A stretch of DNA of 64,000 nucleotides from Candidatus Levyibacteriota bacterium (GCA_963722305.1 CAVRKE010000001.1:501549-565548); one strand, 5' to 3'. Counted from the stretch's first letter, positions 1 to 64,000 are shown. Translations and numbers: made by a program. Notes: generated from the sequence alone by a model not told the origin.

Positions 1-1
1 C

Positions 2-331
2 ATTCGGGTAATTGCTGCCAACGCCGACCTTTACGAATCAATCATTAGTACTTTCCAACAGGTAGGCTTTTCGATCCAGTCGCTCTCTCCGGTTACGCTT
101 TACGGCGACGACATCCAGATTGAAAGACTAACCAGCGAGTCGGAAAAAATATTTTCCGGAAAAAATGACTCTTTAAGAAAATACAGCCTGGTGAGTGACA
201 CCGGTAATTTTGTCGCGGCAAAAGAAGAAGAAGTAGTCAAGCAAAAAAATAACATGATGATTATTGCCTCGGTTATAATGTTTGTCATTGCGGGGTTTTT
301 GCTGGTTTTCGCCTTATTTTTCCTCAAATAA
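2..331 (+). CDS. 3' fragment of a hypothetical protein with C-terminal transmembrane anchor; gene runs off the window start
   Basis: Frame 2 is open from position 2 to a TAA stop at 329-331 (...KQKNNMMIIASVIMFVIAGFLLVFALFFLK*). The ORF track instead lists the antisense ORF 100..327. Confidence 0.35.
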   Translation: MRVIAANADLYESIISTFQQVGFSIQSLSPVTLYGDDIQIERLTSESEKIFSGKNDSLRKYSLVSDTGNFVAAKEEEVVKQKNNMMIIASVIMFVIAGFLLVFALFFLK

Positions 332-401
332 AATTAAACCTTTAGTAATTTTAGCTTCATTTTGGGGTAATCCCACCCTGTTGGTACAAAATCGTTAGAA
401 T

Positions 402-656
402 ATGATTATGTACCATTTAAAACAAGTACCTACGGATGCCCAGATTAAAAAGTTTCTCAGAAGAACTGTTTTTGGTAGAAATATCTTCTGTCCAAAGTGC
501 AAATCCTGGAATATTGTTCGCTTTGAAAAAAGATACAGATGTAGACAATGTCAGATTAAGTTCTCGCTGTTTTCCCATACCTGGCTTTGCAATGTGAAGA
601 TTCCTTTGCAGAGATTTATAATGGACCCCATAATCTGCACAGTCACCTTAGACTAA
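402..656 (+). pseudogene. N-terminal fragment (zinc-ribbon region) of IS1595-family transposase, truncated by the IS3 insertion
   Basis: First 73 aa identical to the intact 268-aa transposase at 29423..30229 (CPKC...CRQC), then diverges exactly at the IS3 junction at 617/618. Confidence 0.8.
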
Positions 657-670
657 GATAGAATAGTTCT

Positions 671-967
671 ATGGATCAAAAAATACGCAGAATTCATCCA
701 CCGGCATTTAAAGCCAGAGTTGCTCTGGAGGCAATTAAGGAACAAAAAACAATTGCGGAGCTGTCAAGTATGTACGGTGTACATTCAACCCAAATAACGA
801 AATGGAAACGCCGGGCGTTGGAGATTCTCTCGCAAGGGTTTTCAGAACATCTTATTCAACGGAAACGGGATGACCGTGAGCTGGTACAGGAATTGTATCG
901 GCAAATAGGAAGATTAAAAGTCGAAGTAGACTTTCTTAAAAAAAAGATGGGCATCTTCGACGAGTAG
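671..967 (+). CDS. IS3-family transposase OrfA (HTH)
   Basis: 98-aa HTH protein of IS3/IS911 OrfA type. The A8G slippery run (A at 938-945, G at 946) near its 3' end fits a -1 frameshift into OrfB. Confidence 0.85.
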   Translation: MDQKIRRIHPPAFKARVALEAIKEQKTIAELSSMYGVHSTQITKWKRRALEILSQGFSEHLIQRKRDDRELVQELYRQIGRLKVEVDFLKKKMGIFDE

Positions 968-1070
968 GGATATCCTTACTCCCGGAGAAATTGCTCTGCA
1001 CATTAACAAAACAGAAAGCGTATTACCAAAGAGTATACGGGCTGATCTTCTGGATATTTCCAGATCAAGT

Positions 1071-1808
1071 TTGTACTATCAGCCAAGACCGGTTAAACCC
1101 GAGGCACTCATTTTAATGAACAGAATTGATGAGGTATATACTGCCCACCCTTTTTATGGTTCAAGACGTATGGCAAAAGAGGTTGGTGTTAACAGAAAAC
1201 AGGCACAACGCCTGATGCGTGAAATGGGCTATGAGGCATTGTATCCGAAGCCTAATTTGAGTAAACCCGATAAACAACACATGTTCTATCCGTATTTACT
1301 CAAAGGAGTAGTTGCAGGATATCCAAATCATATCTGGGGCACAGATATTACGTATATTCGGATGAAACATGGGTTTGTATATTTAACTGCCTTTCTTGAT
1401 TGGTTTACCAGATTTGTTGTTTCCTGGAAGCTCTCAATTACCCTTGAAACAGACTTTTGTTTTGATGCTGCAACTGAAGCAATTGAGAAATTCGGAAGAC
1501 CAACCATTATTAATGAAGATCAGGGATCACAAAATACCGATCATCTGATGACAGATCTCTGGGAAAATCACAATGTCAAAATCAGCATGGACTCACGGGG
1601 ACGGGCACTGGACAATATCTTCACCGAGAGGTTATGGAGGAGTGTTAAATATGAAGAGGTATACTTAAAAGAATACGCTACTGTTTTGGAAGCAAAAGAA
1701 AACATTGAAAACTATTTTTACTTTTACAATTATGAAAGAAAACACCAATCGCTTAATTACAGAACACCGGCTGAAATATATTTTGGAAAGGAGGAAAACT
1801 TAGTCTAA
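1071..1808 (+). CDS. IS3-family transposase OrfB (DDE integrase core, rve)
   Basis: HIWGTDITYI...NEDQGSQNTDH...YNYERKHQSLNYRTPAEIY is a typical IS3 DDE catalytic core. The frame is open upstream of the listed Met, consistent with an OrfAB fusion. Confidence 0.85.
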   Translation: MYYQPRPVKPEALILMNRIDEVYTAHPFYGSRRMAKEVGVNRKQAQRLMREMGYEALYPKPNLSKPDKQHMFYPYLLKGVVAGYPNHIWGTDITYIRMKHGFVYLTAFLDWFTRFVVSWKLSITLETDFCFDAATEAIEKFGRPTIINEDQGSQNTDHLMTDLWENHNVKISMDSRGRALDNIFTERLWRSVKYEEVYLKEYATVLEAKENIENYFYFYNYERKHQSLNYRTPAEIYFGKEENLV

Positions 1809-1882
1809 GTTTAGCCGTTTTACTGTGTTGACAATGGGGTCCACCTTAATTTTGGTTAATTCTCTGGTGCTGGACAAAACAA

Positions 1883-2443
1883 ATGCCGGTTAAACAGACT
1901 GAAGATCTAACTTCTTTGTCTGAGAAGGGAGTCAGACATTACTTTGACTTGTTCAGAGAACAATTACCAAGAGATCAGAGGCTTCTAGAGCATATTGTCC
2001 AGCTTGATGAGGCCTACTTTGGCAGATTTGGTAATACCGCACTTCTCATGGGAAAGGAGAGAGGAACCAGAAAGCTTGCTTATCAAATCCTCTCCTCTGA
2101 TGCCCCAGCGAAGAAAGATGCAATTGATTTTGTTAGAACTTACGTTAAACCAGAGTCTCAACTAAATACAGATGGCTCTACTATTTACAAAAATATTGAT
2201 AAGTATTATCCTCTATTCCATATGACAGACATTCACAAGAAATTTGAGTTTACCAACACCTCTGAAATTGAAGGAATGTTTGGCGTTTTAAGGACTTTTA
2301 TCCGGAGGATGTACCACCATGTCAGTGAAGAAAAGCTTGAAGAATATGTCTGTGAATTTTACTGCAGATTTTCCAGACCGGAAATGTTTAAATCTCCTTA
2401 CCATTACTTGCAAAACACGCTACATGCTTTACCAACAGGGTAG
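1883..2443 (+). pseudogene. C-terminal fragment of the interrupted IS1595-family transposase
   Basis: Identical to residues ~83-268 of the intact transposase at 29423..30229. Confidence 0.8.
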
Positions 2444-2503
2444 GAGAACCCTCATTTTGCTTCTTGACAAGGCATATCTATTATGTCAATAATTAATTAA
2501 TAC

Positions 2504-2953
2504 ATGAAATCTGCTGCCCAACAAAAAGGTTTTACATTAATCGAACTCCTCGTCGTCATCGGAATCCTTGCAATCCTCTTTTCAATTGTTTTAATTGCTA
2601 TCAATCCAGCCAGGCAATTTAACCAAGCTAATGACACAAAAAGAAGAAGCGATACGCTGCAGATTTTGAACTCAATTCATCAGTATGCAGCTGAGCACTC
2701 CGGAAATCTTCCGGCACCGTTAGCAACACCATATACAGCCGCCGATGTGGCTAATACAGGCGCCGACCTCTGCGCACTGATAATGCCAACTTATATTTCG
2801 GCTCTTCCGCAAGATCCGGCTAATAACAATGGTGTACCAATCACATCCTGCACAACCTACGACACAGGCTATCAAGTAGCAGTTGATGCTCAAGGAAGAG
2901 TTACAGTTAGCGCACCGGATGCTAAACTAGGCACAGTGTCGGTAACCAGATAA
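2504..2953 (+). CDS. type IV pilin-like protein (prepilin N-terminal cleavage/methylation domain)
   Basis: N-terminus KGFTLIELLVVIGILAILFSIVLIAINP is a class III signal peptide with a conserved Glu at +5. Confidence 0.8.
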   Translation: MKSAAQQKGFTLIELLVVIGILAILFSIVLIAINPARQFNQANDTKRRSDTLQILNSIHQYAAEHSGNLPAPLATPYTAADVANTGADLCALIMPTYISALPQDPANNNGVPITSCTTYDTGYQVAVDAQGRVTVSAPDAKLGTVSVTR

Positions 2954-2954
2954 T

Positions 2955-3401
2955 ATGAAAAGTCAAAAAGGTTTTACATTAATCGAACTCCTCGTCGTCA
3001 TCGGAATACTTGCAATCCTCTTTTCAATTGTTTTAATTGCTATCAATCCAGCCAGGCAATTTAACCAAGCTAATGACACAAAAAGAAGAAGCGATACGCT
3101 GCAGATTTTGAACTCAATTCATCAGTATGCGGCTGAGCATTCCGGAAATCTACCAACAGGTTTAACAGCCGGGATGGCCGCAGTCGATGTTTCTGATACA
3201 ACCGGAGATGCTAATATCTGTGCGCAGATAATGCCAACTTACATTTCGGCTCTTCCGCAAGATCCGCAAAACAACAGTGGAGCACCAATCACAACCTGCA
3301 CCGGCTATGACACCGGCTATCAGGTTTCAGTAGATACACAGGGAAGAGTTACAGTTAGCGCACCGGATGCTAAACTAGGCACAGTGTCGGTAACCAGATA
3401 A
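2955..3401 (+). CDS. type IV pilin-like protein, tandem paralog
   Basis: Same prepilin N-terminus. The first ~190 bp and last ~60 bp are nearly identical at DNA level to 2504..2953; the central part differs. Confidence 0.8.
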   Translation: MKSQKGFTLIELLVVIGILAILFSIVLIAINPARQFNQANDTKRRSDTLQILNSIHQYAAEHSGNLPTGLTAGMAAVDVSDTTGDANICAQIMPTYISALPQDPQNNSGAPITTCTGYDTGYQVSVDTQGRVTVSAPDAKLGTVSVTR

Positions 3402-3423
3402 ATTCACGATAAATATTGAATGA

Positions 3424-3444
3424 ACCCCTGCAAAGGGGTTTTTT
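3424..3444 (+). terminator. Rho-independent terminator after the pilin pair
   Basis: ACCCCT-GCAA-AGGGGT hairpin followed by TTTTTT. Confidence 0.7.
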
Positions 3445-3463
3445 ATTGCCTACGTGTATTAGC

Positions 3464-3493
3464 TTGACATCTAATCTTCCCATTACTTATAAT
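3464..3493 (+). promoter_or_regulatory. consensus sigma70-type promoter (TTGACA-18-TATAAT)
   Basis: TTGACA at 3464-3469, 18-nt spacer, TATAAT at 3488-3493. The ATG at 3504 lies ~4 nt from the predicted transcription start, implying a leaderless or near-leaderless mRNA. Confidence 0.5.
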
Positions 3494-3503
3494 CCGCTTT
3501 ATT

Positions 3504-4046
3504 ATGCCATCGATAGCAAGACGAGGACACAGAGTAGGGCCTGAACGAGGCGGAACAACAGATGTTGGTGGAGCACCCGCAACTGCTACGAAAGAAGCGG
3601 GTGGAACTATGGTTGTTCCGGACATTGAACATTCTATTTTTGGATCCACCCCGCAACAGTTTGCGGCAATGTTTGAGCAAGAATACAGCGAAATCTATTT
3701 TGAAGATATACCATTAACGCTTCGTTCTAAGGACGGCAGTAAAATAAAGCTTAAACCCGGAGTTTTTGTTACAACTACAGATTCTAAAGGAGAACCAATC
3801 CAACAATGTTTAATCGACCGGGGAATTATCATAAATATTCTTTTAATGGACGCTGTTCAACCAGACGGCACACAGATTGAAAGGAGTTTTCCTAATGTCG
3901 AGGGACGTAAAACATTATTAACACTTGCAGGGTTTTGTAGCGAAAAAGATCATATGCCTACTATTACTATCGGCAGTGCTGCTCATAACAGGCTGAAACA
4001 AGCTATACAGCAGTATCGCCAAGAAAGATCTGGTCAGCATCCATAA
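3504..4046 (+). CDS. hypothetical protein
   Basis: 180-aa ORF with no recognisable motif. A consensus promoter directly upstream supports expression and the 3504 start. Confidence 0.45.
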   Translation: MPSIARRGHRVGPERGGTTDVGGAPATATKEAGGTMVVPDIEHSIFGSTPQQFAAMFEQEYSEIYFEDIPLTLRSKDGSKIKLKPGVFVTTTDSKGEPIQQCLIDRGIIINILLMDAVQPDGTQIERSFPNVEGRKTLLTLAGFCSEKDHMPTITIGSAAHNRLKQAIQQYRQERSGQHP

Positions 4047-4060
4047 CATTTAAACATTAA

Positions 4061-5836
4061 TTACCTTCCAAACCAAGCATCTAGAATCTTTTTGGCGATC
4101 GGCGCGGCCACGTTACTGCCTTCTCCGCTGTTTTCCGAAAGGACCGTGATAACAATTTGCGGATTGTAAGCCGGCGCAAACAGCGTCACCCAGGCATGGG
4201 CTAAGGTATTTTCTCCACCGTTTTCCGCCGTGCCGGTTTTGCAGGCTAAAACCACCTGGCGCATATCGGCCGAGCCCGAAGAAGGGTCAACCCCTAGAAT
4301 ATTTTTCCCGTCGATGGGAAGCTTTGGATTCTTAACCATGTAATTAAACAAGGGCCAAGCCACACCCCCGGGACTGCAGGCTTCAACCATCCCCTCCTTA
4401 ATTAAATCCGCCGAATGGTTGTCTAAAAGATTGACGCTGAGAAGTTGGGAACCAAAATCCTTCATTAAGTGCGGCTTATACAAATTGCCGTTATTGGCAA
4501 TCGCCTGCGTCCAGGAATTAACCTGTAAAGGCGTGGTTAAGAGGTAACCCTGGCCAATTCCGTAGTGATAGGTATCCCCCAAGTACCATTGTTCGCCGAT
4601 ATTTTTGAGTTTCCATTCCGGCGTCGGCACTAATCCCGGTGCTTCTCCCGGCAAATCAATCCCCAAGTCTTCCCCCAACCCGAATTTCTTGGCCATTGCC
4701 GAAACTTTATCAACCCCCACTTTTTCCGCCAGTTGATAAAAGAAAATATCGTTGGAACGCTTGATGCCTTTGACAATGTTGACCATGCCGTCGGTTCCAC
4801 CGTAACCGGTGTAATACCAGTTGGAAAAAGAAAATGCACCGACCGTCAAAACGCCGGTATCTTCGATTTGCCAGTTTTCGTCAATGATTTTATCAGCCAG
4901 GCCCGCCGAAGCGACTATTAATTTAAAGGTTGAACCCGGTGGATAGACTCCTGAAATTGCCCGATTTAAAAGCGGCTGGTTTTGCGAATCGGAAAGAATA
5001 TCCGATAAGCTTAAATATGAACTGGCAGTCGAGATTTTATAATCCTGTCGCATCGTAAACAGGTTAGGGTCAAACGAAGGCTTGGAAACCATAGCCAGTA
5101 TTTCACCGTTAGGAGTTGAAACTATGGCCGCGCCCTTTTTGACGTCTTTCATGGCTGTAAAGACCGCCTCCTGAAGCTTTGCATCTAAAGTCAAAACGAT
5201 ATCTTGTCCGGCAACCGGGTCATTCTGGCCAAGCACCCTGACCAAATTGCCCCTCGCATCAACTTCGAAAAGCTCCTTCCCGTCGGTCCCTTTTAATAAA
5301 GACTCGTATTCCTGCTCGATTCCGGATTGTCCGACTAAATCTGATGGCGAGTATCCGGCGTATTGAGGATCCGACAGTTGCTCTTTGGAAATCTGGCCGA
5401 TATAGCCCAAAACGTGGGCGAAGGCTTCTTTGTACGGATAGCTTCTTAAAGAATCCACTTCCAAATTATTTTTGCCCGCAGCAATTGCCTGCAAAGCTTC
5501 ATCCTGATTTAAAATTACCGTTTTACCGTTAACAATTTCCCTTACTCCGGGCGCGTTAAAAACTAAAGGCGTACCGTTTCGGTCAAAAATTATTCCTCTT
5601 GGCGCATGGATGGTAACGGTTTTGGTGCGGTTACTGTCCGAAAGGTAGCGGTAATAATAACCTTCCAAGACCTGCAGAAAAAATAAGCGGAAAAAAAGAA
5701 TTGAAAATAACACCAGCAAAGCCAAAGGCAGCAAATAATTCCTGTTGGAATGCCCACCACCCTCGTAATCCCATTTTCTTCTTTTGTGGTCGCCCTTAGT
5801 AATATAATCGCCAAAAGCGATACCCGGTTTATTCAT
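4061..5836 (-). CDS. mrdA: penicillin-binding protein 2 (peptidoglycan D,D-transpeptidase)
   Basis: N-terminal transmembrane helix plus the transpeptidase motifs GSTFK (SxxK), SND (SxN) and KTGTAE (KTG). Adjacent to mreCD. Confidence 0.9.
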   Translation of the reverse strand: MNKPGIAFGDYITKGDHKRRKWDYEGGGHSNRNYLLPLALLVLFSILFFRLFFLQVLEGYYYRYLSDSNRTKTVTIHAPRGIIFDRNGTPLVFNAPGVREIVNGKTVILNQDEALQAIAAGKNNLEVDSLRSYPYKEAFAHVLGYIGQISKEQLSDPQYAGYSPSDLVGQSGIEQEYESLLKGTDGKELFEVDARGNLVRVLGQNDPVAGQDIVLTLDAKLQEAVFTAMKDVKKGAAIVSTPNGEILAMVSKPSFDPNLFTMRQDYKISTASSYLSLSDILSDSQNQPLLNRAISGVYPPGSTFKLIVASAGLADKIIDENWQIEDTGVLTVGAFSFSNWYYTGYGGTDGMVNIVKGIKRSNDIFFYQLAEKVGVDKVSAMAKKFGLGEDLGIDLPGEAPGLVPTPEWKLKNIGEQWYLGDTYHYGIGQGYLLTTPLQVNSWTQAIANNGNLYKPHLMKDFGSQLLSVNLLDNHSADLIKEGMVEACSPGGVAWPLFNYMVKNPKLPIDGKNILGVDPSSGSADMRQVVLACKTGTAENGGENTLAHAWVTLFAPAYNPQIVITVLSENSGEGSNVAAPIAKKILDAWFGR

Positions 5837-5856
5837 AAATGTTGTTGTACTCCAAT

Positions 5857-5954
5857 TTCTAATTTAAAATTTCTAATTTTTAATCAAGTCTAAATGTCTT
5901 AATTTTGAGCATTTTGGGCATTCATTGGAAATTAAGAATTAAAAATTGAAAATT
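5857..5954. repeat. ~100-bp AT-rich intergenic repeat, copy A, immediately upstream of mrdA
   Basis: ~85-90% identical to 11541..11644. Contains AATTTCTAATTT and GAAAATTGAAAATT units. Confidence 0.8.
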
Positions 5955-6360
5955 ATCCTTTTATATTCGCTCTCTGAACCACCTTAAACATTATTAATCC
6001 GATTATTGAACTTACAACCGCTTGAACAATAATTAAGTCTGTATCCCCCACTAGGAAAAGATAAATAAAACTTCCTGCAAGTATAGTAAGGAAAACAAAA
6101 GTATTGGTTTCGATCTCAAATTTACTTTGGTAAAGCAGAACCAAGAATAAAGATAGCACAAAAAAGGCGCTGGATAAGCCAAGTGTCCGAAAGCCGACCA
6201 AGTCTAAAAGAATCCCGAAGATAAAGCCGAAACCAAACAGCCAATTTTCTTTTGACAGCACCAGCAAAACGAGTAACGCCAAAAAAACCAAGGGAAGAGT
6301 GGTCAGGCTTGCTTCTAGAATTAGGGCGATTGATAGTAAAATTAGCGCCAAAATCTTCAT
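5953..6360 (-). CDS. mreD: rod shape-determining protein MreD-like membrane protein
   Basis: 135-aa polytopic membrane protein immediately downstream of and overlapping mreC. Confidence 0.6.
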   Translation of the reverse strand: MKILALILLSIALILEASLTTLPLVFLALLVLLVLSKENWLFGFGFIFGILLDLVGFRTLGLSSAFFVLSLFLVLLYQSKFEIETNTFVFLTILAGSFIYLFLVGDTDLIIVQAVVSSIIGLIMFKVVQRANIKG

Positions 6361-7163
6361 TAGTAATTAACAATCACAAACACTTTGCTAAGCTTACTAA
6401 AATTAATTTTACTGTTCAGTTTTGCTTCCTGGAAAAGGTCGCTGGGGAACTTACTGACCGATTCTATTTGTCCGACCACCAGATCCGGAGGAACACCAAC
6501 CATAGTTTGACTGTCAAAATCACCTTTAGTTAAGACTAAGTCGCCTTTTTGTAAAGAATCTGACAAGACAACGTTATCTAAAAATAAACCGCCACCACCC
6601 TGGCCTTTTACCACTCCCAAAGCATCTGTTGAGGCCGTTTTAGCCGTAAAAGATGAGGAAAAATTGCTAATTAACATTACACTTGCTAGGGAGGAGGAGG
6701 TTTTAATAATCCTCCCAACCAAATTGTCCTGGTAAACAACCGCTTGTCCAACTTTGATTCCGTCATTTTCTCCTCTGTCCAGAACTAAAAATTCCGGAGC
6801 AGAAATTCCGGGGATGAATCCGGGAGCGCCGATGACGTTTGCTTCAATTAAAGTTGGACTTTTCGGATTTTCCGTTTGAAATTGGTCCCTTAAAGCCTTG
6901 TTATCTTCAATAAGCTTAGTCTGATTGACAATTTTTTCAGTTAAGGCAAAATTTTGGGCCTGCAAACTTTTTACTTCCGAGTTCGTAGCAAAACCGGTCA
7001 ATTTTGCATAAGCACTATAGCTTAGAGCCTGAAACGGCGCTAAAACTTCCTTGGTCAACGAGTCAACCGGCTTTAAAAGACCCATTTTTGAGATGAAAAT
7101 AATCACTAACGACAAAAACAGGAAGAGCAAAAAATAGGAAAGAAGATTGTTTTTTTGGTGCAT
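6360..7163 (-). CDS. mreC: rod shape-determining protein MreC
   Basis: N-terminal transmembrane anchor, coiled-coil segment, and Gly-rich beta domain (GQGGGGLFLDNV). Confidence 0.8.
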   Translation of the reverse strand: MHQKNNLLSYFLLFLFLSLVIIFISKMGLLKPVDSLTKEVLAPFQALSYSAYAKLTGFATNSEVKSLQAQNFALTEKIVNQTKLIEDNKALRDQFQTENPKSPTLIEANVIGAPGFIPGISAPEFLVLDRGENDGIKVGQAVVYQDNLVGRIIKTSSSLASVMLISNFSSSFTAKTASTDALGVVKGQGGGGLFLDNVVLSDSLQKGDLVLTKGDFDSQTMVGVPPDLVVGQIESVSKFPSDLFQEAKLNSKINFSKLSKVFVIVNY

Positions 7164-7348
7164 GAAACCATTTTAGCCTTTTTGAAAAAAGAAGACAAGC
7201 TTTTGCATACTAGGTTGACTAGAATTATGCGAATAATTTTGATATCTATTTATGTTCATAATATGAGTAATACTTTATTTTTGATGGCTATGTTTATTTA
7301 CATTAATTGTCAAAATATGGGCTTTGACTCGCCTGCTATAATAGCGCT

Positions 7349-8191
7349 ATGGCAAAAAAATCTGTTACGGAGGTTTTAAAATATTTTCAGTTTTCCGATA
7401 AAAATAAAGTTCTAAAAAAACTGCAGACAATTATTGCCGGCGGAAAAAATAATTTGCATTTACTTTTTGATTTTGACCGGACCTTAACTGTTGGTAAAAA
7501 CAACACCGGTGAAGACTTTACTTCGTGGAATATCTTAACAAAACTTTTGCCTCCTAAGGCTTTTGCCAAACAGTACAAACTTTATCAAAAATATCGACCA
7601 ATAGAGGCATCGGGCAAATTAAGTGCCAAAGATGCAACAAGTTGGGCCAATCAGGTGTTGAAAATTATTGTTGAAAACCAGGTCAATTTGTTGGAAATGG
7701 AAAAAGACTTTTTGCAAAACACCAGCATTAGATCTCATGCTAAAAACATTTTTGATGCTTGTAATATTCTCGGAATTCCCATTGTAATTGTCTCGGCCGG
7801 AATAAAAAATGTTATTGATATTTGGTCAAAAATATTTCAGGTATCCCCTGCTTTAGTTTTAGCTGTCAAGCTAATCGCTGACACAAACGGAAAAATTATC
7901 GACTGGGACAAAAATATTATCCATGTAGGAAATAAAGGAGAACAAGGAAACGAGGAGTTGGATAAAATCAAAAATCAAAGACCGAACATTATTGCCGTTG
8001 GGGACGCCATTGAAGACGCGGATATGGTTAAGGACGATGAAAATGTCCTGCGGATAAGAATTAACGACCCAAGGATAGATGAGAAATTAAGTGAAGCAGA
8101 ACGTCTGAAGAAAACTTTTGCCAAGTTTGATTTAATGATTGACTCCGGCACTCTGGAGCCGGTTTTGAAGATTTTGGAATTATTGGAATAA
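7349..8191 (+). CDS. HAD-superfamily hydrolase (pyrimidine 5'-nucleotidase-like)
   Basis: Motif I LLFDFDRTLT (DxDxT) and motif IV GDAIEDADM. Confidence 0.55.
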   Translation: MAKKSVTEVLKYFQFSDKNKVLKKLQTIIAGGKNNLHLLFDFDRTLTVGKNNTGEDFTSWNILTKLLPPKAFAKQYKLYQKYRPIEASGKLSAKDATSWANQVLKIIVENQVNLLEMEKDFLQNTSIRSHAKNIFDACNILGIPIVIVSAGIKNVIDIWSKIFQVSPALVLAVKLIADTNGKIIDWDKNIIHVGNKGEQGNEELDKIKNQRPNIIAVGDAIEDADMVKDDENVLRIRINDPRIDEKLSEAERLKKTFAKFDLMIDSGTLEPVLKILELLE

Positions 8192-10384
8192 ACTATTTGA
8201 ACCAAAAATCTCTTTTATAATTTCTGCCTTTAATTTTGATGTAAGTCTTCTCCTCCTTGTTGGTTTACTCTTTGGATTTCCAAGCTCAGATATTGCCTTA
8301 CGTTTCATTTCTAGTCTTTTTTTCATCGGCATCCCCTGCAACCTAATTATTTGCTTAATAATTGAGTCACGGAGAATTGATGCCATCATGTTGGGATCAT
8401 CCGACTCGGGTAAAACTTCATTTACAATTCCTATATCTAATCCATGTTGTTCTGCTGCGGTAGACTTCATCGAAGGCATTAGTTCTTTAACTTGTTCTGC
8501 TGTAGGATTGGAAACCCTTTTTATTATTGCAGTCTGATTTCTAGGCTCAGCTACAAATATTTTGCTTTTTTTAGGCGCCCCTATAAATTCTCCGAAAGGC
8601 AATATTCCAATCATTCCGCCGCTACCGCCAACACCCCAAATATATCCTATTCCTACCCATTTATGACTATTGACTGCTTCGGTTGATTCGGCAATACTTC
8701 TTGGTTGTCCTTTTCTTTCCGCTTCTATTGTCGGATTGGCTCCTAAAGTATCAATTAACGATACCAACGGCCATTTAAATCTGTCGGCAACTTTTAACAA
8801 CCGAATTATCCGTTGGTAATCTTCCGGCTGTGGACTGGCAGGAATTTTTACTATTTCAAAGCCTCCAGGTTTTTCCGGATTGGGGATTCTTTGGTAAGAA
8901 GGCATGTTGCCGATCATTAACACTGGCTGCGGGCCAATCTTAACAATTGAGGCCACAATTGCCGGATAACGTAAGATTGTGGTTTCATAAGAAGCACCAC
9001 CGTCTTCCGGATAAATTTCGGTGTGCTCAATGTGCCCCTGGTAAAGATTGACAACGTCATTCGGATTGGGAAACATTCTGGTAATCAGTGTTTGCATATC
9101 CGGTCTTTGTGAGTTTCTGACTAGCTCGTCGTATTCCCGAAGCAACCTATCCGCCTCCGGCTCATCTGCAGGAATTTCCGGTTTTGCATCTCTAGGTTGT
9201 TCATAGAACACCCTATCAGGAGAGATAAATCCTTCCAGTTTGAAAGCATCGGCTTTGGTCTCCTCTCCTTCAGTTGGACGAAAATCAGGTTTATTTTCGT
9301 AGGTCAATCTTTGGTGGCTCGGTTTAGTTATTCTGACAAACCTTTGCAAAAAATTTAAAAGCTCTTCTTTGGTTTTGAAAACCAAATCAATTTCCCGGGG
9401 GGTTAAAGCTTGCGCTTCAACACTCTGCTCCCAACCTTCAACAGGTACTTTTGTATAAAATTCCGTTAAGTGTTTACCCGAAAAACCAAAATCATTACCT
9501 TCCAAAGCAACAATAATATCTCCAAGCGGTCCAATACTTGCCGATTCTCCGCCAAATTCCGGACCGATTAGAGCGGTTATATAAGCCCTATCTTTGGCTT
9601 GCTCTTTAAAATCGTGTACCTCCATCACTTGTTTTGGTAATTGAACTAAAGCCACGGTACCTTCATCTTGTCTTGCTCCCGCGGAGGCTAAAAAGCAAAC
9701 CAATGGACGTTCGTGTCTGCCAAGAAGTCTATCCCTAAGATTTCTGCGGCGTGCCAATTCACTAGCTCTTTTGAATTTTTCTCCCGCAACCTGTCCGTTA
9801 GAGCCCCTTTGGAAATCATAATATTTTACATACGCAACTACTTCTACCCCACCCAAATTAGCGTGTCCATAGCATGCTGATTCAGGTTTACCGGTTTTTT
9901 TCTCTTCTTCTCTAAGTCGATCAAAATATCCACGGACCCTTGAAGGAAGATGCGGCTCCACGCCGGCCGGAATATTAGCTTCAACTCTTGTCTCAGCAGA
10001 ACGCTTTAGTCCCATAATGTCCTTTTTTACTCTCATCCAACGGTCAAGTTCATCAAGATGGATATTTCTTACAAGCCAATCTGTGATTTCGACTACTCTA
10101 TCGACAACTTCCTGGCCGTTAAGTTTTGGCCTTGACTCTAACATTGTCTTTGGAAAAGTTACGTTTGGTCTCGCTGGAGTTTCCAGGGGAACATTTCCGG
10201 GCATAATTGATATTTCCGGCCCGGCTTCGGTTCGAGTAAGGCGTACTGTAGTCAATGTCCCATCCGGATTCCGAAGAAGTGCCCTGACTCGGGTAATTTT
10301 GTTAGGGTCAAAATCGGGATGTTCGGCCCTTAGCGTTGACAATATCCATTTACTTGGTTTATTTGGGCCTTGTTCTCTCGCCAT
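8180..10384 (-). CDS. fused acetyl-CoA carboxylase carboxyltransferase beta(AccD)-alpha(AccA)-like protein with N- and C-terminal extensions
   Basis: AccD-like block PLVCFLASAGARQDEG...IGPEFGGESAS followed by AccA-like block SLIDTLGANPTIEAERKGQPRSIAES...GVGGSGG. 734 aa. Confidence 0.6.
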   Translation of the reverse strand: MAREQGPNKPSKWILSTLRAEHPDFDPNKITRVRALLRNPDGTLTTVRLTRTEAGPEISIMPGNVPLETPARPNVTFPKTMLESRPKLNGQEVVDRVVEITDWLVRNIHLDELDRWMRVKKDIMGLKRSAETRVEANIPAGVEPHLPSRVRGYFDRLREEEKKTGKPESACYGHANLGGVEVVAYVKYYDFQRGSNGQVAGEKFKRASELARRRNLRDRLLGRHERPLVCFLASAGARQDEGTVALVQLPKQVMEVHDFKEQAKDRAYITALIGPEFGGESASIGPLGDIIVALEGNDFGFSGKHLTEFYTKVPVEGWEQSVEAQALTPREIDLVFKTKEELLNFLQRFVRITKPSHQRLTYENKPDFRPTEGEETKADAFKLEGFISPDRVFYEQPRDAKPEIPADEPEADRLLREYDELVRNSQRPDMQTLITRMFPNPNDVVNLYQGHIEHTEIYPEDGGASYETTILRYPAIVASIVKIGPQPVLMIGNMPSYQRIPNPEKPGGFEIVKIPASPQPEDYQRIIRLLKVADRFKWPLVSLIDTLGANPTIEAERKGQPRSIAESTEAVNSHKWVGIGYIWGVGGSGGMIGILPFGEFIGAPKKSKIFVAEPRNQTAIIKRVSNPTAEQVKELMPSMKSTAAEQHGLDIGIVNEVLPESDDPNMMASILRDSIIKQIIRLQGMPMKKRLEMKRKAISELGNPKSKPTRRRRLTSKLKAEIIKEIFGSNSLFQ

Positions 10385-10427
10385 AAGGCAGAATTATAGT
10401 CGCGAAATCCTGTAGTGTCAAATGAGC

Positions 10428-11531
10428 TTACTTGAGGCCGCCGATGACTTTGACGCGCTGCAAGAGCGAGTCGTCTTCCAATACTTTGCCGGTACCACGG
10501 ACAACCGAAGTTAAAGGGTCTTCACTGCGGACAACCGGAATGTGAGTTCTTTCCACAATCAAATGGTCAAGCCCGGAAAGAAGCGAACCTCCGCCGGTTA
10601 AAAGAATTCCGTGTTCCAGAATATCGCTGGTTAGTTCCGGCGGCGCATCTTCCAGAACAGAGGCCACCGCATCAATAATCTGACTTAAAACCGGCGACAA
10701 CGCTTCCCTGATTTCCACTTCCGTCACTCTTAGGCTCTTTGGTAGTCCGGTTTCAATATCCCTGCCCCTGATAATGGCCACCTTTTCTTCTCTTTTCTCT
10801 TTTTCCCCGTCTTTGCTGTTTGTAGTTTGGGATTTGTGATTTGGGATTTGTTGATATGCGCTGCCAATTTTTATTTTCATTTCCTCGGCGGTTTTTTCAC
10901 CAATCAACAATCCATGTCGAAGTCTGATGTAGTGAGAAATTGCCATGTCCATATCGTCTCCGGCAACTCTTAAAGATTTGGAAACCACAATTCCGCCCAG
11001 GGAAATTATCGCAATTTCGGTGGTTCCCCCCCCAACGTCAATCACCATTACACCGCTAGGTGAAAAAACCGAAATATTTTCGCCGATGGCCGCTGCCATT
11101 GGTTCTTCGATTAAAAAGGCTTCCCTTGCCCCTGAAGATAGTGTCGCTTCCCAAACGGCTCTCCTTTCGACTTCTGTCACCGATGAAGGAATGCCGATTA
11201 CTACTCTGGGCCTGGAAAAAGCCAAAGGGATCGACTTACCGACTTCGTAAACCTGCTGAATATAATAAGAAATCATCGCCATGGTGGCATCAAAATCGGA
11301 AATCACTCCGCCTTTTAAAGGCCTTATTGTCATAATTGCCGCCGGAGTTTTTCCAACCATTTTTTTGGCTTCCATTCCTACCGCAATCACTTTTTTGCTT
11401 TTTTTATGGATGGCCACCACCGAAGGTTCCCTGATCACAATCCCCTTCCCTTTTACAAAAACCAAAGTATTAGCAGTGCCCAAGTCGATACCAATGTCAT
11501 GGGAGAAAAGAGAGAATAGTTTATTGAACAT
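10428..11531 (-). CDS. mreB: rod shape-determining protein MreB (actin homologue)
   Basis: IGIDLGTANTLVFV phosphate-1 motif and overall MreB collinearity. Contains a ~35-aa low-complexity insertion. Confidence 0.9.
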   Translation of the reverse strand: MFNKLFSLFSHDIGIDLGTANTLVFVKGKGIVIREPSVVAIHKKSKKVIAVGMEAKKMVGKTPAAIMTIRPLKGGVISDFDATMAMISYYIQQVYEVGKSIPLAFSRPRVVIGIPSSVTEVERRAVWEATLSSGAREAFLIEEPMAAAIGENISVFSPSGVMVIDVGGGTTEIAIISLGGIVVSKSLRVAGDDMDMAISHYIRLRHGLLIGEKTAEEMKIKIGSAYQQIPNHKSQTTNSKDGEKEKREEKVAIIRGRDIETGLPKSLRVTEVEIREALSPVLSQIIDAVASVLEDAPPELTSDILEHGILLTGGGSLLSGLDHLIVERTHIPVVRSEDPLTSVVRGTGKVLEDDSLLQRVKVIGGLK

Positions 11532-11540
11532 AGATAAGAA

Positions 11541-11644
11541 CTTCTAATTTAAAATTTCTAATTTCTAATCAAGTCCAAATGACTTAATTTTAAAATTGAA
11601 GCATTTAAACATTCATTGAAAATTAAAAATTGAGAATTGAAAAT
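11541..11644. repeat. ~100-bp AT-rich intergenic repeat, copy B, immediately upstream of mreB
   Basis: Aligns base-for-base with 5857..5954 apart from a few substitutions and indels. Confidence 0.8.
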
Positions 11645-11710
11645 TTCTATACCATAATAGCATCTTGCGGTACTTTTTCCAATATGCTAGGATTACTCTA
11701 ATTCCTATAG

Positions 11711-14209
11711 ATGAGATTATTAAATTTTTGTAACAAGGTCATTGAATATTCCTTTTACCTGCTTTTCTTCCTGGTGCCGCTGGCTTTTACCAACGACACC
11801 TCCGAACTTTTCGAGTTTAATAAGCTCTGGGTAACCTTTATTATTACCCTTGTCATTGCCGCCGCCTGGACTACCAAAATAGTTATCAAAAGGCAATTAC
11901 GGATCCAGAAAACCCCTTTGGATATCCCCATCGTCCTATTTTTAGCCTCGGAAATTATCTCCACCTTCCTTTCTTTAGACCCGCACACTTCAATCTGGGG
12001 CTATTATTCAAGGTTTAACGGCGGACTACTCTCAATTATCTCCTACATCTTCCTGTATTATGCTTTTGTTTCCAACCTGAAAGAGGAAGAAACGGAAGAA
12101 AAAGTAAAATTAGGACTGAAAAAGGTTTATATTTTTATTATTGGCGTTGTCGCCTTCTTTATCGGCGCCCTGGTTTCTTCGCAAATCAAAAGCTCACAAA
12201 GTGCGGATATTCCCTACCAATTGCTGATGAATTTGCTAACCGTTTTTGTTTCCTTCGCCATTTTGATGAAAGCCGCACCGCAAGGAATTATCAAACGCTC
12301 AATTTTTGCCATTCTTTCTTCCTGTTTACTGGTTGTATTATGGGGCCTTCCTTCTCATTTCGGTTATGATCCAACCTGCCTCTTGTTTAGGGGCACCTTT
12401 GACGTTTCCTGCTGGACAAACGAATTCCAACCCAAAGTGCGCATTTTCTCAACTCTTGGGCAACCCGACTGGATGGCAGCATATCTGGCTGCTTTAATTC
12501 CTTTAATCGGAGCTTTATTTATTAATTCTGTTTCCGAAAGTAAGATTATTTTTAGTAAAAGCTTATCTTTCTTTAAAGATAAAAACTTTATCATCTCGGC
12601 CTCTCTTTTTATCTTTTTTGTTATCACGTACCTCGCATTACTGTATACCGTCTCCCGTTCAGCAGTGCTGGCTATTTGGTTGTCAATTCTCCTTTTCTTA
12701 GTCTGGTTTTTCTGGTTTTATATTAAACCGCGCTTTGATCTAAAAAAACTAAACCTTGATTTTAAAACCGCCATACTGCTGTTTGTGAGCGTTGGGGTTA
12801 TCACTTTTTTTGCGGGACAACCCTTTGGCCAACTGAATAAATTCTCGTTTAGTTATCTGACTTCGCTTTTTGCCAGGCCGCCGACTTCAACTAAAACTGT
12901 CGCTAAGCCGGCCGCAGTTGCGCCGGTGACTTTACCCCCCGGCTCAAGCGGAGAACTTGGTGGAACCGATTCGGGCAAAATCAGACTGTTGGTTTGGGAT
13001 GGGGCAATCGACATCTGGAAACACAATTTACTCTTCGGCAGCGGTTTGGAAACTTACGCCTACGCCTATTATCAATACCGGCCTGCCGCCCACAACCTGA
13101 CGTCAGAATGGAAGTATCTTTATAACAAAGCACATAACGAATATTTGAATTACTTGGCAACGACCGGAACTGTCGGCATTGTCACCTACCTACTGATGAT
13201 TGGCAGCTTTTTGTTTCTGTCACTTCACTACTTGCTTAAAAAAAGAAGCCGACTTTCACGCAAAGACTTGATTATTGTTTCCCTGCTGGCTGGCTATTGT
13301 ACGATTTTGGTCACCAACTTCTTAGGCTTCTCTGTAGTGATGATTAATATTTTGTTCTATCTTTTCCCCGCGTTTATTTTTATCTTGGCCGGCAAAATAA
13401 ATTATAACAAAGCTTATTCTCTTCCCTCTTTTGCAAAAGATGTCTATGTTTTAAGCAAACTGCAAAAGGCCTTAATTGTAATTGCAGTCGTAGTTTCATT
13501 GTACTTGATTTACGTTTTAGTAAACTTCTGGAACGCTGACAGAAATTATTACTACGGCATGAATTATGACCAGGCCGGAGATTATCAACAAGCCTATCCG
13601 TATCTGCGCCAAGCGGTAACATTAAGGCCAAGCGAACCCACTTTTAAGGACGAGTCTTCTTATAATAACGCCGTGCTCGGAGCCAGCCTCTTAGTTCAGG
13701 CACAGAAACAACCGCAAGACCAGCAACAGCAAGCCCAGACCGTGGCCAAACAATTAATCGATACCGCCATCGGTTACTCTAATGAAGTCACTAGCACTCA
13801 TCCAAATGACATTGTTTTTTGGAAAACCAGAGTCAGGGTATTTTATACGCTCGGGCAATTAGACCCAAGCTATCTTCCGCTGGCTTTAGAGGCAATTAAA
13901 AAAGCGGCAGAGTTAGCTCCAACCGATGCGGATGTTTCCTATAATTTAGGCGTTTTATATGGCCAGAATGGAGACATCAAAGATGCCGTAAACACTTTGG
14001 AAAATACAATCAGATTAAAATCGGATTACTCAAACGCCTATTATGCCTTAGGAATTTTCTACCATCAACTGGCACTTAACTCCAGCGGAAAAGTGGTTGA
14101 CCAAAGTTACAACCAAAAAGGCATCGCCGAAATGAAGTTGCTTATAAAATATTTTGGGCCGAATAAGAATGCGTCGGACGCCATCGCTGCCTGGGGCGGA
14201 GGTAAATAA
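11711..14209 (+). CDS. polytopic membrane protein with O-antigen-ligase-like (Wzy_C-type) core and C-terminal TPR repeats
   Basis: More than 10 predicted transmembrane segments. The C-terminal TPR-like region includes YNLGVLYGQNGDIKDA and YYALGIFYHQLALNS. Confidence 0.5.
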   Translation: MRLLNFCNKVIEYSFYLLFFLVPLAFTNDTSELFEFNKLWVTFIITLVIAAAWTTKIVIKRQLRIQKTPLDIPIVLFLASEIISTFLSLDPHTSIWGYYSRFNGGLLSIISYIFLYYAFVSNLKEEETEEKVKLGLKKVYIFIIGVVAFFIGALVSSQIKSSQSADIPYQLLMNLLTVFVSFAILMKAAPQGIIKRSIFAILSSCLLVVLWGLPSHFGYDPTCLLFRGTFDVSCWTNEFQPKVRIFSTLGQPDWMAAYLAALIPLIGALFINSVSESKIIFSKSLSFFKDKNFIISASLFIFFVITYLALLYTVSRSAVLAIWLSILLFLVWFFWFYIKPRFDLKKLNLDFKTAILLFVSVGVITFFAGQPFGQLNKFSFSYLTSLFARPPTSTKTVAKPAAVAPVTLPPGSSGELGGTDSGKIRLLVWDGAIDIWKHNLLFGSGLETYAYAYYQYRPAAHNLTSEWKYLYNKAHNEYLNYLATTGTVGIVTYLLMIGSFLFLSLHYLLKKRSRLSRKDLIIVSLLAGYCTILVTNFLGFSVVMINILFYLFPAFIFILAGKINYNKAYSLPSFAKDVYVLSKLQKALIVIAVVVSLYLIYVLVNFWNADRNYYYGMNYDQAGDYQQAYPYLRQAVTLRPSEPTFKDESSYNNAVLGASLLVQAQKQPQDQQQQAQTVAKQLIDTAIGYSNEVTSTHPNDIVFWKTRVRVFYTLGQLDPSYLPLALEAIKKAAELAPTDADVSYNLGVLYGQNGDIKDAVNTLENTIRLKSDYSNAYYALGIFYHQLALNSSGKVVDQSYNQKGIAEMKLLIKYFGPNKNASDAIAAWGGGK

Positions 14210-14249
14210 GATTTTTCCCAAAGCCCATTACACTGAAAGTTAAATAACA

Positions 14250-14795
14250 ATGTTAGACATCATCAAAGCCCCCAATCCGATACTCTCTTTACAGGCAAAA
14301 CCGGTTGCCAAAGTTGATAAGGCGGTTTTGAACCTGATTGAGCAGATGGAACAGGCTCTTAATGCGGCTTTTGATCCGGTCGGAGTGGGACTGGCGGCGC
14401 CGCAAGTCGGTAAAAGTTTGCAGCTATTTATTGTCAAACCAACCAGTAAATCCCCTATCTCTGTTTTTATCAACCCTAAAATCACGGCCAAAAAGCCTTT
14501 GCTTTCCGAAAACGAAGAAAATAAAAAACCCTATAAACTTGAAGGCTGTCTATCGCTTAAGGATATTTGGGGCGAAGTACAAAGGTCACCGGAAATTGTA
14601 CTTGAATATCTGGACCAAACGGGAAAACTCCATAAACGAAAGCTCAGCGGTTTTATGGCCATCATTATCCAACACGAATATGACCATTTGGAAGGAATTC
14701 TTTTCCCCAAACGGGTGCTCGAACAAGGCGGAACACTCTATGAATCTCACAAAAACTCCAAGGGTGAGGACGAATTTGAAGAGCTTAAAATCTAG
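14250..14795 (+). CDS. def: peptide deformylase
   Basis: Motifs GVGLAAPQVG, EGCLS and QHEYDHLEG. Confidence 0.9.
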   Translation: MLDIIKAPNPILSLQAKPVAKVDKAVLNLIEQMEQALNAAFDPVGVGLAAPQVGKSLQLFIVKPTSKSPISVFINPKITAKKPLLSENEENKKPYKLEGCLSLKDIWGEVQRSPEIVLEYLDQTGKLHKRKLSGFMAIIIQHEYDHLEGILFPKRVLEQGGTLYESHKNSKGEDEFEELKI

Positions 14796-15379
14796 AGGAA
14801 GTTGAATTCTAATTTTGTTGTCTTTGAGTTGGCAACTTGCTGTTTGGAATTTCGGATGTATTTGCGGTAGTGTTTTTGGACAATCACTTTATTGTAATCG
14901 CTGACTTTCTGAATGAACTCGATTCCCTGCAGGTGGTCGTATTCATGTTGGATGACCCGCGCCATAATTCCGTTGCAAAGAAGAGTGAACTTTCGGCCAT
15001 TCTCGTCAAACGCTTCAATCTGAACTTCTTTTGGACGCAGCACCGGTCCGAAAATTCCGCCGTCGTCCAAACTGCCGCAGCCTTCATAAATTACACTTTT
15101 AGCTTTCGATTGGAAAGTAATTTTCGGGTTAATAAAAACTCTTAGTTTATCAGCTTTGAAGGTTTTTCTCGCGCCGGTGTCTCTTGGATGAGTAACAAAA
15201 ATTTGGTAATTTTCCGCAATTTGAGGACAGGCAATGCCGATTAAATCCACTTTGTACATTGTATCGCAAAGGTCTTTGACTAACTTTCGTACTTTAGCTA
15301 ATTTGAAATTTGATATTTGCTTATTTGCTGATTTTAATCTCGGATCCCCCGCTTCAATCACTTTTCTTATCATAAACAA
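14792..15379 (-). CDS. def: peptide deformylase, second paralog
   Basis: Motifs GIACPQI, EGCGS and QHEYDHLQG. Convergent with the first def; the two ORFs overlap by 4 nt. Confidence 0.85.
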   Translation of the reverse strand: MFMIRKVIEAGDPRLKSANKQISNFKLAKVRKLVKDLCDTMYKVDLIGIACPQIAENYQIFVTHPRDTGARKTFKADKLRVFINPKITFQSKAKSVIYEGCGSLDDGGIFGPVLRPKEVQIEAFDENGRKFTLLCNGIMARVIQHEYDHLQGIEFIQKVSDYNKVIVQKHYRKYIRNSKQQVANSKTTKLEFNFL

Positions 15380-15384
15380 TAAAA

Positions 15385-15942
15385 TTATCTTGGTCTTGAA
15401 CTAATTTTAATCCTGCGTAATGTCCCGTCGGGCATTAATCGTGCTAAAAATCTTCTCTTATTAAAACCCCACGCTTCTCCAACTAGTCTTCCTTGGGCTT
15501 CCCAGTTATGTCTAATCATCCCTTCTCTTTCTAATCTTTTGTCTTCAAGATAGCTCTCCCACGATTTGGCTAATTCTAGATTACTCGCCAACACCACGAA
15601 ACCTTGTCTACTACCCGCAGTGCCGGTCACAGTGGTAATATCTGTAAACTTGTGAACAGCGTCAAGTACTCCCCGTATGAACGCTGCTTCTGGCGTTTGA
15701 CCGCTACGATCAGGTGCCGGATCAATCTCAGAAGCTAGTCCTTCGAGCTCAACAATGGCGGGAAACACTTCTGACTCACTTCTGACCACAATACTTCCTG
15801 AAGAAAGTCCTTCGAGGAATTGTGCAACATTAGCTTCGTGAAGTATCCCTCCCGTCCCGACTTGAGCATCTTGCCCGCCAGCTTCTCTGGCATCTGACAC
15901 TGCACCATGATTTACTTGTCTACCTAATTCTCCGTTATTCAT
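15385..15942 (-). CDS. hypothetical protein (higher GC than surroundings)
   Basis: 185-aa ORF with no recognisable motif, lying between def and the IS30 element. Confidence 0.4.
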   Translation of the reverse strand: MNNGELGRQVNHGAVSDAREAGGQDAQVGTGGILHEANVAQFLEGLSSGSIVVRSESEVFPAIVELEGLASEIDPAPDRSGQTPEAAFIRGVLDAVHKFTDITTVTGTAGSRQGFVVLASNLELAKSWESYLEDKRLEREGMIRHNWEAQGRLVGEAWGFNKRRFLARLMPDGTLRRIKISSRPR

Positions 15943-16000
15943 TGGAGCATAAACTTTACCACTATAAGATGATTAAGTCAAGCGAAATCCTTACGGTACA

Positions 16001-17087
16001 TTCTAGCTCGAAGTGCAACGATTTGAGGTTTTTGTATTCTGCATGATTTCTCCTAAAACTTCAAGTGGTATTTTCCAATCCAAACATTTTCTGGGCGTAT
16101 TATTCAGTTCCCATTCAATTAAAGCAACGTCTCTTTCGGTAATTAGATCCATGCTTATGCCTTTAGGAATAAAACGCCTGATTCTTCCATTCATATTTTC
16201 AACCGTTCCTTTTTCCCAGGAGTGATATGCATGACAGAAATATACAGACATGTCTAAGCTCTCCGTAATTTGTTTATGTTTGGTATTTTCAGCTCCATTG
16301 TCAGCAGTCAGAGTTTTTCTGATTTTGTCAGGAAAACGACTCATTCTAGCAAACAGTTTCTTAGTTTTTTCATCTGCTGTTTTAGCAGCTAGCTTTGACA
16401 TAACAGTAAGCCTTAGTTTTCTTTCAACCGTTACTGACAGGGCAGTCTTGTCAGTTTGGCGGCCTATCACATTATCTGTCTCCCAATGGCCAAGTTGTAA
16501 TCTTGTGTCAATCGATTTGGGTCTACTATCAATCGAAATAGCTTCAGGAATACGGCTATCTCTATTAACCCTTCTTCCCAGCTTTTTCATTCTTTTCTTG
16601 CGTTTTACTGTTAGATATTGCCAGAGCTTAAATTGCTTGTTCTGTGGTTTGTAGATTGCCTGATAAATAGTTTCATGGACAATTGAAAGATCGGGATGAT
16701 CTTTTGACAATCTTCCGGCAATTGTTTCAGGAGACCACTGTTTCTCTATTAGTTTCTTTTTAACATAAGAGTAGACCTCCGGTCCTTTCCAGGATGCTTG
16801 AGAGCGTTGAATAGCTGCTCTCTTATCAGCTTTTTGTTGTGCACGGCAGGGAATATATACGGCTGAAGTTTTCTCCAATCCCTTGGTATATGTTCTGTTT
16901 CTTTTGAGTTCACGAGACAGAGTGCCTTTGTTTCGTCCTAATTTATCTGCAATATCTCCCAGACTTAGTCCTGCATGCTTAAGCGCATAAAGCTCTTCCC
17001 GCTCTACAAGAGTTAAATGATTATACATAGCGCAACACCTCCTTTCGGTAATTGATTTTACCTCAAGTGTTGCACTTCGTTTTAGAA
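16001..17087 (-). mobile_element. IS30-family insertion sequence (~1.09 kb)
   Basis: Imperfect ~28-bp terminal inverted repeats TTCTAGCTCGAAGTGCAACGATTTGAGGT (16001-16029) and ACCTCAAGTGTTGCACTTCGTTTTAGAA (17060-17087) bracket the transposase gene. Confidence 0.75.
16003..17028 (-). CDS. IS30-family transposase
   Basis: N-terminal HTH (LSLGDIADKLGRNKGTLSRELKRN) and DDE core with GHWETDNVIG (IS30 GHWE.D signature). Confidence 0.85.
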   Translation of the reverse strand: MYNHLTLVEREELYALKHAGLSLGDIADKLGRNKGTLSRELKRNRTYTKGLEKTSAVYIPCRAQQKADKRAAIQRSQASWKGPEVYSYVKKKLIEKQWSPETIAGRLSKDHPDLSIVHETIYQAIYKPQNKQFKLWQYLTVKRKKRMKKLGRRVNRDSRIPEAISIDSRPKSIDTRLQLGHWETDNVIGRQTDKTALSVTVERKLRLTVMSKLAAKTADEKTKKLFARMSRFPDKIRKTLTADNGAENTKHKQITESLDMSVYFCHAYHSWEKGTVENMNGRIRRFIPKGISMDLITERDVALIEWELNNTPRKCLDWKIPLEVLGEIMQNTKTSNRCTSS

Positions 17088-17137
17088 CCTACCTACCTCT
17101 TTATACTAAATTCTAAATCCACTATACTAAATACGGT

Positions 17138-17983
17138 ATGAAAGCAGTCTTTTTTGGCTCATCAAGATATATCGTCCCCGTTTTGGAAATGATTTATAAT
17201 AATTTTGACCTGCCTTTGGTTGTTACTACCGAACAAAACCGCGTGGACCCCATTCCCTTCTATTGCGCGTCCAAAAAGATTAACTTTCTTAAAGTTAGAA
17301 AATCTGCCGACATGATTTCCAATTATGAAATCGGGCAAACCATGGCCAACATTGGCATCGTTGCCGACTTCGGCGTTTTGGTTCCCGATTCCCTGTTGAA
17401 TGTTTTTCCCTATGGAATTGTGAATATTCACCCATCCCTACTGCCAAAATACCGGGGTCCAACACCTGTGCAAAGCGCCATTTTAAACGGAGACACGGAA
17501 ACCGGCGTTACCATCATTAAGCTTGACAAATATCTCGACCACGGACCGGTCGTCGCCCAAGTCAAGGAAGAAATAAAAGAAAATGATACTGCCAAATCTT
17601 TGTATGAAAGGCTTTTTAAAATCGGCGGGGAGCTTTTAATAAGGACTCTTAGCCGCTTTGAAAATGCCGAGTCTCTGATGATACCGCAAAACCATGAAAA
17701 CGCCACTTTTACCAAACCGCTGACTAAAGACGACGGTTTTGTCGAACTGACAAGCGTCGTCGGCGGAAAAAGTTTTTTCGAAAGAATGGTTCGGGCTTAT
17801 TATCCCTGGCCGGGAGTTTGGACTAAAGCGCTGATTAATGGCCAAATGCTGTTGATTAAATTCTTGCCGGAGAAAAAAATACAGGTTGAGGGCGGAAATG
17901 AAATGGGCTATAAAGACTTTTTGAATGGCTACGCGGATAAAGCGGAGAAAAATTTGTTGGAGTTTTTGAAGAGAGAACTTTAA
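17138..17983 (+). CDS. fmt: methionyl-tRNA formyltransferase
   Basis: IVNIHPSLLPKYRGPTPVQSAI formyltransferase motif. Confidence 0.9.
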   Translation: MKAVFFGSSRYIVPVLEMIYNNFDLPLVVTTEQNRVDPIPFYCASKKINFLKVRKSADMISNYEIGQTMANIGIVADFGVLVPDSLLNVFPYGIVNIHPSLLPKYRGPTPVQSAILNGDTETGVTIIKLDKYLDHGPVVAQVKEEIKENDTAKSLYERLFKIGGELLIRTLSRFENAESLMIPQNHENATFTKPLTKDDGFVELTSVVGGKSFFERMVRAYYPWPGVWTKALINGQMLLIKFLPEKKIQVEGGNEMGYKDFLNGYADKAEKNLLEFLKREL

Positions 17984-18177
17984 GCTGCTTTTCTTCTAAT
18001 TCCTACGTTTCTCGCAACTATTGTTAACAAACCTCTTTCACGCTTGCGATTATATGAGCCATCTATCCTAAGCTCCACAGTATCAGCTAAACCCAATCTG
18101 CCCCGTGCCAAAGGGTGAACCGGAGAACCTTCAGCCTCTCTCCAATGCACACGACGACTATTGTCTTTGTCTTTCAT
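17980..18177 (-). CDS. hypothetical small basic protein
   Basis: 65-aa Arg/Lys-rich ORF downstream of rpmB. No family recognised. Confidence 0.25.
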   Translation of the reverse strand: MKDKDNSRRVHWREAEGSPVHPLARGRLGLADTVELRIDGSYNRKRERGLLTIVARNVGIRRKAA

Positions 18178-18188
18178 AATTTCTGACC

Positions 18189-18422
18189 TTAAGCTGCGAC
18201 AACCGGAGGAACTTCAACTTTTACTGCTGCCTGGGGTTTGGCTGCAGCTCTGATTGTTCTTTGGCATTTGGTGCAAAGCCTGACTCTTTTGGCCACACCA
18301 CCAACGATAATCCGAGCGCTATGAAGGTTCGGTTTAAAAATTCTTCTGGTGCGGTTTTTGGCGTGGGAAACATTGTGTCCGTACATTACTCCCTTGCCGC
18401 AATTAAAACAAACTAAGGCCAT
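18189..18422 (-). CDS. rpmB: 50S ribosomal protein L28
   Basis: C..CGK...[19 protein letters not shown] is the L28 signature. Confidence 0.8.
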
Positions 18423-18535
18423 AATCTTTGTATTATAACTAAAATGTGCGGAATTTTCAATTCGAAATTTTAAATTTAAAATTATATTCTTAAAAATTGA
18501 TTGAAAATTAGAAATTAAAAACTTATAATTGCCTA

Positions 18536-19183
18536 ATGGACTTAATCGGTATCATCATTATTCTTCCAATATTAATATACAGCGCAATTTTACATGAGAT
18601 TATGCATGGCTTAGTTGCCGAACGCTTAGGCGATCCAACAGCCCGACTTATGGGTAGAATTACCCTTAATCCAATACCACATATCGACCCTTTTATGAGC
18701 ATACTTCTCCCTTTAATCCTATCTCTATCTCCAACTCATGTAATTATTGGTGGCGCGAAGCCTGTTCCTGTTGATCCATTTAACTTCCGCGAACCAAAGA
18801 AGGATATGGCCATAGTCTCTTTAGCCGGACCAGGAACAAACTTTTTGATTGCAATTGTTTTCGGAATTATTTGCCGAGTGGTCTTCCCAGGATTGACTTT
18901 AGACGGGGTATTAAACAGCGGAATATTAGGCGCTATTTTAGGAACAATTGTTTATATAAATATTATCTTGGCCATTTTTAACCTAATTCCCATTCCCCTG
19001 CTTGACGGTTCCAAAATCTTCGCGCTGGTGTTGCCGGACAGAGAAGCGGCAATGTATATGTCCATCGGCAGTTTTGGAATTTTGATAATTTTCTTCCTGC
19101 TACTTTTCCCTATCGGCGGATTTTCCCTGGGGAGTTTAATGTTTAACCTCCTGACCTTTGCGCAACATTTACTGGGGCTTTAA
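18536..19183 (+). CDS. site-2 protease family (peptidase M50) membrane zinc metalloprotease
   Basis: HEIMHG (HExxH) in a transmembrane helix, [10 protein letters not shown] motif, multiple transmembrane segments. Confidence 0.7.
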
Positions 19184-20164
19184 ATATCTGCTACTTTGTC
19201 TTGTCCTTGCTCTAACCTGATCTAAAACCTCTGGCTCAACGGCAACTTTTTCAAGAACTCCCATTGCTCTCATCCCATCTTCTTCGTTAAGGGCTATTTC
19301 CAGCGGTGACTGCTTAAAAAGTAAAGCCAGTAAAGCAATCCTCGCTAAAGAAGTTGTTCTGGTTGCTCCACTTTCTATTGCCCGATAACCTCCAACTCCT
19401 TTTCTAAATCCCAAGAATTTTCCAACTGTGCCTTTGGATAGATTCATCGCCTGTCGTAAAGCCCTGATATTTCCTTTTCTAACAGGCAACATCTCCATTA
19501 ATTCACGATCAAATTCAGCACCTTCGTAAAAATGAACACCGGGAATATGGTCTAAATCAAGAGGACTATTACTAAAAACGCTGTGATCTATTTGTTTGTG
19601 CGAATAATCACTTCTGCTACTTTGTCTTGTCCTTGCTCTAACCTGATCTAAAACCTCTGGCTCAACGGCAATTTTACCAAGAACATCCATTGCTCTCATC
19701 CCATCTTCTTCGTTAAGGGCTATTTCCAGCGGTGACTGCTTAAAAAGTAAAGCCAGTAAAGCAATCCTCGCTAAAGAAGTTGTTCTGGTTGCTCCACTTT
19801 CTATTTTTTGGTAACCTTTTTGCCCAAGCCCCAAAAATTCTCCTACTTTTTCTTCAGATAAATTTACGGCTAGACGTAAAGCCCTGATATTTCCTTCTCT
19901 AACAGGCAACATCTCCATTAATTCACGATCAAATTCAGCACCGTCGTAAAAATGAACACCGGGAATATGGTCTAAATCAAGAGGACTATGATAAGCATAG
20001 GTGTGACCTCTTTCTCTGCGTGTGGGCTCTGGTTGAGCAAGTACTCTTCTTGACGCTATGGAATAATCTGCTCCAAATATTGTTGCAAGAGCATTTGTTC
20101 TTGGCGGCAAATCTGGTCCAAGAATATGTGATCCTAAGTGTTCACCACCTGATTTTACCATCAT
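19169..20164 (-). CDS. XRE-type HTH protein with an internal tandem duplication (two HTH modules)
   Basis: Two ~142-aa repeats each carry an HTH (NIRALR.A.NLS...FLG...IESGATRTTSLARIALLALLF). Overlaps the 3' end of the M50 gene by 15 bp. Confidence 0.55.
   Translation of the reverse strand: MMVKSGGEHLGSHILGPDLPPRTNALATIFGADYSIASRRVLAQPEPTRRERGHTYAYHSPLDLDHIPGVHFYDGAEFDRELMEMLPVREGNIRALRLAVNLSEEKVGEFLGLGQKGYQKIESGATRTTSLARIALLALLFKQSPLEIALNEEDGMRAMDVLGKIAVEPEVLDQVRARTRQSSRSDYSHKQIDHSVFSNSPLDLDHIPGVHFYEGAEFDRELMEMLPVRKGNIRALRQAMNLSKGTVGKFLGFRKGVGGYRAIESGATRTTSLARIALLALLFKQSPLEIALNEEDGMRAMGVLEKVAVEPEVLDQVRARTRQSSRYLKPQ
19188..20039. repeat. in-frame tandem direct repeat, 2 x 426 bp, inside the HTH gene
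   Basis: Units 19188-19613 and 19614-20039 are nearly identical except for a ~70-bp central segment. Confidence 0.85.
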
Positions 20165-20230
20165 ATAAAAAATATTATATCACAAAAATAAGCTTAAAGT
20201 CAACACTATAGGATTAGACTTGGGGCAATT

Positions 20231-20992
20231 TTAAAGCGTTATTTCTAAATCGTCGACCGCGGCGGTGGTGTTGGGAAAAATTGTTTTGGCTTTCTCTTCG
20301 GCTTTTTTCCGCTCTTCTAAAGTTAAATAAACAGGGGCGCTGAAGTGCGTCAACAGCAGCTTTTTGACATTCTCTTCTTTGGCAACAGTTGCCGCCTGGA
20401 CCGGGTCAAGATGACCTGTGTCGCCCTCTTTAGTCTGAATATTTGAGCATTCACTAATTAGAACGTCGGCAGCGTGAGTCAGCTTTCTTAAGCCTTCTGT
20501 AAGCCCGCAGTCGCCCGTGTAGGCAATTGTTTTACCTTCAAGTGTAATTCTATAACCGTGGTCTTTGAATAAATGAGCTTGCTCAACTACCGATACGGGA
20601 AATCCGACATTTTGTTCTCCTGAGGGAAGCTCATGCAGCCTGATTTCGGTTTTTGGGCTTTGCGTATTTTTCGGCTGAGAAAGGTACCCTGTCATATAGG
20701 GCGGATTATAAAAAGTGTCAAAATCTTTCTTTCTGCCCTTTGCCACATAAACATCAATCCCCTGTCTAAGGAAGAAGCTCGACAAAATTCCTAACCCAGA
20801 AACATGGTCTTGATGAAAGTGGGAAATAAAAAGTGAAATCGGTTTGTCTTCGGTAATATATTTGTTGAGCTTATAAATGCCGTTGCCAGCGTCAAATACT
20901 ACGTAACGCTCTTTGCTGTCGATAAGAACGCAAGCTGTATTGCCGGTTGGAGTTGTATACCACCCGTTAGTGCCTAAAAATATAATTTTCAT
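20231..20992 (-). CDS. MBL-fold metallo-hydrolase (RNase Z/beta-lactamase fold)
   Basis: ISHFHQDHVSGL (HxHxDH) motif. Start chosen at MKIIFLGTNGW (20992); the longer ORF to 21139 would overlap the upstream gene. Confidence 0.65.
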   Translation of the reverse strand: MKIIFLGTNGWYTTPTGNTACVLIDSKERYVVFDAGNGIYKLNKYITEDKPISLFISHFHQDHVSGLGILSSFFLRQGIDVYVAKGRKKDFDTFYNPPYMTGYLSQPKNTQSPKTEIRLHELPSGEQNVGFPVSVVEQAHLFKDHGYRITLEGKTIAYTGDCGLTEGLRKLTHAADVLISECSNIQTKEGDTGHLDPVQAATVAKEENVKKLLLTHFSAPVYLTLEERKKAEEKAKTIFPNTTAAVDDLEITL

Positions 20993-21026
20993 GGTGTGCA
21001 AATTTGTTGTCGGTCTTTGAACATTA

Positions 21027-21696
21027 TCACACGAAATCAATTCTTGGGAAAGGGGATGCTCCGTATAATCTGATTTCGCCATTTGGATCAGGGAATACCG
21101 GTTTTTCACCTTTTGCAAAAGCATAAAACGGGGCTTCACTCATGATCCTAACATTGGTTTCTCCACGGAATTGATGGTCACAATCAGGAATAGTAAAAAG
21201 TTCTCTTCGAACCGCGCCTGTTGCTAAATCGTAGAATATTTTACCAGCCCCTGGTCCAACCATCTCATCTTGTTCTCCAATTACAATACATACTTCACCG
21301 CTAAATTTACTTAATCCTTCTCTTACCATTCCTTCCGGCATGTCACCAGATGGCGCATAGAGAAGAATCCTTGAGACTTCTGGATATTCGTGAGCCACTG
21401 CAGCGATTGCGCTTGCCCCTCCTGAAAATCCCATTAATAAAATCTCCGGTGCTGGCTCCCCGCATGTCACCCAAGCGTTGCTTCTTGCATACTGAAGTGC
21501 TGCTCTTAGGTTAATATCAGGAAGATACCCAACCCTGATATTGTTGCCTGTTCTAACAACAGCTCCCAATTCCTCTGTCTGCATGTGGTGAGCTAAACGC
21601 TTATATTCATGTAGGCGTCCATCTATGCTGCCATCAATGCTGGGAACATTAATAATTATTCTTCTTGAAACATTTGGATGAATCGCTAATTGAACT
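21027..21696 (-). pseudogene. alpha/beta-hydrolase (dienelactone-hydrolase-like), C-terminal part, interrupted by IS3
   Basis: GFSGGA nucleophile elbow. The frame is open from the IS3 boundary (21696) through 21027. Confidence 0.7.
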
Positions 21697-21737
21697 TTAA
21701 GGTGGACCCCATTGTCAACACAGTAAAACGGCTAAAC

Positions 21738-22475
21738 TTAGACTAAGTTTTCCTCCTTTCCAAAATATATTTCAGCCGGTGTTCTGTAATTAAGCGATTG
21801 GTGTTTTCTTTCATAATTGTAAAAGTAAAAATAGTTTTCAATGTTTTCTTTTGCTTCCAAAACAGTAGCGTATTCTTTTAAGTATACCTCTTCATATTTA
21901 ACACTCCTCCATAACCTCTCGGTGAAGATATTGTCCAGTGCCCGTCCCCGTGAGTCCATGCTGATTTTGACATTGTGATTTTCCCAGAGATCTGTCATCA
22001 GATGATCGGTATTTTGTGATCCCTGATCTTCATTAATAATGGTTGGTCTTCCGAATTTCTCAATTGCTTCAGTTGCAGCATCAAAACAAAAGTCTGTTTC
22101 AAGGGTAATTGAGAGCTTCCAGGAAACAACAAATCTGGTAAACCAATCAAGAAAGGCAGTTAAATATACAAACCCATGTTTCATCCGAATATACGTAATA
22201 TCTGTGCCCCAGATATGATTTGGATATCCTGCAACTACTCCTTTGAGTAAATACGGATAGAACATGTGTTGTTTATCGGGTTTACTCAAATTAGGCTTCG
22301 GATACAATGCCTCATAGCCCATTTCACGCATCAGGCGTTGTGCCTGTTTTCTGTTAACACCAACCTCTTTTGCCATACGTCTTGAACCATAAAAAGGGTG
22401 GGCAGTATATACCTCATCAATTCTGTTCATTAAAATGAGTGCCTCGGGTTTAACCGGTCTTGGCTGATAGTACAA
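21738..22475 (-). CDS. IS3-family transposase OrfB
   Basis: Identical 245-aa product to 1071..1808. Confidence 0.85.
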   Translation of the reverse strand: MYYQPRPVKPEALILMNRIDEVYTAHPFYGSRRMAKEVGVNRKQAQRLMREMGYEALYPKPNLSKPDKQHMFYPYLLKGVVAGYPNHIWGTDITYIRMKHGFVYLTAFLDWFTRFVVSWKLSITLETDFCFDAATEAIEKFGRPTIINEDQGSQNTDHLMTDLWENHNVKISMDSRGRALDNIFTERLWRSVKYEEVYLKEYATVLEAKENIENYFYFYNYERKHQSLNYRTPAEIYFGKEENLV

Positions 22476-22578
22476 ACTTGATCTGGAAATATCCAGAAGA
22501 TCAGCCCGTATACTCTTTGGTAATACGCTTTCTGTTTTGTTAATGTGCAGAGCAATTTCTCCGGGAGTAAGGATATCC

Positions 22579-22875
22579 CTACTCGTCGAAGATGCCCATC
22601 TTTTTTTTAAGAAAGTCTACTTCGACTTTTAATCTTCCTATTTGCCGATACAATTCCTGTACCAGCTCACGGTCATCCCGTTTCCGTTGAATAAGATGTT
22701 CTGAAAACCCTTGCGAGAGAATCTCCAACGCCCGGCGTTTCCATTTCGTTATTTGGGTTGAATGTACACCGTACATACTTGACAGCTCCGCAATTGTTTT
22801 TTGTTCCTTAATTGCCTCCAGAGCAACTCTGGCTTTAAATGCCGGTGGATGAATTCTGCGTATTTTTTGATCCAT
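22579..22875 (-). CDS. IS3-family transposase OrfA
   Basis: Identical 98-aa product to 671..967. Confidence 0.85.
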   Translation of the reverse strand: MDQKIRRIHPPAFKARVALEAIKEQKTIAELSSMYGVHSTQITKWKRRALEILSQGFSEHLIQRKRDDRELVQELYRQIGRLKVEVDFLKKKMGIFDE

Positions 22876-22928
22876 AGAACTATTCTATCTTAGTCTAAGG
22901 TGACTGTGCAGATTATGGGGTCCATTAT

Positions 22929-23074
22929 ACTTTTGTAAGAAATTCTCTCCCCAAAAATTCTCCCCCTCTAAAATCAGGGTCATTGCTAGGATAAGCATAT
23001 CTACCCTTAAACGTCCTTAAAGGTTCTCCGATGTACATTGCTGCTTCACTATTTTTTCCAACCAGTTCTGCCAT
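22929..23074 (-). pseudogene. N-terminal part of the IS3-interrupted alpha/beta-hydrolase gene
   Basis: ATG at 23074 (MAELVGKNSEAAMYIGEPLRTFKGRYAYPSNDPDFRGGEFLGREFLTKV). Removing the IS plus one duplication copy joins this in frame to VQLAIHPNVSRRIIINVPSIDGS... at 21696. Confidence 0.7.
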
Positions 23075-23212
23075 GGGCAGATTGTATCACGACGTAAATA
23101 ATATATCAAACAACATCAAGAGACATACTTGAGGACTTGCTTTTTTGAAAAGGGGTTTTGTGCCAAAAATTTTGGCAGGGTTGCTTAGACTCGAGATTAA
23201 AAGTGAGCGTTT

Positions 23213-24466
23213 TTAGATTTGTCCTTTTCGAATTTCATTCCCCCTTTGGAAAGCCAGACGACTAGGATCTCTTCCTCCATGGGATAGAATGTTGGAATGT
23301 ATGTCTGATGTGCTCGGCGTTGTTCCTCCGTTTGCACCATACCTTACTTGAGCAGGGGGAATACCTTTGCGTCTATTCCACGCTCCGCTTTCAACAAAAT
23401 TTATTAAAGTGTTTTTTAACACATGCAATCCTTCTCTAACTCTCGCCTCCATTACTGCTTTTGCATCACCGTCAAGTTGACCATCTATGGTGGAACGGCA
23501 CAAAACAGCAAGTGCTTCTACTTTTTCTATTATGGTTTTCGGGTCAACCATTTTCCCCGGTCTTAAAAAATTTGGAAGCTCAACTAGATATTTACTCATT
23601 GCAGCCACCAGGTAAGGAAGATATCTTACATCATAGCTATCCCTTCCTTCCGCTTTTAATTCTTGGGGGAAAGGAAAAAATAGAGAATTGAATATTGCAG
23701 ACCGTTCTTCTTCCAAAGACACTCGAAGGTTCCAAACGGCAACCGATTGTAAAAAACTGTCAACACCATCTTTGGGTACATATCCACTCGCAACCAATTT
23801 TTGAATACTGCCTATCGTAGGTAATCTTTGTATCACCAACGGTAAACTATTAACGGAGACAGGCAAATTCCGTTCTTTATTTGGCTGCATGAGGGTTGTT
23901 ATATTTGTAAAGGGCCTGCCTGTTGTCTCATCTAACAACCGTCCTTGAACAAGAGCAACCGCCAAGTAGTCTATTATTGTACCTTTTGTATGCGGCTCGT
24001 GTCTAGCAACTTCAAAATATGGCAACTGTTGCTCTCCCAATAAATCCTTTAAATAAGCTGGCTCCTGCTCTGAATCAGGCATGTCTGATTCAGCCACATC
24101 CGGAGATTTTCCCAGCAAACTCGCCAAATAAACGGATTGGCTATGGCTTGCTCGCCTTTCTCTATGCCAGTTATCAAACACAATTTCTCCAAGGGCAATA
24201 AAGCGCCTGGAAGGGCAAAACATCTTATCGCCAAGATGCATAATCAGTTGCTTGATGGTTAAACCCTCCGTCGGAAATGGCAACGGTTGATTTTCAAAAA
24301 CTACAGTTGCTATATACGCCGGCAGACGTAGCTCCGGATGCCTGAGTAAAAGTTCAGGGAAGTAGCGTGGATCCACAACACTTGGTGTTGGTTTTACCCA
24401 TTTTATCGAACCTGAAGATTCTTCCATTCCGTTACCAGGAAGCGCCTCAATTAGTTGTCTTTGCAT
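23213..24466 (-). CDS. hypothetical protein
   Basis: 417-aa ORF with coding-like composition and no recognisable motif. Confidence 0.5.
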   Translation of the reverse strand: MQRQLIEALPGNGMEESSGSIKWVKPTPSVVDPRYFPELLLRHPELRLPAYIATVVFENQPLPFPTEGLTIKQLIMHLGDKMFCPSRRFIALGEIVFDNWHRERRASHSQSVYLASLLGKSPDVAESDMPDSEQEPAYLKDLLGEQQLPYFEVARHEPHTKGTIIDYLAVALVQGRLLDETTGRPFTNITTLMQPNKERNLPVSVNSLPLVIQRLPTIGSIQKLVASGYVPKDGVDSFLQSVAVWNLRVSLEEERSAIFNSLFFPFPQELKAEGRDSYDVRYLPYLVAAMSKYLVELPNFLRPGKMVDPKTIIEKVEALAVLCRSTIDGQLDGDAKAVMEARVREGLHVLKNTLINFVESGAWNRRKGIPPAQVRYGANGGTTPSTSDIHSNILSHGGRDPSRLAFQRGNEIRKGQI

Positions 24467-24513
24467 GAAGAAAATTATAGCAGAAATATTACATAATGCA
24501 ACTATAGGGTATC

Positions 24514-24554
24514 TGGCAGGCCAGGAGGGAATCGAACCCCCAACAGAGGTTTTG
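24514..24554 (-). tRNA. 3' exon of a split tRNA-Trp(CCA)-like gene: anticodon-loop 3' part, variable loop, T-arm, acceptor 3' strand, encoded CCA
   Basis: Minus strand reads CAAA-ACCTC-TGTT-GGGGG-TTCGATT-CCCTC-CTGGCCT-G-CCA. The acceptor 3' strand pairs 7/7 with AGGCCAG at 24757-24763. Confidence 0.55.
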
Positions 24555-24730
24555 TCCCAGAAGTATCTCGCAAATTTTTATTGCAGGGTTGCTCAGATTC
24601 GAACTGAGAAAAGCAGTTTTGGAGACTGCTGTGATAACCATTTCACCACAACCCTTTGAAAAATTTGCTTAGAACTTCGGGATCCCGTAGATGTAAGCTT
24701 TTTCTCCGAAAAAGCAACATACTACTGGGA
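24555..24730 (-). other. 176-nt intervening sequence inside the split tRNA gene; contains a complete tRNA-Trp
   Basis: Its flanks are mutually complementary (TCCCAG/CTGGGA, GAAGT/ACTTC, GCAAATTTTT/AAAAATTTGC). The 5' part has two hairpins (GCTTTTTC-GGA-GAAAAAGC and CGGGA/TCCCG). Confidence 0.55.
24584..24655 (-). tRNA. tRNA-Trp (anticodon CCA), 72 nt
   Basis: AGGGTTG-TG-GTGA-AATGGTTA-TCAC-A-GCAGT-CTCCAAA-ACTGC-TTTT-CTCAG-TTCGAAT-CTGAG-CAACCCT-G. All stems are Watson-Crick, with U33 and a canonical T-loop. Confidence 0.85.
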
Positions 24731-24763
24731 GAGACCTCAGTTATACCATTTAACTACTGGCCT
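24731..24763 (-). tRNA. 5' exon of the split tRNA-Trp(CCA)-like gene: acceptor 5' strand, D-arm, anticodon stem 5' strand plus CTC
   Basis: AGGCCAG-TA-GTTA-AATGGTA-TAAC-T-GAGGT-CTC. D-stem 4/4, anticodon stem GAGGT pairs ACCTC of the 3' exon, U8/A14/G18G19 present. Confidence 0.55.
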
Positions 24764-24818
24764 ATGACGTTATTATACTGGGAATGGACAAATCTAGCAA
24801 TTGAGGAAGAAACAGGGG

Positions 24819-24995
24819 TTATTTCAGTTTTTCGTTTTCTTTGTGGTCGGTAACTTTTCTACAATGCCGGCAATATTTTTTGAGCAGCAATTTTGCCTCT
24901 GTATTCAGCTTATTTCTGGTCGTGACGTAATTTCTGTTTTTACAAACAGTGCAAACGAGCCCCAAAACTACCCTATGTTCTCCCTTTTTTGCCAT
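24819..24995 (-). CDS. rpmG: 50S ribosomal protein L33 (58 aa)
   Basis: MAKKGEHRVVLGLVCTVCKNRNYVTTRNKLNTEAKLLLKKYCRHCRKVTDHKENEKLK has a C-x2-C ... C-x2-C zinc ribbon and L33 spacing. Below the ORF-track length cutoff. Confidence 0.8.
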   Translation of the reverse strand: MAKKGEHRVVLGLVCTVCKNRNYVTTRNKLNTEAKLLLKKYCRHCRKVTDHKENEKLK

Positions 24996-25045
24996 AAACG
25001 GTATTTTAGCAGACTTTCTTCGTAATTTGAAGAGCGAGTATTTTG

Positions 25046-25117
25046 AGCCGAGAGCGGGAATCGGACCCGCGACCTAGTCATTACCAATGACTTGCTCTGC
25101 CACTGAGCCATCTCGGC
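25046..25117 (-). tRNA. tRNA-Thr (anticodon GGT)
   Basis: GCCGAGA acceptor, anticodon arm AGTCA-TTGGTAA-TGACT, T-loop GGTCCGATTCC. Confidence 0.85.
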
Positions 25118-25144
25118 GTGCTATAACAATGAGCCTGTCAAATG

Positions 25145-25228
25145 TGCTGGGTGAGGGACTCGAACCCCCGCAGACCTTACGGTCATCTGGTCTACAGCCA
25201 GAGGCGATTGCCGCTACGCGAACCCAGC
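25145..25228 (-). tRNA. tRNA-Tyr (anticodon GTA), long variable arm
   Basis: GCTGGGT acceptor, anticodon arm TCTGG-CTGTAGA-CCAGA, 13-nt variable arm, T-loop GGTTCGAGTCC. Confidence 0.85.
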
Positions 25229-25251
25229 GTGTTATTATTTTAGCAGATTTG

Positions 25252-25323
25252 AGCCGAAGGCGAGATTCGGACTCGCGACTTGCTGTTTACAAAACAGCTA
25301 CTCTACCACTGAGTTACTTCGGC
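25252..25323 (-). tRNA. tRNA-Thr (anticodon TGT)
   Basis: GCCGAAG acceptor, anticodon arm GCTGT-TTTGTAA-ACAGC, T-loop GAGTCCGAATC. Confidence 0.85.
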
Positions 25324-25650
25324 TTAAGCTTAATTGATTTTAGCAAAAACTATACCAAGAAGGAAGCCCCAGGGGCCAAAGGAATAATACTTGATAAATT
25401 CGTCCCTCGGTATTGAGTAGAGCTGATGTTTCCCCGAACTTCAAATTAGGTGGGCTAAACTCATTGCACTTAGCAATGAAGTAATTCGCCCTGTCTCACG
25501 CCAATCTGGCGGATACCTCAAGTCCAGTGAAATTGTAGAGGAAAATCTTACCAACTCCCTCTAATACCAAAGAACAGTAAAAGTATAGAACAGACTTTTC
25601 ACGACTGTCAAGACCTTGACAAGGGGTGTATAATGTGAAAATTTTTAAAA

Positions 25651-26694
25651 TTATGCTGCTCTTTCTAACTGTCTGAAGATGGTTATCCCTTTATAGGCAG
25701 GAACAAAAGCGGTTATTCCCAAAGGGATTGTCGTTGTCTTAATAAAGCTTGTCGTTCCCCGGGGCTCCCCATCCTGTTCGAACGCAACTGGCTCTGCTAA
25801 ATTAATCACTGTTTGCCGTATTCGGCCCGACATTGCTACTAAAGGATTCTTCCTGCCTCTTAAAGCAAACGTGAGTAGTCCTCGGGGAAATATTTCCCAA
25901 CCTTCATCCCCTTCAATTAAAGTCATGTTTTGCCAACCGTCATTGACTTTGGCTCTGGGATGGAGTCTTCCACAAACATGCCATTGAGAATTACTGTATA
26001 TTACTTCCAGAAAGCGGATTGGTTTTGGCTTACCCCTCCTGCCAATAATTATTTCTCCCGACACTTCTCGATATGAACCTAAATCACGAAGACCGGCTTT
26101 AAAAAACGGCCATTTGCCGTCGCTCGTCTTTTCCTCTCCGTAAGCATGTACCATACTCATGGCGTGGGCTAAATAACCGGCATCTGCCACACCCAGATGT
26201 ATATCCTTGTTTCCCGATGAATCTTCTATCTCTCCAAAATCCATACCTTTTCTGACGCCGTTTTGCATGGCGAGGACTATTTCAGCGGCGCGTTTTGAGG
26301 CATGAAGGTCATGGTCGTAGTTATTGACGGTTCCGATTTGTACCGTGGCAATGGCTATTCTTTTTTCGGGACCGTTATCGAGAGCAGTAACCAAAGCCTC
26401 TCCTTTTTCTCTCTTTCTTTTCTCGGCATTAAGTACGCCTTTTGCTCCTTTATTAAGTCCTCCATCTCCGGTGGCCATCGCAATAATCGTGGCGCCTTTT
26501 TCAATGGACTTTTCCGTAAGTACTGTTTCGTCTCCCGCATGCTCCGTGTAACAAATGTCAATCAACCATCCGCCGGCCTGCAACCCTTTGGCGACATCAT
26601 TCACCAGTTTTAATCTTTCCTTCCTGCCCGCCTTTTCTCCACCATTAGGATTAACAATAAACGTAACGCGTTCGGGATTATCTCGTTCTAACAT
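25651..26694 (-). CDS. diacylglycerol-kinase-family lipid kinase (DAGK_cat domain, YegS/BmrU-like)
   Basis: TFIVNPNGGEKAG phosphate-binding start and GDGG motif (MATGDGGLN). Confidence 0.55.
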   Translation of the reverse strand: MLERDNPERVTFIVNPNGGEKAGRKERLKLVNDVAKGLQAGGWLIDICYTEHAGDETVLTEKSIEKGATIIAMATGDGGLNKGAKGVLNAEKRKREKGEALVTALDNGPEKRIAIATVQIGTVNNYDHDLHASKRAAEIVLAMQNGVRKGMDFGEIEDSSGNKDIHLGVADAGYLAHAMSMVHAYGEEKTSDGKWPFFKAGLRDLGSYREVSGEIIIGRRGKPKPIRFLEVIYSNSQWHVCGRLHPRAKVNDGWQNMTLIEGDEGWEIFPRGLLTFALRGRKNPLVAMSGRIRQTVINLAEPVAFEQDGEPRGTTSFIKTTTIPLGITAFVPAYKGITIFRQLERAA

Positions 26695-26785
26695 TAGGGC
26701 TGCATCATAGCAAGACTATTTGAGACTGTCAATTGCGAGGCTTTCTTTAATTGAAATAAGGTAGATGTAAGAATACAATATAAAT

Positions 26786-29323
26786 ATGGAAAACCAGACA
26801 ATCGATGCTTCTTTAGATCAACAGTTTTGGAAATTAACCTATGAAGACGTCTTAACCAAGCTACAAACAAGATTATCCGGCCTGACAGAAGCGGAAGTTT
26901 TAGAAAGACAAAAGTTATACGGCTTAAACACAATCCATAAAAGAAAAGTAAATCTTATTTCCATCATCCTTCGCCAATTTAAAAGCAATCCGTTAATTAT
27001 TATTCTGGCGCTGGCCACATTTATCTCTTTTTCCCTTGGCCAACAAATTAGCTCCTATTATATTTTCGGGATGATTCTGGTAAGCATACTTTTGGGGGTT
27101 TGGAACGAGTATGGAGCGGAAAAAACCGTAGATGCGCTCTTAAAAAAAATCTCTCCTACCGCCCTGGTTATTCGTAATGACCAAAAACTGGAAATCCCGA
27201 TTGCTCAATTAACAATCGGCGATGTTGTTTTACTCTCCGAAGGAAGCATTATTCCGGCAGATTTGCGCCTGATTACCACCAATGATTTGGAAGTAAACCA
27301 ATCCTCGCTCACCGGAGAGTCGAAAACATCCTTTAAGGTAGCAGAAAATTTGTCTGTTGCGCCTGAAGGACTAAGTAAAATGGCCAATATTGCTTTTATG
27401 GGAACCTCTGTTGACAGCGGCTCCGGAAAGGGAGTCGTGATTAAAATCGGCAAGGATACGGAATTTGGAAAAATTGCCAAAAGCACGCTGTATATTAAAC
27501 CGGAAACTGATTTTGAAAAAGGGCTGGCAAGCTTTGGAAGACTCTTAGTGAAAGTTATTTTCATTCTAACCGCTGTTATTTTTGCCGTTAATGCATTGCT
27601 CGGCCACCACCTGCTTGATTCCCTGCTTTTCTCCTTAGCGATTGCTGTTGGGCTTACACCGGAGCTTCTTCCGGTAATTGTCACCGTCAGTCTTTCTCAC
27701 GGAGCAGGCAAACTGGCCAAGAAAAAAGTGGTGGCAAAACAGTTAATTGCCATAGAAAACCTTGGTAACATGGATACGCTTTGTACGGACAAAACAGGCA
27801 CGCTCACCGAAGGCAATATTGAACTGATTGACTTTCTTGATACCAAGGGTGAGAAAAATATCAATGTTTTAACCTCCGCTTTGCTTTGCAACAGCGCAAT
27901 TATCCATCATAAGGTCATTGGTAATGGTATTGATGCGGCAATTTGGAAATATGCCATGAAAAATAATCATAAGCCCGACCCTTCCATTATTAAGCTTGAG
28001 GATGAGCCGTTTGATTACAACCGAAAAGCAATGTACTCGGTTGTGGCTGAAAAAGAAAGCCATACCCTAATCGTTAAAGGCGCACCTCAGGCCATTCTCT
28101 CGTACTGCAAGAAGGAAAAGCTGACCGAGGAATGGGAGAAAAAATTTGCAGGCTTAAACAACGACGGTTTAAGAGTTGTCGTCATTGCAACTAAAAAAGT
28201 GCAAAAGAAGGATGCTTATTCATGGGAGGATGCCGAAGAAGGCCTGACCCTTTTAGGCTACATGACCTTCTTAGATATCCCAAAACTGTCCGTAAAAGAG
28301 GCGCTGGTAAAACTAAAAAATTTAAATGTGGCGGTCAAGGTAATTACCGGCGATAATGAAATCGTCACCCAAAAAGTCTGCCGGGAAGTTGGGATGGAAG
28401 TAACAAAGGTGCTGCTTGGCGCTGAGATTGACAAGCTGGACGATGCAAAACTTAAAGAACAGGTAATAACGGCCAATGTTTTTGCACGCGTTACTCCCGA
28501 GCAAAAAATGCGGATTATCCAGGCAATCCGCGATAATGGACATACTGTCGGATATCTTGGAGACGGCATTAACGACATTCCTCCGCTTCGCAATAGCGAT
28601 GTGGGTATTTCCGTCAACACTGCCGTAGATGTAGCTAAAGATGCTGCGGCAATAGTGCTTCTGCGGAAAAGTCTTGACGTGATTGCGGATGGGATTATGG
28701 AAGGAAGAAAAACCTTTAATAATACTATCAAGTATATCCTGATGGGAACCAGCTCTAATTTTGGCAATATGTTTTCGGCTGCCGGAGCCTCTTTTTTCCT
28801 TCCTTTTTTGCCGATGACTCCCGTGCAAATCCTGCTTACCAACGGCTTGTATGATATGTCGCAACTGACCATACCAACGGATAACGTCGACCAAGAAAGT
28901 CTTATAAAACCACGGCATTGGAATATTAATTTCATCCGAGACTATATGGTCTTTTTTGGACCAATCAGCTCTTTGTATGATTTTCTTACTTTTGGTGTGA
29001 TGTATTTCCTTTTTAAAGCCAGAGGCCCGCTTTTCCAAACCGGTTGGTTTATTGAATCGATGGCGACTGAAATCTTGGTGATTTTTGTCATCCGCACCTC
29101 GCGAACACCTTTCTTTCTAAGCAAGCCCAGCAAGTGGCTGCTTGGAGCGTGTGTCATCATCGTTGGACTATCATTGCTGATTCCTTTTTCTCCTCTAGCG
29201 GCCGACTTGGGATTTGTTACTCCTCCCCCGCTTTACTTTATAATTCTGATCCTCCTGGTCTCAACTTATCTTCTGCTGGTGGAAACATTAAAACGCATAT
29301 TTCTTAAGAATTACAGTCTGTAG
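26786..29323 (+). CDS. cation-transporting P-type ATPase (MgtA/Ca2+-ATPase-like)
   Basis: CTDKTGTLT phosphorylation motif, GDGINDIPPLRNSDVGIS hinge motif, ~10 transmembrane helices, 845 aa. Confidence 0.85.
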   Translation: MENQTIDASLDQQFWKLTYEDVLTKLQTRLSGLTEAEVLERQKLYGLNTIHKRKVNLISIILRQFKSNPLIIILALATFISFSLGQQISSYYIFGMILVSILLGVWNEYGAEKTVDALLKKISPTALVIRNDQKLEIPIAQLTIGDVVLLSEGSIIPADLRLITTNDLEVNQSSLTGESKTSFKVAENLSVAPEGLSKMANIAFMGTSVDSGSGKGVVIKIGKDTEFGKIAKSTLYIKPETDFEKGLASFGRLLVKVIFILTAVIFAVNALLGHHLLDSLLFSLAIAVGLTPELLPVIVTVSLSHGAGKLAKKKVVAKQLIAIENLGNMDTLCTDKTGTLTEGNIELIDFLDTKGEKNINVLTSALLCNSAIIHHKVIGNGIDAAIWKYAMKNNHKPDPSIIKLEDEPFDYNRKAMYSVVAEKESHTLIVKGAPQAILSYCKKEKLTEEWEKKFAGLNNDGLRVVVIATKKVQKKDAYSWEDAEEGLTLLGYMTFLDIPKLSVKEALVKLKNLNVAVKVITGDNEIVTQKVCREVGMEVTKVLLGAEIDKLDDAKLKEQVITANVFARVTPEQKMRIIQAIRDNGHTVGYLGDGINDIPPLRNSDVGISVNTAVDVAKDAAAIVLLRKSLDVIADGIMEGRKTFNNTIKYILMGTSSNFGNMFSAAGASFFLPFLPMTPVQILLTNGLYDMSQLTIPTDNVDQESLIKPRHWNINFIRDYMVFFGPISSLYDFLTFGVMYFLFKARGPLFQTGWFIESMATEILVIFVIRTSRTPFFLSKPSKWLLGACVIIVGLSLLIPFSPLAADLGFVTPPPLYFIILILLVSTYLLLVETLKRIFLKNYSL

Positions 29324-29414
29324 GAATAATCTTGGGAATGGTTTCGCATTCGATTGAAGGAAAAGAACTGTTAAAACTTTTGGAAGAAATCAGAAAACTT
29401 TTCGAGACAAATTC

Positions 29415-30266
29415 GGGTTCTCCTACCCTGTTGGTAAAGCATGTAGCGTGTTTTGCAAGTAATGGTAAGGAGATTTAAACATTTCCGGTCTGGAAAATCT
29501 GCAGTAAAATTCACAGACATATTCTTCAAGCTTTTCTTCACTGACATGGTGGTACATCCTCCGGATAAAAGTCCTTAAAACGCCAAACATTCCTTCAATT
29601 TCAGAGGTGTTGGTAAACTCAAATTTCTTGTGAATGTCTGTCATATGGAATAGAGGATAATACTTATCAATATTTTTGTAAATAGTAGAGCCATCTGTAT
29701 TTAGTTGAGACTCTGGTTTAACGTAAGTTCTAACAAAATCAATTGCATCTTTCTTCGCTGGGGCATCAGAGGAGAGGATTTGATAAGCAAGCTTTCTGGT
29801 TCCTCTCTCCTTTCCCATGAGAAGTGCGGTATTACCAAATCTGCCAAAGTAGGCCTCATCAAGCTGGACAATATGCTCTAGAAGCCTCTGATCTCTTGGT
29901 AATTGTTCTCTGAACAAGTCAAAGTAATGTCTGACTCCCTTCTCAGACAAAGAAGTTAGATCTTCAGTCTGTTTAACCGGCATTTGTTTTGTCCAGCACC
30001 AGAGAATTAACCAAAATCTCTGCAAAGGAATCTTCACATTGCAAAGCCAGGTATGGGAAAACAGCGAGAACTTAATCTGACATTGTCTACATCTGTATCT
30101 TTTTTCAAAGCGAACAATATTCCAGGATTTGCACTTTGGACAGAAGATATTTCTACCAAAAACAGTTCTTCTGAGAAACTTTTTAATCTGGGCATCCGTA
30201 GGTACTTGTTTTAAATGGTACATAATCATATTCTAACGATTTTGTACCAACAGGGTGGGATTACCC
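29415..30266 (-). mobile_element. IS1595-family insertion sequence, intact copy B (852 bp)
   Basis: Same terminal inverted repeats as copy A. Perfect 8-bp target-site duplication ACAAATTC at 29407-29414 and 30267-30274. Confidence 0.9.
29423..30229 (-). CDS. IS1595-family transposase (zinc-ribbon plus DDE)
   Basis: 268-aa product. N-terminal CPKC...CRQC, then a DDE_Tnp_IS1595-like body. Confidence 0.85.
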   Translation of the reverse strand: MIMYHLKQVPTDAQIKKFLRRTVFGRNIFCPKCKSWNIVRFEKRYRCRQCQIKFSLFSHTWLCNVKIPLQRFWLILWCWTKQMPVKQTEDLTSLSEKGVRHYFDLFREQLPRDQRLLEHIVQLDEAYFGRFGNTALLMGKERGTRKLAYQILSSDAPAKKDAIDFVRTYVKPESQLNTDGSTIYKNIDKYYPLFHMTDIHKKFEFTNTSEIEGMFGVLRTFIRRMYHHVSEEKLEEYVCEFYCRFSRPEMFKSPYHYLQNTLHALPTG

Positions 30267-30461
30267 ACAAATTCCTTATTGAAAGGCTAAATTTGGGCTG
30301 ATATAATTTAAATTTATGAATAGACGTGAAAGACAAAGAATAAGACAAAAACAAATGCCAGTAACATCCCCATCAGTTTTGTGCCCGCCGGAGAAAGCGG
30401 TTCTTTGTGGCGCACTTAAAGGTAAATGTGACTTGGTAAGAGTAGGCCAAACTGCTGCAGT

Positions 30462-30653
30462 TTATGAAAGAGATGGCGGAAATTCAGCTGATTTACTTGG
30501 AAGAACTACAGCAGTTATAAGTGCCAGGAGATGCACCGAGGACGCAATAAGGACATATCTTCCACCTGCCGCCAGACCAGCATATAGGCCAGCTCCCGAC
30601 AAGCTTCCATCCATATTTAGATCATAATCTAACAGTAATTCTAAAGAAAACAC
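30462..30653 (-). CDS. possible small Gly/Ala-rich membrane protein
   Basis: 63-aa ORF overlapped by an implausible Arg-rich + strand ORF. Weak call. Confidence 0.2.
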   Translation of the reverse strand: MFSLELLLDYDLNMDGSLSGAGLYAGLAAGGRYVLIASSVHLLALITAVVLPSKSAEFPPSLS

Positions 30654-30665
30654 TGGATAAGAAAA

Positions 30666-31325
30666 CTAAAGAAAAAGAAGCGAGAAGATGCCCATTGATG
30701 CACCAAGCATTGAGCCGCCGATGACGTCGGACAACCAGTGCTCCCCCAGATAAATTCTGGAAATGAACATTAAAGCCGCAAAAATAATGATCGAACAATA
30801 CAGCAATCGTTTTTGAACTTTTGAAAGCCGTTTCAGATGATAGATAATAAATATCAAAATCGTCGAAATGAACAATGTCCTGGCCAAATGACCGGAGGGA
30901 TATGATGAGCCGGGTTGGACATAAGAAGTGGGAAACTGGAAAGGAATATCATAGCGAAAGAAAAGGTATGGTGGTCCCGGATGAGCAACAAAAGCTTTCC
31001 CGAAAAGTTCTAAAAGATGGAAGAAGCCAAAAATACACAGAACAAAAATAAACCTCAATTTCCGAATAAAGAACCATAAAATAAGCAGTAATACACTCAC
31101 AATTTCAAAGCTTCCGACCAGGCTTAAAAGCGAAAAAAAGAAGTCAAAGCGTCTGGGAATTTTGTTTTGCAACCTGACCGTCGTATCAAAATCCAAGTGA
31201 ACAAAAAGGTTTTTGTGGACTAGGTAAGAGAACAAGATAAAAACAATGAACAATGAAATGCCAAAAATTGCCGGGAGCAGTTTGGGCGAAGTCCTGAGGG
31301 GTTGATCCGAAGGATTTTTCTTCAT
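30666..31325 (-). CDS. PAP2-family membrane phosphatase (phosphatidic acid / undecaprenyl-diphosphate phosphatase-like)
   Basis: YPSGH and SRIYLGEHWLSDVIGG motifs (PAP2 motifs 2 and 3) plus transmembrane segments. Confidence 0.7.
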   Translation of the reverse strand: MKKNPSDQPLRTSPKLLPAIFGISLFIVFILFSYLVHKNLFVHLDFDTTVRLQNKIPRRFDFFFSLLSLVGSFEIVSVLLLILWFFIRKLRFIFVLCIFGFFHLLELFGKAFVAHPGPPYLFFRYDIPFQFPTSYVQPGSSYPSGHLARTLFISTILIFIIYHLKRLSKVQKRLLYCSIIIFAALMFISRIYLGEHWLSDVIGGSMLGASMGIFSLLFL

Positions 31326-32206
31326 TAGTCTAATTTGAGTTCCTTTAGGAATTTTTTAAATTCTCCGTTGATATCGGGATGCTTTAGCCCCCACTCAACT
31401 ACTGTTTTCATATATTCCAATTTATTGCCGGTGTCATAATACTTGGCATCTTTTATCTCCACCGCGTACAAAGGCACACCTTGTTCTTTTAACTTATTAA
31501 TGGCGTCTACCAACCACACTTCCCCGCCCTGTCCCGGCGCTAAATTCCTCAAGGCAGCAAAAATTTGCGGCGGCAAAATGTATCCGCCGTGGGTTGCCAG
31601 ATTGGACGGGGCTTTGTCCGGTTCGGGTTTTTCGACAATTTCGTTGATCTTGTAAACATTGCCTTCAACCTGGGTGACGTCGGCAATTCCGTATCTTTTT
31701 AAGTCTTCCTTTTTGTCTATCCTCACTCCGGAAATAACAATCCCCCCGTATTTTTCGTAAACGCCAATCATTTGCGAAAGGCGCGGAGGTGTGGCATAAA
31801 TAAATTCATCTCCCCACAAAACCGCAAACGGTTCGTCTTCGATGGCCGGCTCCGCCGACAAAATCGGCGTACCGTTGCCATACGGGCCCTTTTGCCTGAT
31901 GTAAATAAAGTTGGCCATTTCGGCCAGTTTATTAATCTGCTCAACGAATTCGGTCTTACCGCCATCCTTGAGATTTTTAAGCAGCTCCGAATTCGGCACA
32001 TCAAAATGGTCTTCGATAGCCCGCTTGGCCGAGCCGGTGACAATAATCACATCCCGTATTCCCGACCCCACCGCCTCCTCAACCACATATTGGATAACCG
32101 GTTTATCAACAATCGGCAGCATTTCTTTAGGCATGGCTTTAGTCTGGGGCAAAAAGCGGGTGCCAAACCCGGCGGCGGGGATAACAACCTTGCGAATCTT
32201 CTTCAT
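31325..32206 (-). CDS. galU: UTP--glucose-1-phosphate uridylyltransferase
   Basis: KVVIPAAGFGTRFLPQTKAMPKEMLPIVDKPVIQYVVEEA. Start set at MKKIRK (32206) rather than the upstream Met at 32284. Confidence 0.85.
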   Translation of the reverse strand: MKKIRKVVIPAAGFGTRFLPQTKAMPKEMLPIVDKPVIQYVVEEAVGSGIRDVIIVTGSAKRAIEDHFDVPNSELLKNLKDGGKTEFVEQINKLAEMANFIYIRQKGPYGNGTPILSAEPAIEDEPFAVLWGDEFIYATPPRLSQMIGVYEKYGGIVISGVRIDKKEDLKRYGIADVTQVEGNVYKINEIVEKPEPDKAPSNLATHGGYILPPQIFAALRNLAPGQGGEVWLVDAINKLKEQGVPLYAVEIKDAKYYDTGNKLEYMKTVVEWGLKHPDINGEFKKFLKELKLD

Positions 32207-32346
32207 ATGCTTTCTGCATTGTAATGCTTTACGCGATTTCCTGTCAACCCTGTTAAATACCAGCGAAGCTGGTGCTTTTAGCATTTAATAGGGTCAACAT
32301 TTGACTTTCAAAACTTATCCTGCTTTACTTAAATTAAGCTGAATTT

Positions 32347-33795
32347 ATGCCCGACCAGAAAATACTAGATTATATTAAGACCGAAGAACAAAAAGGTTTT
32401 GCTAAAGCTACTATCACAACTGCTCTCTTAAAAATCGGCTGGCCACAAACACAAATCGACGAAGCTTTTGCAAGCCTTAATAATCAAACTCCGGCTGCGC
32501 CCGTAAGTCAAACTCCAAAACAAACTCCTCCCCAAATCTCTAACTACCTCCCGGGGGTAAAACAGCTTTTTGGCCAGGCTTGGCAAATTGAAAAAGACAG
32601 ATTCAAAACAATCGGGGCCATCATGCTATTTCCGTTTGCTTTTCTAATTATCGGCCTCATCGTTGGCCTTATCGGTATTTTTGCAAAACAAAATTTAATT
32701 GCAATTGCCGTGATTGGCATTGCTGCCCTTTTCACGATTGTTTTTAACATTTGCGCTCCAATTGCGCTGATACTGGCAATTAAATACAGGCATGAAAAAA
32801 TTGGCTTTAGGCAAGCTTATACAAAAAGCATCGGCAAGGCAATCCCGTTAATTATTCTTTCTATTTTATCCGGACTTATAGCCCTTACCGGCCTTATTCT
32901 TTTTATAGTTCCAGCGTTTATTTTTGGCATCTGGTTTAGCATGGCAATTTATGCATTGGTAAGCGATGATGCCGGAATAATTGCATCATTAAAATTAAGC
33001 AAACAATACGTAAACGGTAAGTTTTTTGCCGTACTTTATCGGTTTATCGGCTTTAGTATTATCATCTTTTTGCTTTCTCTATTGATTGGTCTGATTCCTA
33101 TTGTTAATTTATTTTTGGGGATTATAAATTTGCTGGTACTTAGTCCCCTTTCCACAATTTATAGTTATTTGCTCTATGAAAACCTGAAAAATTTGAACGG
33201 AAAACCGATTTCGAATCAGCCAAGCAAACTGTTTGTCTCGCTTATTCTATTTTTATTAGCCTTGATTGCATTTCTGCTTTTGCTGGTTTTAGCCTATGTG
33301 ATACCAAATTTAATTAAAAACTACAGCAAGCCACCAACAGCTTATCAATACAAACAAACTCTGCCAAATAAGAATTTGAATTCTCTTCCTGCTCAGACTC
33401 CTATGCCGACTCAAAGTGTGAATCCATCGCAAATTCCTGCTCCGATTGAGGCTACTGGTTCGGCCGAAACTCCTACCTGCACTATTGACTGGAGTAATTT
33501 CCCGCCCTTGATAATCACTGGGCAACCATATACGTTTTCGGTTATGTTTAATTCCAATTTCGGCACAGCCATGCCCTCTGTCTATATCTATCCTGGCGGA
33601 CAGGCTCTCTACCGAGACAGCAATTCTTCCGGCTCTAATTTAAATTCGGTAACTGTAACCGTTGGCCTTACAGGCCCGACAAACGGGACCTACACTCTTA
33701 AACCATATCTTGATAATTCTTCCGCACAAGGTGTTGAGTGCAACGAAAAAACATTTACTGTCGGGGAACAAAATCAACCTTCCCCAACTCCTTAA
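32347..33795 (+). CDS. hypothetical polytopic membrane protein with an extracellular Thr/Pro/Ser-rich C-terminal domain
   Basis: Soluble N-terminal domain, ~8 transmembrane helices, low-complexity linker. Confidence 0.5.
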   Translation: MPDQKILDYIKTEEQKGFAKATITTALLKIGWPQTQIDEAFASLNNQTPAAPVSQTPKQTPPQISNYLPGVKQLFGQAWQIEKDRFKTIGAIMLFPFAFLIIGLIVGLIGIFAKQNLIAIAVIGIAALFTIVFNICAPIALILAIKYRHEKIGFRQAYTKSIGKAIPLIILSILSGLIALTGLILFIVPAFIFGIWFSMAIYALVSDDAGIIASLKLSKQYVNGKFFAVLYRFIGFSIIIFLLSLLIGLIPIVNLFLGIINLLVLSPLSTIYSYLLYENLKNLNGKPISNQPSKLFVSLILFLLALIAFLLLLVLAYVIPNLIKNYSKPPTAYQYKQTLPNKNLNSLPAQTPMPTQSVNPSQIPAPIEATGSAETPTCTIDWSNFPPLIITGQPYTFSVMFNSNFGTAMPSVYIYPGGQALYRDSNSSGSNLNSVTVTVGLTGPTNGTYTLKPYLDNSSAQGVECNEKTFTVGEQNQPSPTP

Positions 33796-33874
33796 ACTCT
33801 TTCTTTACATGCCCCTAAATTTCTGTTAAAATGTTGACAAATCCCATTATCCTAGTGTATTGGGATTTTAATTT

Positions 33875-34063
33875 ATGGCAACCACCCCGGCAAATTTTTT
33901 ACGCGAAGTTCGGGATGAACTGAAAAAAGTTGTCTGGCCGACCCGGGACGAAATAATCAGGCTTACGGGCGTTGTCATATTGGTCAGTTTACTGGTTGGA
34001 GTTTTCCTGGGTGGAACCGACTTTATTTTGACTAAATTAGTTGCAATATTAGTAACCAGATAA
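33875..34063 (+). CDS. secE: preprotein translocase subunit SecE
   Basis: 62 aa. FLREVRDELKKVVWPTRDE followed by a single transmembrane helix. Confidence 0.8.
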   Translation: MATTPANFLREVRDELKKVVWPTRDEIIRLTGVVILVSLLVGVFLGGTDFILTKLVAILVTR

Positions 34064-34069
34064 TAAATT

Positions 34070-34861
34070 ATGACCGACAATAAAAAGACAAAAATTGAAG
34101 AAACACCTGAAGATACAACTCTGGTCGAAAAAGCTGTTGAAGAAGAAAAAACCGAACAAAAAGTCGAAGAAGTTGTCGACGAGGTGATTGAAGAGAAAAC
34201 CGAGCAAACGGAGAACAGCGAAATCCCGAGCGCAGCCGAGGGAGAAACCCCTGAAGGAAACGAAGTTTCCGAAGGGACCGAAGAGACTAAGGAAGAACCC
34301 GCAGTTGAAGAAACGCCCGCACCCGCTTCCTTGTCCGATGACGCCAAATGGTACATTGTCCACACTTATTCCGGACATGAAAACAAAGTTTCCAAATCCC
34401 TAAGGCAGCGCATTGAATCGATGGGTTTTGAAGACCGCATTTTTGACATTATTGTTCCGACCCGCGAAACCTTTAAAGTTTCCGGCGGTAAAAAAGAAAC
34501 AGTTAAAGAAAAGATTTTCCCCGGCTATGTCTTGGTCAAAATGATTTTGGACGACGAAAGTTGGCTTCTGGTTAGAACCACCCAGGGCGTCACCGCTTTT
34601 ATCGGCGCCGGCAACAAACCGACCCCGATTTCCGACAAAGAAGTGGCGGCCATCCAAAAGTTTATGGCCACCGAAGAACCATTATACAAAGCCTCTTTTG
34701 TGGTTGGCGAAGCGGTCAAGATTACGGACGGGCCGTTTACCGATTTCCTCGGCACCATTGACAATATTGACGAATCCAAGGGAAAACTGAAGGTTTTGGT
34801 AAGCATTTTCGGACGAGAAACTCCTGTTGAGCTAGATTTTCTCCAAGTATCAAAATTATAA
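34070..34861 (+). CDS. nusG: transcription termination/antitermination factor NusG with an acidic N-terminal extension
   Basis: NGN domain (KWYIVHTYSGHENKV), KOW motif (GEAVKITDGPFTDFLGTI), ~95-aa Glu-rich N-terminal extension. Confidence 0.9.
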   Translation: MTDNKKTKIEETPEDTTLVEKAVEEEKTEQKVEEVVDEVIEEKTEQTENSEIPSAAEGETPEGNEVSEGTEETKEEPAVEETPAPASLSDDAKWYIVHTYSGHENKVSKSLRQRIESMGFEDRIFDIIVPTRETFKVSGGKKETVKEKIFPGYVLVKMILDDESWLLVRTTQGVTAFIGAGNKPTPISDKEVAAIQKFMATEEPLYKASFVVGEAVKITDGPFTDFLGTIDNIDESKGKLKVLVSIFGRETPVELDFLQVSKL

Positions 34862-34873
34862 TAATGAAAATCT

Positions 34874-34968
34874 AGCGAAATCCTGAGCGTTAGCGAAGGA
34901 TTGAATACGGCTTCTTGCAAGTGAGTAAGCTTTAGCTTACGAAATCCTGAGCGAAAGCGAAGGATCAG
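34874..34968. repeat. two copies of a ~28-nt intergenic repeat (AGCGARATCCTKAGCG-NTAGCGAAGGA)
   Basis: 34874-34903 and 34939-34968. Related copies at 44501-44530 and 45858-45887. Confidence 0.7.
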
Positions 34969-35203
34969 TAGACATTTTAAGATAGAATAAGTATAATAGA
35001 AAAACTTATTACGAGTCTGGGAGACCGTAAGGTCGTTTGAACCAGTAGATAAGAACCTCTTTTTGAGACTTTTCTACTTTCAAATTTTCAGTTTTAATAA
35101 TAATTTTTGCGGGGAGCTTGCAAAATTTTTGAAGGACGACAAGCGAATTACGGGTCCGAAAAAATTTTCGTAAGCGACCCAAGCAAATCTTTAGAAAGTA
35201 AAT

Positions 35204-35314
35204 ATGGCTAAAAAGATTAAGACAATCATTAAAATTAACATTCCGGCCGGAGCAGCCCGCCTGCCATCGCTGGTAGCTCAGGCATGGAACGCTATTATGA
35301 AAGGACGAAATTAA
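35204..35314 (+). CDS. 36-codon uORF duplicating the N-terminus of L11; stops 1 nt before the rplK start
   Basis: MAKKIKTIIKINIPAG is identical to the rplK N-terminus, with 11 synonymous and 0 non-synonymous codon differences. The rest is a frame-shifted decayed copy of rplK 5' sequence. Confidence 0.5.
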   Translation: MAKKIKTIIKINIPAGAARLPSLVAQAWNAIMKGRN

Positions 35315-35315
35315 A

Positions 35316-35738
35316 GTGGCGAAGAAAATCAAGACAATAATTAAGATAAATATACCTGCCGGGCAGGCCACGCCTGCGCCACCGGTGGGAACGGCTTTGG
35401 GACCACACGGATTACCGATTATGGAGTTCGTCAAGGCCTTTAACGACAGGACTGCCGAGCAAAAAGGCACCATTGTTCCGGCTGTAATTACCGTTTACGA
35501 AGACCGCACTTTTTCGTTCATTGTCAAAAAATCTCCGATTGCGGAAATGATTAAAAAAGCGATGAACCTGGAGAAAGGTTCCGGCAAACCGGGGACAGAA
35601 TCGGCAGGAACATTGACTAAAACTCAGGCCGAGCAAATTGCCAAAGACAAGCTGGAAGATTTGAATACCGACGACGTGACTCAAGCTGTCAAAATTGTGG
35701 AAGGAGTCGCCCGCTCAATGGGCATCAAAGTACAATAA
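35316..35738 (+). CDS. rplK: 50S ribosomal protein L11 (GTG start)
   Basis: PPVGTALGPHGLPIMEFVKAFN...VITVYEDRTFSF is canonical L11. Confidence 0.9.
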   Translation: MAKKIKTIIKINIPAGQATPAPPVGTALGPHGLPIMEFVKAFNDRTAEQKGTIVPAVITVYEDRTFSFIVKKSPIAEMIKKAMNLEKGSGKPGTESAGTLTKTQAEQIAKDKLEDLNTDDVTQAVKIVEGVARSMGIKVQ

Positions 35739-35739
35739 T

Positions 35740-36639
35740 ATGGGAAAAATTAGAGTCAGAACTCTTGGCGACGAAAGCCAGGAAGAACAACAAAAAAACG
35801 AGGTCAAGAAAAAACACGAGGCTAAATTGAACGCAGCGAAATCCTCGACGAGAGGAAAGACGACCAAGGCTCCCGGCATGAAAGGCGGCGAAAGAGTGGT
35901 TTCGGTTGGCCCGAGCGAAGAAGAATTAGCCGCTTTGGATAATAAAGGGGTGGCAGAAGAGGGAGGGCTCCCGACAGCGCGCAGTGAAGAGAGCACTGGC
36001 GGGAAGGAAACCTCTGACAGGACCCCGACAAAAAAGCCTAAAAAGGAACAAAAAAACTTCCATTCGCAAAAATACGAGAAACTGTTAGCCGAAGTTGACC
36101 GCAGCAAGACTTATCCTTTAAACGAAGCGCTGGCGCTTTTGCAGAAACTGCAGCGGAAATCTTTTGACGAAACCGTTGAATTGCATGTTAATACCTTAAC
36201 CAGTGGTATTTCCGGCCAAATTACTCTTCCCCACGGCACCGGTAAAACCACCCGCGTCGCCATTGCCGACGACAAAATAATTGCCGAAGTCGAAAAAGGA
36301 GTGATTAATTTTGACGTTTTGGTGGCAGAACCAAGTATGATGCCAAAACTGGCCAAGGTGGCTAAAGTACTAGGACCAAGAGGCTTAATGCCAAACCCCA
36401 AAAACGGCACGATTTCGCCAAAGCCGGAAGAAGTGGCCAAAAAATATGCCGGCGGACAAATGAACTTTAAAACCGAGACCAAAGCACCGATTATTCACTT
36501 AACTGTCGGCAAAATTTCCTTTGGTCCGGAAAAATTAACCGAGAACATTGAAGCATTAATTGCCGCCATCAAAAAAACTAATATCGTAAACGTTACCTTG
36601 AAATCTACAATGAGCCCGGGGCTGAAGATAAAGATCTAA
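35740..36639 (+). CDS. rplA: 50S ribosomal protein L1 with a ~110-aa Lys/Glu-rich N-terminal extension
   Basis: TLPHGTGKTTRVAI, VLGPRGLMPNPKNGT. ATG at 35740, directly after the rplK stop. Confidence 0.85.
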   Translation: MGKIRVRTLGDESQEEQQKNEVKKKHEAKLNAAKSSTRGKTTKAPGMKGGERVVSVGPSEEELAALDNKGVAEEGGLPTARSEESTGGKETSDRTPTKKPKKEQKNFHSQKYEKLLAEVDRSKTYPLNEALALLQKLQRKSFDETVELHVNTLTSGISGQITLPHGTGKTTRVAIADDKIIAEVEKGVINFDVLVAEPSMMPKLAKVAKVLGPRGLMPNPKNGTISPKPEEVAKKYAGGQMNFKTETKAPIIHLTVGKISFGPEKLTENIEALIAAIKKTNIVNVTLKSTMSPGLKIKI

Positions 36640-36684
36640 GCCTCAATTTGACAATTTTTTACCTCAGTAGTATTATCCGCAAGT

Positions 36685-36942
36685 ATGCCATGCCTACATG
36701 AATTGGGTTTAGTACGAAGAATTAAAAATACAGGCACACATATCGCACGATCGATTGACAGATTTGAACTGAAGGTTGAAGGGCTTAGTTCAAGGCAAAA
36801 AAGACAAATTTATTTTGTTATAGTAGCATTTATGTTAGCTACTGTAGGTTCCATTGGCGCAGTTGCAGGTAATGACTTAGGCGCTGCGATGCCTTTCTCC
36901 GGAGCTGCCGCATCGATATTTGGTGCAGCCATGAACTCCTAA
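36685..36942 (+). CDS. hypothetical small membrane protein
   Basis: 85-aa ORF with one hydrophobic segment and a Gly/Ala-rich C-terminus. First gene of the inserted island. Confidence 0.3.
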   Translation: MPCLHELGLVRRIKNTGTHIARSIDRFELKVEGLSSRQKRQIYFVIVAFMLATVGSIGAVAGNDLGAAMPFSGAAASIFGAAMNS

Positions 36943-36989
36943 CTCGGCCTATTGACAACCAACCACCTCAGCATTAAAATCCGCTCAAT

Positions 36990-37844
36990 ATGATAAGAGA
37001 ATTTGGAACATTTCGACCTCTGTCTCCCAGCCTAATAGGTGATCCACAATCACCGGGACAAGCTAGTCCTACTAAAGATTCTGATGGCCGCTTAGCTCCG
37101 CAGGAGCGCCGTATTAAACTGCTTGCTGCTCTTTGCGAAAAAGGACTGTTTAAAGCGGTCGCTGCCTTGGAAAAAGAACAACCGACGAATGATCTTAAAT
37201 ATCGTTCCTGGGAATTAGTCAGGCACGGTAGAGCGGCAGAAGTGGTTGGAACAGTTTTAGGCCCGGACGGAAAACCAATACGTTACAACGGTTTTGAACC
37301 GTATTTTCTCGGTCTTCCGGCAGAGAAAATTGTCAAGCGGGAAATCGAATTAGGCCATCATCTTGCAGCTGAACTTAAGTTGGAACATCCAAAGGGCAGA
37401 ACAATAGAACTAAATCAACAGGAACGGGAAGTTATAAAAGCTTTACGCGGTGAGGAAATATCCCATTCCCACATTATTCAGGTATTAAAAGACCTTGATT
37501 GCGTTTTTCAAGTTGTTCATAATAGGGCAAAAGGCGGTTTAATTTGGGAAGGCATCCGGTTCCGGGACCACACGCATGACATTGTTGAATCAAGCCAACC
37601 TTACGAACCAGTCGTTAAAAATACGGTTGTTCATGTAGAAAACGCGGAAGACAGAAACGCTCTTATCTTACTGGGTGAAATCGGCATTATAGGCCATCCA
37701 GCACTTAGAGAAATCGTTGAGGGTATTCCTTTTAGATTTGAAGAAGAACCAAAACCTGTTATAGTCGTAGACGAGGCAACACATCGAAGGCTTAACGCCG
37801 CGGTGCATACTGGTGAAAAAGGACCGCCTGATGAACTTGCCTAG
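36990..37844 (+). CDS. hypothetical protein
   Basis: 284-aa ORF with no recognisable motif. Confidence 0.45.
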   Translation: MIREFGTFRPLSPSLIGDPQSPGQASPTKDSDGRLAPQERRIKLLAALCEKGLFKAVAALEKEQPTNDLKYRSWELVRHGRAAEVVGTVLGPDGKPIRYNGFEPYFLGLPAEKIVKREIELGHHLAAELKLEHPKGRTIELNQQEREVIKALRGEEISHSHIIQVLKDLDCVFQVVHNRAKGGLIWEGIRFRDHTHDIVESSQPYEPVVKNTVVHVENAEDRNALILLGEIGIIGHPALREIVEGIPFRFEEEPKPVIVVDEATHRRLNAAVHTGEKGPPDELA

Positions 37845-37908
37845 AATCCCTTTCCGTTCGGTTTGACAATAAACCGCCAACACAGTAAAATCCCCACATT
37901 ACTAAATT

Positions 37909-40089
37909 ATGAGCGTAGAGCAGCACAGACGCACCAACAGAGAGACTCTTGCCGAGGCTTTTTCGCTTGAAAAACAAGCCGCGGGCGCAATAGCGGGGAG
38001 ATTACATTTAATACCGCTACATGAAAGACAAGAAACGGAAACTGTTAAGCTGACTTTTGCATCATTCGGAGTAGTAGGCGCATGCGGCCAAACCGGCCGG
38101 CTTTATATCGAGAGGACTGCTCTTGGCTCCCCCACTCTTCCCATTACTGCAGTTGATTTGGTAGAGCCTACGAAAAGAGGAATAGAATTCCCCGACAGCG
38201 TTAAATTTTCTAGCGATTTAGCTTCAATTTTGCAAAGAAAAGACAGACCCGAAGCTTTTATTCTTGCGACCACTAATCCCATTGATAAACTACTTGAAAC
38301 TTTTAGAGATAACCTTGACGACAGACATATCACTTTGATTCTTCCTCAAAATGGAGTTGACGTTGTACCAAAAGCTCAAGAAATATTAAAAGGTAAAAAC
38401 GTAACTTTAATAAGAGCAAGCTTATTTACACCGGTTGATACTGAGCCGGATGGAAAAATTAAATATCCGGAGGACAAATTAAGAATAGGGCTTTCTTTAG
38501 TCAGGCCGGAAGGAGATATTGCCGATCCCGAAAAAGAGAAAGAACTTCAAAAGGCGGTAGAAACGTTTAGACGAGGAGGTTTTGACGCTAAAATTTTTGA
38601 GAACTATGTCAGCATGGAATGGACAAAGTTAGTTTTGAATGCGGTTGGCATAACAGGAGGTATTGTCGGCATTTCACCAAAAGAAGTTTACAATGACCAC
38701 GCCCTGTATCTACTGGAAACGCAGGCGCTGCACGATAGATTAAGAATTTTGGAAGCAGCCGGAATTAAATTAGAACATATTCCCTGGGGCGGAGCCGCAC
38801 TTTTACCTACATATGATTCTCTCCCTGGACTAATAAGAAAAAGTCATTTGGCGCAATTCCTTTATGGCCAGAAAGTGATTGCCGGCAGAGGGAATAAGCC
38901 TTCATCGGTTGGAATCAATATTCAAAAAGGAACCCCAACTGAGGGAATTACTTATCTTGAACCATTTGTCAAACTTGGAGAAACGGTTGGACTGCGATCA
39001 ATTGTCGATGAAGCGATGATTGAAATCATTCAAGGAAATTATACATTTATAACTCGTCGCAAAAACGACGTTGATACTCAAGAAAGAAAAATTGATTTGG
39101 CAGATTTTAGCCTCGAAGAGAGAAGAACGCTTTTGTTTGAAACTATTAGAAAACTAAGCCAAAAACCGCCAACCCGCCTGGACCGACTTGAAGGCAGAAT
39201 ATTTGCCGAAGGAGCGAAAAGATTTCTTCGTTACAGGATTATTGATCCACGCAACTACAGAGAGCGAACAGCTGAAGTTTTGCATCCAAAAAATGCTGAA
39301 GAAAAACCAGGTGAGGTGGTTGAAGGATTAAATCATGGAGACATGTCTGACTCTATTCACGGAATGGAATTAAATTTCACGATAGATGATATTGCCCATG
39401 CCTATGGCATGGATACTTTTTGGCATTACGATCGAACAAGAGGAAAAAAATATACCAGACTTTATGCTTGGGTAGAAGCTAAAGTGACAGCGGCAACCGG
39501 TATGCGAACCTACCACATCTTAAGGGAAAAAGATTTTGAATATTACCGAACCCACCGCGGAGCTATAGAAGGAAAAGCTCCTGAAGAATATAGCGGCCCA
39601 TCCTACAGAAAAATCAGGGAAAGACTTAAAAAAGAAGGCGGAATTTTTCTAATTGCTCCAGAGGCAACCAGAACTTTAACCGGCGAGCTAAATAGAGCTC
39701 AACCTGCAGGACTATTTTTAGAAACAAAGGACTTCAAGGAACGGGGCGTTTATCTTCCGGTAGGACTTGTCCCGACTTCTATCAAAGTCCCTTATCCCGA
39801 GAGAAGAAGTCTCGCCCAAAAAGCTAAACGCTTTTTGGCTAAAACAGAAATTAGAGTAGGAAAGCCTGTAACCTACGCTGAAATTATCCAAGATATGACA
39901 ATTGTCAATGAAGGCATAAAAGCTGTAAATAACCAAAGAGGAGAAAATGAGCAACTCGAATTAATGACCATAAGCGACATGATGATGCTTTATATCGCTA
40001 GGGTTCTTCCTCCACAGTATTGGGGATACTATAAAGAATACGTTCAATTCATGCCAAAAAATAATGGCAACGCTCCCCTAGCCACCTAA
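37909..40089 (+). CDS. two-domain protein: N-terminal ketopantoate-reductase (ApbA/PanE)-like fold, C-terminal acyltransferase-like region
   Basis: Rossmann-like GVVGACGQTG and WTKLVLNAVGITGG (PanE-like). C-terminal IFLIAPEATRT resembles the FPEGTR block of glycerolipid acyltransferases. Confidence 0.45.
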   Translation: MSVEQHRRTNRETLAEAFSLEKQAAGAIAGRLHLIPLHERQETETVKLTFASFGVVGACGQTGRLYIERTALGSPTLPITAVDLVEPTKRGIEFPDSVKFSSDLASILQRKDRPEAFILATTNPIDKLLETFRDNLDDRHITLILPQNGVDVVPKAQEILKGKNVTLIRASLFTPVDTEPDGKIKYPEDKLRIGLSLVRPEGDIADPEKEKELQKAVETFRRGGFDAKIFENYVSMEWTKLVLNAVGITGGIVGISPKEVYNDHALYLLETQALHDRLRILEAAGIKLEHIPWGGAALLPTYDSLPGLIRKSHLAQFLYGQKVIAGRGNKPSSVGINIQKGTPTEGITYLEPFVKLGETVGLRSIVDEAMIEIIQGNYTFITRRKNDVDTQERKIDLADFSLEERRTLLFETIRKLSQKPPTRLDRLEGRIFAEGAKRFLRYRIIDPRNYRERTAEVLHPKNAEEKPGEVVEGLNHGDMSDSIHGMELNFTIDDIAHAYGMDTFWHYDRTRGKKYTRLYAWVEAKVTAATGMRTYHILREKDFEYYRTHRGAIEGKAPEEYSGPSYRKIRERLKKEGGIFLIAPEATRTLTGELNRAQPAGLFLETKDFKERGVYLPVGLVPTSIKVPYPERRSLAQKAKRFLAKTEIRVGKPVTYAEIIQDMTIVNEGIKAVNNQRGENEQLELMTISDMMMLYIARVLPPQYWGYYKEYVQFMPKNNGNAPLAT

Positions 40090-40510
40090 CCCTTGACGGA
40101 AAAATAAATATGAATTAATATCCACATCATGTCAATTGAAAGAAAACATTTAAACAGACTTGAAGCTTGGAAAAAAGGCGAACCATATCGTAGAGCTGTT
40201 GATCTAACGCGTAGCGATGGCTACAATCCATCCATTCCCCATCCCCACAGCTAAAAGGAGACCGTTTTATCGAATCTTCAGAATGGGCCATGAATAGAGG
40301 GCTTATTGCGGCTGCATTTTCTTTCTTAAGCTATCTTTCTGGGAATGAGCGGGCAGGTACAGCGGCAGCGGCGACAGCGGCTGTTTTTATCTTAAGCTCC
40401 ATTATTCTTTATAATCTATCCAATTATTCAAACCCAAACTAAGGCACCTATACCTTGAAGACAAGTAAGACATGCTCATGTTAAATTTCTGTCTCGAAAT
40501 AGATTAAGTC

Positions 40511-42185
40511 TTAAGGTTGACTTCTTTGAGGTAAAGTTGGCAATGAATCTTTCGTTGCTTCCCATTCTTTAAGAATCTGAATAACTCTTTGGTTCTCACC
40601 TGCTGTGGGATCTAATATAGCCTCTTCCAAGTTAAGCATAGCCACGTTATACAGTTTGCCAAACTCTCTAACAAAATTTGCATCATGTCCCTTGCTCAGA
40701 GACCGTTCATGTGAGATTTCATGAAGATAAGTTTCAAGTGCAGTTGAAAACGCTTGATGGATTCGTTCTTGTGCTTCCCACAAGAATTCAGGCGTATAAT
40801 GCCCATGGAAAATACTTTTTTCCTTAGCAGCGCTAAACATCCAGATTTGAGGAGTTTCCTTAATTCCCATTATTTCTCCGGCAAATTCCCTTAGCAATCC
40901 CGTTCTTGTGTTTTCAGCTTCTGAAGGCTCAATTCTAAAATGACTCATTAGATTTTTAACAGCTTCTGCCGTTGTAGTCATTCCCAAATCTGCCATTGCA
41001 GGATGACAAAGAACATAACCTGCTCCTTCTAGAGCTAGGTCATAGTCACCAAACGCCTCGTTGCTTATGGCGACATATTGAGAAGGAAATTCTAGCGGTT
41101 GTCCGTGATATTTTTCGACATAAGCATCCACCATCGCTCCCAATAATTGCCCTGGTATTGAAATATCGTAAATTGAATTCATGAAGTCTTCCCCCATAGC
41201 CAATGCGTTTGCCATGCCCTTTTTTGTCCGATCGGGATCGTCTACGCTTTCTATGTCTACCGATTTAGGACCTCCTGGAACCAATGGTTTTTTTCTTCCA
41301 TACCAAAAATCGGGATTATTGACTATAGTGCTTCGTATTTCTTCCTCTGTCATTCCAGCTACAATTTTCGGAATAACGTCTTCTTCTATTTGTCCTTTTG
41401 TTACAGCTCCTCGGTCTCGATCCGCACTTAAAAACTTTTCCCTTAGTCCATAGTGTTATGTCTTCAATTGCATTGTAACCTCCGCCACTCTTATCACCCA
41501 GAAATAGAAGATCTTGACGAAAATGACGTCTTTGTCCAGCTTCGTAAATATTACCTTTTTTGCCTTTGTGGAGCTTAAAGCCTCCAACTTCGGGATTGCT
41601 ATATGTGGGATTTCTAAAGTCAGGATTTTCGCTTGAATAGAAAAGATTTCTTGTTTCAAGAAATGTTTTTGCCATTCCTGGTGTTGGAAACTTAACACTA
41701 AACCTACTTCCGGCTTGATAATGAACTCTTTCTACTCTTGCATAGAGGCCTTTCGTGGGTTCATCGCCAATTCTATAATCAGGAACATCATTTAGATAGT
41801 AGGTTAAACGCCAGTCTCCCGATTCGTGCACTACTTGATTAGCTCCCATTCTTGTCAACATGATTAGCGCGGCGACTTTTGCTCCTTCCCGATATCCTCC
41901 CGCAGATGAATCATCCATAGATTTTGTTCCTCCGCCCATATGCATTAAATGTGAATAGTCGTATTCACCTGAACCGCCTATTAAAACTTGGACTCCGTGT
42001 TCGGTTTTGGTTTGAGAATGGATAACTCCGTCTAGTGTGCCACCTTGCCCATCAAAGAAGTTTTGCCATACATCTCGAGCGGTTTTTTCATCATCCCAAG
42101 GAACGTTGTATGTTGTAAGTAAGCCAAGATATCTATTTTCAATTACCGAAGACCTTATTTCGCCTGATGGTATTGGATCTGGCAT
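40511..42185 (-). pseudogene. ~560-aa gene split by a frameshift: N-terminal region with GHKL-ATPase-like Gly-rich boxes, C-terminal region with HExxH
   Basis: ORFs 41316..42185 and 40511..41353 overlap. The downstream frame stays open upstream of its Met (FLSADRDRGAVTKGQIEEDVIPKIVAGMTEEE), and the frames meet at an A4/T5 homopolymer near 41440-41460. Motifs: FFDGQGGTLDG, GGTKSMDDSSAGGYREGAKVAAL, LHEISHE. Confidence 0.5.
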
Positions 42186-42263
42186 AGCAATCTAATTGTT
42201 GTATATTACGAATGTAATTGCAAGCATATCTCGAGCATAATCCATGCTTGAGTTTTATTCTTT

Positions 42264-43115
42264 CTATGTTCCCGTCCAAATCCCAGCAATCATTCCCTTG
42301 CTTTGTAATAGATCAATTGTGGTTACTGCAAAATTTAGATGGTGTTCAAAAAGCGTTTCTTCAACTTTTTGTTTAATAAATTTTAAGAGAAACTTTTCCA
42401 TTTGCTTATCTGGAAGTACAAAAAGAATAATTGTATTAGCTGCTGTTGCTCCTTTGTAGTCTGAATATTCAATATATTGTTGTACTCTGTATCTTAAATA
42501 GTACCTTGGAGTCTTTTCTCCAATTAATTCAAGGTAATATAAATAGTCTTCTTTATCCTTAACTTGTTTTTTAAGCTTATTAATAGCTGTTGTTAATTTA
42601 ATCTTTTTCTTTATATAGTCGTCAATGATTGCAGGAGATGTTTTTAAAGATATTGCACAATCAGGATATGGTTCTATTATTACATCGTCTTCGTAGAGCT
42701 CCTGTTTTGTTTTAAAGAAGTTTAACGCATTAAGATCTTCAGTTTTACGTAGAGTGTCTAGGTAAAGATTGGCAATTACTGAACATCTACTTCTAAACTC
42801 TTCACTTCTTTCTTTTTCTCTGTAGAATTTATGAGCTGTATCATAGTCGATGTTATATCTAACAAACCTGACACCGGTTGGCGCTAAGAAATACACTGCC
42901 GGTTGAAGATTGAAAGGTGTTTTTCTGTCATAGATACGGTATAGATAGTCATTTTCTACTAAGTTTTTAAGCCATACGTTAATTCTTTTATAGTCCTTAT
43001 GTTTCATTATGGTTTGTATTTGAATTCTGTTTAGGAATCTGAATTTATGAATTAGTTTTAGTATTTCTTTTTGTTTTTCTGAGATGTAGGGTAGTTCGTA
43101 AGACCATTTTTTCAT
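42264..43115 (-). CDS. replication-relaxation family protein (plasmid/integrative-element type, winged-helix N-terminus)
   Basis: ISEKQKEILKLIHKFRFLNRIQIQTIMKHKDYKRINVWLKNLVENDYLYRI matches the N-terminal wHTH pattern of this family. Very AT-rich gene. Confidence 0.5.
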   Translation of the reverse strand: MKKWSYELPYISEKQKEILKLIHKFRFLNRIQIQTIMKHKDYKRINVWLKNLVENDYLYRIYDRKTPFNLQPAVYFLAPTGVRFVRYNIDYDTAHKFYREKERSEEFRSRCSVIANLYLDTLRKTEDLNALNFFKTKQELYEDDVIIEPYPDCAISLKTSPAIIDDYIKKKIKLTTAINKLKKQVKDKEDYLYYLELIGEKTPRYYLRYRVQQYIEYSDYKGATAANTIILFVLPDKQMEKFLLKFIKQKVEETLFEHHLNFAVTTIDLLQSKGMIAGIWTGT

Positions 43116-43400
43116 ATGTTTTTTGTTTTTAAGAGGCAGTTATTGTTTTTAGTTTAGTTTTGAGGGCAGAGGTTTTATTGTTTAGTATTATATCATTTTA
43201 GCGGATTTTAGAGTTATATCTTTATTTATATTTATATAAATAGAAAAGAGGGAATAACCCAGGATGTGATTTTAGACATTATTCGGCTAATTTAATGGAA
43301 AAATAGACACCACCCCCGCCCTAGCCGAATAGGGCAAAAAGAGTACTTACGTAGGTACTATTTGAAAGCTATGATATACTTTAATTTAATGAAAAAGAAA
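43116..43400. other. AT-rich, repeat-containing non-coding region upstream of the replication-relaxation gene (origin-like)
   Basis: TTTTAG/TTTAGTT iterations, TTTATTTATATTTATATAAATAG, inverted repeats ATTCGGCTA ... TAGCCGAAT and GCCCTA-gccgaa-TAGGGC. Confidence 0.35.
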
Positions 43401-43494
43401 CTGTTGGAGAAAGATAAAAAATTATTAGAGTTTGTAAAGATGGGTGGACGTGAGGGAGCAAAAAAAGATTTCCTATCTTTACTTAAAAAAGCAG

Positions 43495-44385
43495 CTAAAC
43501 CTTTAAAGTCTTAACCTCTGCAACTTGTCTTAGTAGCATTTCAAACATTTTTCCCTGATTGTTTCTCTGATTATATCGCCAAGCATATTCGTTGACATAA
43601 CTTTGGAGATATTTCTTTGAAACAACTCTATAAACTCCCGTAATTCCTCTTTTTAACTGAGACCATACCCCCTCAATAGTATTATTGTGAATAAATCCTC
43701 TTACATATTCTCCGCTTGAATGATTAACTTTGTCATGGTCGTAGTATCCAAAGTCATACAGGTTTTTATACGAAGCAAGTTCATCTGTCATGACATGGGC
43801 TTTAGGACTGACATTTTGTTTTATCTGGTTTATCAGCGTCCATTTTCCAGTATTGGGAATATGTTTTAAGTATGCCTTGCCACCCCTTTCAACTGCTCCC
43901 CAAACTACTTCCTTAGGTATTTCGTTGAAGTTTGGTTTTGTAGCTCTATTCTTACCCTTACCACCGATATATGTTTCGTCTATTTCAACAATCCCGCTTA
44001 AAAGTCCACCTTCCGTTTCTGCCATTAACATTCTGATTTGTTTAAACATTCTCCACGCCGTCTTATATGTTACCCCTAACATTCTCTCCAATTGTTTGGC
44101 CGATGTTCCGGATCTAGTTGTAACCATTAAATACATTGCAAAAAACCAAAGATCAAGTGGAGTACTGGTTTTTTCAAAGATAGTACCGGCCAGTGGATAG
44201 ATCTGAAACCCACAATACTTACAAGCATATGAGGTTCTATTGGTTACGGGATAGAAGACTGAAAGACTTTTACATTTAGAACATTCCATCTCATCTGGGA
44301 ATCTTAAGCGTTTAATAGCTTCCAGGCACTGTAAATGTGTACCGTATTTTCGCTTAAATTGTCTGAGGCTAAACTTCTTATTCAT
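43495..44385 (-). CDS. IS1595-family transposase (ISXO2-like subgroup), distinct from the 29423 copy
   Basis: Zinc-ribbon CSKCKS...CKYCG, then IVEIDETYIGGK, VMTDELASY and HNNTIEGVWSQLKR DDE_Tnp_IS1595 motifs. IS ends not resolved. Confidence 0.8.
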   Translation of the reverse strand: MNKKFSLRQFKRKYGTHLQCLEAIKRLRFPDEMECSKCKSLSVFYPVTNRTSYACKYCGFQIYPLAGTIFEKTSTPLDLWFFAMYLMVTTRSGTSAKQLERMLGVTYKTAWRMFKQIRMLMAETEGGLLSGIVEIDETYIGGKGKNRATKPNFNEIPKEVVWGAVERGGKAYLKHIPNTGKWTLINQIKQNVSPKAHVMTDELASYKNLYDFGYYDHDKVNHSSGEYVRGFIHNNTIEGVWSQLKRGITGVYRVVSKKYLQSYVNEYAWRYNQRNNQGKMFEMLLRQVAEVKTLKV

Positions 44386-44443
44386 AGCCTCATTATACAG
44401 TATTATTTACTTGTTGTCAAGGGATAAGTACCCAAACTAACTC

Positions 44444-44472
44444 TTGACGCTATAAAACTCTTCTGCTAAACT
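44444..44472 (+). promoter_or_regulatory. candidate sigma70-like promoter for the rplJ leader (TTGACG-17-TAAACT)
   Basis: Sequence match only. Confidence 0.3.
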
Positions 44473-44588
44473 GTTAAAACCTAAGACAGCGAGTCGAGCG
44501 GAGCGAGATCCTGAGCGCTAGCGAAGGACGAACTTCAATCCATAAATCTCGCCGAGGAGAAACTAAGTTCATTTTGAACTTAAAGTAA

Positions 44589-44609
44589 CTCGCTTAGGCG
44601 AGTTTTTTT
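44589..44609 (+). terminator. intrinsic terminator/attenuator hairpin in the rplJ leader, ending at the rplJ start codon
   Basis: CTCGC-TTAG-GCGAG followed by TTTTTTT and then ATG at 44610. Confidence 0.55.
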
Positions 44610-45452
44610 ATGGATACAAATACCAAAATCAGCACCAACCGGCCCACCAACACTAAAGTTACGGCGGGCAGGCAGAAGAAAATTGAAGTCGTTGCCAAGC
44701 TTAATGAAAAGTTAGCCAAATCCAAGGCAATTATCTTCACCAACTACACAGGGGTCACCCACAAGCAGCTGGAAGCCCTGAAAAGAGCGATTAAGCCAAT
44801 GCAGGCGGAATATGTCGTCGCCAAAAATTCTTTGATTCTCAGGGCTTTGGACGAAAACAAAATCAAGCTTGAGGGCGAAAATCCGCTGCAAGGCCCAACC
44901 GGAACGCTTTTGATTTATGCCGACTATATTGAACCGCTCAAGCAGCTGGCCAAAACCATGAAGGAACTGGGGCTTTTAAACATTAAGCTTGGTATTATGG
45001 AAAATCAGTTTTTAAGCGGCGAGCAAATCTTAAAAATTTCCGCTCTTCCGCCGAGAGAAACCTTACTCGCTCAAGTTGCCGCCGGCTTAAAGTCCCCTAT
45101 TTCCGGTTTACATCGGGCTTTGAACTGGAATTTACAGAAATTAGTGATGACACTTAAGGCTGTTGCCGATAAAAAACCCGCAGTCGCTGCAGTTCCGGTT
45201 CAAACTGTTCTGACCGCGAATCCGACAGAACCCGAATCAGTCATGGCGGAAACCGTAGCCGAAAAAACTGCTGAAACAGCACCCGCGGAACCTAATCAGC
45301 CGGCGGCCGAACCAAATATTACCGAGCCTGAAACAATCGGGGCAGAAACCGAAGCAGAAGTAGTCGCCGAACAACCAGAGAAGGATAATCCTACAATTGA
45401 AGCAGAGAAAAGTGTCGCGTCAAACGCGATTGGCGAAGGGGGTGAGAATTGA
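44610..45452 (+). CDS. rplJ: 50S ribosomal protein L10 with ~100-aa acidic Ala/Glu/Pro/Thr-rich C-terminal extension
   Basis: L10 core ([24 protein letters not shown]...YVVAKNSL). Stop overlaps the rplL start. Confidence 0.85.
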
Positions 45453-45844
45453 TGGCAAAATTAAAACAGGAAGAGTTATTAAAAGCAGTTGAAGAAATGT
45501 CAGTTCTCGAACTCTCTGAATTCGTCAAAGCTCTGGAAGAAAAATTCGGAGTTTCGGCAGCCGCTATGGCAGTAGCCGCACCGGCAGCCGCAGCCGCTCC
45601 GGCAGAAGCTGGAGAAGCAGCGGAAGAACAGACAGTCTTTAACGTCGTTATTGCCAACGGCGGAGCAACCAAAATCGCAGTCATTAAAGCTTTAAGAGAA
45701 TTAGTCCCAACCCTGGGACTCTCGGAAGCCAAAGGACTGGTCGATACCGCTCCGAAGGAAGTAATGACAGCCGTTAATAAGAAAACAGCAGAAGAAGCTA
45801 AAACAAAATTAACAGCAGCCGGAGCTACAGTAGAACTTAAATAA
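45449..45844 (+). CDS. rplL: 50S ribosomal protein L7/L12
   Basis: N-terminal dimerisation helix, Ala/Pro-rich hinge, C-terminal domain [36 protein letters not shown]. Confidence 0.9.
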
Positions 45845-45968
45845 ATTAAGTTGAGCGTAGCGAGATCCTTAGCGCAAGCTAAGGACTAGGGTTGAGTTGA
45901 AGTAAAATTTCTTTGAAGTTTTCGCAATTTTTCCCTTACATTCTCGAATGTGAGGGAATTTTTGTTGG

Positions 45969-46442
45969 CTATAAATTAAAAGTTAGCTGCTTTGAAGTCC
46001 GGGTTACAAAAACATCGTTTTGATCCCATTGTGTATCAGAATCAATATAACGGGTTGTCAGCCATACTCCGCCACGGTCGCGAATGAGTTCAAAAACTGC
46101 CGGTAAATGAGGTGGATTAGGTAAGTTACGAGGGTTTGGTAATGGATACGGATCATCGATTGGCTCCATAACTATTACATACCGCTTTCCGATTTCTAAC
46201 TGTTGCATATTCCCTTTTGCGGCTTCTATTGCCAAAAAAATGCCTGCTTCGGGAGAAAGTCTATTTTCTGGTTTTCCCCAAATTTGCTCCGCTTTTGAAG
46301 CGTCACTAATCATAAAACTTAACCCTGTAGGCATTTCAAAAGGCGGCATTAGTTCAATCATTGTTCTTGCCGCCCCGGCAACATTGAGCCCTCGAGTAGA
46401 ATCTAATAAGTTCCCTACAGCTGTATTTCTTTCCGGCAACAT
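45969..46442 (-). CDS. hypothetical protein (Pro-rich, elevated GC)
   Basis: 157-aa ORF. Confidence 0.4.
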   Translation of the reverse strand: MLPERNTAVGNLLDSTRGLNVAGAARTMIELMPPFEMPTGLSFMISDASKAEQIWGKPENRLSPEAGIFLAIEAAKGNMQQLEIGKRYVIVMEPIDDPYPLPNPRNLPNPPHLPAVFELIRDRGGVWLTTRYIDSDTQWDQNDVFVTRTSKQLTFNL

Positions 46443-46556
46443 GTTCTTGGAATATACAGTTGGATATCCTTTTTGTCAACAACGATTTAGACTGTTCACA
46501 TTTTACCCTAGGCGCTACGTGGGGGTGATTCTTGTTGGCTAAAGAGGGTTTTGCAG

Positions 46557-47507
46557 TTAATTTGAGAATATCTGTTTAAGCTGTTTATCTATTTCCGGAA
46601 TTGCTGCTAGTCCTTCGATTAATGTTTCAGTAGGCTCTTCGTACTGAATTGCTGCAACTGGTTGCCAGTGACTATCTCCATCATGCTGTAAGCCAAAATA
46701 AAAGAAGCCAACTTGATTTTCTAATGGCATCATAATTGATGCTGTCCAAAATTCCGGGTCTTCTACAGAACCTCTATCTACTTGCAGTTCTTGCCCTGTT
46801 TTCAGATTAATGTCCGCACTCTCAACGTAAGCATGCGGATTAAGAATATTTATTCTACCCCGTAATCTACTAATTGCGGATAGCAAAGGAGCATGTCCTT
46901 CTGCCCTTGTCTTATTTTCTTCTGCCTCCCTGTCTGTAACAGCTTCGAAAGCGTCAATTCCATATAACTTTAAAAAGCTTACTTCAAAACTTTCAACACC
47001 AAAGTCAGTTACTCTTGTTTCATCACCGTTTCTCTCCATATAAAAAGTGTGAACGTCGCCGCGGGTGGGAGGAACGTAAGGCGGCAGTGGAGCAAGTAAT
47101 CTATTAAAATCTCTGCCGATTGCATATGCTGCCCCTTGAGCTCTCAGCCCGATTGAAACTTCGGCGTTAATCGGCAAGTGCCTATGTGCAAAAGGCTCCA
47201 ATTGACCTGACTGTTCATTGATTTGAAAACCAAAAGTAGCATCAATAATCTGCTCTCCTTCGCTAAAAGTCAACGCCATTGACCAAGAATCGGGAGCTAT
47301 TTTGGTACCACCTTGGTATTTTAACGTTGCCCCATCTCTTAAACTGAACTCCCCGCTTGCTACATTATTTGTGTCAGCAAATATTCTGCTTCTTAAAGCA
47401 ACAATTTGCCCGGAAAACTCTGCCTCTCTACCTTTTGCTTCTGAGTCTTGAACCGGTACTTGTCTTACTCCCGTGTCTGGCGACATATTCCCGAAAATAT
47501 ACACCAT
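46557..47507 (-). CDS. hypothetical protein (elevated GC)
   Basis: 316-aa ORF with no recognisable motif. Confidence 0.45.
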   Translation of the reverse strand: MVYIFGNMSPDTGVRQVPVQDSEAKGREAEFSGQIVALRSRIFADTNNVASGEFSLRDGATLKYQGGTKIAPDSWSMALTFSEGEQIIDATFGFQINEQSGQLEPFAHRHLPINAEVSIGLRAQGAAYAIGRDFNRLLAPLPPYVPPTRGDVHTFYMERNGDETRVTDFGVESFEVSFLKLYGIDAFEAVTDREAEENKTRAEGHAPLLSAISRLRGRINILNPHAYVESADINLKTGQELQVDRGSVEDPEFWTASIMMPLENQVGFFYFGLQHDGDSHWQPVAAIQYEEPTETLIEGLAAIPEIDKQLKQIFSN

Positions 47508-47771
47508 TATGGTTTACCTGTCAAATTTGCCTCTTGATACATGCTGCGCTTTCCTTCGATTTCACTCAGGACTATAGTGCGCCCAGTCCTAAAGGATTTC
47601 GTTTCACTCAATATCGCGAACTATCTATAGACTATAGATATTTTGGGTCTTGATGCATGTTGCTTCGCTCAATACTTTCGCTCGGCCCAGTATCGCGTGG
47701 TAATTCTAAAATTGCCACTTGACAATTATGTTACACTTTGTTACTTTATCGTTGATTAATTATCATATTGA

Positions 47772-47789
47772 TGACTATATGTATAGTCA
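47772..47789. promoter_or_regulatory. perfect 8-2-8 palindrome TGACTATA-TG-TATAGTCA, 7 nt upstream of the HTH gene start
   Basis: Inverted repeat centred at 47780/47781. Likely operator for the adjacent HTH protein. Confidence 0.5.
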
Positions 47790-47796
47790 CAAGGTT

Positions 47797-48006
47797 ATGA
47801 ATAATCAAACCCTATCAATCAATAACCTACCCGATCTCCTGACAGTTAGGGAAGTGGCCCAAATCCTGAGAGTCTCCCCTCTCACCATCAAACGCTGGGG
47901 CAAAAGAGGAAAGCTCCCGGCCATAAGGATTAATTCCCGAGGAGATCGAAGGTACAAAAAGGAAGCCGTCCTCTGGCTTCTCGGTATTCAGGCAAAAGAA
48001 GAGTAA
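47797..48006 (+). CDS. excisionase/MerR-type HTH DNA-binding protein (HTH_17-like), 69 aa
   Basis: LTVREVAQILRVSPLTIKRWGKRGKLPAIRI. Start set at the Met following the palindrome and an AAGG spacer. Confidence 0.6.
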   Translation: MNNQTLSINNLPDLLTVREVAQILRVSPLTIKRWGKRGKLPAIRINSRGDRRYKKEAVLWLLGIQAKEE

Positions 48007-48131
48007 AAGTTGCTCGCTAACGCTTGCGCCAATTTCTAATTTCTAATTCTTGATTTCTAAAGAAAACTCAATGCCTAATTACTAATTAGCTCTGAAGTAT
48101 AATTCTGAAGACAGACATCACCCTCTATTAT

Positions 48132-48641
48132 TTACTTCCCTGTGGGAACAACCGGAGCATTGAATGTCGGAGCAGCAGTCGGAACGGATGTAGGAGCCGG
48201 CGCACTGGCGCCAAGATTCACCGGCGCCACTTCAATAATTTTATTAATACTTTCCCGGTAGAGAATGGCCTTTTTCGCTTGGGTATAAATTAAAACCTTA
48301 TCACCATTTTGCGCATTGGCAAAAAACGGCTGGTCGCTCAATTTGGTAATATCCGAAACCGTGGCAATAGTCGGCTGCTCATTGGTCGGCAAAAGCATCA
48401 ATTTTCCAACTTCGGCCACCACCTGTTTTGCTTCGGCGTTTGTCGAAGCAGCCGGATTTTGCAATAAATTTTCCGCTTGCTTATATTGGTGATAAAAATA
48501 GTAAGACGGCAAAATCGCAATTACCAACAAAATTACAAGCACAATAATCCATAGCGATTTATTGCCTCTGAGGTTACTCAGTATTTTTTCTTGATATTCG
48601 CGAAGCTTCTGGACAGAAATTTTCACTACAGTTATTATCAT
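48132..48641 (-). CDS. hypothetical membrane-anchored protein
   Basis: N-terminal transmembrane helix (LWIIVLVILLVIAILP), extracytoplasmic domain, Ala/Pro/Thr-rich tail. Confidence 0.45.
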   Translation of the reverse strand: MIITVVKISVQKLREYQEKILSNLRGNKSLWIIVLVILLVIAILPSYYFYHQYKQAENLLQNPAASTNAEAKQVVAEVGKLMLLPTNEQPTIATVSDITKLSDQPFFANAQNGDKVLIYTQAKKAILYRESINKIIEVAPVNLGASAPAPTSVPTAAPTFNAPVVPTGK

Positions 48642-48720
48642 AAAGAAAATTCCGGAAGTTTGTCAATCCCCGTCTTAAAAACATTGAACCAAATTTGAAT
48701 TTGTTGTAAAGTAAAGATGG

Positions 48721-51531
48721 ATGAAGAAAAAAATAACCTTTGGCCTGCTCTTATTTTTTTTGTCTGTCAGTTTATTTTGGAATTTACCCGAGGTTAAAGC
48801 AGCCGGTTTTACCAGCGCCTATCTAAGGCTGAATAACCAAACTCCAAGCTCGGCTCTTGCGGGCACTGTTTGTGCCCAACCTTCTTCACCGGGTGCCGGC
48901 AGCGAAAGTAAAATCAGCCTTTCTTTTCCCGATGATTTTACAGTTTCGGGAAACACCAGCAACTGGACTACTAATGTTACCAATCTTCCTTCCGGTTCCA
49001 CACCCTGGCCATCAATCGGCAACCCCGCCGTCAGTATTTCTGGCCAGTCTGTCACATTCTCAAGCGGCGATTTAACCGCCGGCACTATTTACTGCTTTAA
49101 TTTTAACGGCGCTTCCTCGACCACCGGCGCTGTCGGCAATGATAAGACCGGTGCTCTAACAAGCAAAAATTCTTCGGATGTTATTATTGACCAGTCTGCT
49201 TATGCTGTCTCTATCGTTTCCAGTAACCAAATTGGAATTTCGGCCACTGTCTCGCCCGCGGCCTCCGACCTGCCGATCTCGATTGAATCAACTACTGTCG
49301 GCAACAATTTTCCGCAAAACACCATTTTGGACTATAAAATTACCTACGGTTCATTAACGGTCGGACCTTTCCCCTTAACTATTCAGGCCGAGTGGTCGCA
49401 AGGAACAATTGATGGTAGCCCTACGCCCTCAGTTGACCTTTTAAATTACGTCATCGGCAGTGCTTCGAATGCTTATGACGCAGCTCCGGCCGTAGTTGAT
49501 ACTACCAACCGAACTATCACCTGGACCATTAATTCTTTTCCCGGCAATACTGTTGGCCAGACGGTTACTTTTGAGCTGGAAACCAATGATTCTTATACCG
49601 GCAGCGAAGTTGTCAGTTTTAATGTGGCGGCCAGAAGCATGTCGGAGACAACGATTACTCCCGACCAGACAGTTAGCCAAACCTATCTTTACAGCACAGG
49701 GATTGAGCCAACCCCCACTCCCGCCCCCCCAACGGCCACGCCTACTCCCGGTACAAGTAGCAGCACCAGCACTATTACGCCAACCACCACTCCCACTGTC
49801 GCTTCCTCGCCCAGCCTGGCTTTTTCGGCGATTTCAATTCAGTCTCTATCGCAGTCCCAGGCCCAAATCGACGTTTCCACCACCAACAATGCAACTATCA
49901 CCGTCCAATATGGCACTGGCATCAATGCCCTTTCACAAAGTATTACTACTTCTTTGCCGACCAGCGAAGCTTTGCTAACCCTCCCAAACCTCACAGCCGA
50001 TACCAATTATTATTACCGCGTCACTGCCAAGGATGCTTTTGGCAACGTTATTAAGTCCGACATCTTTACTTTTAAAACTGCCGTTATCTCCCAAGCTACG
50101 CTGGCTGACCTGCAATCACTGATTGTCACCAGCAACAACAACATTTTACTTAACCCACAGACCGAAAAAATCACCACCGGTAATACCGTTTACTCGGTGG
50201 TTATTCCGCAGTTAAGCATTTTTGAAATTCATTTTTCGCTGACAAAATACGTGCCGATAAAAAATATCCAGGTAATCATCGAGAACAAACACGTTTTAGG
50301 CGCCAACACCTTTACTCCGCAGACGGCTGCTTCTAATTTTGTCGATTTGGTAGAAACCCAACCGGGGGTTTTCACCGGAAGGCTGTTAAGTCAACAAACT
50401 CCGGGAGTCTACGAGCTGTATGCCAAAATAGTCGACTACAACGGCAATATTACACTACAAAAAATAACGGACATCGTGGTTGTGCCGGAATTTAAGGTGC
50501 TTGAAAAAGGCACCAATAACCCCATCGAAGCTGCCAGAATACTGCTTTATCTGTATAACCCGACGACCAGAATTTACGAGGTTATTTCTCCGCAAATCCT
50601 GCCTATTAATAACCCTTTGTTTTCCCAGCCTAACGGAGTCGTCCCCATTGTTTTGCCCAAAGGGCAATACAAGGCGGATATTTCAGCCATTAATTACCAG
50701 TCCCAAACTGTGACGTTTGCAGTCGGGGCCACTTCTGGAAACTATCCGACTGTCTACCTGCAAAATCAACCATTCAGTCTGACTAATTATGTCAATTTCT
50801 TTCTTACCACGCTTTCCGATTACGTAATATCAAGCCAACAAACTTTAAGCCAGTTTTCTGCTTCAAGCCGCCTATTTGCCTTTTTGGAAGGCTTAACTTT
50901 ACTCGGCTTTGTCTTTTTAGCTTTTCTCTCCTTTTCGGCCAGGACGCACATTTCCCTACCCTATATTCCTTACTTTTTCTTCCATAAACTCAAGCAGCTA
51001 TTGTTTAAAGAAAATTCGCTGACCATTGGCAAAGTTTACGACGAGGTCACTCAAGCTCCGGTTTCAAAAGCACTGGTGTATATTATTGATGCGAAAAAGA
51101 ACAGCCTGATAGCGCATCTTCGAACCAACCGGCTGGGCGAATTTTACTGCCGAAAATTCGCAGCTGTCGACAAAATAAAGATTACCGTCGTCAAAAAAGG
51201 TTTTATCGCTAAGGCCCCGCTTGAATATAGCCAAAAAAGCTTGAGTGTTATGCCGATTAGCATCGCTTTGGAGAAAGATCTTACTTATCGAAAATCGGTG
51301 ATTGAGCTTTTGCTTTTGGCTATTGAGAACATTTTTGGTGCTTTTATGGAATTTACTCTGGTTCTGACAATTATTCTGGAGCTGTATTTTATCCCACCCT
51401 TAGGAATTCTCAAAGTGTCTCCTTTCCTGGCATTATCGATTTTTAACGTTGTTCTTTTAATTCTTTACCTCTACAAACCACGCAGTTTGATGTTCAAAAA
51501 TCCTCTGATAGAACAAGATCTTGCTGCTTAG
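48721..51531 (+). CDS. large secreted surface protein (936 aa): signal peptide, FN3-like and carboxypeptidase-regulatory-like domains, Thr/Pro linker, C-terminal membrane anchors
   Basis: Signal peptide MKKKITFGLLLFFLSVSLFWNLPEVKA. TPTPAPPTATPTPGTSSSTSTITPTTTPT linker. YYYRVTAKDAFGN (FN3-like). C-terminal hydrophobic helices. Confidence 0.6.
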   Translation: MKKKITFGLLLFFLSVSLFWNLPEVKAAGFTSAYLRLNNQTPSSALAGTVCAQPSSPGAGSESKISLSFPDDFTVSGNTSNWTTNVTNLPSGSTPWPSIGNPAVSISGQSVTFSSGDLTAGTIYCFNFNGASSTTGAVGNDKTGALTSKNSSDVIIDQSAYAVSIVSSNQIGISATVSPAASDLPISIESTTVGNNFPQNTILDYKITYGSLTVGPFPLTIQAEWSQGTIDGSPTPSVDLLNYVIGSASNAYDAAPAVVDTTNRTITWTINSFPGNTVGQTVTFELETNDSYTGSEVVSFNVAARSMSETTITPDQTVSQTYLYSTGIEPTPTPAPPTATPTPGTSSSTSTITPTTTPTVASSPSLAFSAISIQSLSQSQAQIDVSTTNNATITVQYGTGINALSQSITTSLPTSEALLTLPNLTADTNYYYRVTAKDAFGNVIKSDIFTFKTAVISQATLADLQSLIVTSNNNILLNPQTEKITTGNTVYSVVIPQLSIFEIHFSLTKYVPIKNIQVIIENKHVLGANTFTPQTAASNFVDLVETQPGVFTGRLLSQQTPGVYELYAKIVDYNGNITLQKITDIVVVPEFKVLEKGTNNPIEAARILLYLYNPTTRIYEVISPQILPINNPLFSQPNGVVPIVLPKGQYKADISAINYQSQTVTFAVGATSGNYPTVYLQNQPFSLTNYVNFFLTTLSDYVISSQQTLSQFSASSRLFAFLEGLTLLGFVFLAFLSFSARTHISLPYIPYFFFHKLKQLLFKENSLTIGKVYDEVTQAPVSKALVYIIDAKKNSLIAHLRTNRLGEFYCRKFAAVDKIKITVVKKGFIAKAPLEYSQKSLSVMPISIALEKDLTYRKSVIELLLLAIENIFGAFMEFTLVLTIILELYFIPPLGILKVSPFLALSIFNVVLLILYLYKPRSLMFKNPLIEQDLAA

Positions 51532-51622
51532 AAATAACCTAAACACTCGCCGCTTCAACCAGTGGCTATTTTACTCCCTTGCTTCCGGCTTAACTCAATT
51601 TTTAAACAACCGCCTTAGGCCT

Positions 51623-54600
51623 TTATTGAGTCGGTGTTATGGTTGGAGTTGAAGATTCAACCTGATTTAGAATTGATTGGAACGCCGCCGACTGGGTCGC
51701 TTGCGGTTCGGGTGTGGGCACTACCGGCTCCAGTCCCGCAGTTTTGGCATCCTGGACTGAAAGCGCCACCCAGGAAAAGTTAATATCTTCGGGTGCGGGT
51801 TTATTCAGCCGAATTGTAAATCCCTGGGTAGTTCTATCGGTAATCACATAAGAAAGATTACCGTTAAGGATGGCATCTTCCAAAGCTTTCTGGGCCACCT
51901 GGTCATTTATTTTGTCAAGGGCAATACTGGCAGTGACAACCGGTGTGTCGGCATACTCGTTGTCAAAAGTCACCGAAACAGTATCCTCTCCCTGCTTAAT
52001 CACCGCAAATCCGGCCGTATCGCTGTTGAAAGTCGGAGTTGAATTAAATCTGACGTTACCCTTAAACACCACGTCGTTCATAAAGTAACTAAAGCCGGAA
52101 ACGAGGAAATTATTGGTCGTCAGACTATCAAGAACATTCAAAGCGCCCTGGATAAGGCCGTTACCCGCAACATTTAAGTCGGCCGAAATAGTGGCCAAAC
52201 CGTTAACGTTCAAATCGGAAAGGTTGAGGGTTGAGGGAAGGGTTGTTGTCGCCGATGGCGTGGCTGTTGCCAATTCTCCGCTTTGAGTGGCATCGGAAAG
52301 AACCGCTACGCTATTAGATAGTGCTGAAATTTGGTTGGTCAGTATTTCCAAACCCTCAATATGGTCGGCCCTGATGGTTTTGGCAGTAATTAAGTCGGCG
52401 ACAATTTCCGGGCTGATTACCTCGCCGGCCGCCACTGTTCCGGTGAAAACTTCCGAAGAATTAAACGCTGCCGAACCGGCGTCCTTAAGGCTTTGCAGGT
52501 ATACCAAAGTATTTTGGTCACCGCTGGAAATTTGGTTCATGTAGGAATCAAGGCCGGTATCCCCATAGATATCGGCAAACCCCGCACTGGTCGAAGCCAC
52601 AAAGTTTTCGTCCGCCATTGCCAGCTCGACACTTTCGCCGTTATAGCTGGTTAAGTTAACAAAGACCGTGATAGTTCCGCATTGGGTGGTTGACAAACTG
52701 CCTGCCCCTTGGGCCGGACAATCGGAAACTTCGGTTGGGTCGGTCGGGTCAAAATCCTCAATAGCAGTTCCCAACACTCTGCCGGCCACCGTGGCTTTCA
52801 TCGCGTAACCGGGAATTGAAGACGATGTCAGGTAATCACCGGAATGGATTGGCCCGTTTTCGGTGGAAACCAGCACGGGCACGCGTCCCACAAGGGCGAT
52901 GGGATAAGAATCCGGTGTGTAAGCACCCGCTACGAATCCCGGGTCTGTTGAAACCACTCCCATGATGTTACTTTGGTATTGCATAGTTGACTGAATCACA
53001 TTTTGTGCATTAAATTGGTCGCCGACCACCACTTCTCCCGGATTTAAAGTTTGGGTGGAGGTGTAATTTTCCGCTAAATCCGCCCCGCCCGAGTTCCACG
53101 CCCCGCCTGCGGCTGTGTAAGCCTGTCCGTCGGCGGCAAACCTAAAGGCATTCATTCCTTCACTGGTTAAAGTCAAAATATTCGGGTCTGTGGTATTTGC
53201 CAGTCTCCAGTACTGCAAAGTTGGCGTCTGTATCTGCCTATAATAATCAACTGAACCTCCGCTATCTATTCCTGACCAAACTCTCTCTTTCTCATAAGGC
53301 ATATTTGGCATTGTTCCAGTAAGGGTAAACTTAAACTGCGCCCAGGTGTCGCCGGCATTTGGATTAATCAATCCACCGGCTTTTTCGACATCATTCCAGT
53401 TGGTGGCCGTCATGGCGGCCAAACTTGAACCGGTTCTTGATTGGACTCCGATTGCCCCCTGCCCGACATTTTTCCAGTCGAGCGAAGTATTGGCAGTAAG
53501 GTTATTGGAATTTATTGGTTCAGTCACATACGTCCCCTGTAAATTCCAGCCGGCATCAATGATCATTGTATTGGAACTGCCTCCTACAATGACTACAAAT
53601 TTTCCATCCGGTCTTTGAAAAACATTTGTGCCCGCAGCTAAATTGCTAGGCGAAGGTAACGTCGGGCCTGCCCAAGTTCCTCCTACAACCTGTACAGAAG
53701 GGTCCACAATTGTTGTCGAGGTTGCCCCGCCGTTTGCCCACAGTATTTTTCCATCCGGCAAAGGAATTGTAAATGCGCCCGCTCCGGCATTGGCAGACAA
53801 AACTTCACCGAGCGCGGCGGTAAACGTACCAAGTCTTGCATCATAAAGATAAATCGTAGTCGCGGCTGTTCCTCTGGTTTGCAGCCAGTTGCCGTTGGAA
53901 ATTTGCACAGTGGTTGCGTTTGCCCCGTATGCAGCAGTGGTAGCAGGGCCAACAACAAAAGAGTTGCTTGATTCTTCATAGATATCGGTTACCGCACTGG
54001 TCCCTAAAAAGACAAGGTATTTTCCGTCAGGCCTTTTAATGCTGTAGGCTCCAGCGGTGACCGTTGATGTAGTGGCCGGACCGGCTGTAAATGAATTTAA
54101 GAACGGGTCGTAAATGTTGGTATTGGCTGTTGCACCTCCCAAAATTATCAGAAATCTTCCATCAGAGCGCAAAATAGCATGAGCGCCTGCGCCAATTGCG
54201 GCTGTTACGCTAGGTCCGGCGAAAAAAATATTTCTGACCGGATCATAAATATCTGTAAGCTGAGAGGCGCCTATAAACAACATAAACTGCCCGTTGGGTA
54301 AAGGTATCGAGAATGAACCGGTATTCGGATTGCTCGCCCCAACCGTTGTCGGACCGACAGTGAACAAACCGGTAGTCGAATCATACATTCTGGTTGCGTT
54401 TGAATTACCAGCTAAGATAATCAAAAACTTACCGTTTGGCAACTGTAGAGTGTGGGACCCTGTTCCAGCAGTGCCGCCCAAGTCCGCCGAGGCAGATGCA
54501 ACAATAATATCGGCATTAGAACTTGGCACGCTGCCATTTTCAAACGTTGCCAAAGTAACGGAATCGGAATCGCCAGTAACTGTTCCGTTAAAAACCGCGC

Positions 54601-57600
54601 TTTGGGTGGCGGCGTTTCTATCTTCGGTTGAATCACTGGCCAGTACTCCACCGTAGCCGGCAATTGGATTCTGGATTTTGAAATCATAAAGCGTCGGTTG
54701 GGTAATTTGGCGCACGTACTCGGTTGAACCCTCTGACGCCCACATGTTGCTTGGCACTGCCGTTCCTACCACTTGGTTATAAGGCGGGGCAATCGGCGAG
54801 TTGAATTGAATTTGAACCTTGACTTGAGTCGCACCCGGCATAGTTTGAATCAAATCGCCGTTGTTTTGAATTAAGTTGTAACTCACACTGCCAAGATTCC
54901 CGTTAACAGCCGTTTTGACATAAACCTCGACTCCGGCCGAAGGCGACGCCGAAACCGCAGGCGTCGAATCCCAAAAAATCGCCGAATAGGTGGAAATTTT
55001 TGTGCTGGTAATATCTTCCGATGTCCAAACACCACCAGTCCTCCAACCTACGTCATAAACCGTCGAGTTTGTACCAAGTGCACCGTTAAGAATTAAATAA
55101 CTTCCGTTATCTCTCTGGAATACGCCGCCCCCTACCCCAACCGAATTAGGTAAATTATTGGTAACCTGCGTCAGACTGCCGGTTGTACCGGAGGTCGGGT
55201 CGTAAAGATATGTCGCTTTTGAACCGTTGCCAACCGTAATTATCCATTTGTTGTTGGCCATTTGAAAAGCGGTTGAACCGGTGCCGACTTTATCACTAAA
55301 TTGCGGTCCGGCTGTAAATGTGTTAGTGGCAAAATTATAAATATCCGTATTGATATTATTGTTGGCATCAATCACCATAAACCTGCCATCAGGCAGTTGC
55401 AAAACATTGGCGCCGGTACCCGCAGCCGACTGGAGCGTCGGTCCGGCCGAAAAAGTACTGGTTACAGGATCATAAATATTGGTGGTAGTGGTGTTACCGC
55501 CCAGGATTACTATCCACTTTCCGTCCTGACGCTGGAAAACCGCCGAACCGGAAGCGACAATATTACCTGCTCCCGATAAAGCCGGCCCCTGGGCCATAGT
55601 GTTGGCAACCGGGTCATACAATGCGCTATATTGTGAACCGCCGAGTAAAACCAGGAACTTGCCGTCGGAATGCGGAATAACGCGGGAACCACCGCCGGCG
55701 ATATACTGGACGCCGCCAATTACTGGCAGATTCGGGCCAACCGCGATTGAACCAAAATTATTACTTCCGGCCGGGTCATAAATATCGCTTCTGTTGGCAT
55801 AAGTGATTACGAATTTCCCATCCTGTCTTTGGAAAACCGCCGAGCCGGAACCAATGGTTGCAGTTAAGTTAGGTCCGACGGTAAAAGTATTGGTCGGCAC
55901 GCTATACGTGTAAATTCTGGCGCTGGCAGCCGATACTCCGCCTAAAAATGCTACTACTCCGTTTTGCTGCCGCATAATTGCCGAACCCGAAGAAATTGGG
56001 ATTACCGTTGAAGGTGCGCCGGTGGAAGTTGGATTGATAGTGCTTGCAGTTAAAGAATTATCAACCTGCATTGAAATATCATTATTTGCAATTGAAACGT
56101 TAGTTGAACAGTATCCACTGCCGCTGCAGAAAGTTCCTTGGGTAAAGTCTGAAGTGGTGTTTTTAGTGATATCATCGTTGGTTGAATTTCCGGCAATTCT
56201 AGCAGAACCGACAACGTCAAGATTGTAACCGGAATTAGCTAAAGAACCGCCAATCCCGACACTGCCGTTTTGGTTAACGACAAATCTGGTTGCCCCGGAA
56301 GCAGAAGCGGCAATCAAAGCGCCGGTTCCCGAATTGTCGACGACCAGACCAGCAAAAGAAGTTGCCCCGGAAATGGAGGCGATAGCAATTGTGCCATTAT
56401 TAAGTCTGACATCAAAGTTTGCCAGAGGAGTAGTTCCGTCAGTGTTAATCCCCACCAAACCTGAGCCGCCCGGATTAATCGCAAAGTTTTGGTTAGTTGC
56501 GGTGCTGATTGTATCAATACCGGTTCCGGTAAAGCTAATTCCCGAACCATTGCCGGCCATCACTAAATTCCCGTTTTGCTGAACGGTGAATAAAGGCACG
56601 CCGGAGGCTGAAGCCGTAAAAATATCTCCTGTTCCCAACTGGTTTATTGTTAATCCCGCAAAAGAACTATTTCCGGAGAAAGAAGCTACTCCCAAAGTTC
56701 CGCTGGAACCCCGAACATCCAAAGTGGCAAGCGGCGCGGTGGTGCCAATACCAATCATGGCGCTGGCGGTAGCGTTGTTGACACCTAAAATACTACCTAA
56801 GATTAAACTGTTGTTTTGTGTTACATAAGCATTGGCTCCAATGGCTGTGGCGTTAATCAGATTGCCTAAACCAACATCGGCACCATACCCCAAAAGCGTA
56901 TTTAAGCCTCCAACGTCAATTGTCTGTCCTGCCTGATCACCCACGGCAGTATTGTTGGTACCAAGAGTCGTACTTTGACCCGCCTGATAGCCGAGGAAGG
57001 AGTTTTGAAAACCGGCGGTGTTGGAAAAACCTGCTCTGCCACCGAGGAAGGAATTGTTATATCCGGCGTTATTGTTATAACCTGCATAAAACCCGAGGAA
57101 GGAATTGTTATACCCGCTGGTATTGAGCCAACCTGCCATATAGCCGAGGAAGGAGTTGTCGTATCCGGTCAGGTTGGATAAGCCCGCCGTTTCGCCAAAG
57201 AAGGAGTTTTGGTATCCGGTGGTGTTATTTTGACCTGCGTAAGATCCGAGGAAGGAATTTTGGTATCCGGTCAGGTTGGATAAGCCTGCATAAAATCCAA
57301 CGAAGGAATTGTTATTCCCGGCGGTATTAGCACCACCTGCAGAATCTCCAACGAAGGAATTATTGTATCCGGTGGTATTAGAATTACCTGCATAAGCTCC
57401 GAGGAAGGAATTGTAGGATCCGCTGGTATTAACACTACCTGCATTCATACCAAGGAAGGAGTTATTAGATCCGGTAGTATTATATTCACCTGCGCCATTT
57501 CCAAAGAAGGAGTTTAGAGATCCGGTGGTGTTGCTTTGGCCTGCCTGATAGCCGATGAACGAGTTAGAGCCACCAGTGGTGTTGGATTGACCTGCGTTTA

Positions 57601-60600
57601 GGCCGATAAAGGTATTGGATTTGCCCGATCCTCCGTTTCTAAAATCTATTGCGGTTGTGCCGTTAGAGTTTAAAATTGTGGCAATCGGACTAACTGTATT
57701 TACTTGCCTGAGGATAACGTTATCAATTGTTCCGTACCAATTCATCGTTGGGGTAAAAGTAAGGTCTCCCGCGCCGAAAGAAGTAATCAGTTGGGTGTCG
57801 GTTTTACTCATGTTGACGTCTTGACCGACGGCTGTACCGTTTGTTCCTCCAACACCCGGAGTTAAGGAACCGGAAGAAGTACCGGTAGTTGTAAAAGTGT
57901 AAGTCAGCTCATAAGTACCGGCAGCAATAAGCGTATCAAAATCAGTCGTGTTATTAGTTAAAGTAAATACCCCTGTTCCCGGAGCATCTTTAGCCGCAAC
58001 ACCACTTGAATTAACATTAACATTCCACGGGGGCTGTCCGCCTGATGTTGTCCAGTGGCCGGTGCCCGAAAATTGACTATCGTTAGCAACGTTCTTAATC
58101 TTATTCGCTTGTACATAACTAGCGACGTCTCCGCCAACAACTCCCTCAATCGCCAGTTTTGCTGTTGGCGTATTTGTTCCAATCCCGACATTGCCGTTAT
58201 TTTGTATTACAAACTTCGTCCAACCACTGGCGGAGGCGGTAAATAAATCCCCAACGCCGTCATTGTTGGCCACCAAAGAAGCAAAGGATGTTGCTCCGGA
58301 AATTGAAGCAATGGCGATTGTCCCAACGTTAGGCCTAACATCAAAATTGGCCAGAGGAGTAGTTCCGTCGGTGTTGATGCCAAAAAGACCGGTGCCGCCC
58401 GGATTAATCGCGAAGTTTTGGTTACTGGCAGTGGTAATAGTATTTAATCCTGAAGTTCCCGAGAAGTTAAGGTCTGCTCCGTTCCCCGACAATGTGATTC
58501 CGGTTGTTCCTGCCAAAGTCAAGTTGCCGGACGAATCAATGTAATTTGTGGCGCCAAAAAACTGCAGGTTGCCGGTTGAACCGGAATTAAGAGTTAGAGT
58601 GTTTCCACCGGTGTTTGTAATTGACGGGCTAGAACCGGTAAAAGCCAGATTTCCGCCATTACTTAAGGAGGCAAAAGTGCCAGCCCCAAGGCCCGTTACA
58701 GACCACTGAGCATCATTAAGTGCCAGATCACCGCTTGAAGCATTGCCGATGGTGATAGTTCCGGCATTTGAACCCGTACCAATGTTGGTGGTATTACTGC
58801 CCGAAGTATTAATACTGGTTGCACCCAAAACGGTTAAACCACCCAGAGTTCCCACCGAAGTTAAGGAAGAGCCGGTCACTCCCGAGCCTAAAGTAGTGGT
58901 AGACAAAACGGAAGTGCCTCCGATTTGGTATGCTCCCGAAGCGTTAACATTACCGGCATTGGAAATTGTGAACCTCGGCCAACCGGAAGCGGAGGCAGTA
59001 AATAAGTCCCCGACGCCATTGTTATTGGCCACTAAAGTTGCGAATGAAGTTGTTCCGGAGATGGAGGCCACCGCTAAAGTGCCGGAACTGCCCCGAACAT
59101 CCAGGGTTACGAAGGGAGCAGTTGTGCCGATACCAATATAGCCGGTATTATCCCGGATAGTCATGGCAGTTGCCCAGGTGTTCAGTCCTGACTTGTAGCC
59201 AAAGTTTAAAGTGCCGTTCCCCGGCTCAATGGTAGAGCTGTTTGTTCCTCCCAACACTAAAGTGGCAGAGATGGAAGCGCTACCGGTCGGAGCACCGATA
59301 TTGACTACTGTGGCAGCTCCGGCAAGATTAAGTGTGCCGGTTAATCCGGTATTAAATACAGCCAGAGATCCGGAAGTTTGGTTAGTAGCAATGGTTGTAC
59401 CATTAAGCGTGATTGTTCCCGAAGCACCGCCCATAGTTAGAGTTGTCGTTGCGCCACCATAGGTGATTGATGTCGGCGTCGCCAATTCCGTAACCGTAGC
59501 CAGACTGGAATTAATGTTTGAGGCGTTAAGATTGATGACGCTTCCTGCCGCCGAGTTTAATGGAGCAAGAGTAATATTGCCGCTGGTATTCCCGCCAATG
59601 GTTAAGAGCTGGTTATTGGTCGTTTGAATAGCCCCTGTTCCATAGATACTAAAAGTTAAATTACCGGAGATAGAAGCATTACCACCCAACTCATTAGTGC
59701 CACTGGTATAAGGCATCACAACCAGGTTGCCGCCGACTGTGGCAACCGGCGTCCCGCCAGCGAGGTTTAAAACCGCAAAGGCAGCCGAACTGGTTGCTTG
59801 TGAACCGATTAGAAAATCCGCAGTTGAGTTAATCGGCGTAATATATCCTCCTCCAACACCGCTAACCAAATTCCAGTAATTCGCTCCACCGCAACCGCTA
59901 CAAGACATAACCGTTAAGGCTCCGCCCTTGGTAATATGCCAGGAGTTACCTGTTCCCTCAATATCGTAAGAATAGCCGGAGGTTGTGCCTGATAAATTAA
60001 GCTGCAGACCTACCTGGTTAAACGAGCCGTTCGCTCCCGAAAGGTTTAAGGCCAAACCAACTACCCCCCCGGTTTGCGAAGTTGAGTTGGTAAGATTGGC
60101 CAAAGTACCGGTTGAACCCGTATCGGCATAGATTAAACCCGTGCCTGAATTTGGTAGTTTAACCGTAACACCATTTGCTACCTGCAAGGTGCCGGAGGTC
60201 GAGGCGTTTCCGGAGGTGTCCTGAACGGTTAGGCCGGCCACCTGTTGGGCATTAAAGGCAAACGGGACTGCGGCCATCTGAATTCTGGGAGTCATTTCGG
60301 AATCACTCCCTACTTTGACTCCCAGATAGAGTCCATCCCAATTGAAATTAAAATTGGCAGGAAATGCAACATTAGAGCCCAAAGCCACTCGGAAAATTCC
60401 GTCAACCGTGGTTACCGAATCTGTTTCTTGCCAGAGGTAACCCGAAGCCGGACTACCCGCGGTTGGGTGGTTATAGAAAGAGAAAGTCACCGAGTAGGTG
60501 CTATTGGTGACATTCGTTCCGGCGGCGTTAACCAGTTTTCCCTGAAAATTGATGGTGCGGTTAATGCCCGGCGCAGCCCACACCGGCTTTGTGAAAAATA

Positions 60601-60676
60601 GCGAAAAATTGGCAAGAAAAAAGACTATTGCCAAAACGGTCAAAAAGTGTCTAAAATTAGAGTGTGGTTTAAACAT
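51623..60676 (-). CDS. giant secreted surface protein (3017 aa) with multiple internal repeat families
   Basis: Signal peptide. Repeated ~60-aa modules (GT[LI][AG][IV]AS[IF]SG.[TS]SFA.L...G.GD[LI]FTASASG). ~17 tandem 15-aa Asn/Gly-rich repeats (NNSFLGY.AG.SNT.GY). ~20 propeller-like blades (GS.AFQR.DGKF...GG). The long continuous ORF makes the many antisense ORFs spurious. Confidence 0.85.
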   Translation of the reverse strand: MFKPHSNFRHFLTVLAIVFFLANFSLFFTKPVWAAPGINRTINFQGKLVNAAGTNVTNSTYSVTFSFYNHPTAGSPASGYLWQETDSVTTVDGIFRVALGSNVAFPANFNFNWDGLYLGVKVGSDSEMTPRIQMAAVPFAFNAQQVAGLTVQDTSGNASTSGTLQVANGVTVKLPNSGTGLIYADTGSTGTLANLTNSTSQTGGVVGLALNLSGANGSFNQVGLQLNLSGTTSGYSYDIEGTGNSWHITKGGALTVMSCSGCGGANYWNLVSGVGGGYITPINSTADFLIGSQATSSAAFAVLNLAGGTPVATVGGNLVVMPYTSGTNELGGNASISGNLTFSIYGTGAIQTTNNQLLTIGGNTSGNITLAPLNSAAGSVINLNASNINSSLATVTELATPTSITYGGATTTLTMGGASGTITLNGTTIATNQTSGSLAVFNTGLTGTLNLAGAATVVNIGAPTGSASISATLVLGGTNSSTIEPGNGTLNFGYKSGLNTWATAMTIRDNTGYIGIGTTAPFVTLDVRGSSGTLAVASISGTTSFATLVANNNGVGDLFTASASGWPRFTISNAGNVNASGAYQIGGTSVLSTTTLGSGVTGSSLTSVGTLGGLTVLGATSINTSGSNTTNIGTGSNAGTITIGNASSGDLALNDAQWSVTGLGAGTFASLSNGGNLAFTGSSPSITNTGGNTLTLNSGSTGNLQFFGATNYIDSSGNLTLAGTTGITLSGNGADLNFSGTSGLNTITTASNQNFAINPGGTGLFGINTDGTTPLANFDVRPNVGTIAIASISGATSFASLVANNDGVGDLFTASASGWTKFVIQNNGNVGIGTNTPTAKLAIEGVVGGDVASYVQANKIKNVANDSQFSGTGHWTTSGGQPPWNVNVNSSGVAAKDAPGTGVFTLTNNTTDFDTLIAAGTYELTYTFTTTGTSSGSLTPGVGGTNGTAVGQDVNMSKTDTQLITSFGAGDLTFTPTMNWYGTIDNVILRQVNTVSPIATILNSNGTTAIDFRNGGSGKSNTFIGLNAGQSNTTGGSNSFIGYQAGQSNTTGSLNSFFGNGAGEYNTTGSNNSFLGMNAGSVNTSGSYNSFLGAYAGNSNTTGYNNSFVGDSAGGANTAGNNNSFVGFYAGLSNLTGYQNSFLGSYAGQNNTTGYQNSFFGETAGLSNLTGYDNSFLGYMAGWLNTSGYNNSFLGFYAGYNNNAGYNNSFLGGRAGFSNTAGFQNSFLGYQAGQSTTLGTNNTAVGDQAGQTIDVGGLNTLLGYGADVGLGNLINATAIGANAYVTQNNSLILGSILGVNNATASAMIGIGTTAPLATLDVRGSSGTLGVASFSGNSSFAGLTINQLGTGDIFTASASGVPLFTVQQNGNLVMAGNGSGISFTGTGIDTISTATNQNFAINPGGSGLVGINTDGTTPLANFDVRLNNGTIAIASISGATSFAGLVVDNSGTGALIAASASGATRFVVNQNGSVGIGGSLANSGYNLDVVGSARIAGNSTNDDITKNTTSDFTQGTFCSGSGYCSTNVSIANNDISMQVDNSLTASTINPTSTGAPSTVIPISSGSAIMRQQNGVVAFLGGVSAASARIYTYSVPTNTFTVGPNLTATIGSGSAVFQRQDGKFVITYANRSDIYDPAGSNNFGSIAVGPNLPVIGGVQYIAGGGSRVIPHSDGKFLVLLGGSQYSALYDPVANTMAQGPALSGAGNIVASGSAVFQRQDGKWIVILGGNTTTTNIYDPVTSTFSAGPTLQSAAGTGANVLQLPDGRFMVIDANNNINTDIYNFATNTFTAGPQFSDKVGTGSTAFQMANNKWIITVGNGSKATYLYDPTSGTTGSLTQVTNNLPNSVGVGGGVFQRDNGSYLILNGALGTNSTVYDVGWRTGGVWTSEDITSTKISTYSAIFWDSTPAVSASPSAGVEVYVKTAVNGNLGSVSYNLIQNNGDLIQTMPGATQVKVQIQFNSPIAPPYNQVVGTAVPSNMWASEGSTEYVRQITQPTLYDFKIQNPIAGYGGVLASDSTEDRNAATQSAVFNGTVTGDSDSVTLATFENGSVPSSNADIIVASASADLGGTAGTGSHTLQLPNGKFLIILAGNSNATRMYDSTTGLFTVGPTTVGASNPNTGSFSIPLPNGQFMLFIGASQLTDIYDPVRNIFFAGPSVTAAIGAGAHAILRSDGRFLIILGGATANTNIYDPFLNSFTAGPATTSTVTAGAYSIKRPDGKYLVFLGTSAVTDIYEESSNSFVVGPATTAAYGANATTVQISNGNWLQTRGTAATTIYLYDARLGTFTAALGEVLSANAGAGAFTIPLPDGKILWANGGATSTTIVDPSVQVVGGTWAGPTLPSPSNLAAGTNVFQRPDGKFVVIVGGSSNTMIIDAGWNLQGTYVTEPINSNNLTANTSLDWKNVGQGAIGVQSRTGSSLAAMTATNWNDVEKAGGLINPNAGDTWAQFKFTLTGTMPNMPYEKERVWSGIDSGGSVDYYRQIQTPTLQYWRLANTTDPNILTLTSEGMNAFRFAADGQAYTAAGGAWNSGGADLAENYTSTQTLNPGEVVVGDQFNAQNVIQSTMQYQSNIMGVVSTDPGFVAGAYTPDSYPIALVGRVPVLVSTENGPIHSGDYLTSSSIPGYAMKATVAGRVLGTAIEDFDPTDPTEVSDCPAQGAGSLSTTQCGTITVFVNLTSYNGESVELAMADENFVASTSAGFADIYGDTGLDSYMNQISSGDQNTLVYLQSLKDAGSAAFNSSEVFTGTVAAGEVISPEIVADLITAKTIRADHIEGLEILTNQISALSNSVAVLSDATQSGELATATPSATTTLPSTLNLSDLNVNGLATISADLNVAGNGLIQGALNVLDSLTTNNFLVSGFSYFMNDVVFKGNVRFNSTPTFNSDTAGFAVIKQGEDTVSVTFDNEYADTPVVTASIALDKINDQVAQKALEDAILNGNLSYVITDRTTQGFTIRLNKPAPEDINFSWVALSVQDAKTAGLEPVVPTPEPQATQSAAFQSILNQVESSTPTITPTQ
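56985..57645. repeat. 45-bp imperfect tandem repeat array (~14 units) inside the giant gene
   Basis: Units resemble GAGGAAGGAATTGTTATATCCGG.GGTATT....ACCTGC.TAA..CC on the + strand. They encode the 15-aa NNSFLG..AG..NT.GY repeat on the minus strand. Confidence 0.75.
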
Positions 60677-60707
60677 TAATTAATACTACCTACGGTAGTA
60701 TTAATTA
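60677..60707. promoter_or_regulatory. 31-bp perfect palindrome (14-bp arms, 3-bp spacer) immediately 5' of the giant gene start codon
   Basis: TAATTAATACTACC-TAC-GGTAGTATTAATTA. The giant gene ATG (minus strand) is at 60676, directly adjacent. Confidence 0.55.
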
Positions 60708-60802
60708 CAGCAATTATAAGGCTGGAGGTCAAATCCTAGAAAGACTTGCATATTATTATTTATAATTGTATACTATTGCATAGCTAATTTTTCACGATAA
60801 TT

Positions 60803-61084
60803 ATGGAAAACCTAATGAATGTTAAGCAAGTTGCGTTTATTCTTAAAGTCCATCCCCTAACGGTTCGCCGTTACATAAAAAGCGGAAAATTAAAAGCAGT
60901 CAGGGCCGGCGGCAATGTCCGGATTAAGGAATCAAGTCTGACGGAATTTAACAAAGACTTTACCACTGCTTCCTCACAAAGACAAATTATTAAAAGCAGA
61001 CTCCGCCCGGCAAAGATTTTTACGCTTGACGACCCGTTATTTAGGCTCAGAGGCCGTGGAGCAAGCCTGAACTTAAGCCCCTGA
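60803..61084 (+). CDS. excisionase/MerR-type HTH DNA-binding protein, paralog of 47797..48006
   Basis: VKQVAFILKVHPLTVRRYIKSGKLKAVRAGGNVRI. Confidence 0.6.
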   Translation: MENLMNVKQVAFILKVHPLTVRRYIKSGKLKAVRAGGNVRIKESSLTEFNKDFTTASSQRQIIKSRLRPAKIFTLDDPLFRLRGRGASLNLSP

Positions 61085-61263
61085 GATTTAGAATTATGAA
61101 GCTAGAATTATGAATCAAGGAAAAATACAATCATTTACAGATTTACATGAATGGCAAGAAGCTCAAGAATTAACCATGATCTTTCAGAAAATGACTAATT
61201 CTTTGAGAAATGCTAATTAAATCATTCACTGAAAATTGTAAATTGAAAAATGAAAATTGAATT

Positions 61264-61683
61264 ATGACCAGTAAAAAAGTTTATATCGCACCCAGCGCTT
61301 TTTACGCTCTAATTGACCGTGCCCATCCAAAACACGATCAGTCAGCGGCTTTCTTCCGGTTTTGCGCCGAGCAAAAATACATGCTATTTACCGATACAAA
61401 CACCTTAATCGAGGCTTATAATCATGTCTATATGGAAATTAGTCCTTCCCTGGCTAAAGACTTTTTGCGCACGATTTTTTTAGGCAACATTAACATTATT
61501 TACCCCGAAGAAAGCGACATTAAAGCCGCTTTGAAAACCTTAATCAATTACCAATCAACCGAGTTAACTTTTTCCCAAGCGCTGCGGGCAGTTTTGGCAA
61601 ATAGGCGCGGCGTTACGCAAGTGTTTACTTTTGATTACTTGCATCCGTTATTTGGTTTAAGCGTTTTCTATCTGCCGATATGA
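61264..61683 (+). CDS. hypothetical protein (possible PIN-like/toxin partner of the upstream HTH)
   Basis: 139-aa ORF. Its stop overlaps the next gene's start (ATGA at 61680-61683). Confidence 0.4.
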   Translation: MTSKKVYIAPSAFYALIDRAHPKHDQSAAFFRFCAEQKYMLFTDTNTLIEAYNHVYMEISPSLAKDFLRTIFLGNINIIYPEESDIKAALKTLINYQSTELTFSQALRAVLANRRGVTQVFTFDYLHPLFGLSVFYLPI

Positions 61684-64000
61684 GAATAAATCAAAAAATT
61701 AAATTAACAAGCATGCTGCTCGGTTTAGCTCTTATTCTTTTAGCTTTCTTAATGGCTTTTTCCCAAAATTCAGCCTCATTACCAAGCTTTTCCGCTCCAA
61801 ACTTTATCACTAACGCTTCGGGAAATTATGTGGCTAAAAATAGTATTTTTGAAGCTATTTTCCCTGGCCAAAGCCGTGAACCGATAACCATAACTAAAGA
61901 TAAAAGCCTTTCGTTTACTCTGGCTAACGCCCAAGCCACGCAGGCCAAAGTTGATGGCAATAAAATCCTTTACGCAAATGCTTATTCATCCTCAAACATT
62001 GTATATCAAACTATAAATAATGGTATCAAAGAATCAATCATTCTACTGTCTAATACTAACATTCCCGATGAATTTTCCTATAATTTTAATGCCCAGGATT
62101 TAAAGGCAGAACTTGCCAACGACAACAGCATTGAGTTTACGCAAATTTCCAATGAGCCGGCCAAAGATATTCCCGTTTCCGACGGAACAGTTATAAAAGC
62201 AAACCAGGCAGTAAATTATTTGCCGGAACATCCGGTCCGTTTTAAAATTGCCCCCCCGATTATGATTGATGCTAAAGGCCAAAAATCACAAGTCTCGGAC
62301 GTAAAAGTAATCTTGGGCAAAAACTCTTTAACCCTTATCCCTAACAAGGACTGGCTGAAGAAAGCGACTTTCCCGGTTACCCTGGACCCAACAGTCGAAA
62401 CGACTCCTCAGATTGTCAAAGAATTGGCAAACAAAAGAACCGAAACTTCCAAAGAATTCCTCAATGACGACGGCTCATATACCTCCGTCATTTATCAAAA
62501 CCCTATCCAATATAAAGACGGTAATACTTACAAAGACATTGACAGAACTTTTCGACTGTCCGATGACCCGAGCTACAAGTACCAGGTTAAAACCGGGATT
62601 TATATTGCCAGACTAAAAAAGACTCTCAGTGGTCAAAGCGATATTGAACTGGATTTTGGCGGCAGCAGCCTTGGCCTTTCTCCCCTTTCGATCGGCTGGG
62701 ATAACGGCGACAACCTGGGAACAGTAAAAGCGGTTGAGGGCAAGATTTCCGGCGACGGGTCATCTGTCACCTACTCAAGTTTGTTTGGCATCCAAGGTGT
62801 TGATCTACAAGCCACTTATGACAATGAGAAATTTTTGAAAGAAACCGTTATCAATGACCCACAAGCTATTCAGGCGCAAAATCATACTAATGATAATTTG
62901 GAAATAAACTTTGCCCTGACTATTCCATCCGACGTTGACTTAAGGGTGAACGGTAAAACTTGGGATAAAACTTCCACCGTTGAAACCCAGGATACAATTG
63001 GCGTTTTTAAAAACGGTGTCGAAATTTCCGACCTTCGCAAAGCCATTGTCTATGGCGCAAGCAAAGACCCGACAAATTTAAATAACATTCAAATCATTAC
63101 CATTAGGCTAGCCAAAGTCGGCAATCAGTTAATCTTAACCAAAATCATTTCCGGAAACTGGCTTTCAAACGCAATATATCCTGTCCGCACCGACACCACC
63201 GACACCATCTACGCTGATACAACCGACGGAGAAGTAGATAGTTACAGCGCTAGCGGTAGCTTTGAGAATGCGCGTAATGGTATAGGGGATGCCACATTTT
63301 TCGGTTCGTCGACAGTTACGACCGCTACGATAGGTCAATTTTGGGAAGTTACTATTTCTAACGTCTATGACGTATATCAATACTTTGTACAATTTAATAC
63401 CTCCGGCATAGGAACAGATACGATTAGTTCGGCCACCTTTTCTTTATATGGGGATGGAGCTAATACTGCTCGAGACTGGACTATTGAAGTAAGAGTCGAT
63501 GACTGGGGACCGTCCTTAGACATCGGTATGCCCGATTTTGTAGCCGGCACAAGTCTTGGCGGACTGACACTTGTCGCCCACTGGGATCCTTACACCTCCG
63601 GTTGGCCTACGAATGCCTATACTGATTTTACCGACGACGCAATGGCCGCTAATATCAATAAGAACGGACAGACCCGATTAATGCTTGACAGTAGTCGGGT
63701 GCGCCTCGACCAACCTTATGTTTATCCTTCGGGCGAGACAGCAGATTTTTATACCGCCGATCAAGCCGGCACTTCACAGGATCCGAAACTGACCATTGTA
63801 CATTCGTCCAGCAACCCAATTCCACCTTCCAGTCCTTCCAGTAGTACTTATACCTTGATCGACTATGGTTTTGGCTCGGGCGGAACCGCCAATTCCAGCG
63901 ACGGAACATACCAACTTTACGCGATTTCCGGGGAAATCGAATCTGCTAGTCCAAGCTCGCTAAATTACGGCTTGTTGCCGGGATTAACCTATACTCTCCA
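61680..64000 (+). CDS. large secreted/surface protein, 5' partial (>770 aa), running off the window end
   Basis: ATG at 61680 overlapping the previous stop. N-terminal signal/transmembrane segment (LLGLALILLAFLMAF), then an uninterrupted frame-3 ORF to position 64000. Absent from the ORF track because it has no stop in the window. Confidence 0.6.
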   Translation, partial: MRINQKIKLTSMLLGLALILLAFLMAFSQNSASLPSFSAPNFITNASGNYVAKNSIFEAIFPGQSREPITITKDKSLSFTLANAQATQAKVDGNKILYANAYSSSNIVYQTINNGIKESIILLSNTNIPDEFSYNFNAQDLKAELANDNSIEFTQISNEPAKDIPVSDGTVIKANQAVNYLPEHPVRFKIAPPIMIDAKGQKSQVSDVKVILGKNSLTLIPNKDWLKKATFPVTLDPTVETTPQIVKELANKRTETSKEFLNDDGSYTSVIYQNPIQYKDGNTYKDIDRTFRLSDDPSYKYQVKTGIYIARLKKTLSGQSDIELDFGGSSLGLSPLSIGWDNGDNLGTVKAVEGKISGDGSSVTYSSLFGIQGVDLQATYDNEKFLKETVINDPQAIQAQNHTNDNLEINFALTIPSDVDLRVNGKTWDKTSTVETQDTIGVFKNGVEISDLRKAIVYGASKDPTNLNNIQIITIRLAKVGNQLILTKIISGNWLSNAIYPVRTDTTDTIYADTTDGEVDSYSASGSFENARNGIGDATFFGSSTVTTATIGQFWEVTISNVYDVYQYFVQFNTSGIGTDTISSATFSLYGDGANTARDWTIEVRVDDWGPSLDIGMPDFVAGTSLGGLTLVAHWDPYTSGWPTNAYTDFTDDAMAANINKNGQTRLMLDSSRVRLDQPYVYPSGETADFYTADQAGTSQDPKLTIVHSSSNPIPPSSPSSSTYTLIDYGFGSGGTANSSDGTYQLYAISGEIESASPSSLNYGLLPGLTYTL

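What the first reader, a model, noticed from the sequence alone, without database searches (positions are those of the whole stretch)
47772..61084. Giant surface-protein locus bracketed by two excisionase-type HTH paralogs and start-proximal palindromes
Between two small HTH_17-like genes (47797-48006 and 60803-61084) lie:
- a membrane-anchored protein;
- a 936-aa secreted FN3/Thr-Pro-linker protein;
- a 3017-aa signal-peptide protein built from several repeat families (60-aa modules, 45-bp DNA tandem repeats, ~20 propeller-like blades, a C-terminal region reminiscent of tail-fibre/adhesin processing domains).

The first HTH gene is preceded by the perfect palindrome TGACTATA-TG-TATAGTCA. The giant gene's start codon abuts a 31-bp perfect palindrome (60677-60707) that could sequester the initiation region or bind a regulator. 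A further >770-aa secreted protein follows to the window end. This looks like a regulated attachment/host-interaction module typical of episymbiotic ultra-small bacteria. Its regulation by dedicated HTH proteins and the palindromes is untested.
Basis: partly seen in the sequence, partly recalled or inferred. Interest (0 to 1): 0.6.

Follow-up and report, generated by a model that had tools for sequence, protein, structure and literature searches.

The report
Conserved surface-fibre locus with HTH–PIN regulator pair

Summary
The genes are intact. Both small genes are HTH_17 proteins. The "31-bp perfect palindrome" is 14-bp arms with a 3-nt loop, and the repeat period is 51 bp, not 45.

HTH2 (60803-61084) is the first gene of a conserved operon. 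It is followed by a VapC-fold PIN protein (61264-61683) that probably lacks two catalytic acids, and then by a secreted-protein gene.

HTH2 and the PIN gene are adjacent in all 24 related loci that contain the HTH2 region. In 20 of them (mostly Candidatus Levyibacteriota MAGs) the pair lies divergent to a large secreted protein sharing the giant's N-terminal domain.

The control region has a fixed layout: start-abutting palindrome, TTGAC box, exactly 12 bp, then four 10-bp direct repeats. The long palindrome is kept in 12 of the 24 sequences examined, with changes on both arms.

HTH1 (47797-48006) and its 8-bp-arm palindrome are not part of this. HTH1 has no orthologue in the related loci. An identical protein occurs elsewhere in another context, without the palindrome.

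The giant protein is a modular fibre with two Kelch-like propellers, a phi29 gp12-like domain and an H-type-lectin-like end. Regulation of the giant gene by HTH2-PIN is inferred, not shown.

The parts
51623..60676 (-). Giant gene, 3017 aa, intact. It encodes a secreted modular fibre/adhesin.
   Evidence: Single ORF. N-terminal signal-peptide-like sequence ending VWA|AP. No whole-protein Pfam, PDB or NCBIfam match except a weak Kelch hit. Relatives are CPR proteins.
60197..60574 (-). Conserved N-terminal domain of the giant protein (aa 35-160). It is the hallmark shared by the large genes next to HTH2-PIN in relatives.
   Evidence: phmmer E 1e-24 to 1e-72 against the divergent large ORF in 20 related loci. 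No Pfam match.
56903..57616 (-). About 14 tandem 17-aa repeats (NSFxGxxAGxxNTTGxx), equal to a 51-bp DNA period.
   Evidence: Tandem Repeats Finder gives period 51/102/153 at 56991-57544. Repeat listing.
55037..56029 (-). First Kelch-like beta-propeller, about 7 blades.
   Evidence: Seven units about 47 aa apart. Kelch_6 scores 27.3 bits against a cutoff of 25.3 when the segment is scanned alone.
53549..54499 (-). Second Kelch-like beta-propeller, about 7 blades.
   Evidence: Six repeat units found by the motif search and one more placed by eye in a 96-aa gap. No Pfam hit above cutoff.
52577..53119 (-). phi29 pre-neck-appendage (gp12)-like beta domain carrying GGADLAENY (a D-x-x-E motif). Candidate autoprocessing/trimerisation domain.
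   Evidence: AlphaFold pLDDT 86-97 over this domain. Foldseek against viral models: 'Preneck appendage protein', E 3e-11. PHROG tail fibre, E 0.002. Several homologues carry PF11962. D, A and E of the motif are at least 90% conserved in 48 sequences.
51707..52039 (-). H-type-lectin-like domain near the C-terminus.
   Evidence: Foldseek against PDB: Helix pomatia agglutinin, SLL-2, discoidin II, pyocin fibre and Pam1 tailspike tips (E about 1e-2, probability 1.0). Pfam H_lectin scores 18.2 bits, below the cutoff of 24. One homologue is named an H-type lectin protein and another carries PF09458.
60677..60707 (.). Inverted repeat with 14-bp arms and a 3-nt loop, abutting the giant gene's ATG. Candidate operator, or 5' hairpin.
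   Evidence: The only inverted repeat with arms of 12 bp or more in the window, against 0.03 expected. Present at the same place in 11 related loci, with arms of 11-15 bp. 7 of 16 pairs change on both sides; 0 of 500 shuffles reach the observed values.
60704..60732 (-). Predicted giant-gene promoter: -35 TTGACC (60727-60732), 17-nt spacer, -10-like TGTAAT (60704-60709, the outer part of the palindrome arm).
   Evidence: TTGAC lies 39-41 nt from the palindrome centre, with a 17-nt spacer to a nnTAAT-type hexamer, in all 12 sequences. This is a consensus match only; no transcription start site has been mapped.
60745..60782 (+). Four 10-bp-phased direct repeats (CTTGCATA/ATTATTTA/ATTGTATA/ATTGCATA). 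They contain the predicted HTH2 promoter and are candidate head-to-tail binding sites for HTH2.
   Evidence: The only such array in the window. It is present in 21 of 25 sequences exactly 12 bp from the TTGAC box, while its distance to the HTH2 ATG varies from -1 to 173 nt.
60803..61084 (+). HTH2: a truncated-MerR/excisionase-type HTH_17 protein with a conserved C-terminal tail (FT.DDPLFRL.GRGASL). Antitoxin-like partner of the PIN protein.
   Evidence: HTH_17 E 4e-11. TIGR01764 scores 38 bits against a cutoff of 28.8. 24 orthologues have an almost invariant recognition region and a conserved tail.
61109..61219 (+). Decayed remnant of a 23S_rRNA_IVP (four-helix-bundle) gene inserted between HTH2 and the PIN gene.
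   Evidence: Contains stop codons. A 94%-identical PIN gene in L027 is preceded by an intact 119-aa PF05635 gene. blastn aligns L027 313-841 with window 61151-61679.
61264..61683 (+). VapC-fold PIN-domain protein, probably catalytically degenerate.
   Evidence: AlphaFold pLDDT 91. Foldseek: VapC20 and VapC26, E 2e-8, TM 0.77-0.83. 8 of 26 orthologues hit Pfam PIN. In the VapC26 alignment, the first and third catalytic acid positions align with A and Q in the window protein.
61680..64000 (+). Secreted protein of more than 772 aa whose ATG overlaps the PIN stop codon (ATGA). It runs off the window.
   Evidence: Homologues follow the PIN gene in 15 related loci.
48132..48641 (-). 169-aa membrane-anchored protein. 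In more distant relatives its homologue lies directly downstream of the large gene.
   Evidence: Homologues lie just after the large gene on the same strand in L020, L023, L024 and L025, and after the FN3-protein gene in L003.
48721..51531 (+). 936-aa secreted FN3/CarboxypepD_reg-like protein, convergent with the giant gene.
   Evidence: Weak Pfam hits to Pur_ac_phosph_N and CarbopepD_reg_2. Orthologues occupy the same position in L002 and L003.
47797..48006 (+). HTH1: a BldC/MerR-like HTH_17 protein. It is not part of the conserved locus.
   Evidence: Pfam and NCBIfam hits. No orthologue in any of the 26 related loci. An identical protein lies in another context in L028.
47772..47789 (.). 8+2+8 inverted repeat upstream of HTH1. 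It is real but not conserved, and of a size expected by chance.
   Evidence: In L028 it is replaced within an otherwise 88%-identical promoter region. 19 inverted repeats with arms of 8 bp or more occur in the window, against about 7 expected.

Best explanation
This is a vertically inherited cell-surface fibre locus of Candidatus Levyibacteriota (CPR/Patescibacteria).

**The giant protein.** The giant gene encodes a secreted, modular, phage-tail-fibre-like adhesin. Its parts, in order, are:
- a conserved N-terminal domain;
- repeat and stalk modules;
- two Kelch-like propellers;
- a phi29 gp12-like domain with a D-x-x-E motif;
- coiled coil;
- an H-type-lectin-like end.

**The regulator pair.** The giant gene is transcribed divergently from an operon that begins with a VapBC-like pair. 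HTH2 is a truncated-MerR/HTH_17 protein with an antitoxin-like C-terminal tail. The PIN protein has the VapC fold but probably lacks two of the four catalytic acids. The operon continues into secreted-protein genes.

**The control region.** The 126-bp intergenic region is one integrated control region with back-to-back promoters.

**Inferred mechanism.**
- HTH2, a BldC/Xis-like winged helix, occupies the four 10-bp direct repeats that contain its own promoter. These lie 12 bp from the -35 box of the giant promoter.
- The 31-bp inverted repeat, which runs from the predicted -10 to the ATG of the giant gene, is a DNA-level operator. It may be bound by an HTH2-PIN complex or by another factor.
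- Together these would set expression of the fibre gene in step with the HTH2-PIN-surface-protein operon.

**What is shown and what is inferred.** Shown: gene content, folds, synteny, fixed spacing, and paired variation of the palindrome. Inferred: who binds what, and the direction of regulation. HTH1 and its palindrome are unrelated neighbours.
For: **Synteny**
- HTH2 and the PIN gene are adjacent in all 24 related loci that contain the HTH2 region.
- A large secreted protein with the giant's N-terminal domain lies divergent to them in 20 of the 24. PIN identity falls to 49% across these loci.
- Each of the 22 genome hits is in a different assembly, so the pair looks single-copy.
- Four further loci from metagenomes carry HTH2 and/or the N-terminal domain next to the palindrome.

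**Control region**
- TTGAC lies 39-41 nt from the palindrome centre with a 17-nt spacer.
- The gap between TTGAC and the first of the four repeats is exactly 12 bp in 21 of 25 sequences. The distance from the repeats to the HTH2 ATG varies from -1 to 173 nt.
- The palindrome has changes on both sides in 7 of 16 pairs and 91.7% of cells paired, with 0 of 500 shuffles reaching this. Slid controls give at most 58%.
- Neither the palindrome core nor the repeat array occurs elsewhere in the roughly 300 kb of related loci. The repeat array and the window's palindrome arm are likewise unique in the window.

**Proteins**
- The HTH2 recognition region is nearly invariant, as is the repeat motif.
- BldC, a similar small MerR-like protein, binds direct repeats head-to-tail (PMC5859096).
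- The PIN fold is well supported.
- A PIN-truncated-MerR class of toxin-antitoxin pairs has already been predicted (PMC2701414).
- The PIN stop codon overlaps the next gene's ATG in the window and six other loci.
- Proteins P0086 and P0107 join two HTH_17 domains, through a TM helix, to the same fibre C-terminal module.
Against: - There is no binding, transcription or start-site evidence. The promoter assignments are consensus matches only.
- The repeat unit (ATTGYATA) and the palindrome half-site (TTAATTAATAYTAC) are not alike, so one protein may not bind both.
- The long palindrome is absent from about half of the loci. The more distant ones have only short, different inverted repeats. Yet HTH2's recognition region does not change.
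- Three loci (L017, L019, L026) keep HTH2-PIN without the large gene next to it.
- Conserved synteny within one lineage can persist without a functional link.
- The loss of catalytic residues rests on a weak HMM alignment (E 0.08), not on a structural superposition.
Confidence: 0.55

Rival explanations
1. HTH2-PIN is an ordinary type II (VapBC-like, PIN-MerR class) toxin-antitoxin module. It regulates only itself. Its position next to the giant gene reflects shared descent or a locus-stabilising role, not regulation of the fibre gene.
For: - The order is antitoxin-like gene first, toxin-like gene second, on the same strand, 8-40 bp apart in most loci.
- The PIN protein has the VapC fold.
- HTH2 has a conserved C-terminal tail, as toxin-binding antitoxins do.
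- The PIN-truncated-MerR class has been described (PMC2701414).
- Three loci keep the pair without the large gene.
Against: - The pair looks single-copy and syntenic across 22 different assemblies, with none of the patchy or mobile distribution typical of toxin-antitoxin modules.
- The first and third catalytic acid positions are not acidic in most members.
- The PIN stop overlaps the start of a secreted-protein gene.
- The repeat array keeps a fixed 12-bp distance to the giant promoter's -35 box rather than to the HTH2 start.
Confidence: 0.25
2. The palindrome acts as an RNA hairpin at the 5' end of the giant mRNA. It would control translation initiation or mRNA stability, independently of the HTH proteins.
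For: - It abuts or overlaps the ATG in all 12 sequences.
- The full RNA hairpin folds at -14.8 kcal/mol, z-score -3.7.
- Pairing is maintained by changes on both sides.
- The loops are C-GAA-G or C-GTA-G in most loci.
- An alternative -10-like hexamer (TATAAT in the window) just upstream would start the transcript at the base of the hairpin. I read this from the sequences.
Against: - The best-conserved promoter geometry (TTGAC, 17 nt, nnTAAT) places the -10 inside the 5' arm. The transcript would then hold only a 6-bp stem of -5.9 kcal/mol, z-score -1.0.
- Only 1 G-U pair is seen among 180 cells, although wobble pairs are tolerated in RNA.
- The loop is the reverse complement (TAC) in L008, L010, L096 and L107.
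- There is no Shine-Dalgarno sequence to sequester.
Confidence: 0.2
3. One reading: two excisionase-type HTH paralogs bracket the locus and jointly regulate it through their start-proximal palindromes.
For: Both are HTH_17 proteins and the only two in the window. Each is divergent to a neighbouring gene and has an inverted repeat near its start.
Against: - HTH1 has no orthologue in any related locus, including L003, L020 and L023, which cover the syntenic side.
- An identical HTH1 protein lies between a KAS-III-like gene and a DUF7790 gene on L028, without the palindrome.
- The two HTH proteins are only about 37% identical.
- An 8-bp-arm repeat is expected by chance.
Confidence: 0.04
4. The region is a prophage or mobile-element remnant: a tail-fibre gene flanked by excisionases.
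For: There are tail-fibre-like and gp12-like folds. The small proteins give excisionase-family hits. An IS1595 transposase and a Replic_Relax gene lie about 4-5 kb upstream of HTH1.
Against: - No integrase, capsid, portal or terminase genes were found in the locus or in relatives.
- The giant protein has a signal peptide.
- The ribosomal-protein genes rplJ-rplL lie near the locus in both the window and L004.
- The cluster was found in 22 different assemblies.
Confidence: 0.03

Closest known systems
VapBC-type type II toxin-antitoxin modules, specifically the predicted PIN-truncated-MerR class (Makarova, Wolf and Koonin 2009, PMC2701414)
   Same: - A small MerR-like/HTH_17 DNA-binding protein with an extra short conserved segment is followed on the same strand by a PIN protein of about 140 aa with the VapC fold.
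- A repeat-rich operator region overlaps the promoter of the pair.
   Different: - It looks single-copy and stays in the same place across a whole lineage.
- The catalytic acids are not conserved.
- The PIN gene overlaps the start of a downstream secreted-protein gene.
- The pair is always back-to-back with a large fibre gene.
- The conserved extra segment of HTH2 is C-terminal, whereas the 2009 description places it N-terminal.
BldC / lambda Xis-type small winged-helix proteins that bind direct repeats head-to-tail (Schumacher et al. 2018, PMC5859096)
   Same: HTH1 and HTH2 are small HTH_17/MerR-like proteins without a dimerisation helix. Both give NCBIfam HTH_BldC hits (E 5e-12 and 8e-7) that are below the curated cutoff. 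HTH2's promoter holds four AT-rich direct repeats with a 10-bp phase.
   Different: The repeat unit (ATTGYATA) is not the BldC consensus AATTnnnn(C). HTH2 has an added antitoxin-like tail and a PIN partner. Binding has not been tested.
Phage tail fibres and tailspikes with C-terminal autoprocessing domains (phi29 gp12 / Peptidase_G2, PF11962)
   Same: The architecture is a modular fibre. The beta domain matches pre-neck appendage proteins (E 3e-11). A conserved D-x-x-E motif is present. The lectin-like end resembles pyocin and tailspike receptor-binding tips.
   Different: - It is a chromosomal, signal-peptide-bearing bacterial protein of 3017 aa.
- PF11962 itself does not hit this protein.
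- The gp12-like domain is followed by coiled coil and a lectin-like domain, rather than being the extreme C-terminus.
- No cleavage has been shown.
Giant or very large surface proteins of CPR and other ultra-small or predatory bacteria (for example bioRxiv 10.1101/2023.11.21.568195)
   Same: A very large, secreted, repeat-rich protein in an ultra-small bacterium, presumed to mediate contact with other cells.
   Different: At 3017 aa it is far below the sizes treated in that preprint. The new element here is the conserved regulator pair and control region, not the size.

Membership tests
HTH_17 / excisionase-family DNA-binding proteins (PF12728, TIGR01764) | Sequence match to the family model above the curated cutoff | tested here: met
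   HTH1 scores 42.3 bits and HTH2 43.5 bits against a cutoff of 27. TIGR01764 scores 34.1 and 38.2 bits against a cutoff of 28.8.
HTH_17 / excisionase-family DNA-binding proteins (PF12728, TIGR01764) | Acts as a recombination directionality factor, next to an integrase or recombinase | tested here: not met
   No integrase or recombinase was found in the locus or in the related loci. The name describes the fold, not the role.
BldC family (NF033787) | Match above the curated cutoff of 77 bits | tested here: not met
   HTH1 scores 45.5 bits and HTH2 28.8 bits. They are similar to the family but not members.
BldC family (NF033787) | Binds tandem direct repeats head-to-tail | not testable with these tools
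   Four 10-bp-phased direct repeats exist at 60745-60782 and are conserved. Binding is untested.
VapC / PIN-domain toxin (PF01850) | PIN fold | tested here: met
   AlphaFold pLDDT 91. Foldseek top hits are VapC20 and VapC26, E 2e-8, TM 0.77-0.83.
VapC / PIN-domain toxin (PF01850) | Sequence match to Pfam PIN above the gathering score | tested here: not met
   The window protein gives no PIN hit. 8 of 26 orthologues hit at E of 6.5e-5 or weaker.
VapC / PIN-domain toxin (PF01850) | Four conserved acidic active-site residues | tested here: inconclusive
   In the alignment to VapC26 (E 0.08), the first Asp aligns with A9 and the third with Q105. The family columns at those positions are A/S/T/E and Q/K/H. 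Positions 2 and 4 are mostly acidic. No structural superposition was possible.
Type II toxin-antitoxin module (VapBC, PIN-MerR class) | Adjacent, co-oriented small DNA-binding gene and toxin gene | tested here: met
   The two are adjacent in all 24 related loci that contain the HTH2 region, usually 8-40 bp apart. In the window they are 179 bp apart because of an inserted gene remnant.
Type II toxin-antitoxin module (VapBC, PIN-MerR class) | Toxicity of the toxin and its neutralisation by the antitoxin | not testable with these tools
   Needs expression experiments.
Type II toxin-antitoxin module (VapBC, PIN-MerR class) | Patchy, mobile, often multi-copy distribution | tested here: not met
   There is one locus in each of 22 different assemblies, all in the same gene context.
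Peptidase_G2 / phi29 gp12 autoprocessing domain (PF11962) | Sequence match to PF11962 | tested here: not met
   No hit in the giant protein even when scanned in segments at E up to 1. Some homologues carry it.
Peptidase_G2 / phi29 gp12 autoprocessing domain (PF11962) | Fold similarity and a conserved Asp/Glu motif at the start of the domain | tested here: met
   Foldseek against viral models finds pre-neck appendage proteins at E 3e-11. D, A and E of ADLAE are at least 90% conserved. That these are the catalytic residues is from my memory of the phi29 gp12 work, not tested here.
Peptidase_S74 (endosialidase chaperone) C-terminal domain | Sequence or fold match to S74 | tested here: not met
   No PF13884 hit and no S74 structure among the Foldseek hits.
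H-type lectin domain (PF09458) | Sequence match above the cutoff | tested here: not met
   18.2 bits against a cutoff of 24, E 0.003.
H-type lectin domain (PF09458) | Fold match to solved H-type lectins | tested here: met
   Helix pomatia agglutinin, SLL-2, Helix aspersa agglutinin and discoidin II: probability 1.0, TM (target) 0.5-0.56, E about 1e-2. Local pLDDT is 84-97.
Kelch beta-propeller | Kelch motif match and blades with a period of about 47 aa | tested here: met
   Kelch_6 scores 27.3 bits against a cutoff of 25.3 in the first propeller segment. About 14 blade-like units are present. The fold was not modelled.

The most novel reading that the evidence does not exclude
A toxin-antitoxin-derived pair, a truncated-MerR HTH plus a catalytically dead VapC-fold PIN protein, has been domesticated across a CPR lineage as the dedicated switch of its host-attachment fibre locus. 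HTH2 would polymerise on four direct repeats. The PIN partner would bridge HTH2 onto the promoter palindrome, or recognise the conserved hairpin as nucleic-acid structure. This would couple fibre expression to a signal that destabilises the antitoxin-like protein.
Probability: 0.25. Interest if true: 0.7.

Novelty: new variant of a known kind. Interest (0 to 1): 0.5.

Why it matters
- CPR/Patescibacteria are thought to live attached to other cells. How they control their attachment structures is almost unknown, and few are cultivated.
- This locus offers a concrete, compact and conserved control region of about 110 bp, with two kinds of repeat in a fixed layout.
- It also offers two small soluble proteins that could be tested in vitro without growing the organism.
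- If the pair does control the fibre gene, it would be a clear case of a toxin-antitoxin-like module fixed as a lineage-wide regulator of a surface structure.
- The HTH_17-TM-fibre fusion proteins seen in other Microgenomates hint that the link between this DNA-binding domain and this class of fibre is wider.
- If the pair does not control the fibre gene, the result is still a cleaner annotation: a modular lectin-tipped fibre, one relevant palindrome, and one irrelevant HTH.

Tried and rejected
- **Whole giant protein as a database query.** It timed out, so I used C-terminal and N-terminal segments instead. The hit lists held only proteins under about 940 aa, mostly fragments, so no full-length relative was compared.
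- **Exact look-up of the giant protein.** Not on record.
- **PDB sequence search of the giant protein.** Nothing found at E up to 1.
- **Structure prediction of the PIN protein from locus-derived orthologues.** I redid it with database homologues.
- **Metagenome scan for the palindrome core (TAATATTAC, 3-5 nt, GTAATATTA).**
  - 116 of 120 hits were unrelated AT-rich inverted repeats.
  - Only 4 hits were true loci.
  - It therefore says nothing about whether the site is exclusive to this locus genome-wide.
- **Link between an Asp at PIN position 11 and presence of the palindrome.** I saw no pattern when comparing alignment A3 with the palindrome list.
- **Rfam.** Only four tRNAs in the window and nothing in the locus.
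- **PADLOC.** Only the generic mad1 HTH hit for both HTH proteins.
- **Terminator reading of the palindrome.** Rejected, because no T-run follows it on either strand.
- **Leaderless mRNA driven by a -10 in the 3' arm.** Rejected, because the distance to the ATG would vary from 2 to 7 nt between loci.

Full report
**1. Checking the observation**

Both small proteins match HTH_17 (42-44 bits against a cutoff of 27) and the NCBIfam excisionase domain. They are the only two such ORFs in the 64-kb window. They share only about 37% identity, so they belong to the same family but are not recent paralogs.

The inverted repeat at 47772-47789 is as described: 8-bp arms with a 2-nt spacer. The element at 60677-60707 has 14-bp perfect arms and a 3-nt loop, not a perfect 31-mer. 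In simulated sequence of the same composition, an inverted repeat with arms of 12 bp or more is expected 0.03 times, and one is found. Repeats with arms of 8 bp or more are expected about 7 times, and 19 are found. Only the giant-gene palindrome stands out statistically.

The tandem repeat period is 51 bp (17 aa, about 14 copies), not 45 bp. There are four modules of about 65 aa. I count about 14 propeller blades in two sets of seven, not about 20. The motif search found 13, and I placed the 14th by eye.

**2. The giant protein**

No Pfam, NCBIfam or PDB sequence match covers the protein. Scanned in segments, the first propeller passes the Kelch_6 cutoff, and the C-terminal part gives a sub-threshold H_lectin hit.

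An AlphaFold model of the last 538 residues, built on 48 sequences, has a mean pLDDT of 76, with two domains above 90.
- **Residues about 2530-2680.** This beta domain begins with GGADLAENY. It matches viral 'pre-neck appendage protein' models at E 3e-11 and, more weakly, phage capsid cement proteins in the PDB.
- **Residues about 2880-2990.** This domain matches H-type lectins and the tips of pyocin fibres and tailspikes.

The D, A and E of ADLAE are at least 90% conserved in the family alignment, and some homologues carry PF11962. No S74 signal was found.

The closest match is phi29 gp12, followed by coiled coil and a lectin-like end. Homologues come from Levyi-, Morani-, Pace- and Daviesbacteria and other Patescibacteria.

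**3. The 139-aa ORF and HTH2**

The ORF at 61264-61683 has no Pfam hit of its own. However, 8 of 26 orthologues hit PIN, JGI names many homologues 'predicted nucleic acid-binding protein', and its model (pLDDT 91) matches VapC20 and VapC26 at E 2e-8 with TM about 0.8.

In the alignment to VapC26, the first and third catalytic acids correspond to A9 and Q105. Across the family these columns hold A/S/T/E and Q/K/H. This suggests an inactive nuclease, but the alignment is weak (E 0.08).

HTH2 orthologues keep a nearly invariant HTH region and a conserved C-terminal tail, FT.DDPLFRL.GRGASL. The pair fits the predicted PIN-truncated-MerR class of toxin-antitoxin modules (PMC2701414).

The 179-bp gap between the two genes in the window holds a decayed 23S_rRNA_IVP gene. 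A 94%-identical relative has it intact.

**4. Comparative genomics**

N-terminal homologues of the giant protein led to three long contigs, L002-L004. Each has a divergent HTH_17 gene followed by a 139-145-aa gene. A genome scan with the PIN alignment returned 22 loci in 22 assemblies, mostly named Candidatus Levyibacteriota.
- HTH2 and the PIN gene are adjacent in all 24 related loci that contain the HTH2 region.
- In 20 of them, the ORF divergent to HTH2 is a large secreted protein with the giant's N-terminal domain. These ORFs range from 304 aa (the truncated copy in L004) to more than 1860 aa where they run off the locus. Many also carry its C-terminal module.
- L017, L019 and L026 lack the large gene, and L012 shows only a weak fragment.
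- A homologue of the downstream secreted protein follows the PIN gene in 15 loci. Its ATG overlaps the PIN stop codon in the window and six other loci.
- The 169-aa membrane protein is the immediate downstream neighbour of the large gene in four more distant loci.

The conserved unit is therefore: membrane protein, large fibre gene, control region, HTH2, PIN gene, secreted proteins.

**5. The control region**

In the window and 11 related loci, a perfect inverted repeat lies against or overlapping the large gene's ATG. Its arms are 11-15 bp and its loop is GAA, GTA or TAC.
- On a 12-sequence alignment, 7 of 16 pairs change on both sides and 91.7% of cells pair. None of 500 shuffles reaches these values, and slid controls drop to 58% or less.
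- Only one G-U pair is seen. In four loci the loop is the reverse complement of GTA. Both points fit DNA-level symmetry better than an RNA hairpin.
- A TTGAC box lies 39-41 nt from the palindrome centre. After a 17-nt spacer comes a nnTAAT-type hexamer, which is the outer end of the 5' arm. If this is the promoter, the palindrome covers the -10, the start site and the whole leader.
- On the other side, exactly 12 bp from TTGAC in 21 of 25 sequences, lie four 10-bp-phased direct repeats of (C/A)TTGYATA. These contain the predicted HTH2 promoter. Their distance to the HTH2 ATG varies from -1 to 173 nt.
- Neither the palindrome core nor the repeat array occurs elsewhere in the related loci. In the window, the repeat array and the palindrome arm are also unique.
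- More distant loci keep the repeats and TTGAC but have only short, different inverted repeats before the ATG.

Small MerR-like proteins of the BldC type bind direct repeats head-to-tail (PMC5859096). This makes the repeat array the more likely HTH2 site. The invariance of both the HTH2 recognition region and the repeat motif agrees with that.

**6. HTH1**

HTH1 has no orthologue in any of the 26 related loci available when the search was run. These include L003, L020 and L023, which cover the corresponding side of the locus.

The same 69-aa protein is encoded on a JGI contig, L028, between a KAS-III-like gene and a DUF7790 gene. The DNA there is 86% identical from about 100 bp upstream to the stop codon. 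The 18 bp of the palindrome are the least conserved stretch and are not palindromic there.

HTH1 and its palindrome are therefore lineage-specific neighbours, not part of the system.

**7. Interpretation**

The best-supported reading is a conserved fibre locus whose divergent control region is served by the HTH2-PIN pair. The fixed spacing, the synteny across species and the operon structure argue against a free-standing toxin-antitoxin cassette.

No experiment links HTH2 or the PIN protein to either DNA element, and the promoter positions are predictions. I put about 0.55 on regulation of the giant gene by this pair. I put about 0.25 on a self-contained toxin-antitoxin module that merely sits there. 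I put about 0.2 on the palindrome acting mainly as an RNA hairpin, which overlaps with either of the other two.

A domain fusion adds independent support. Proteins in Daviesbacteria and a relative carry two HTH_17 domains, a TM helix and the same gp12-like fibre module. This links the DNA-binding domain to this fibre class.

**8. Novelty**

Each component is of a known kind. The conserved combination and the two-motif control region appear not to have been described. My literature searches for this combination found nothing directly relevant, but they were limited. I rate it a new variant of a known kind, of moderate interest.

Noticed in passing
window 61109-61219; L027 23-382: A decayed remnant of a 23S_rRNA_IVP (four-helix-bundle) gene lies between HTH2 and the PIN gene. 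The same position in a close relative holds an intact 119-aa copy.
   Followed up: yes
window 36990-44385: A low-GC (about 0.33 at 42-44 kb) insertion lies between rplA (35695-36639) and rplJ-rplL (44610-45844). It carries a Replic_Relax gene (42264-43115) and an IS1595 transposase (43495-44385). It is probably a mobile island splitting the ribosomal protein cluster.
   Followed up: partly
proteins P0086 (929 aa, Candidatus Daviesbacteria) and P0107 (812 aa): These proteins have two N-terminal HTH_17 domains, a TM helix, and an extracellular fibre module with the same gp12-like 'AD(I/L)AE' domain and C-terminal domain as the giant protein. They look like membrane-tethered DNA-binding proteins fused to a fibre.
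   Followed up: partly
window 47570-47789: GACTATA occurs 12 times in the window against 4.2 expected. Four copies cluster upstream of HTH1, together with a second inverted repeat with 9-bp arms at 47622-47640. None of these is present in the L028 copy of the HTH1 promoter region shown.
   Followed up: partly
window 61680-61683; L009, L011, L016, L018, L021, L022: The PIN stop codon overlaps the ATG of the next secreted-protein gene (ATGA). This suggests translational coupling of a toxin-like gene to a surface-protein gene.
   Followed up: yes
L001 1-5219; L002 10001-18657; L003 10001-17147: The closest homologues of the giant gene are split into several ORFs on their contigs. This could be assembly indel errors, pseudogenes or phase variation. 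It was not examined.
   Followed up: no
L004 9621-12585: A GIY-YIG gene is inserted between HTH2 and the control region. The large gene is only 304 aa and is followed directly by rplJ-rplL. It looks like a natural truncation of the fibre gene that keeps the promoter and palindrome.
   Followed up: partly
L008, L010, L096, L107 (palindrome centres): The 3-nt loop is TAC, the reverse complement of the GTA seen in other loci, as if the centre of the palindrome had been flipped.
   Followed up: partly
window 44610-45452: The listed rplJ ORF is 280 aa, but the L10 domain occupies only residues 20-116. The L10 gene in L004 is 179 aa. This may be a C-terminal extension or a fused reading frame.
   Followed up: no
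L002 1889-7237; L003 5217-7417; L004 5203-7328: Runs of paralogous secreted proteins of about 350 aa follow the HTH2-PIN operon. Some have weak WxLIP_PGBD hits, and some share a domain with the window's 936-aa protein.
   Followed up: partly
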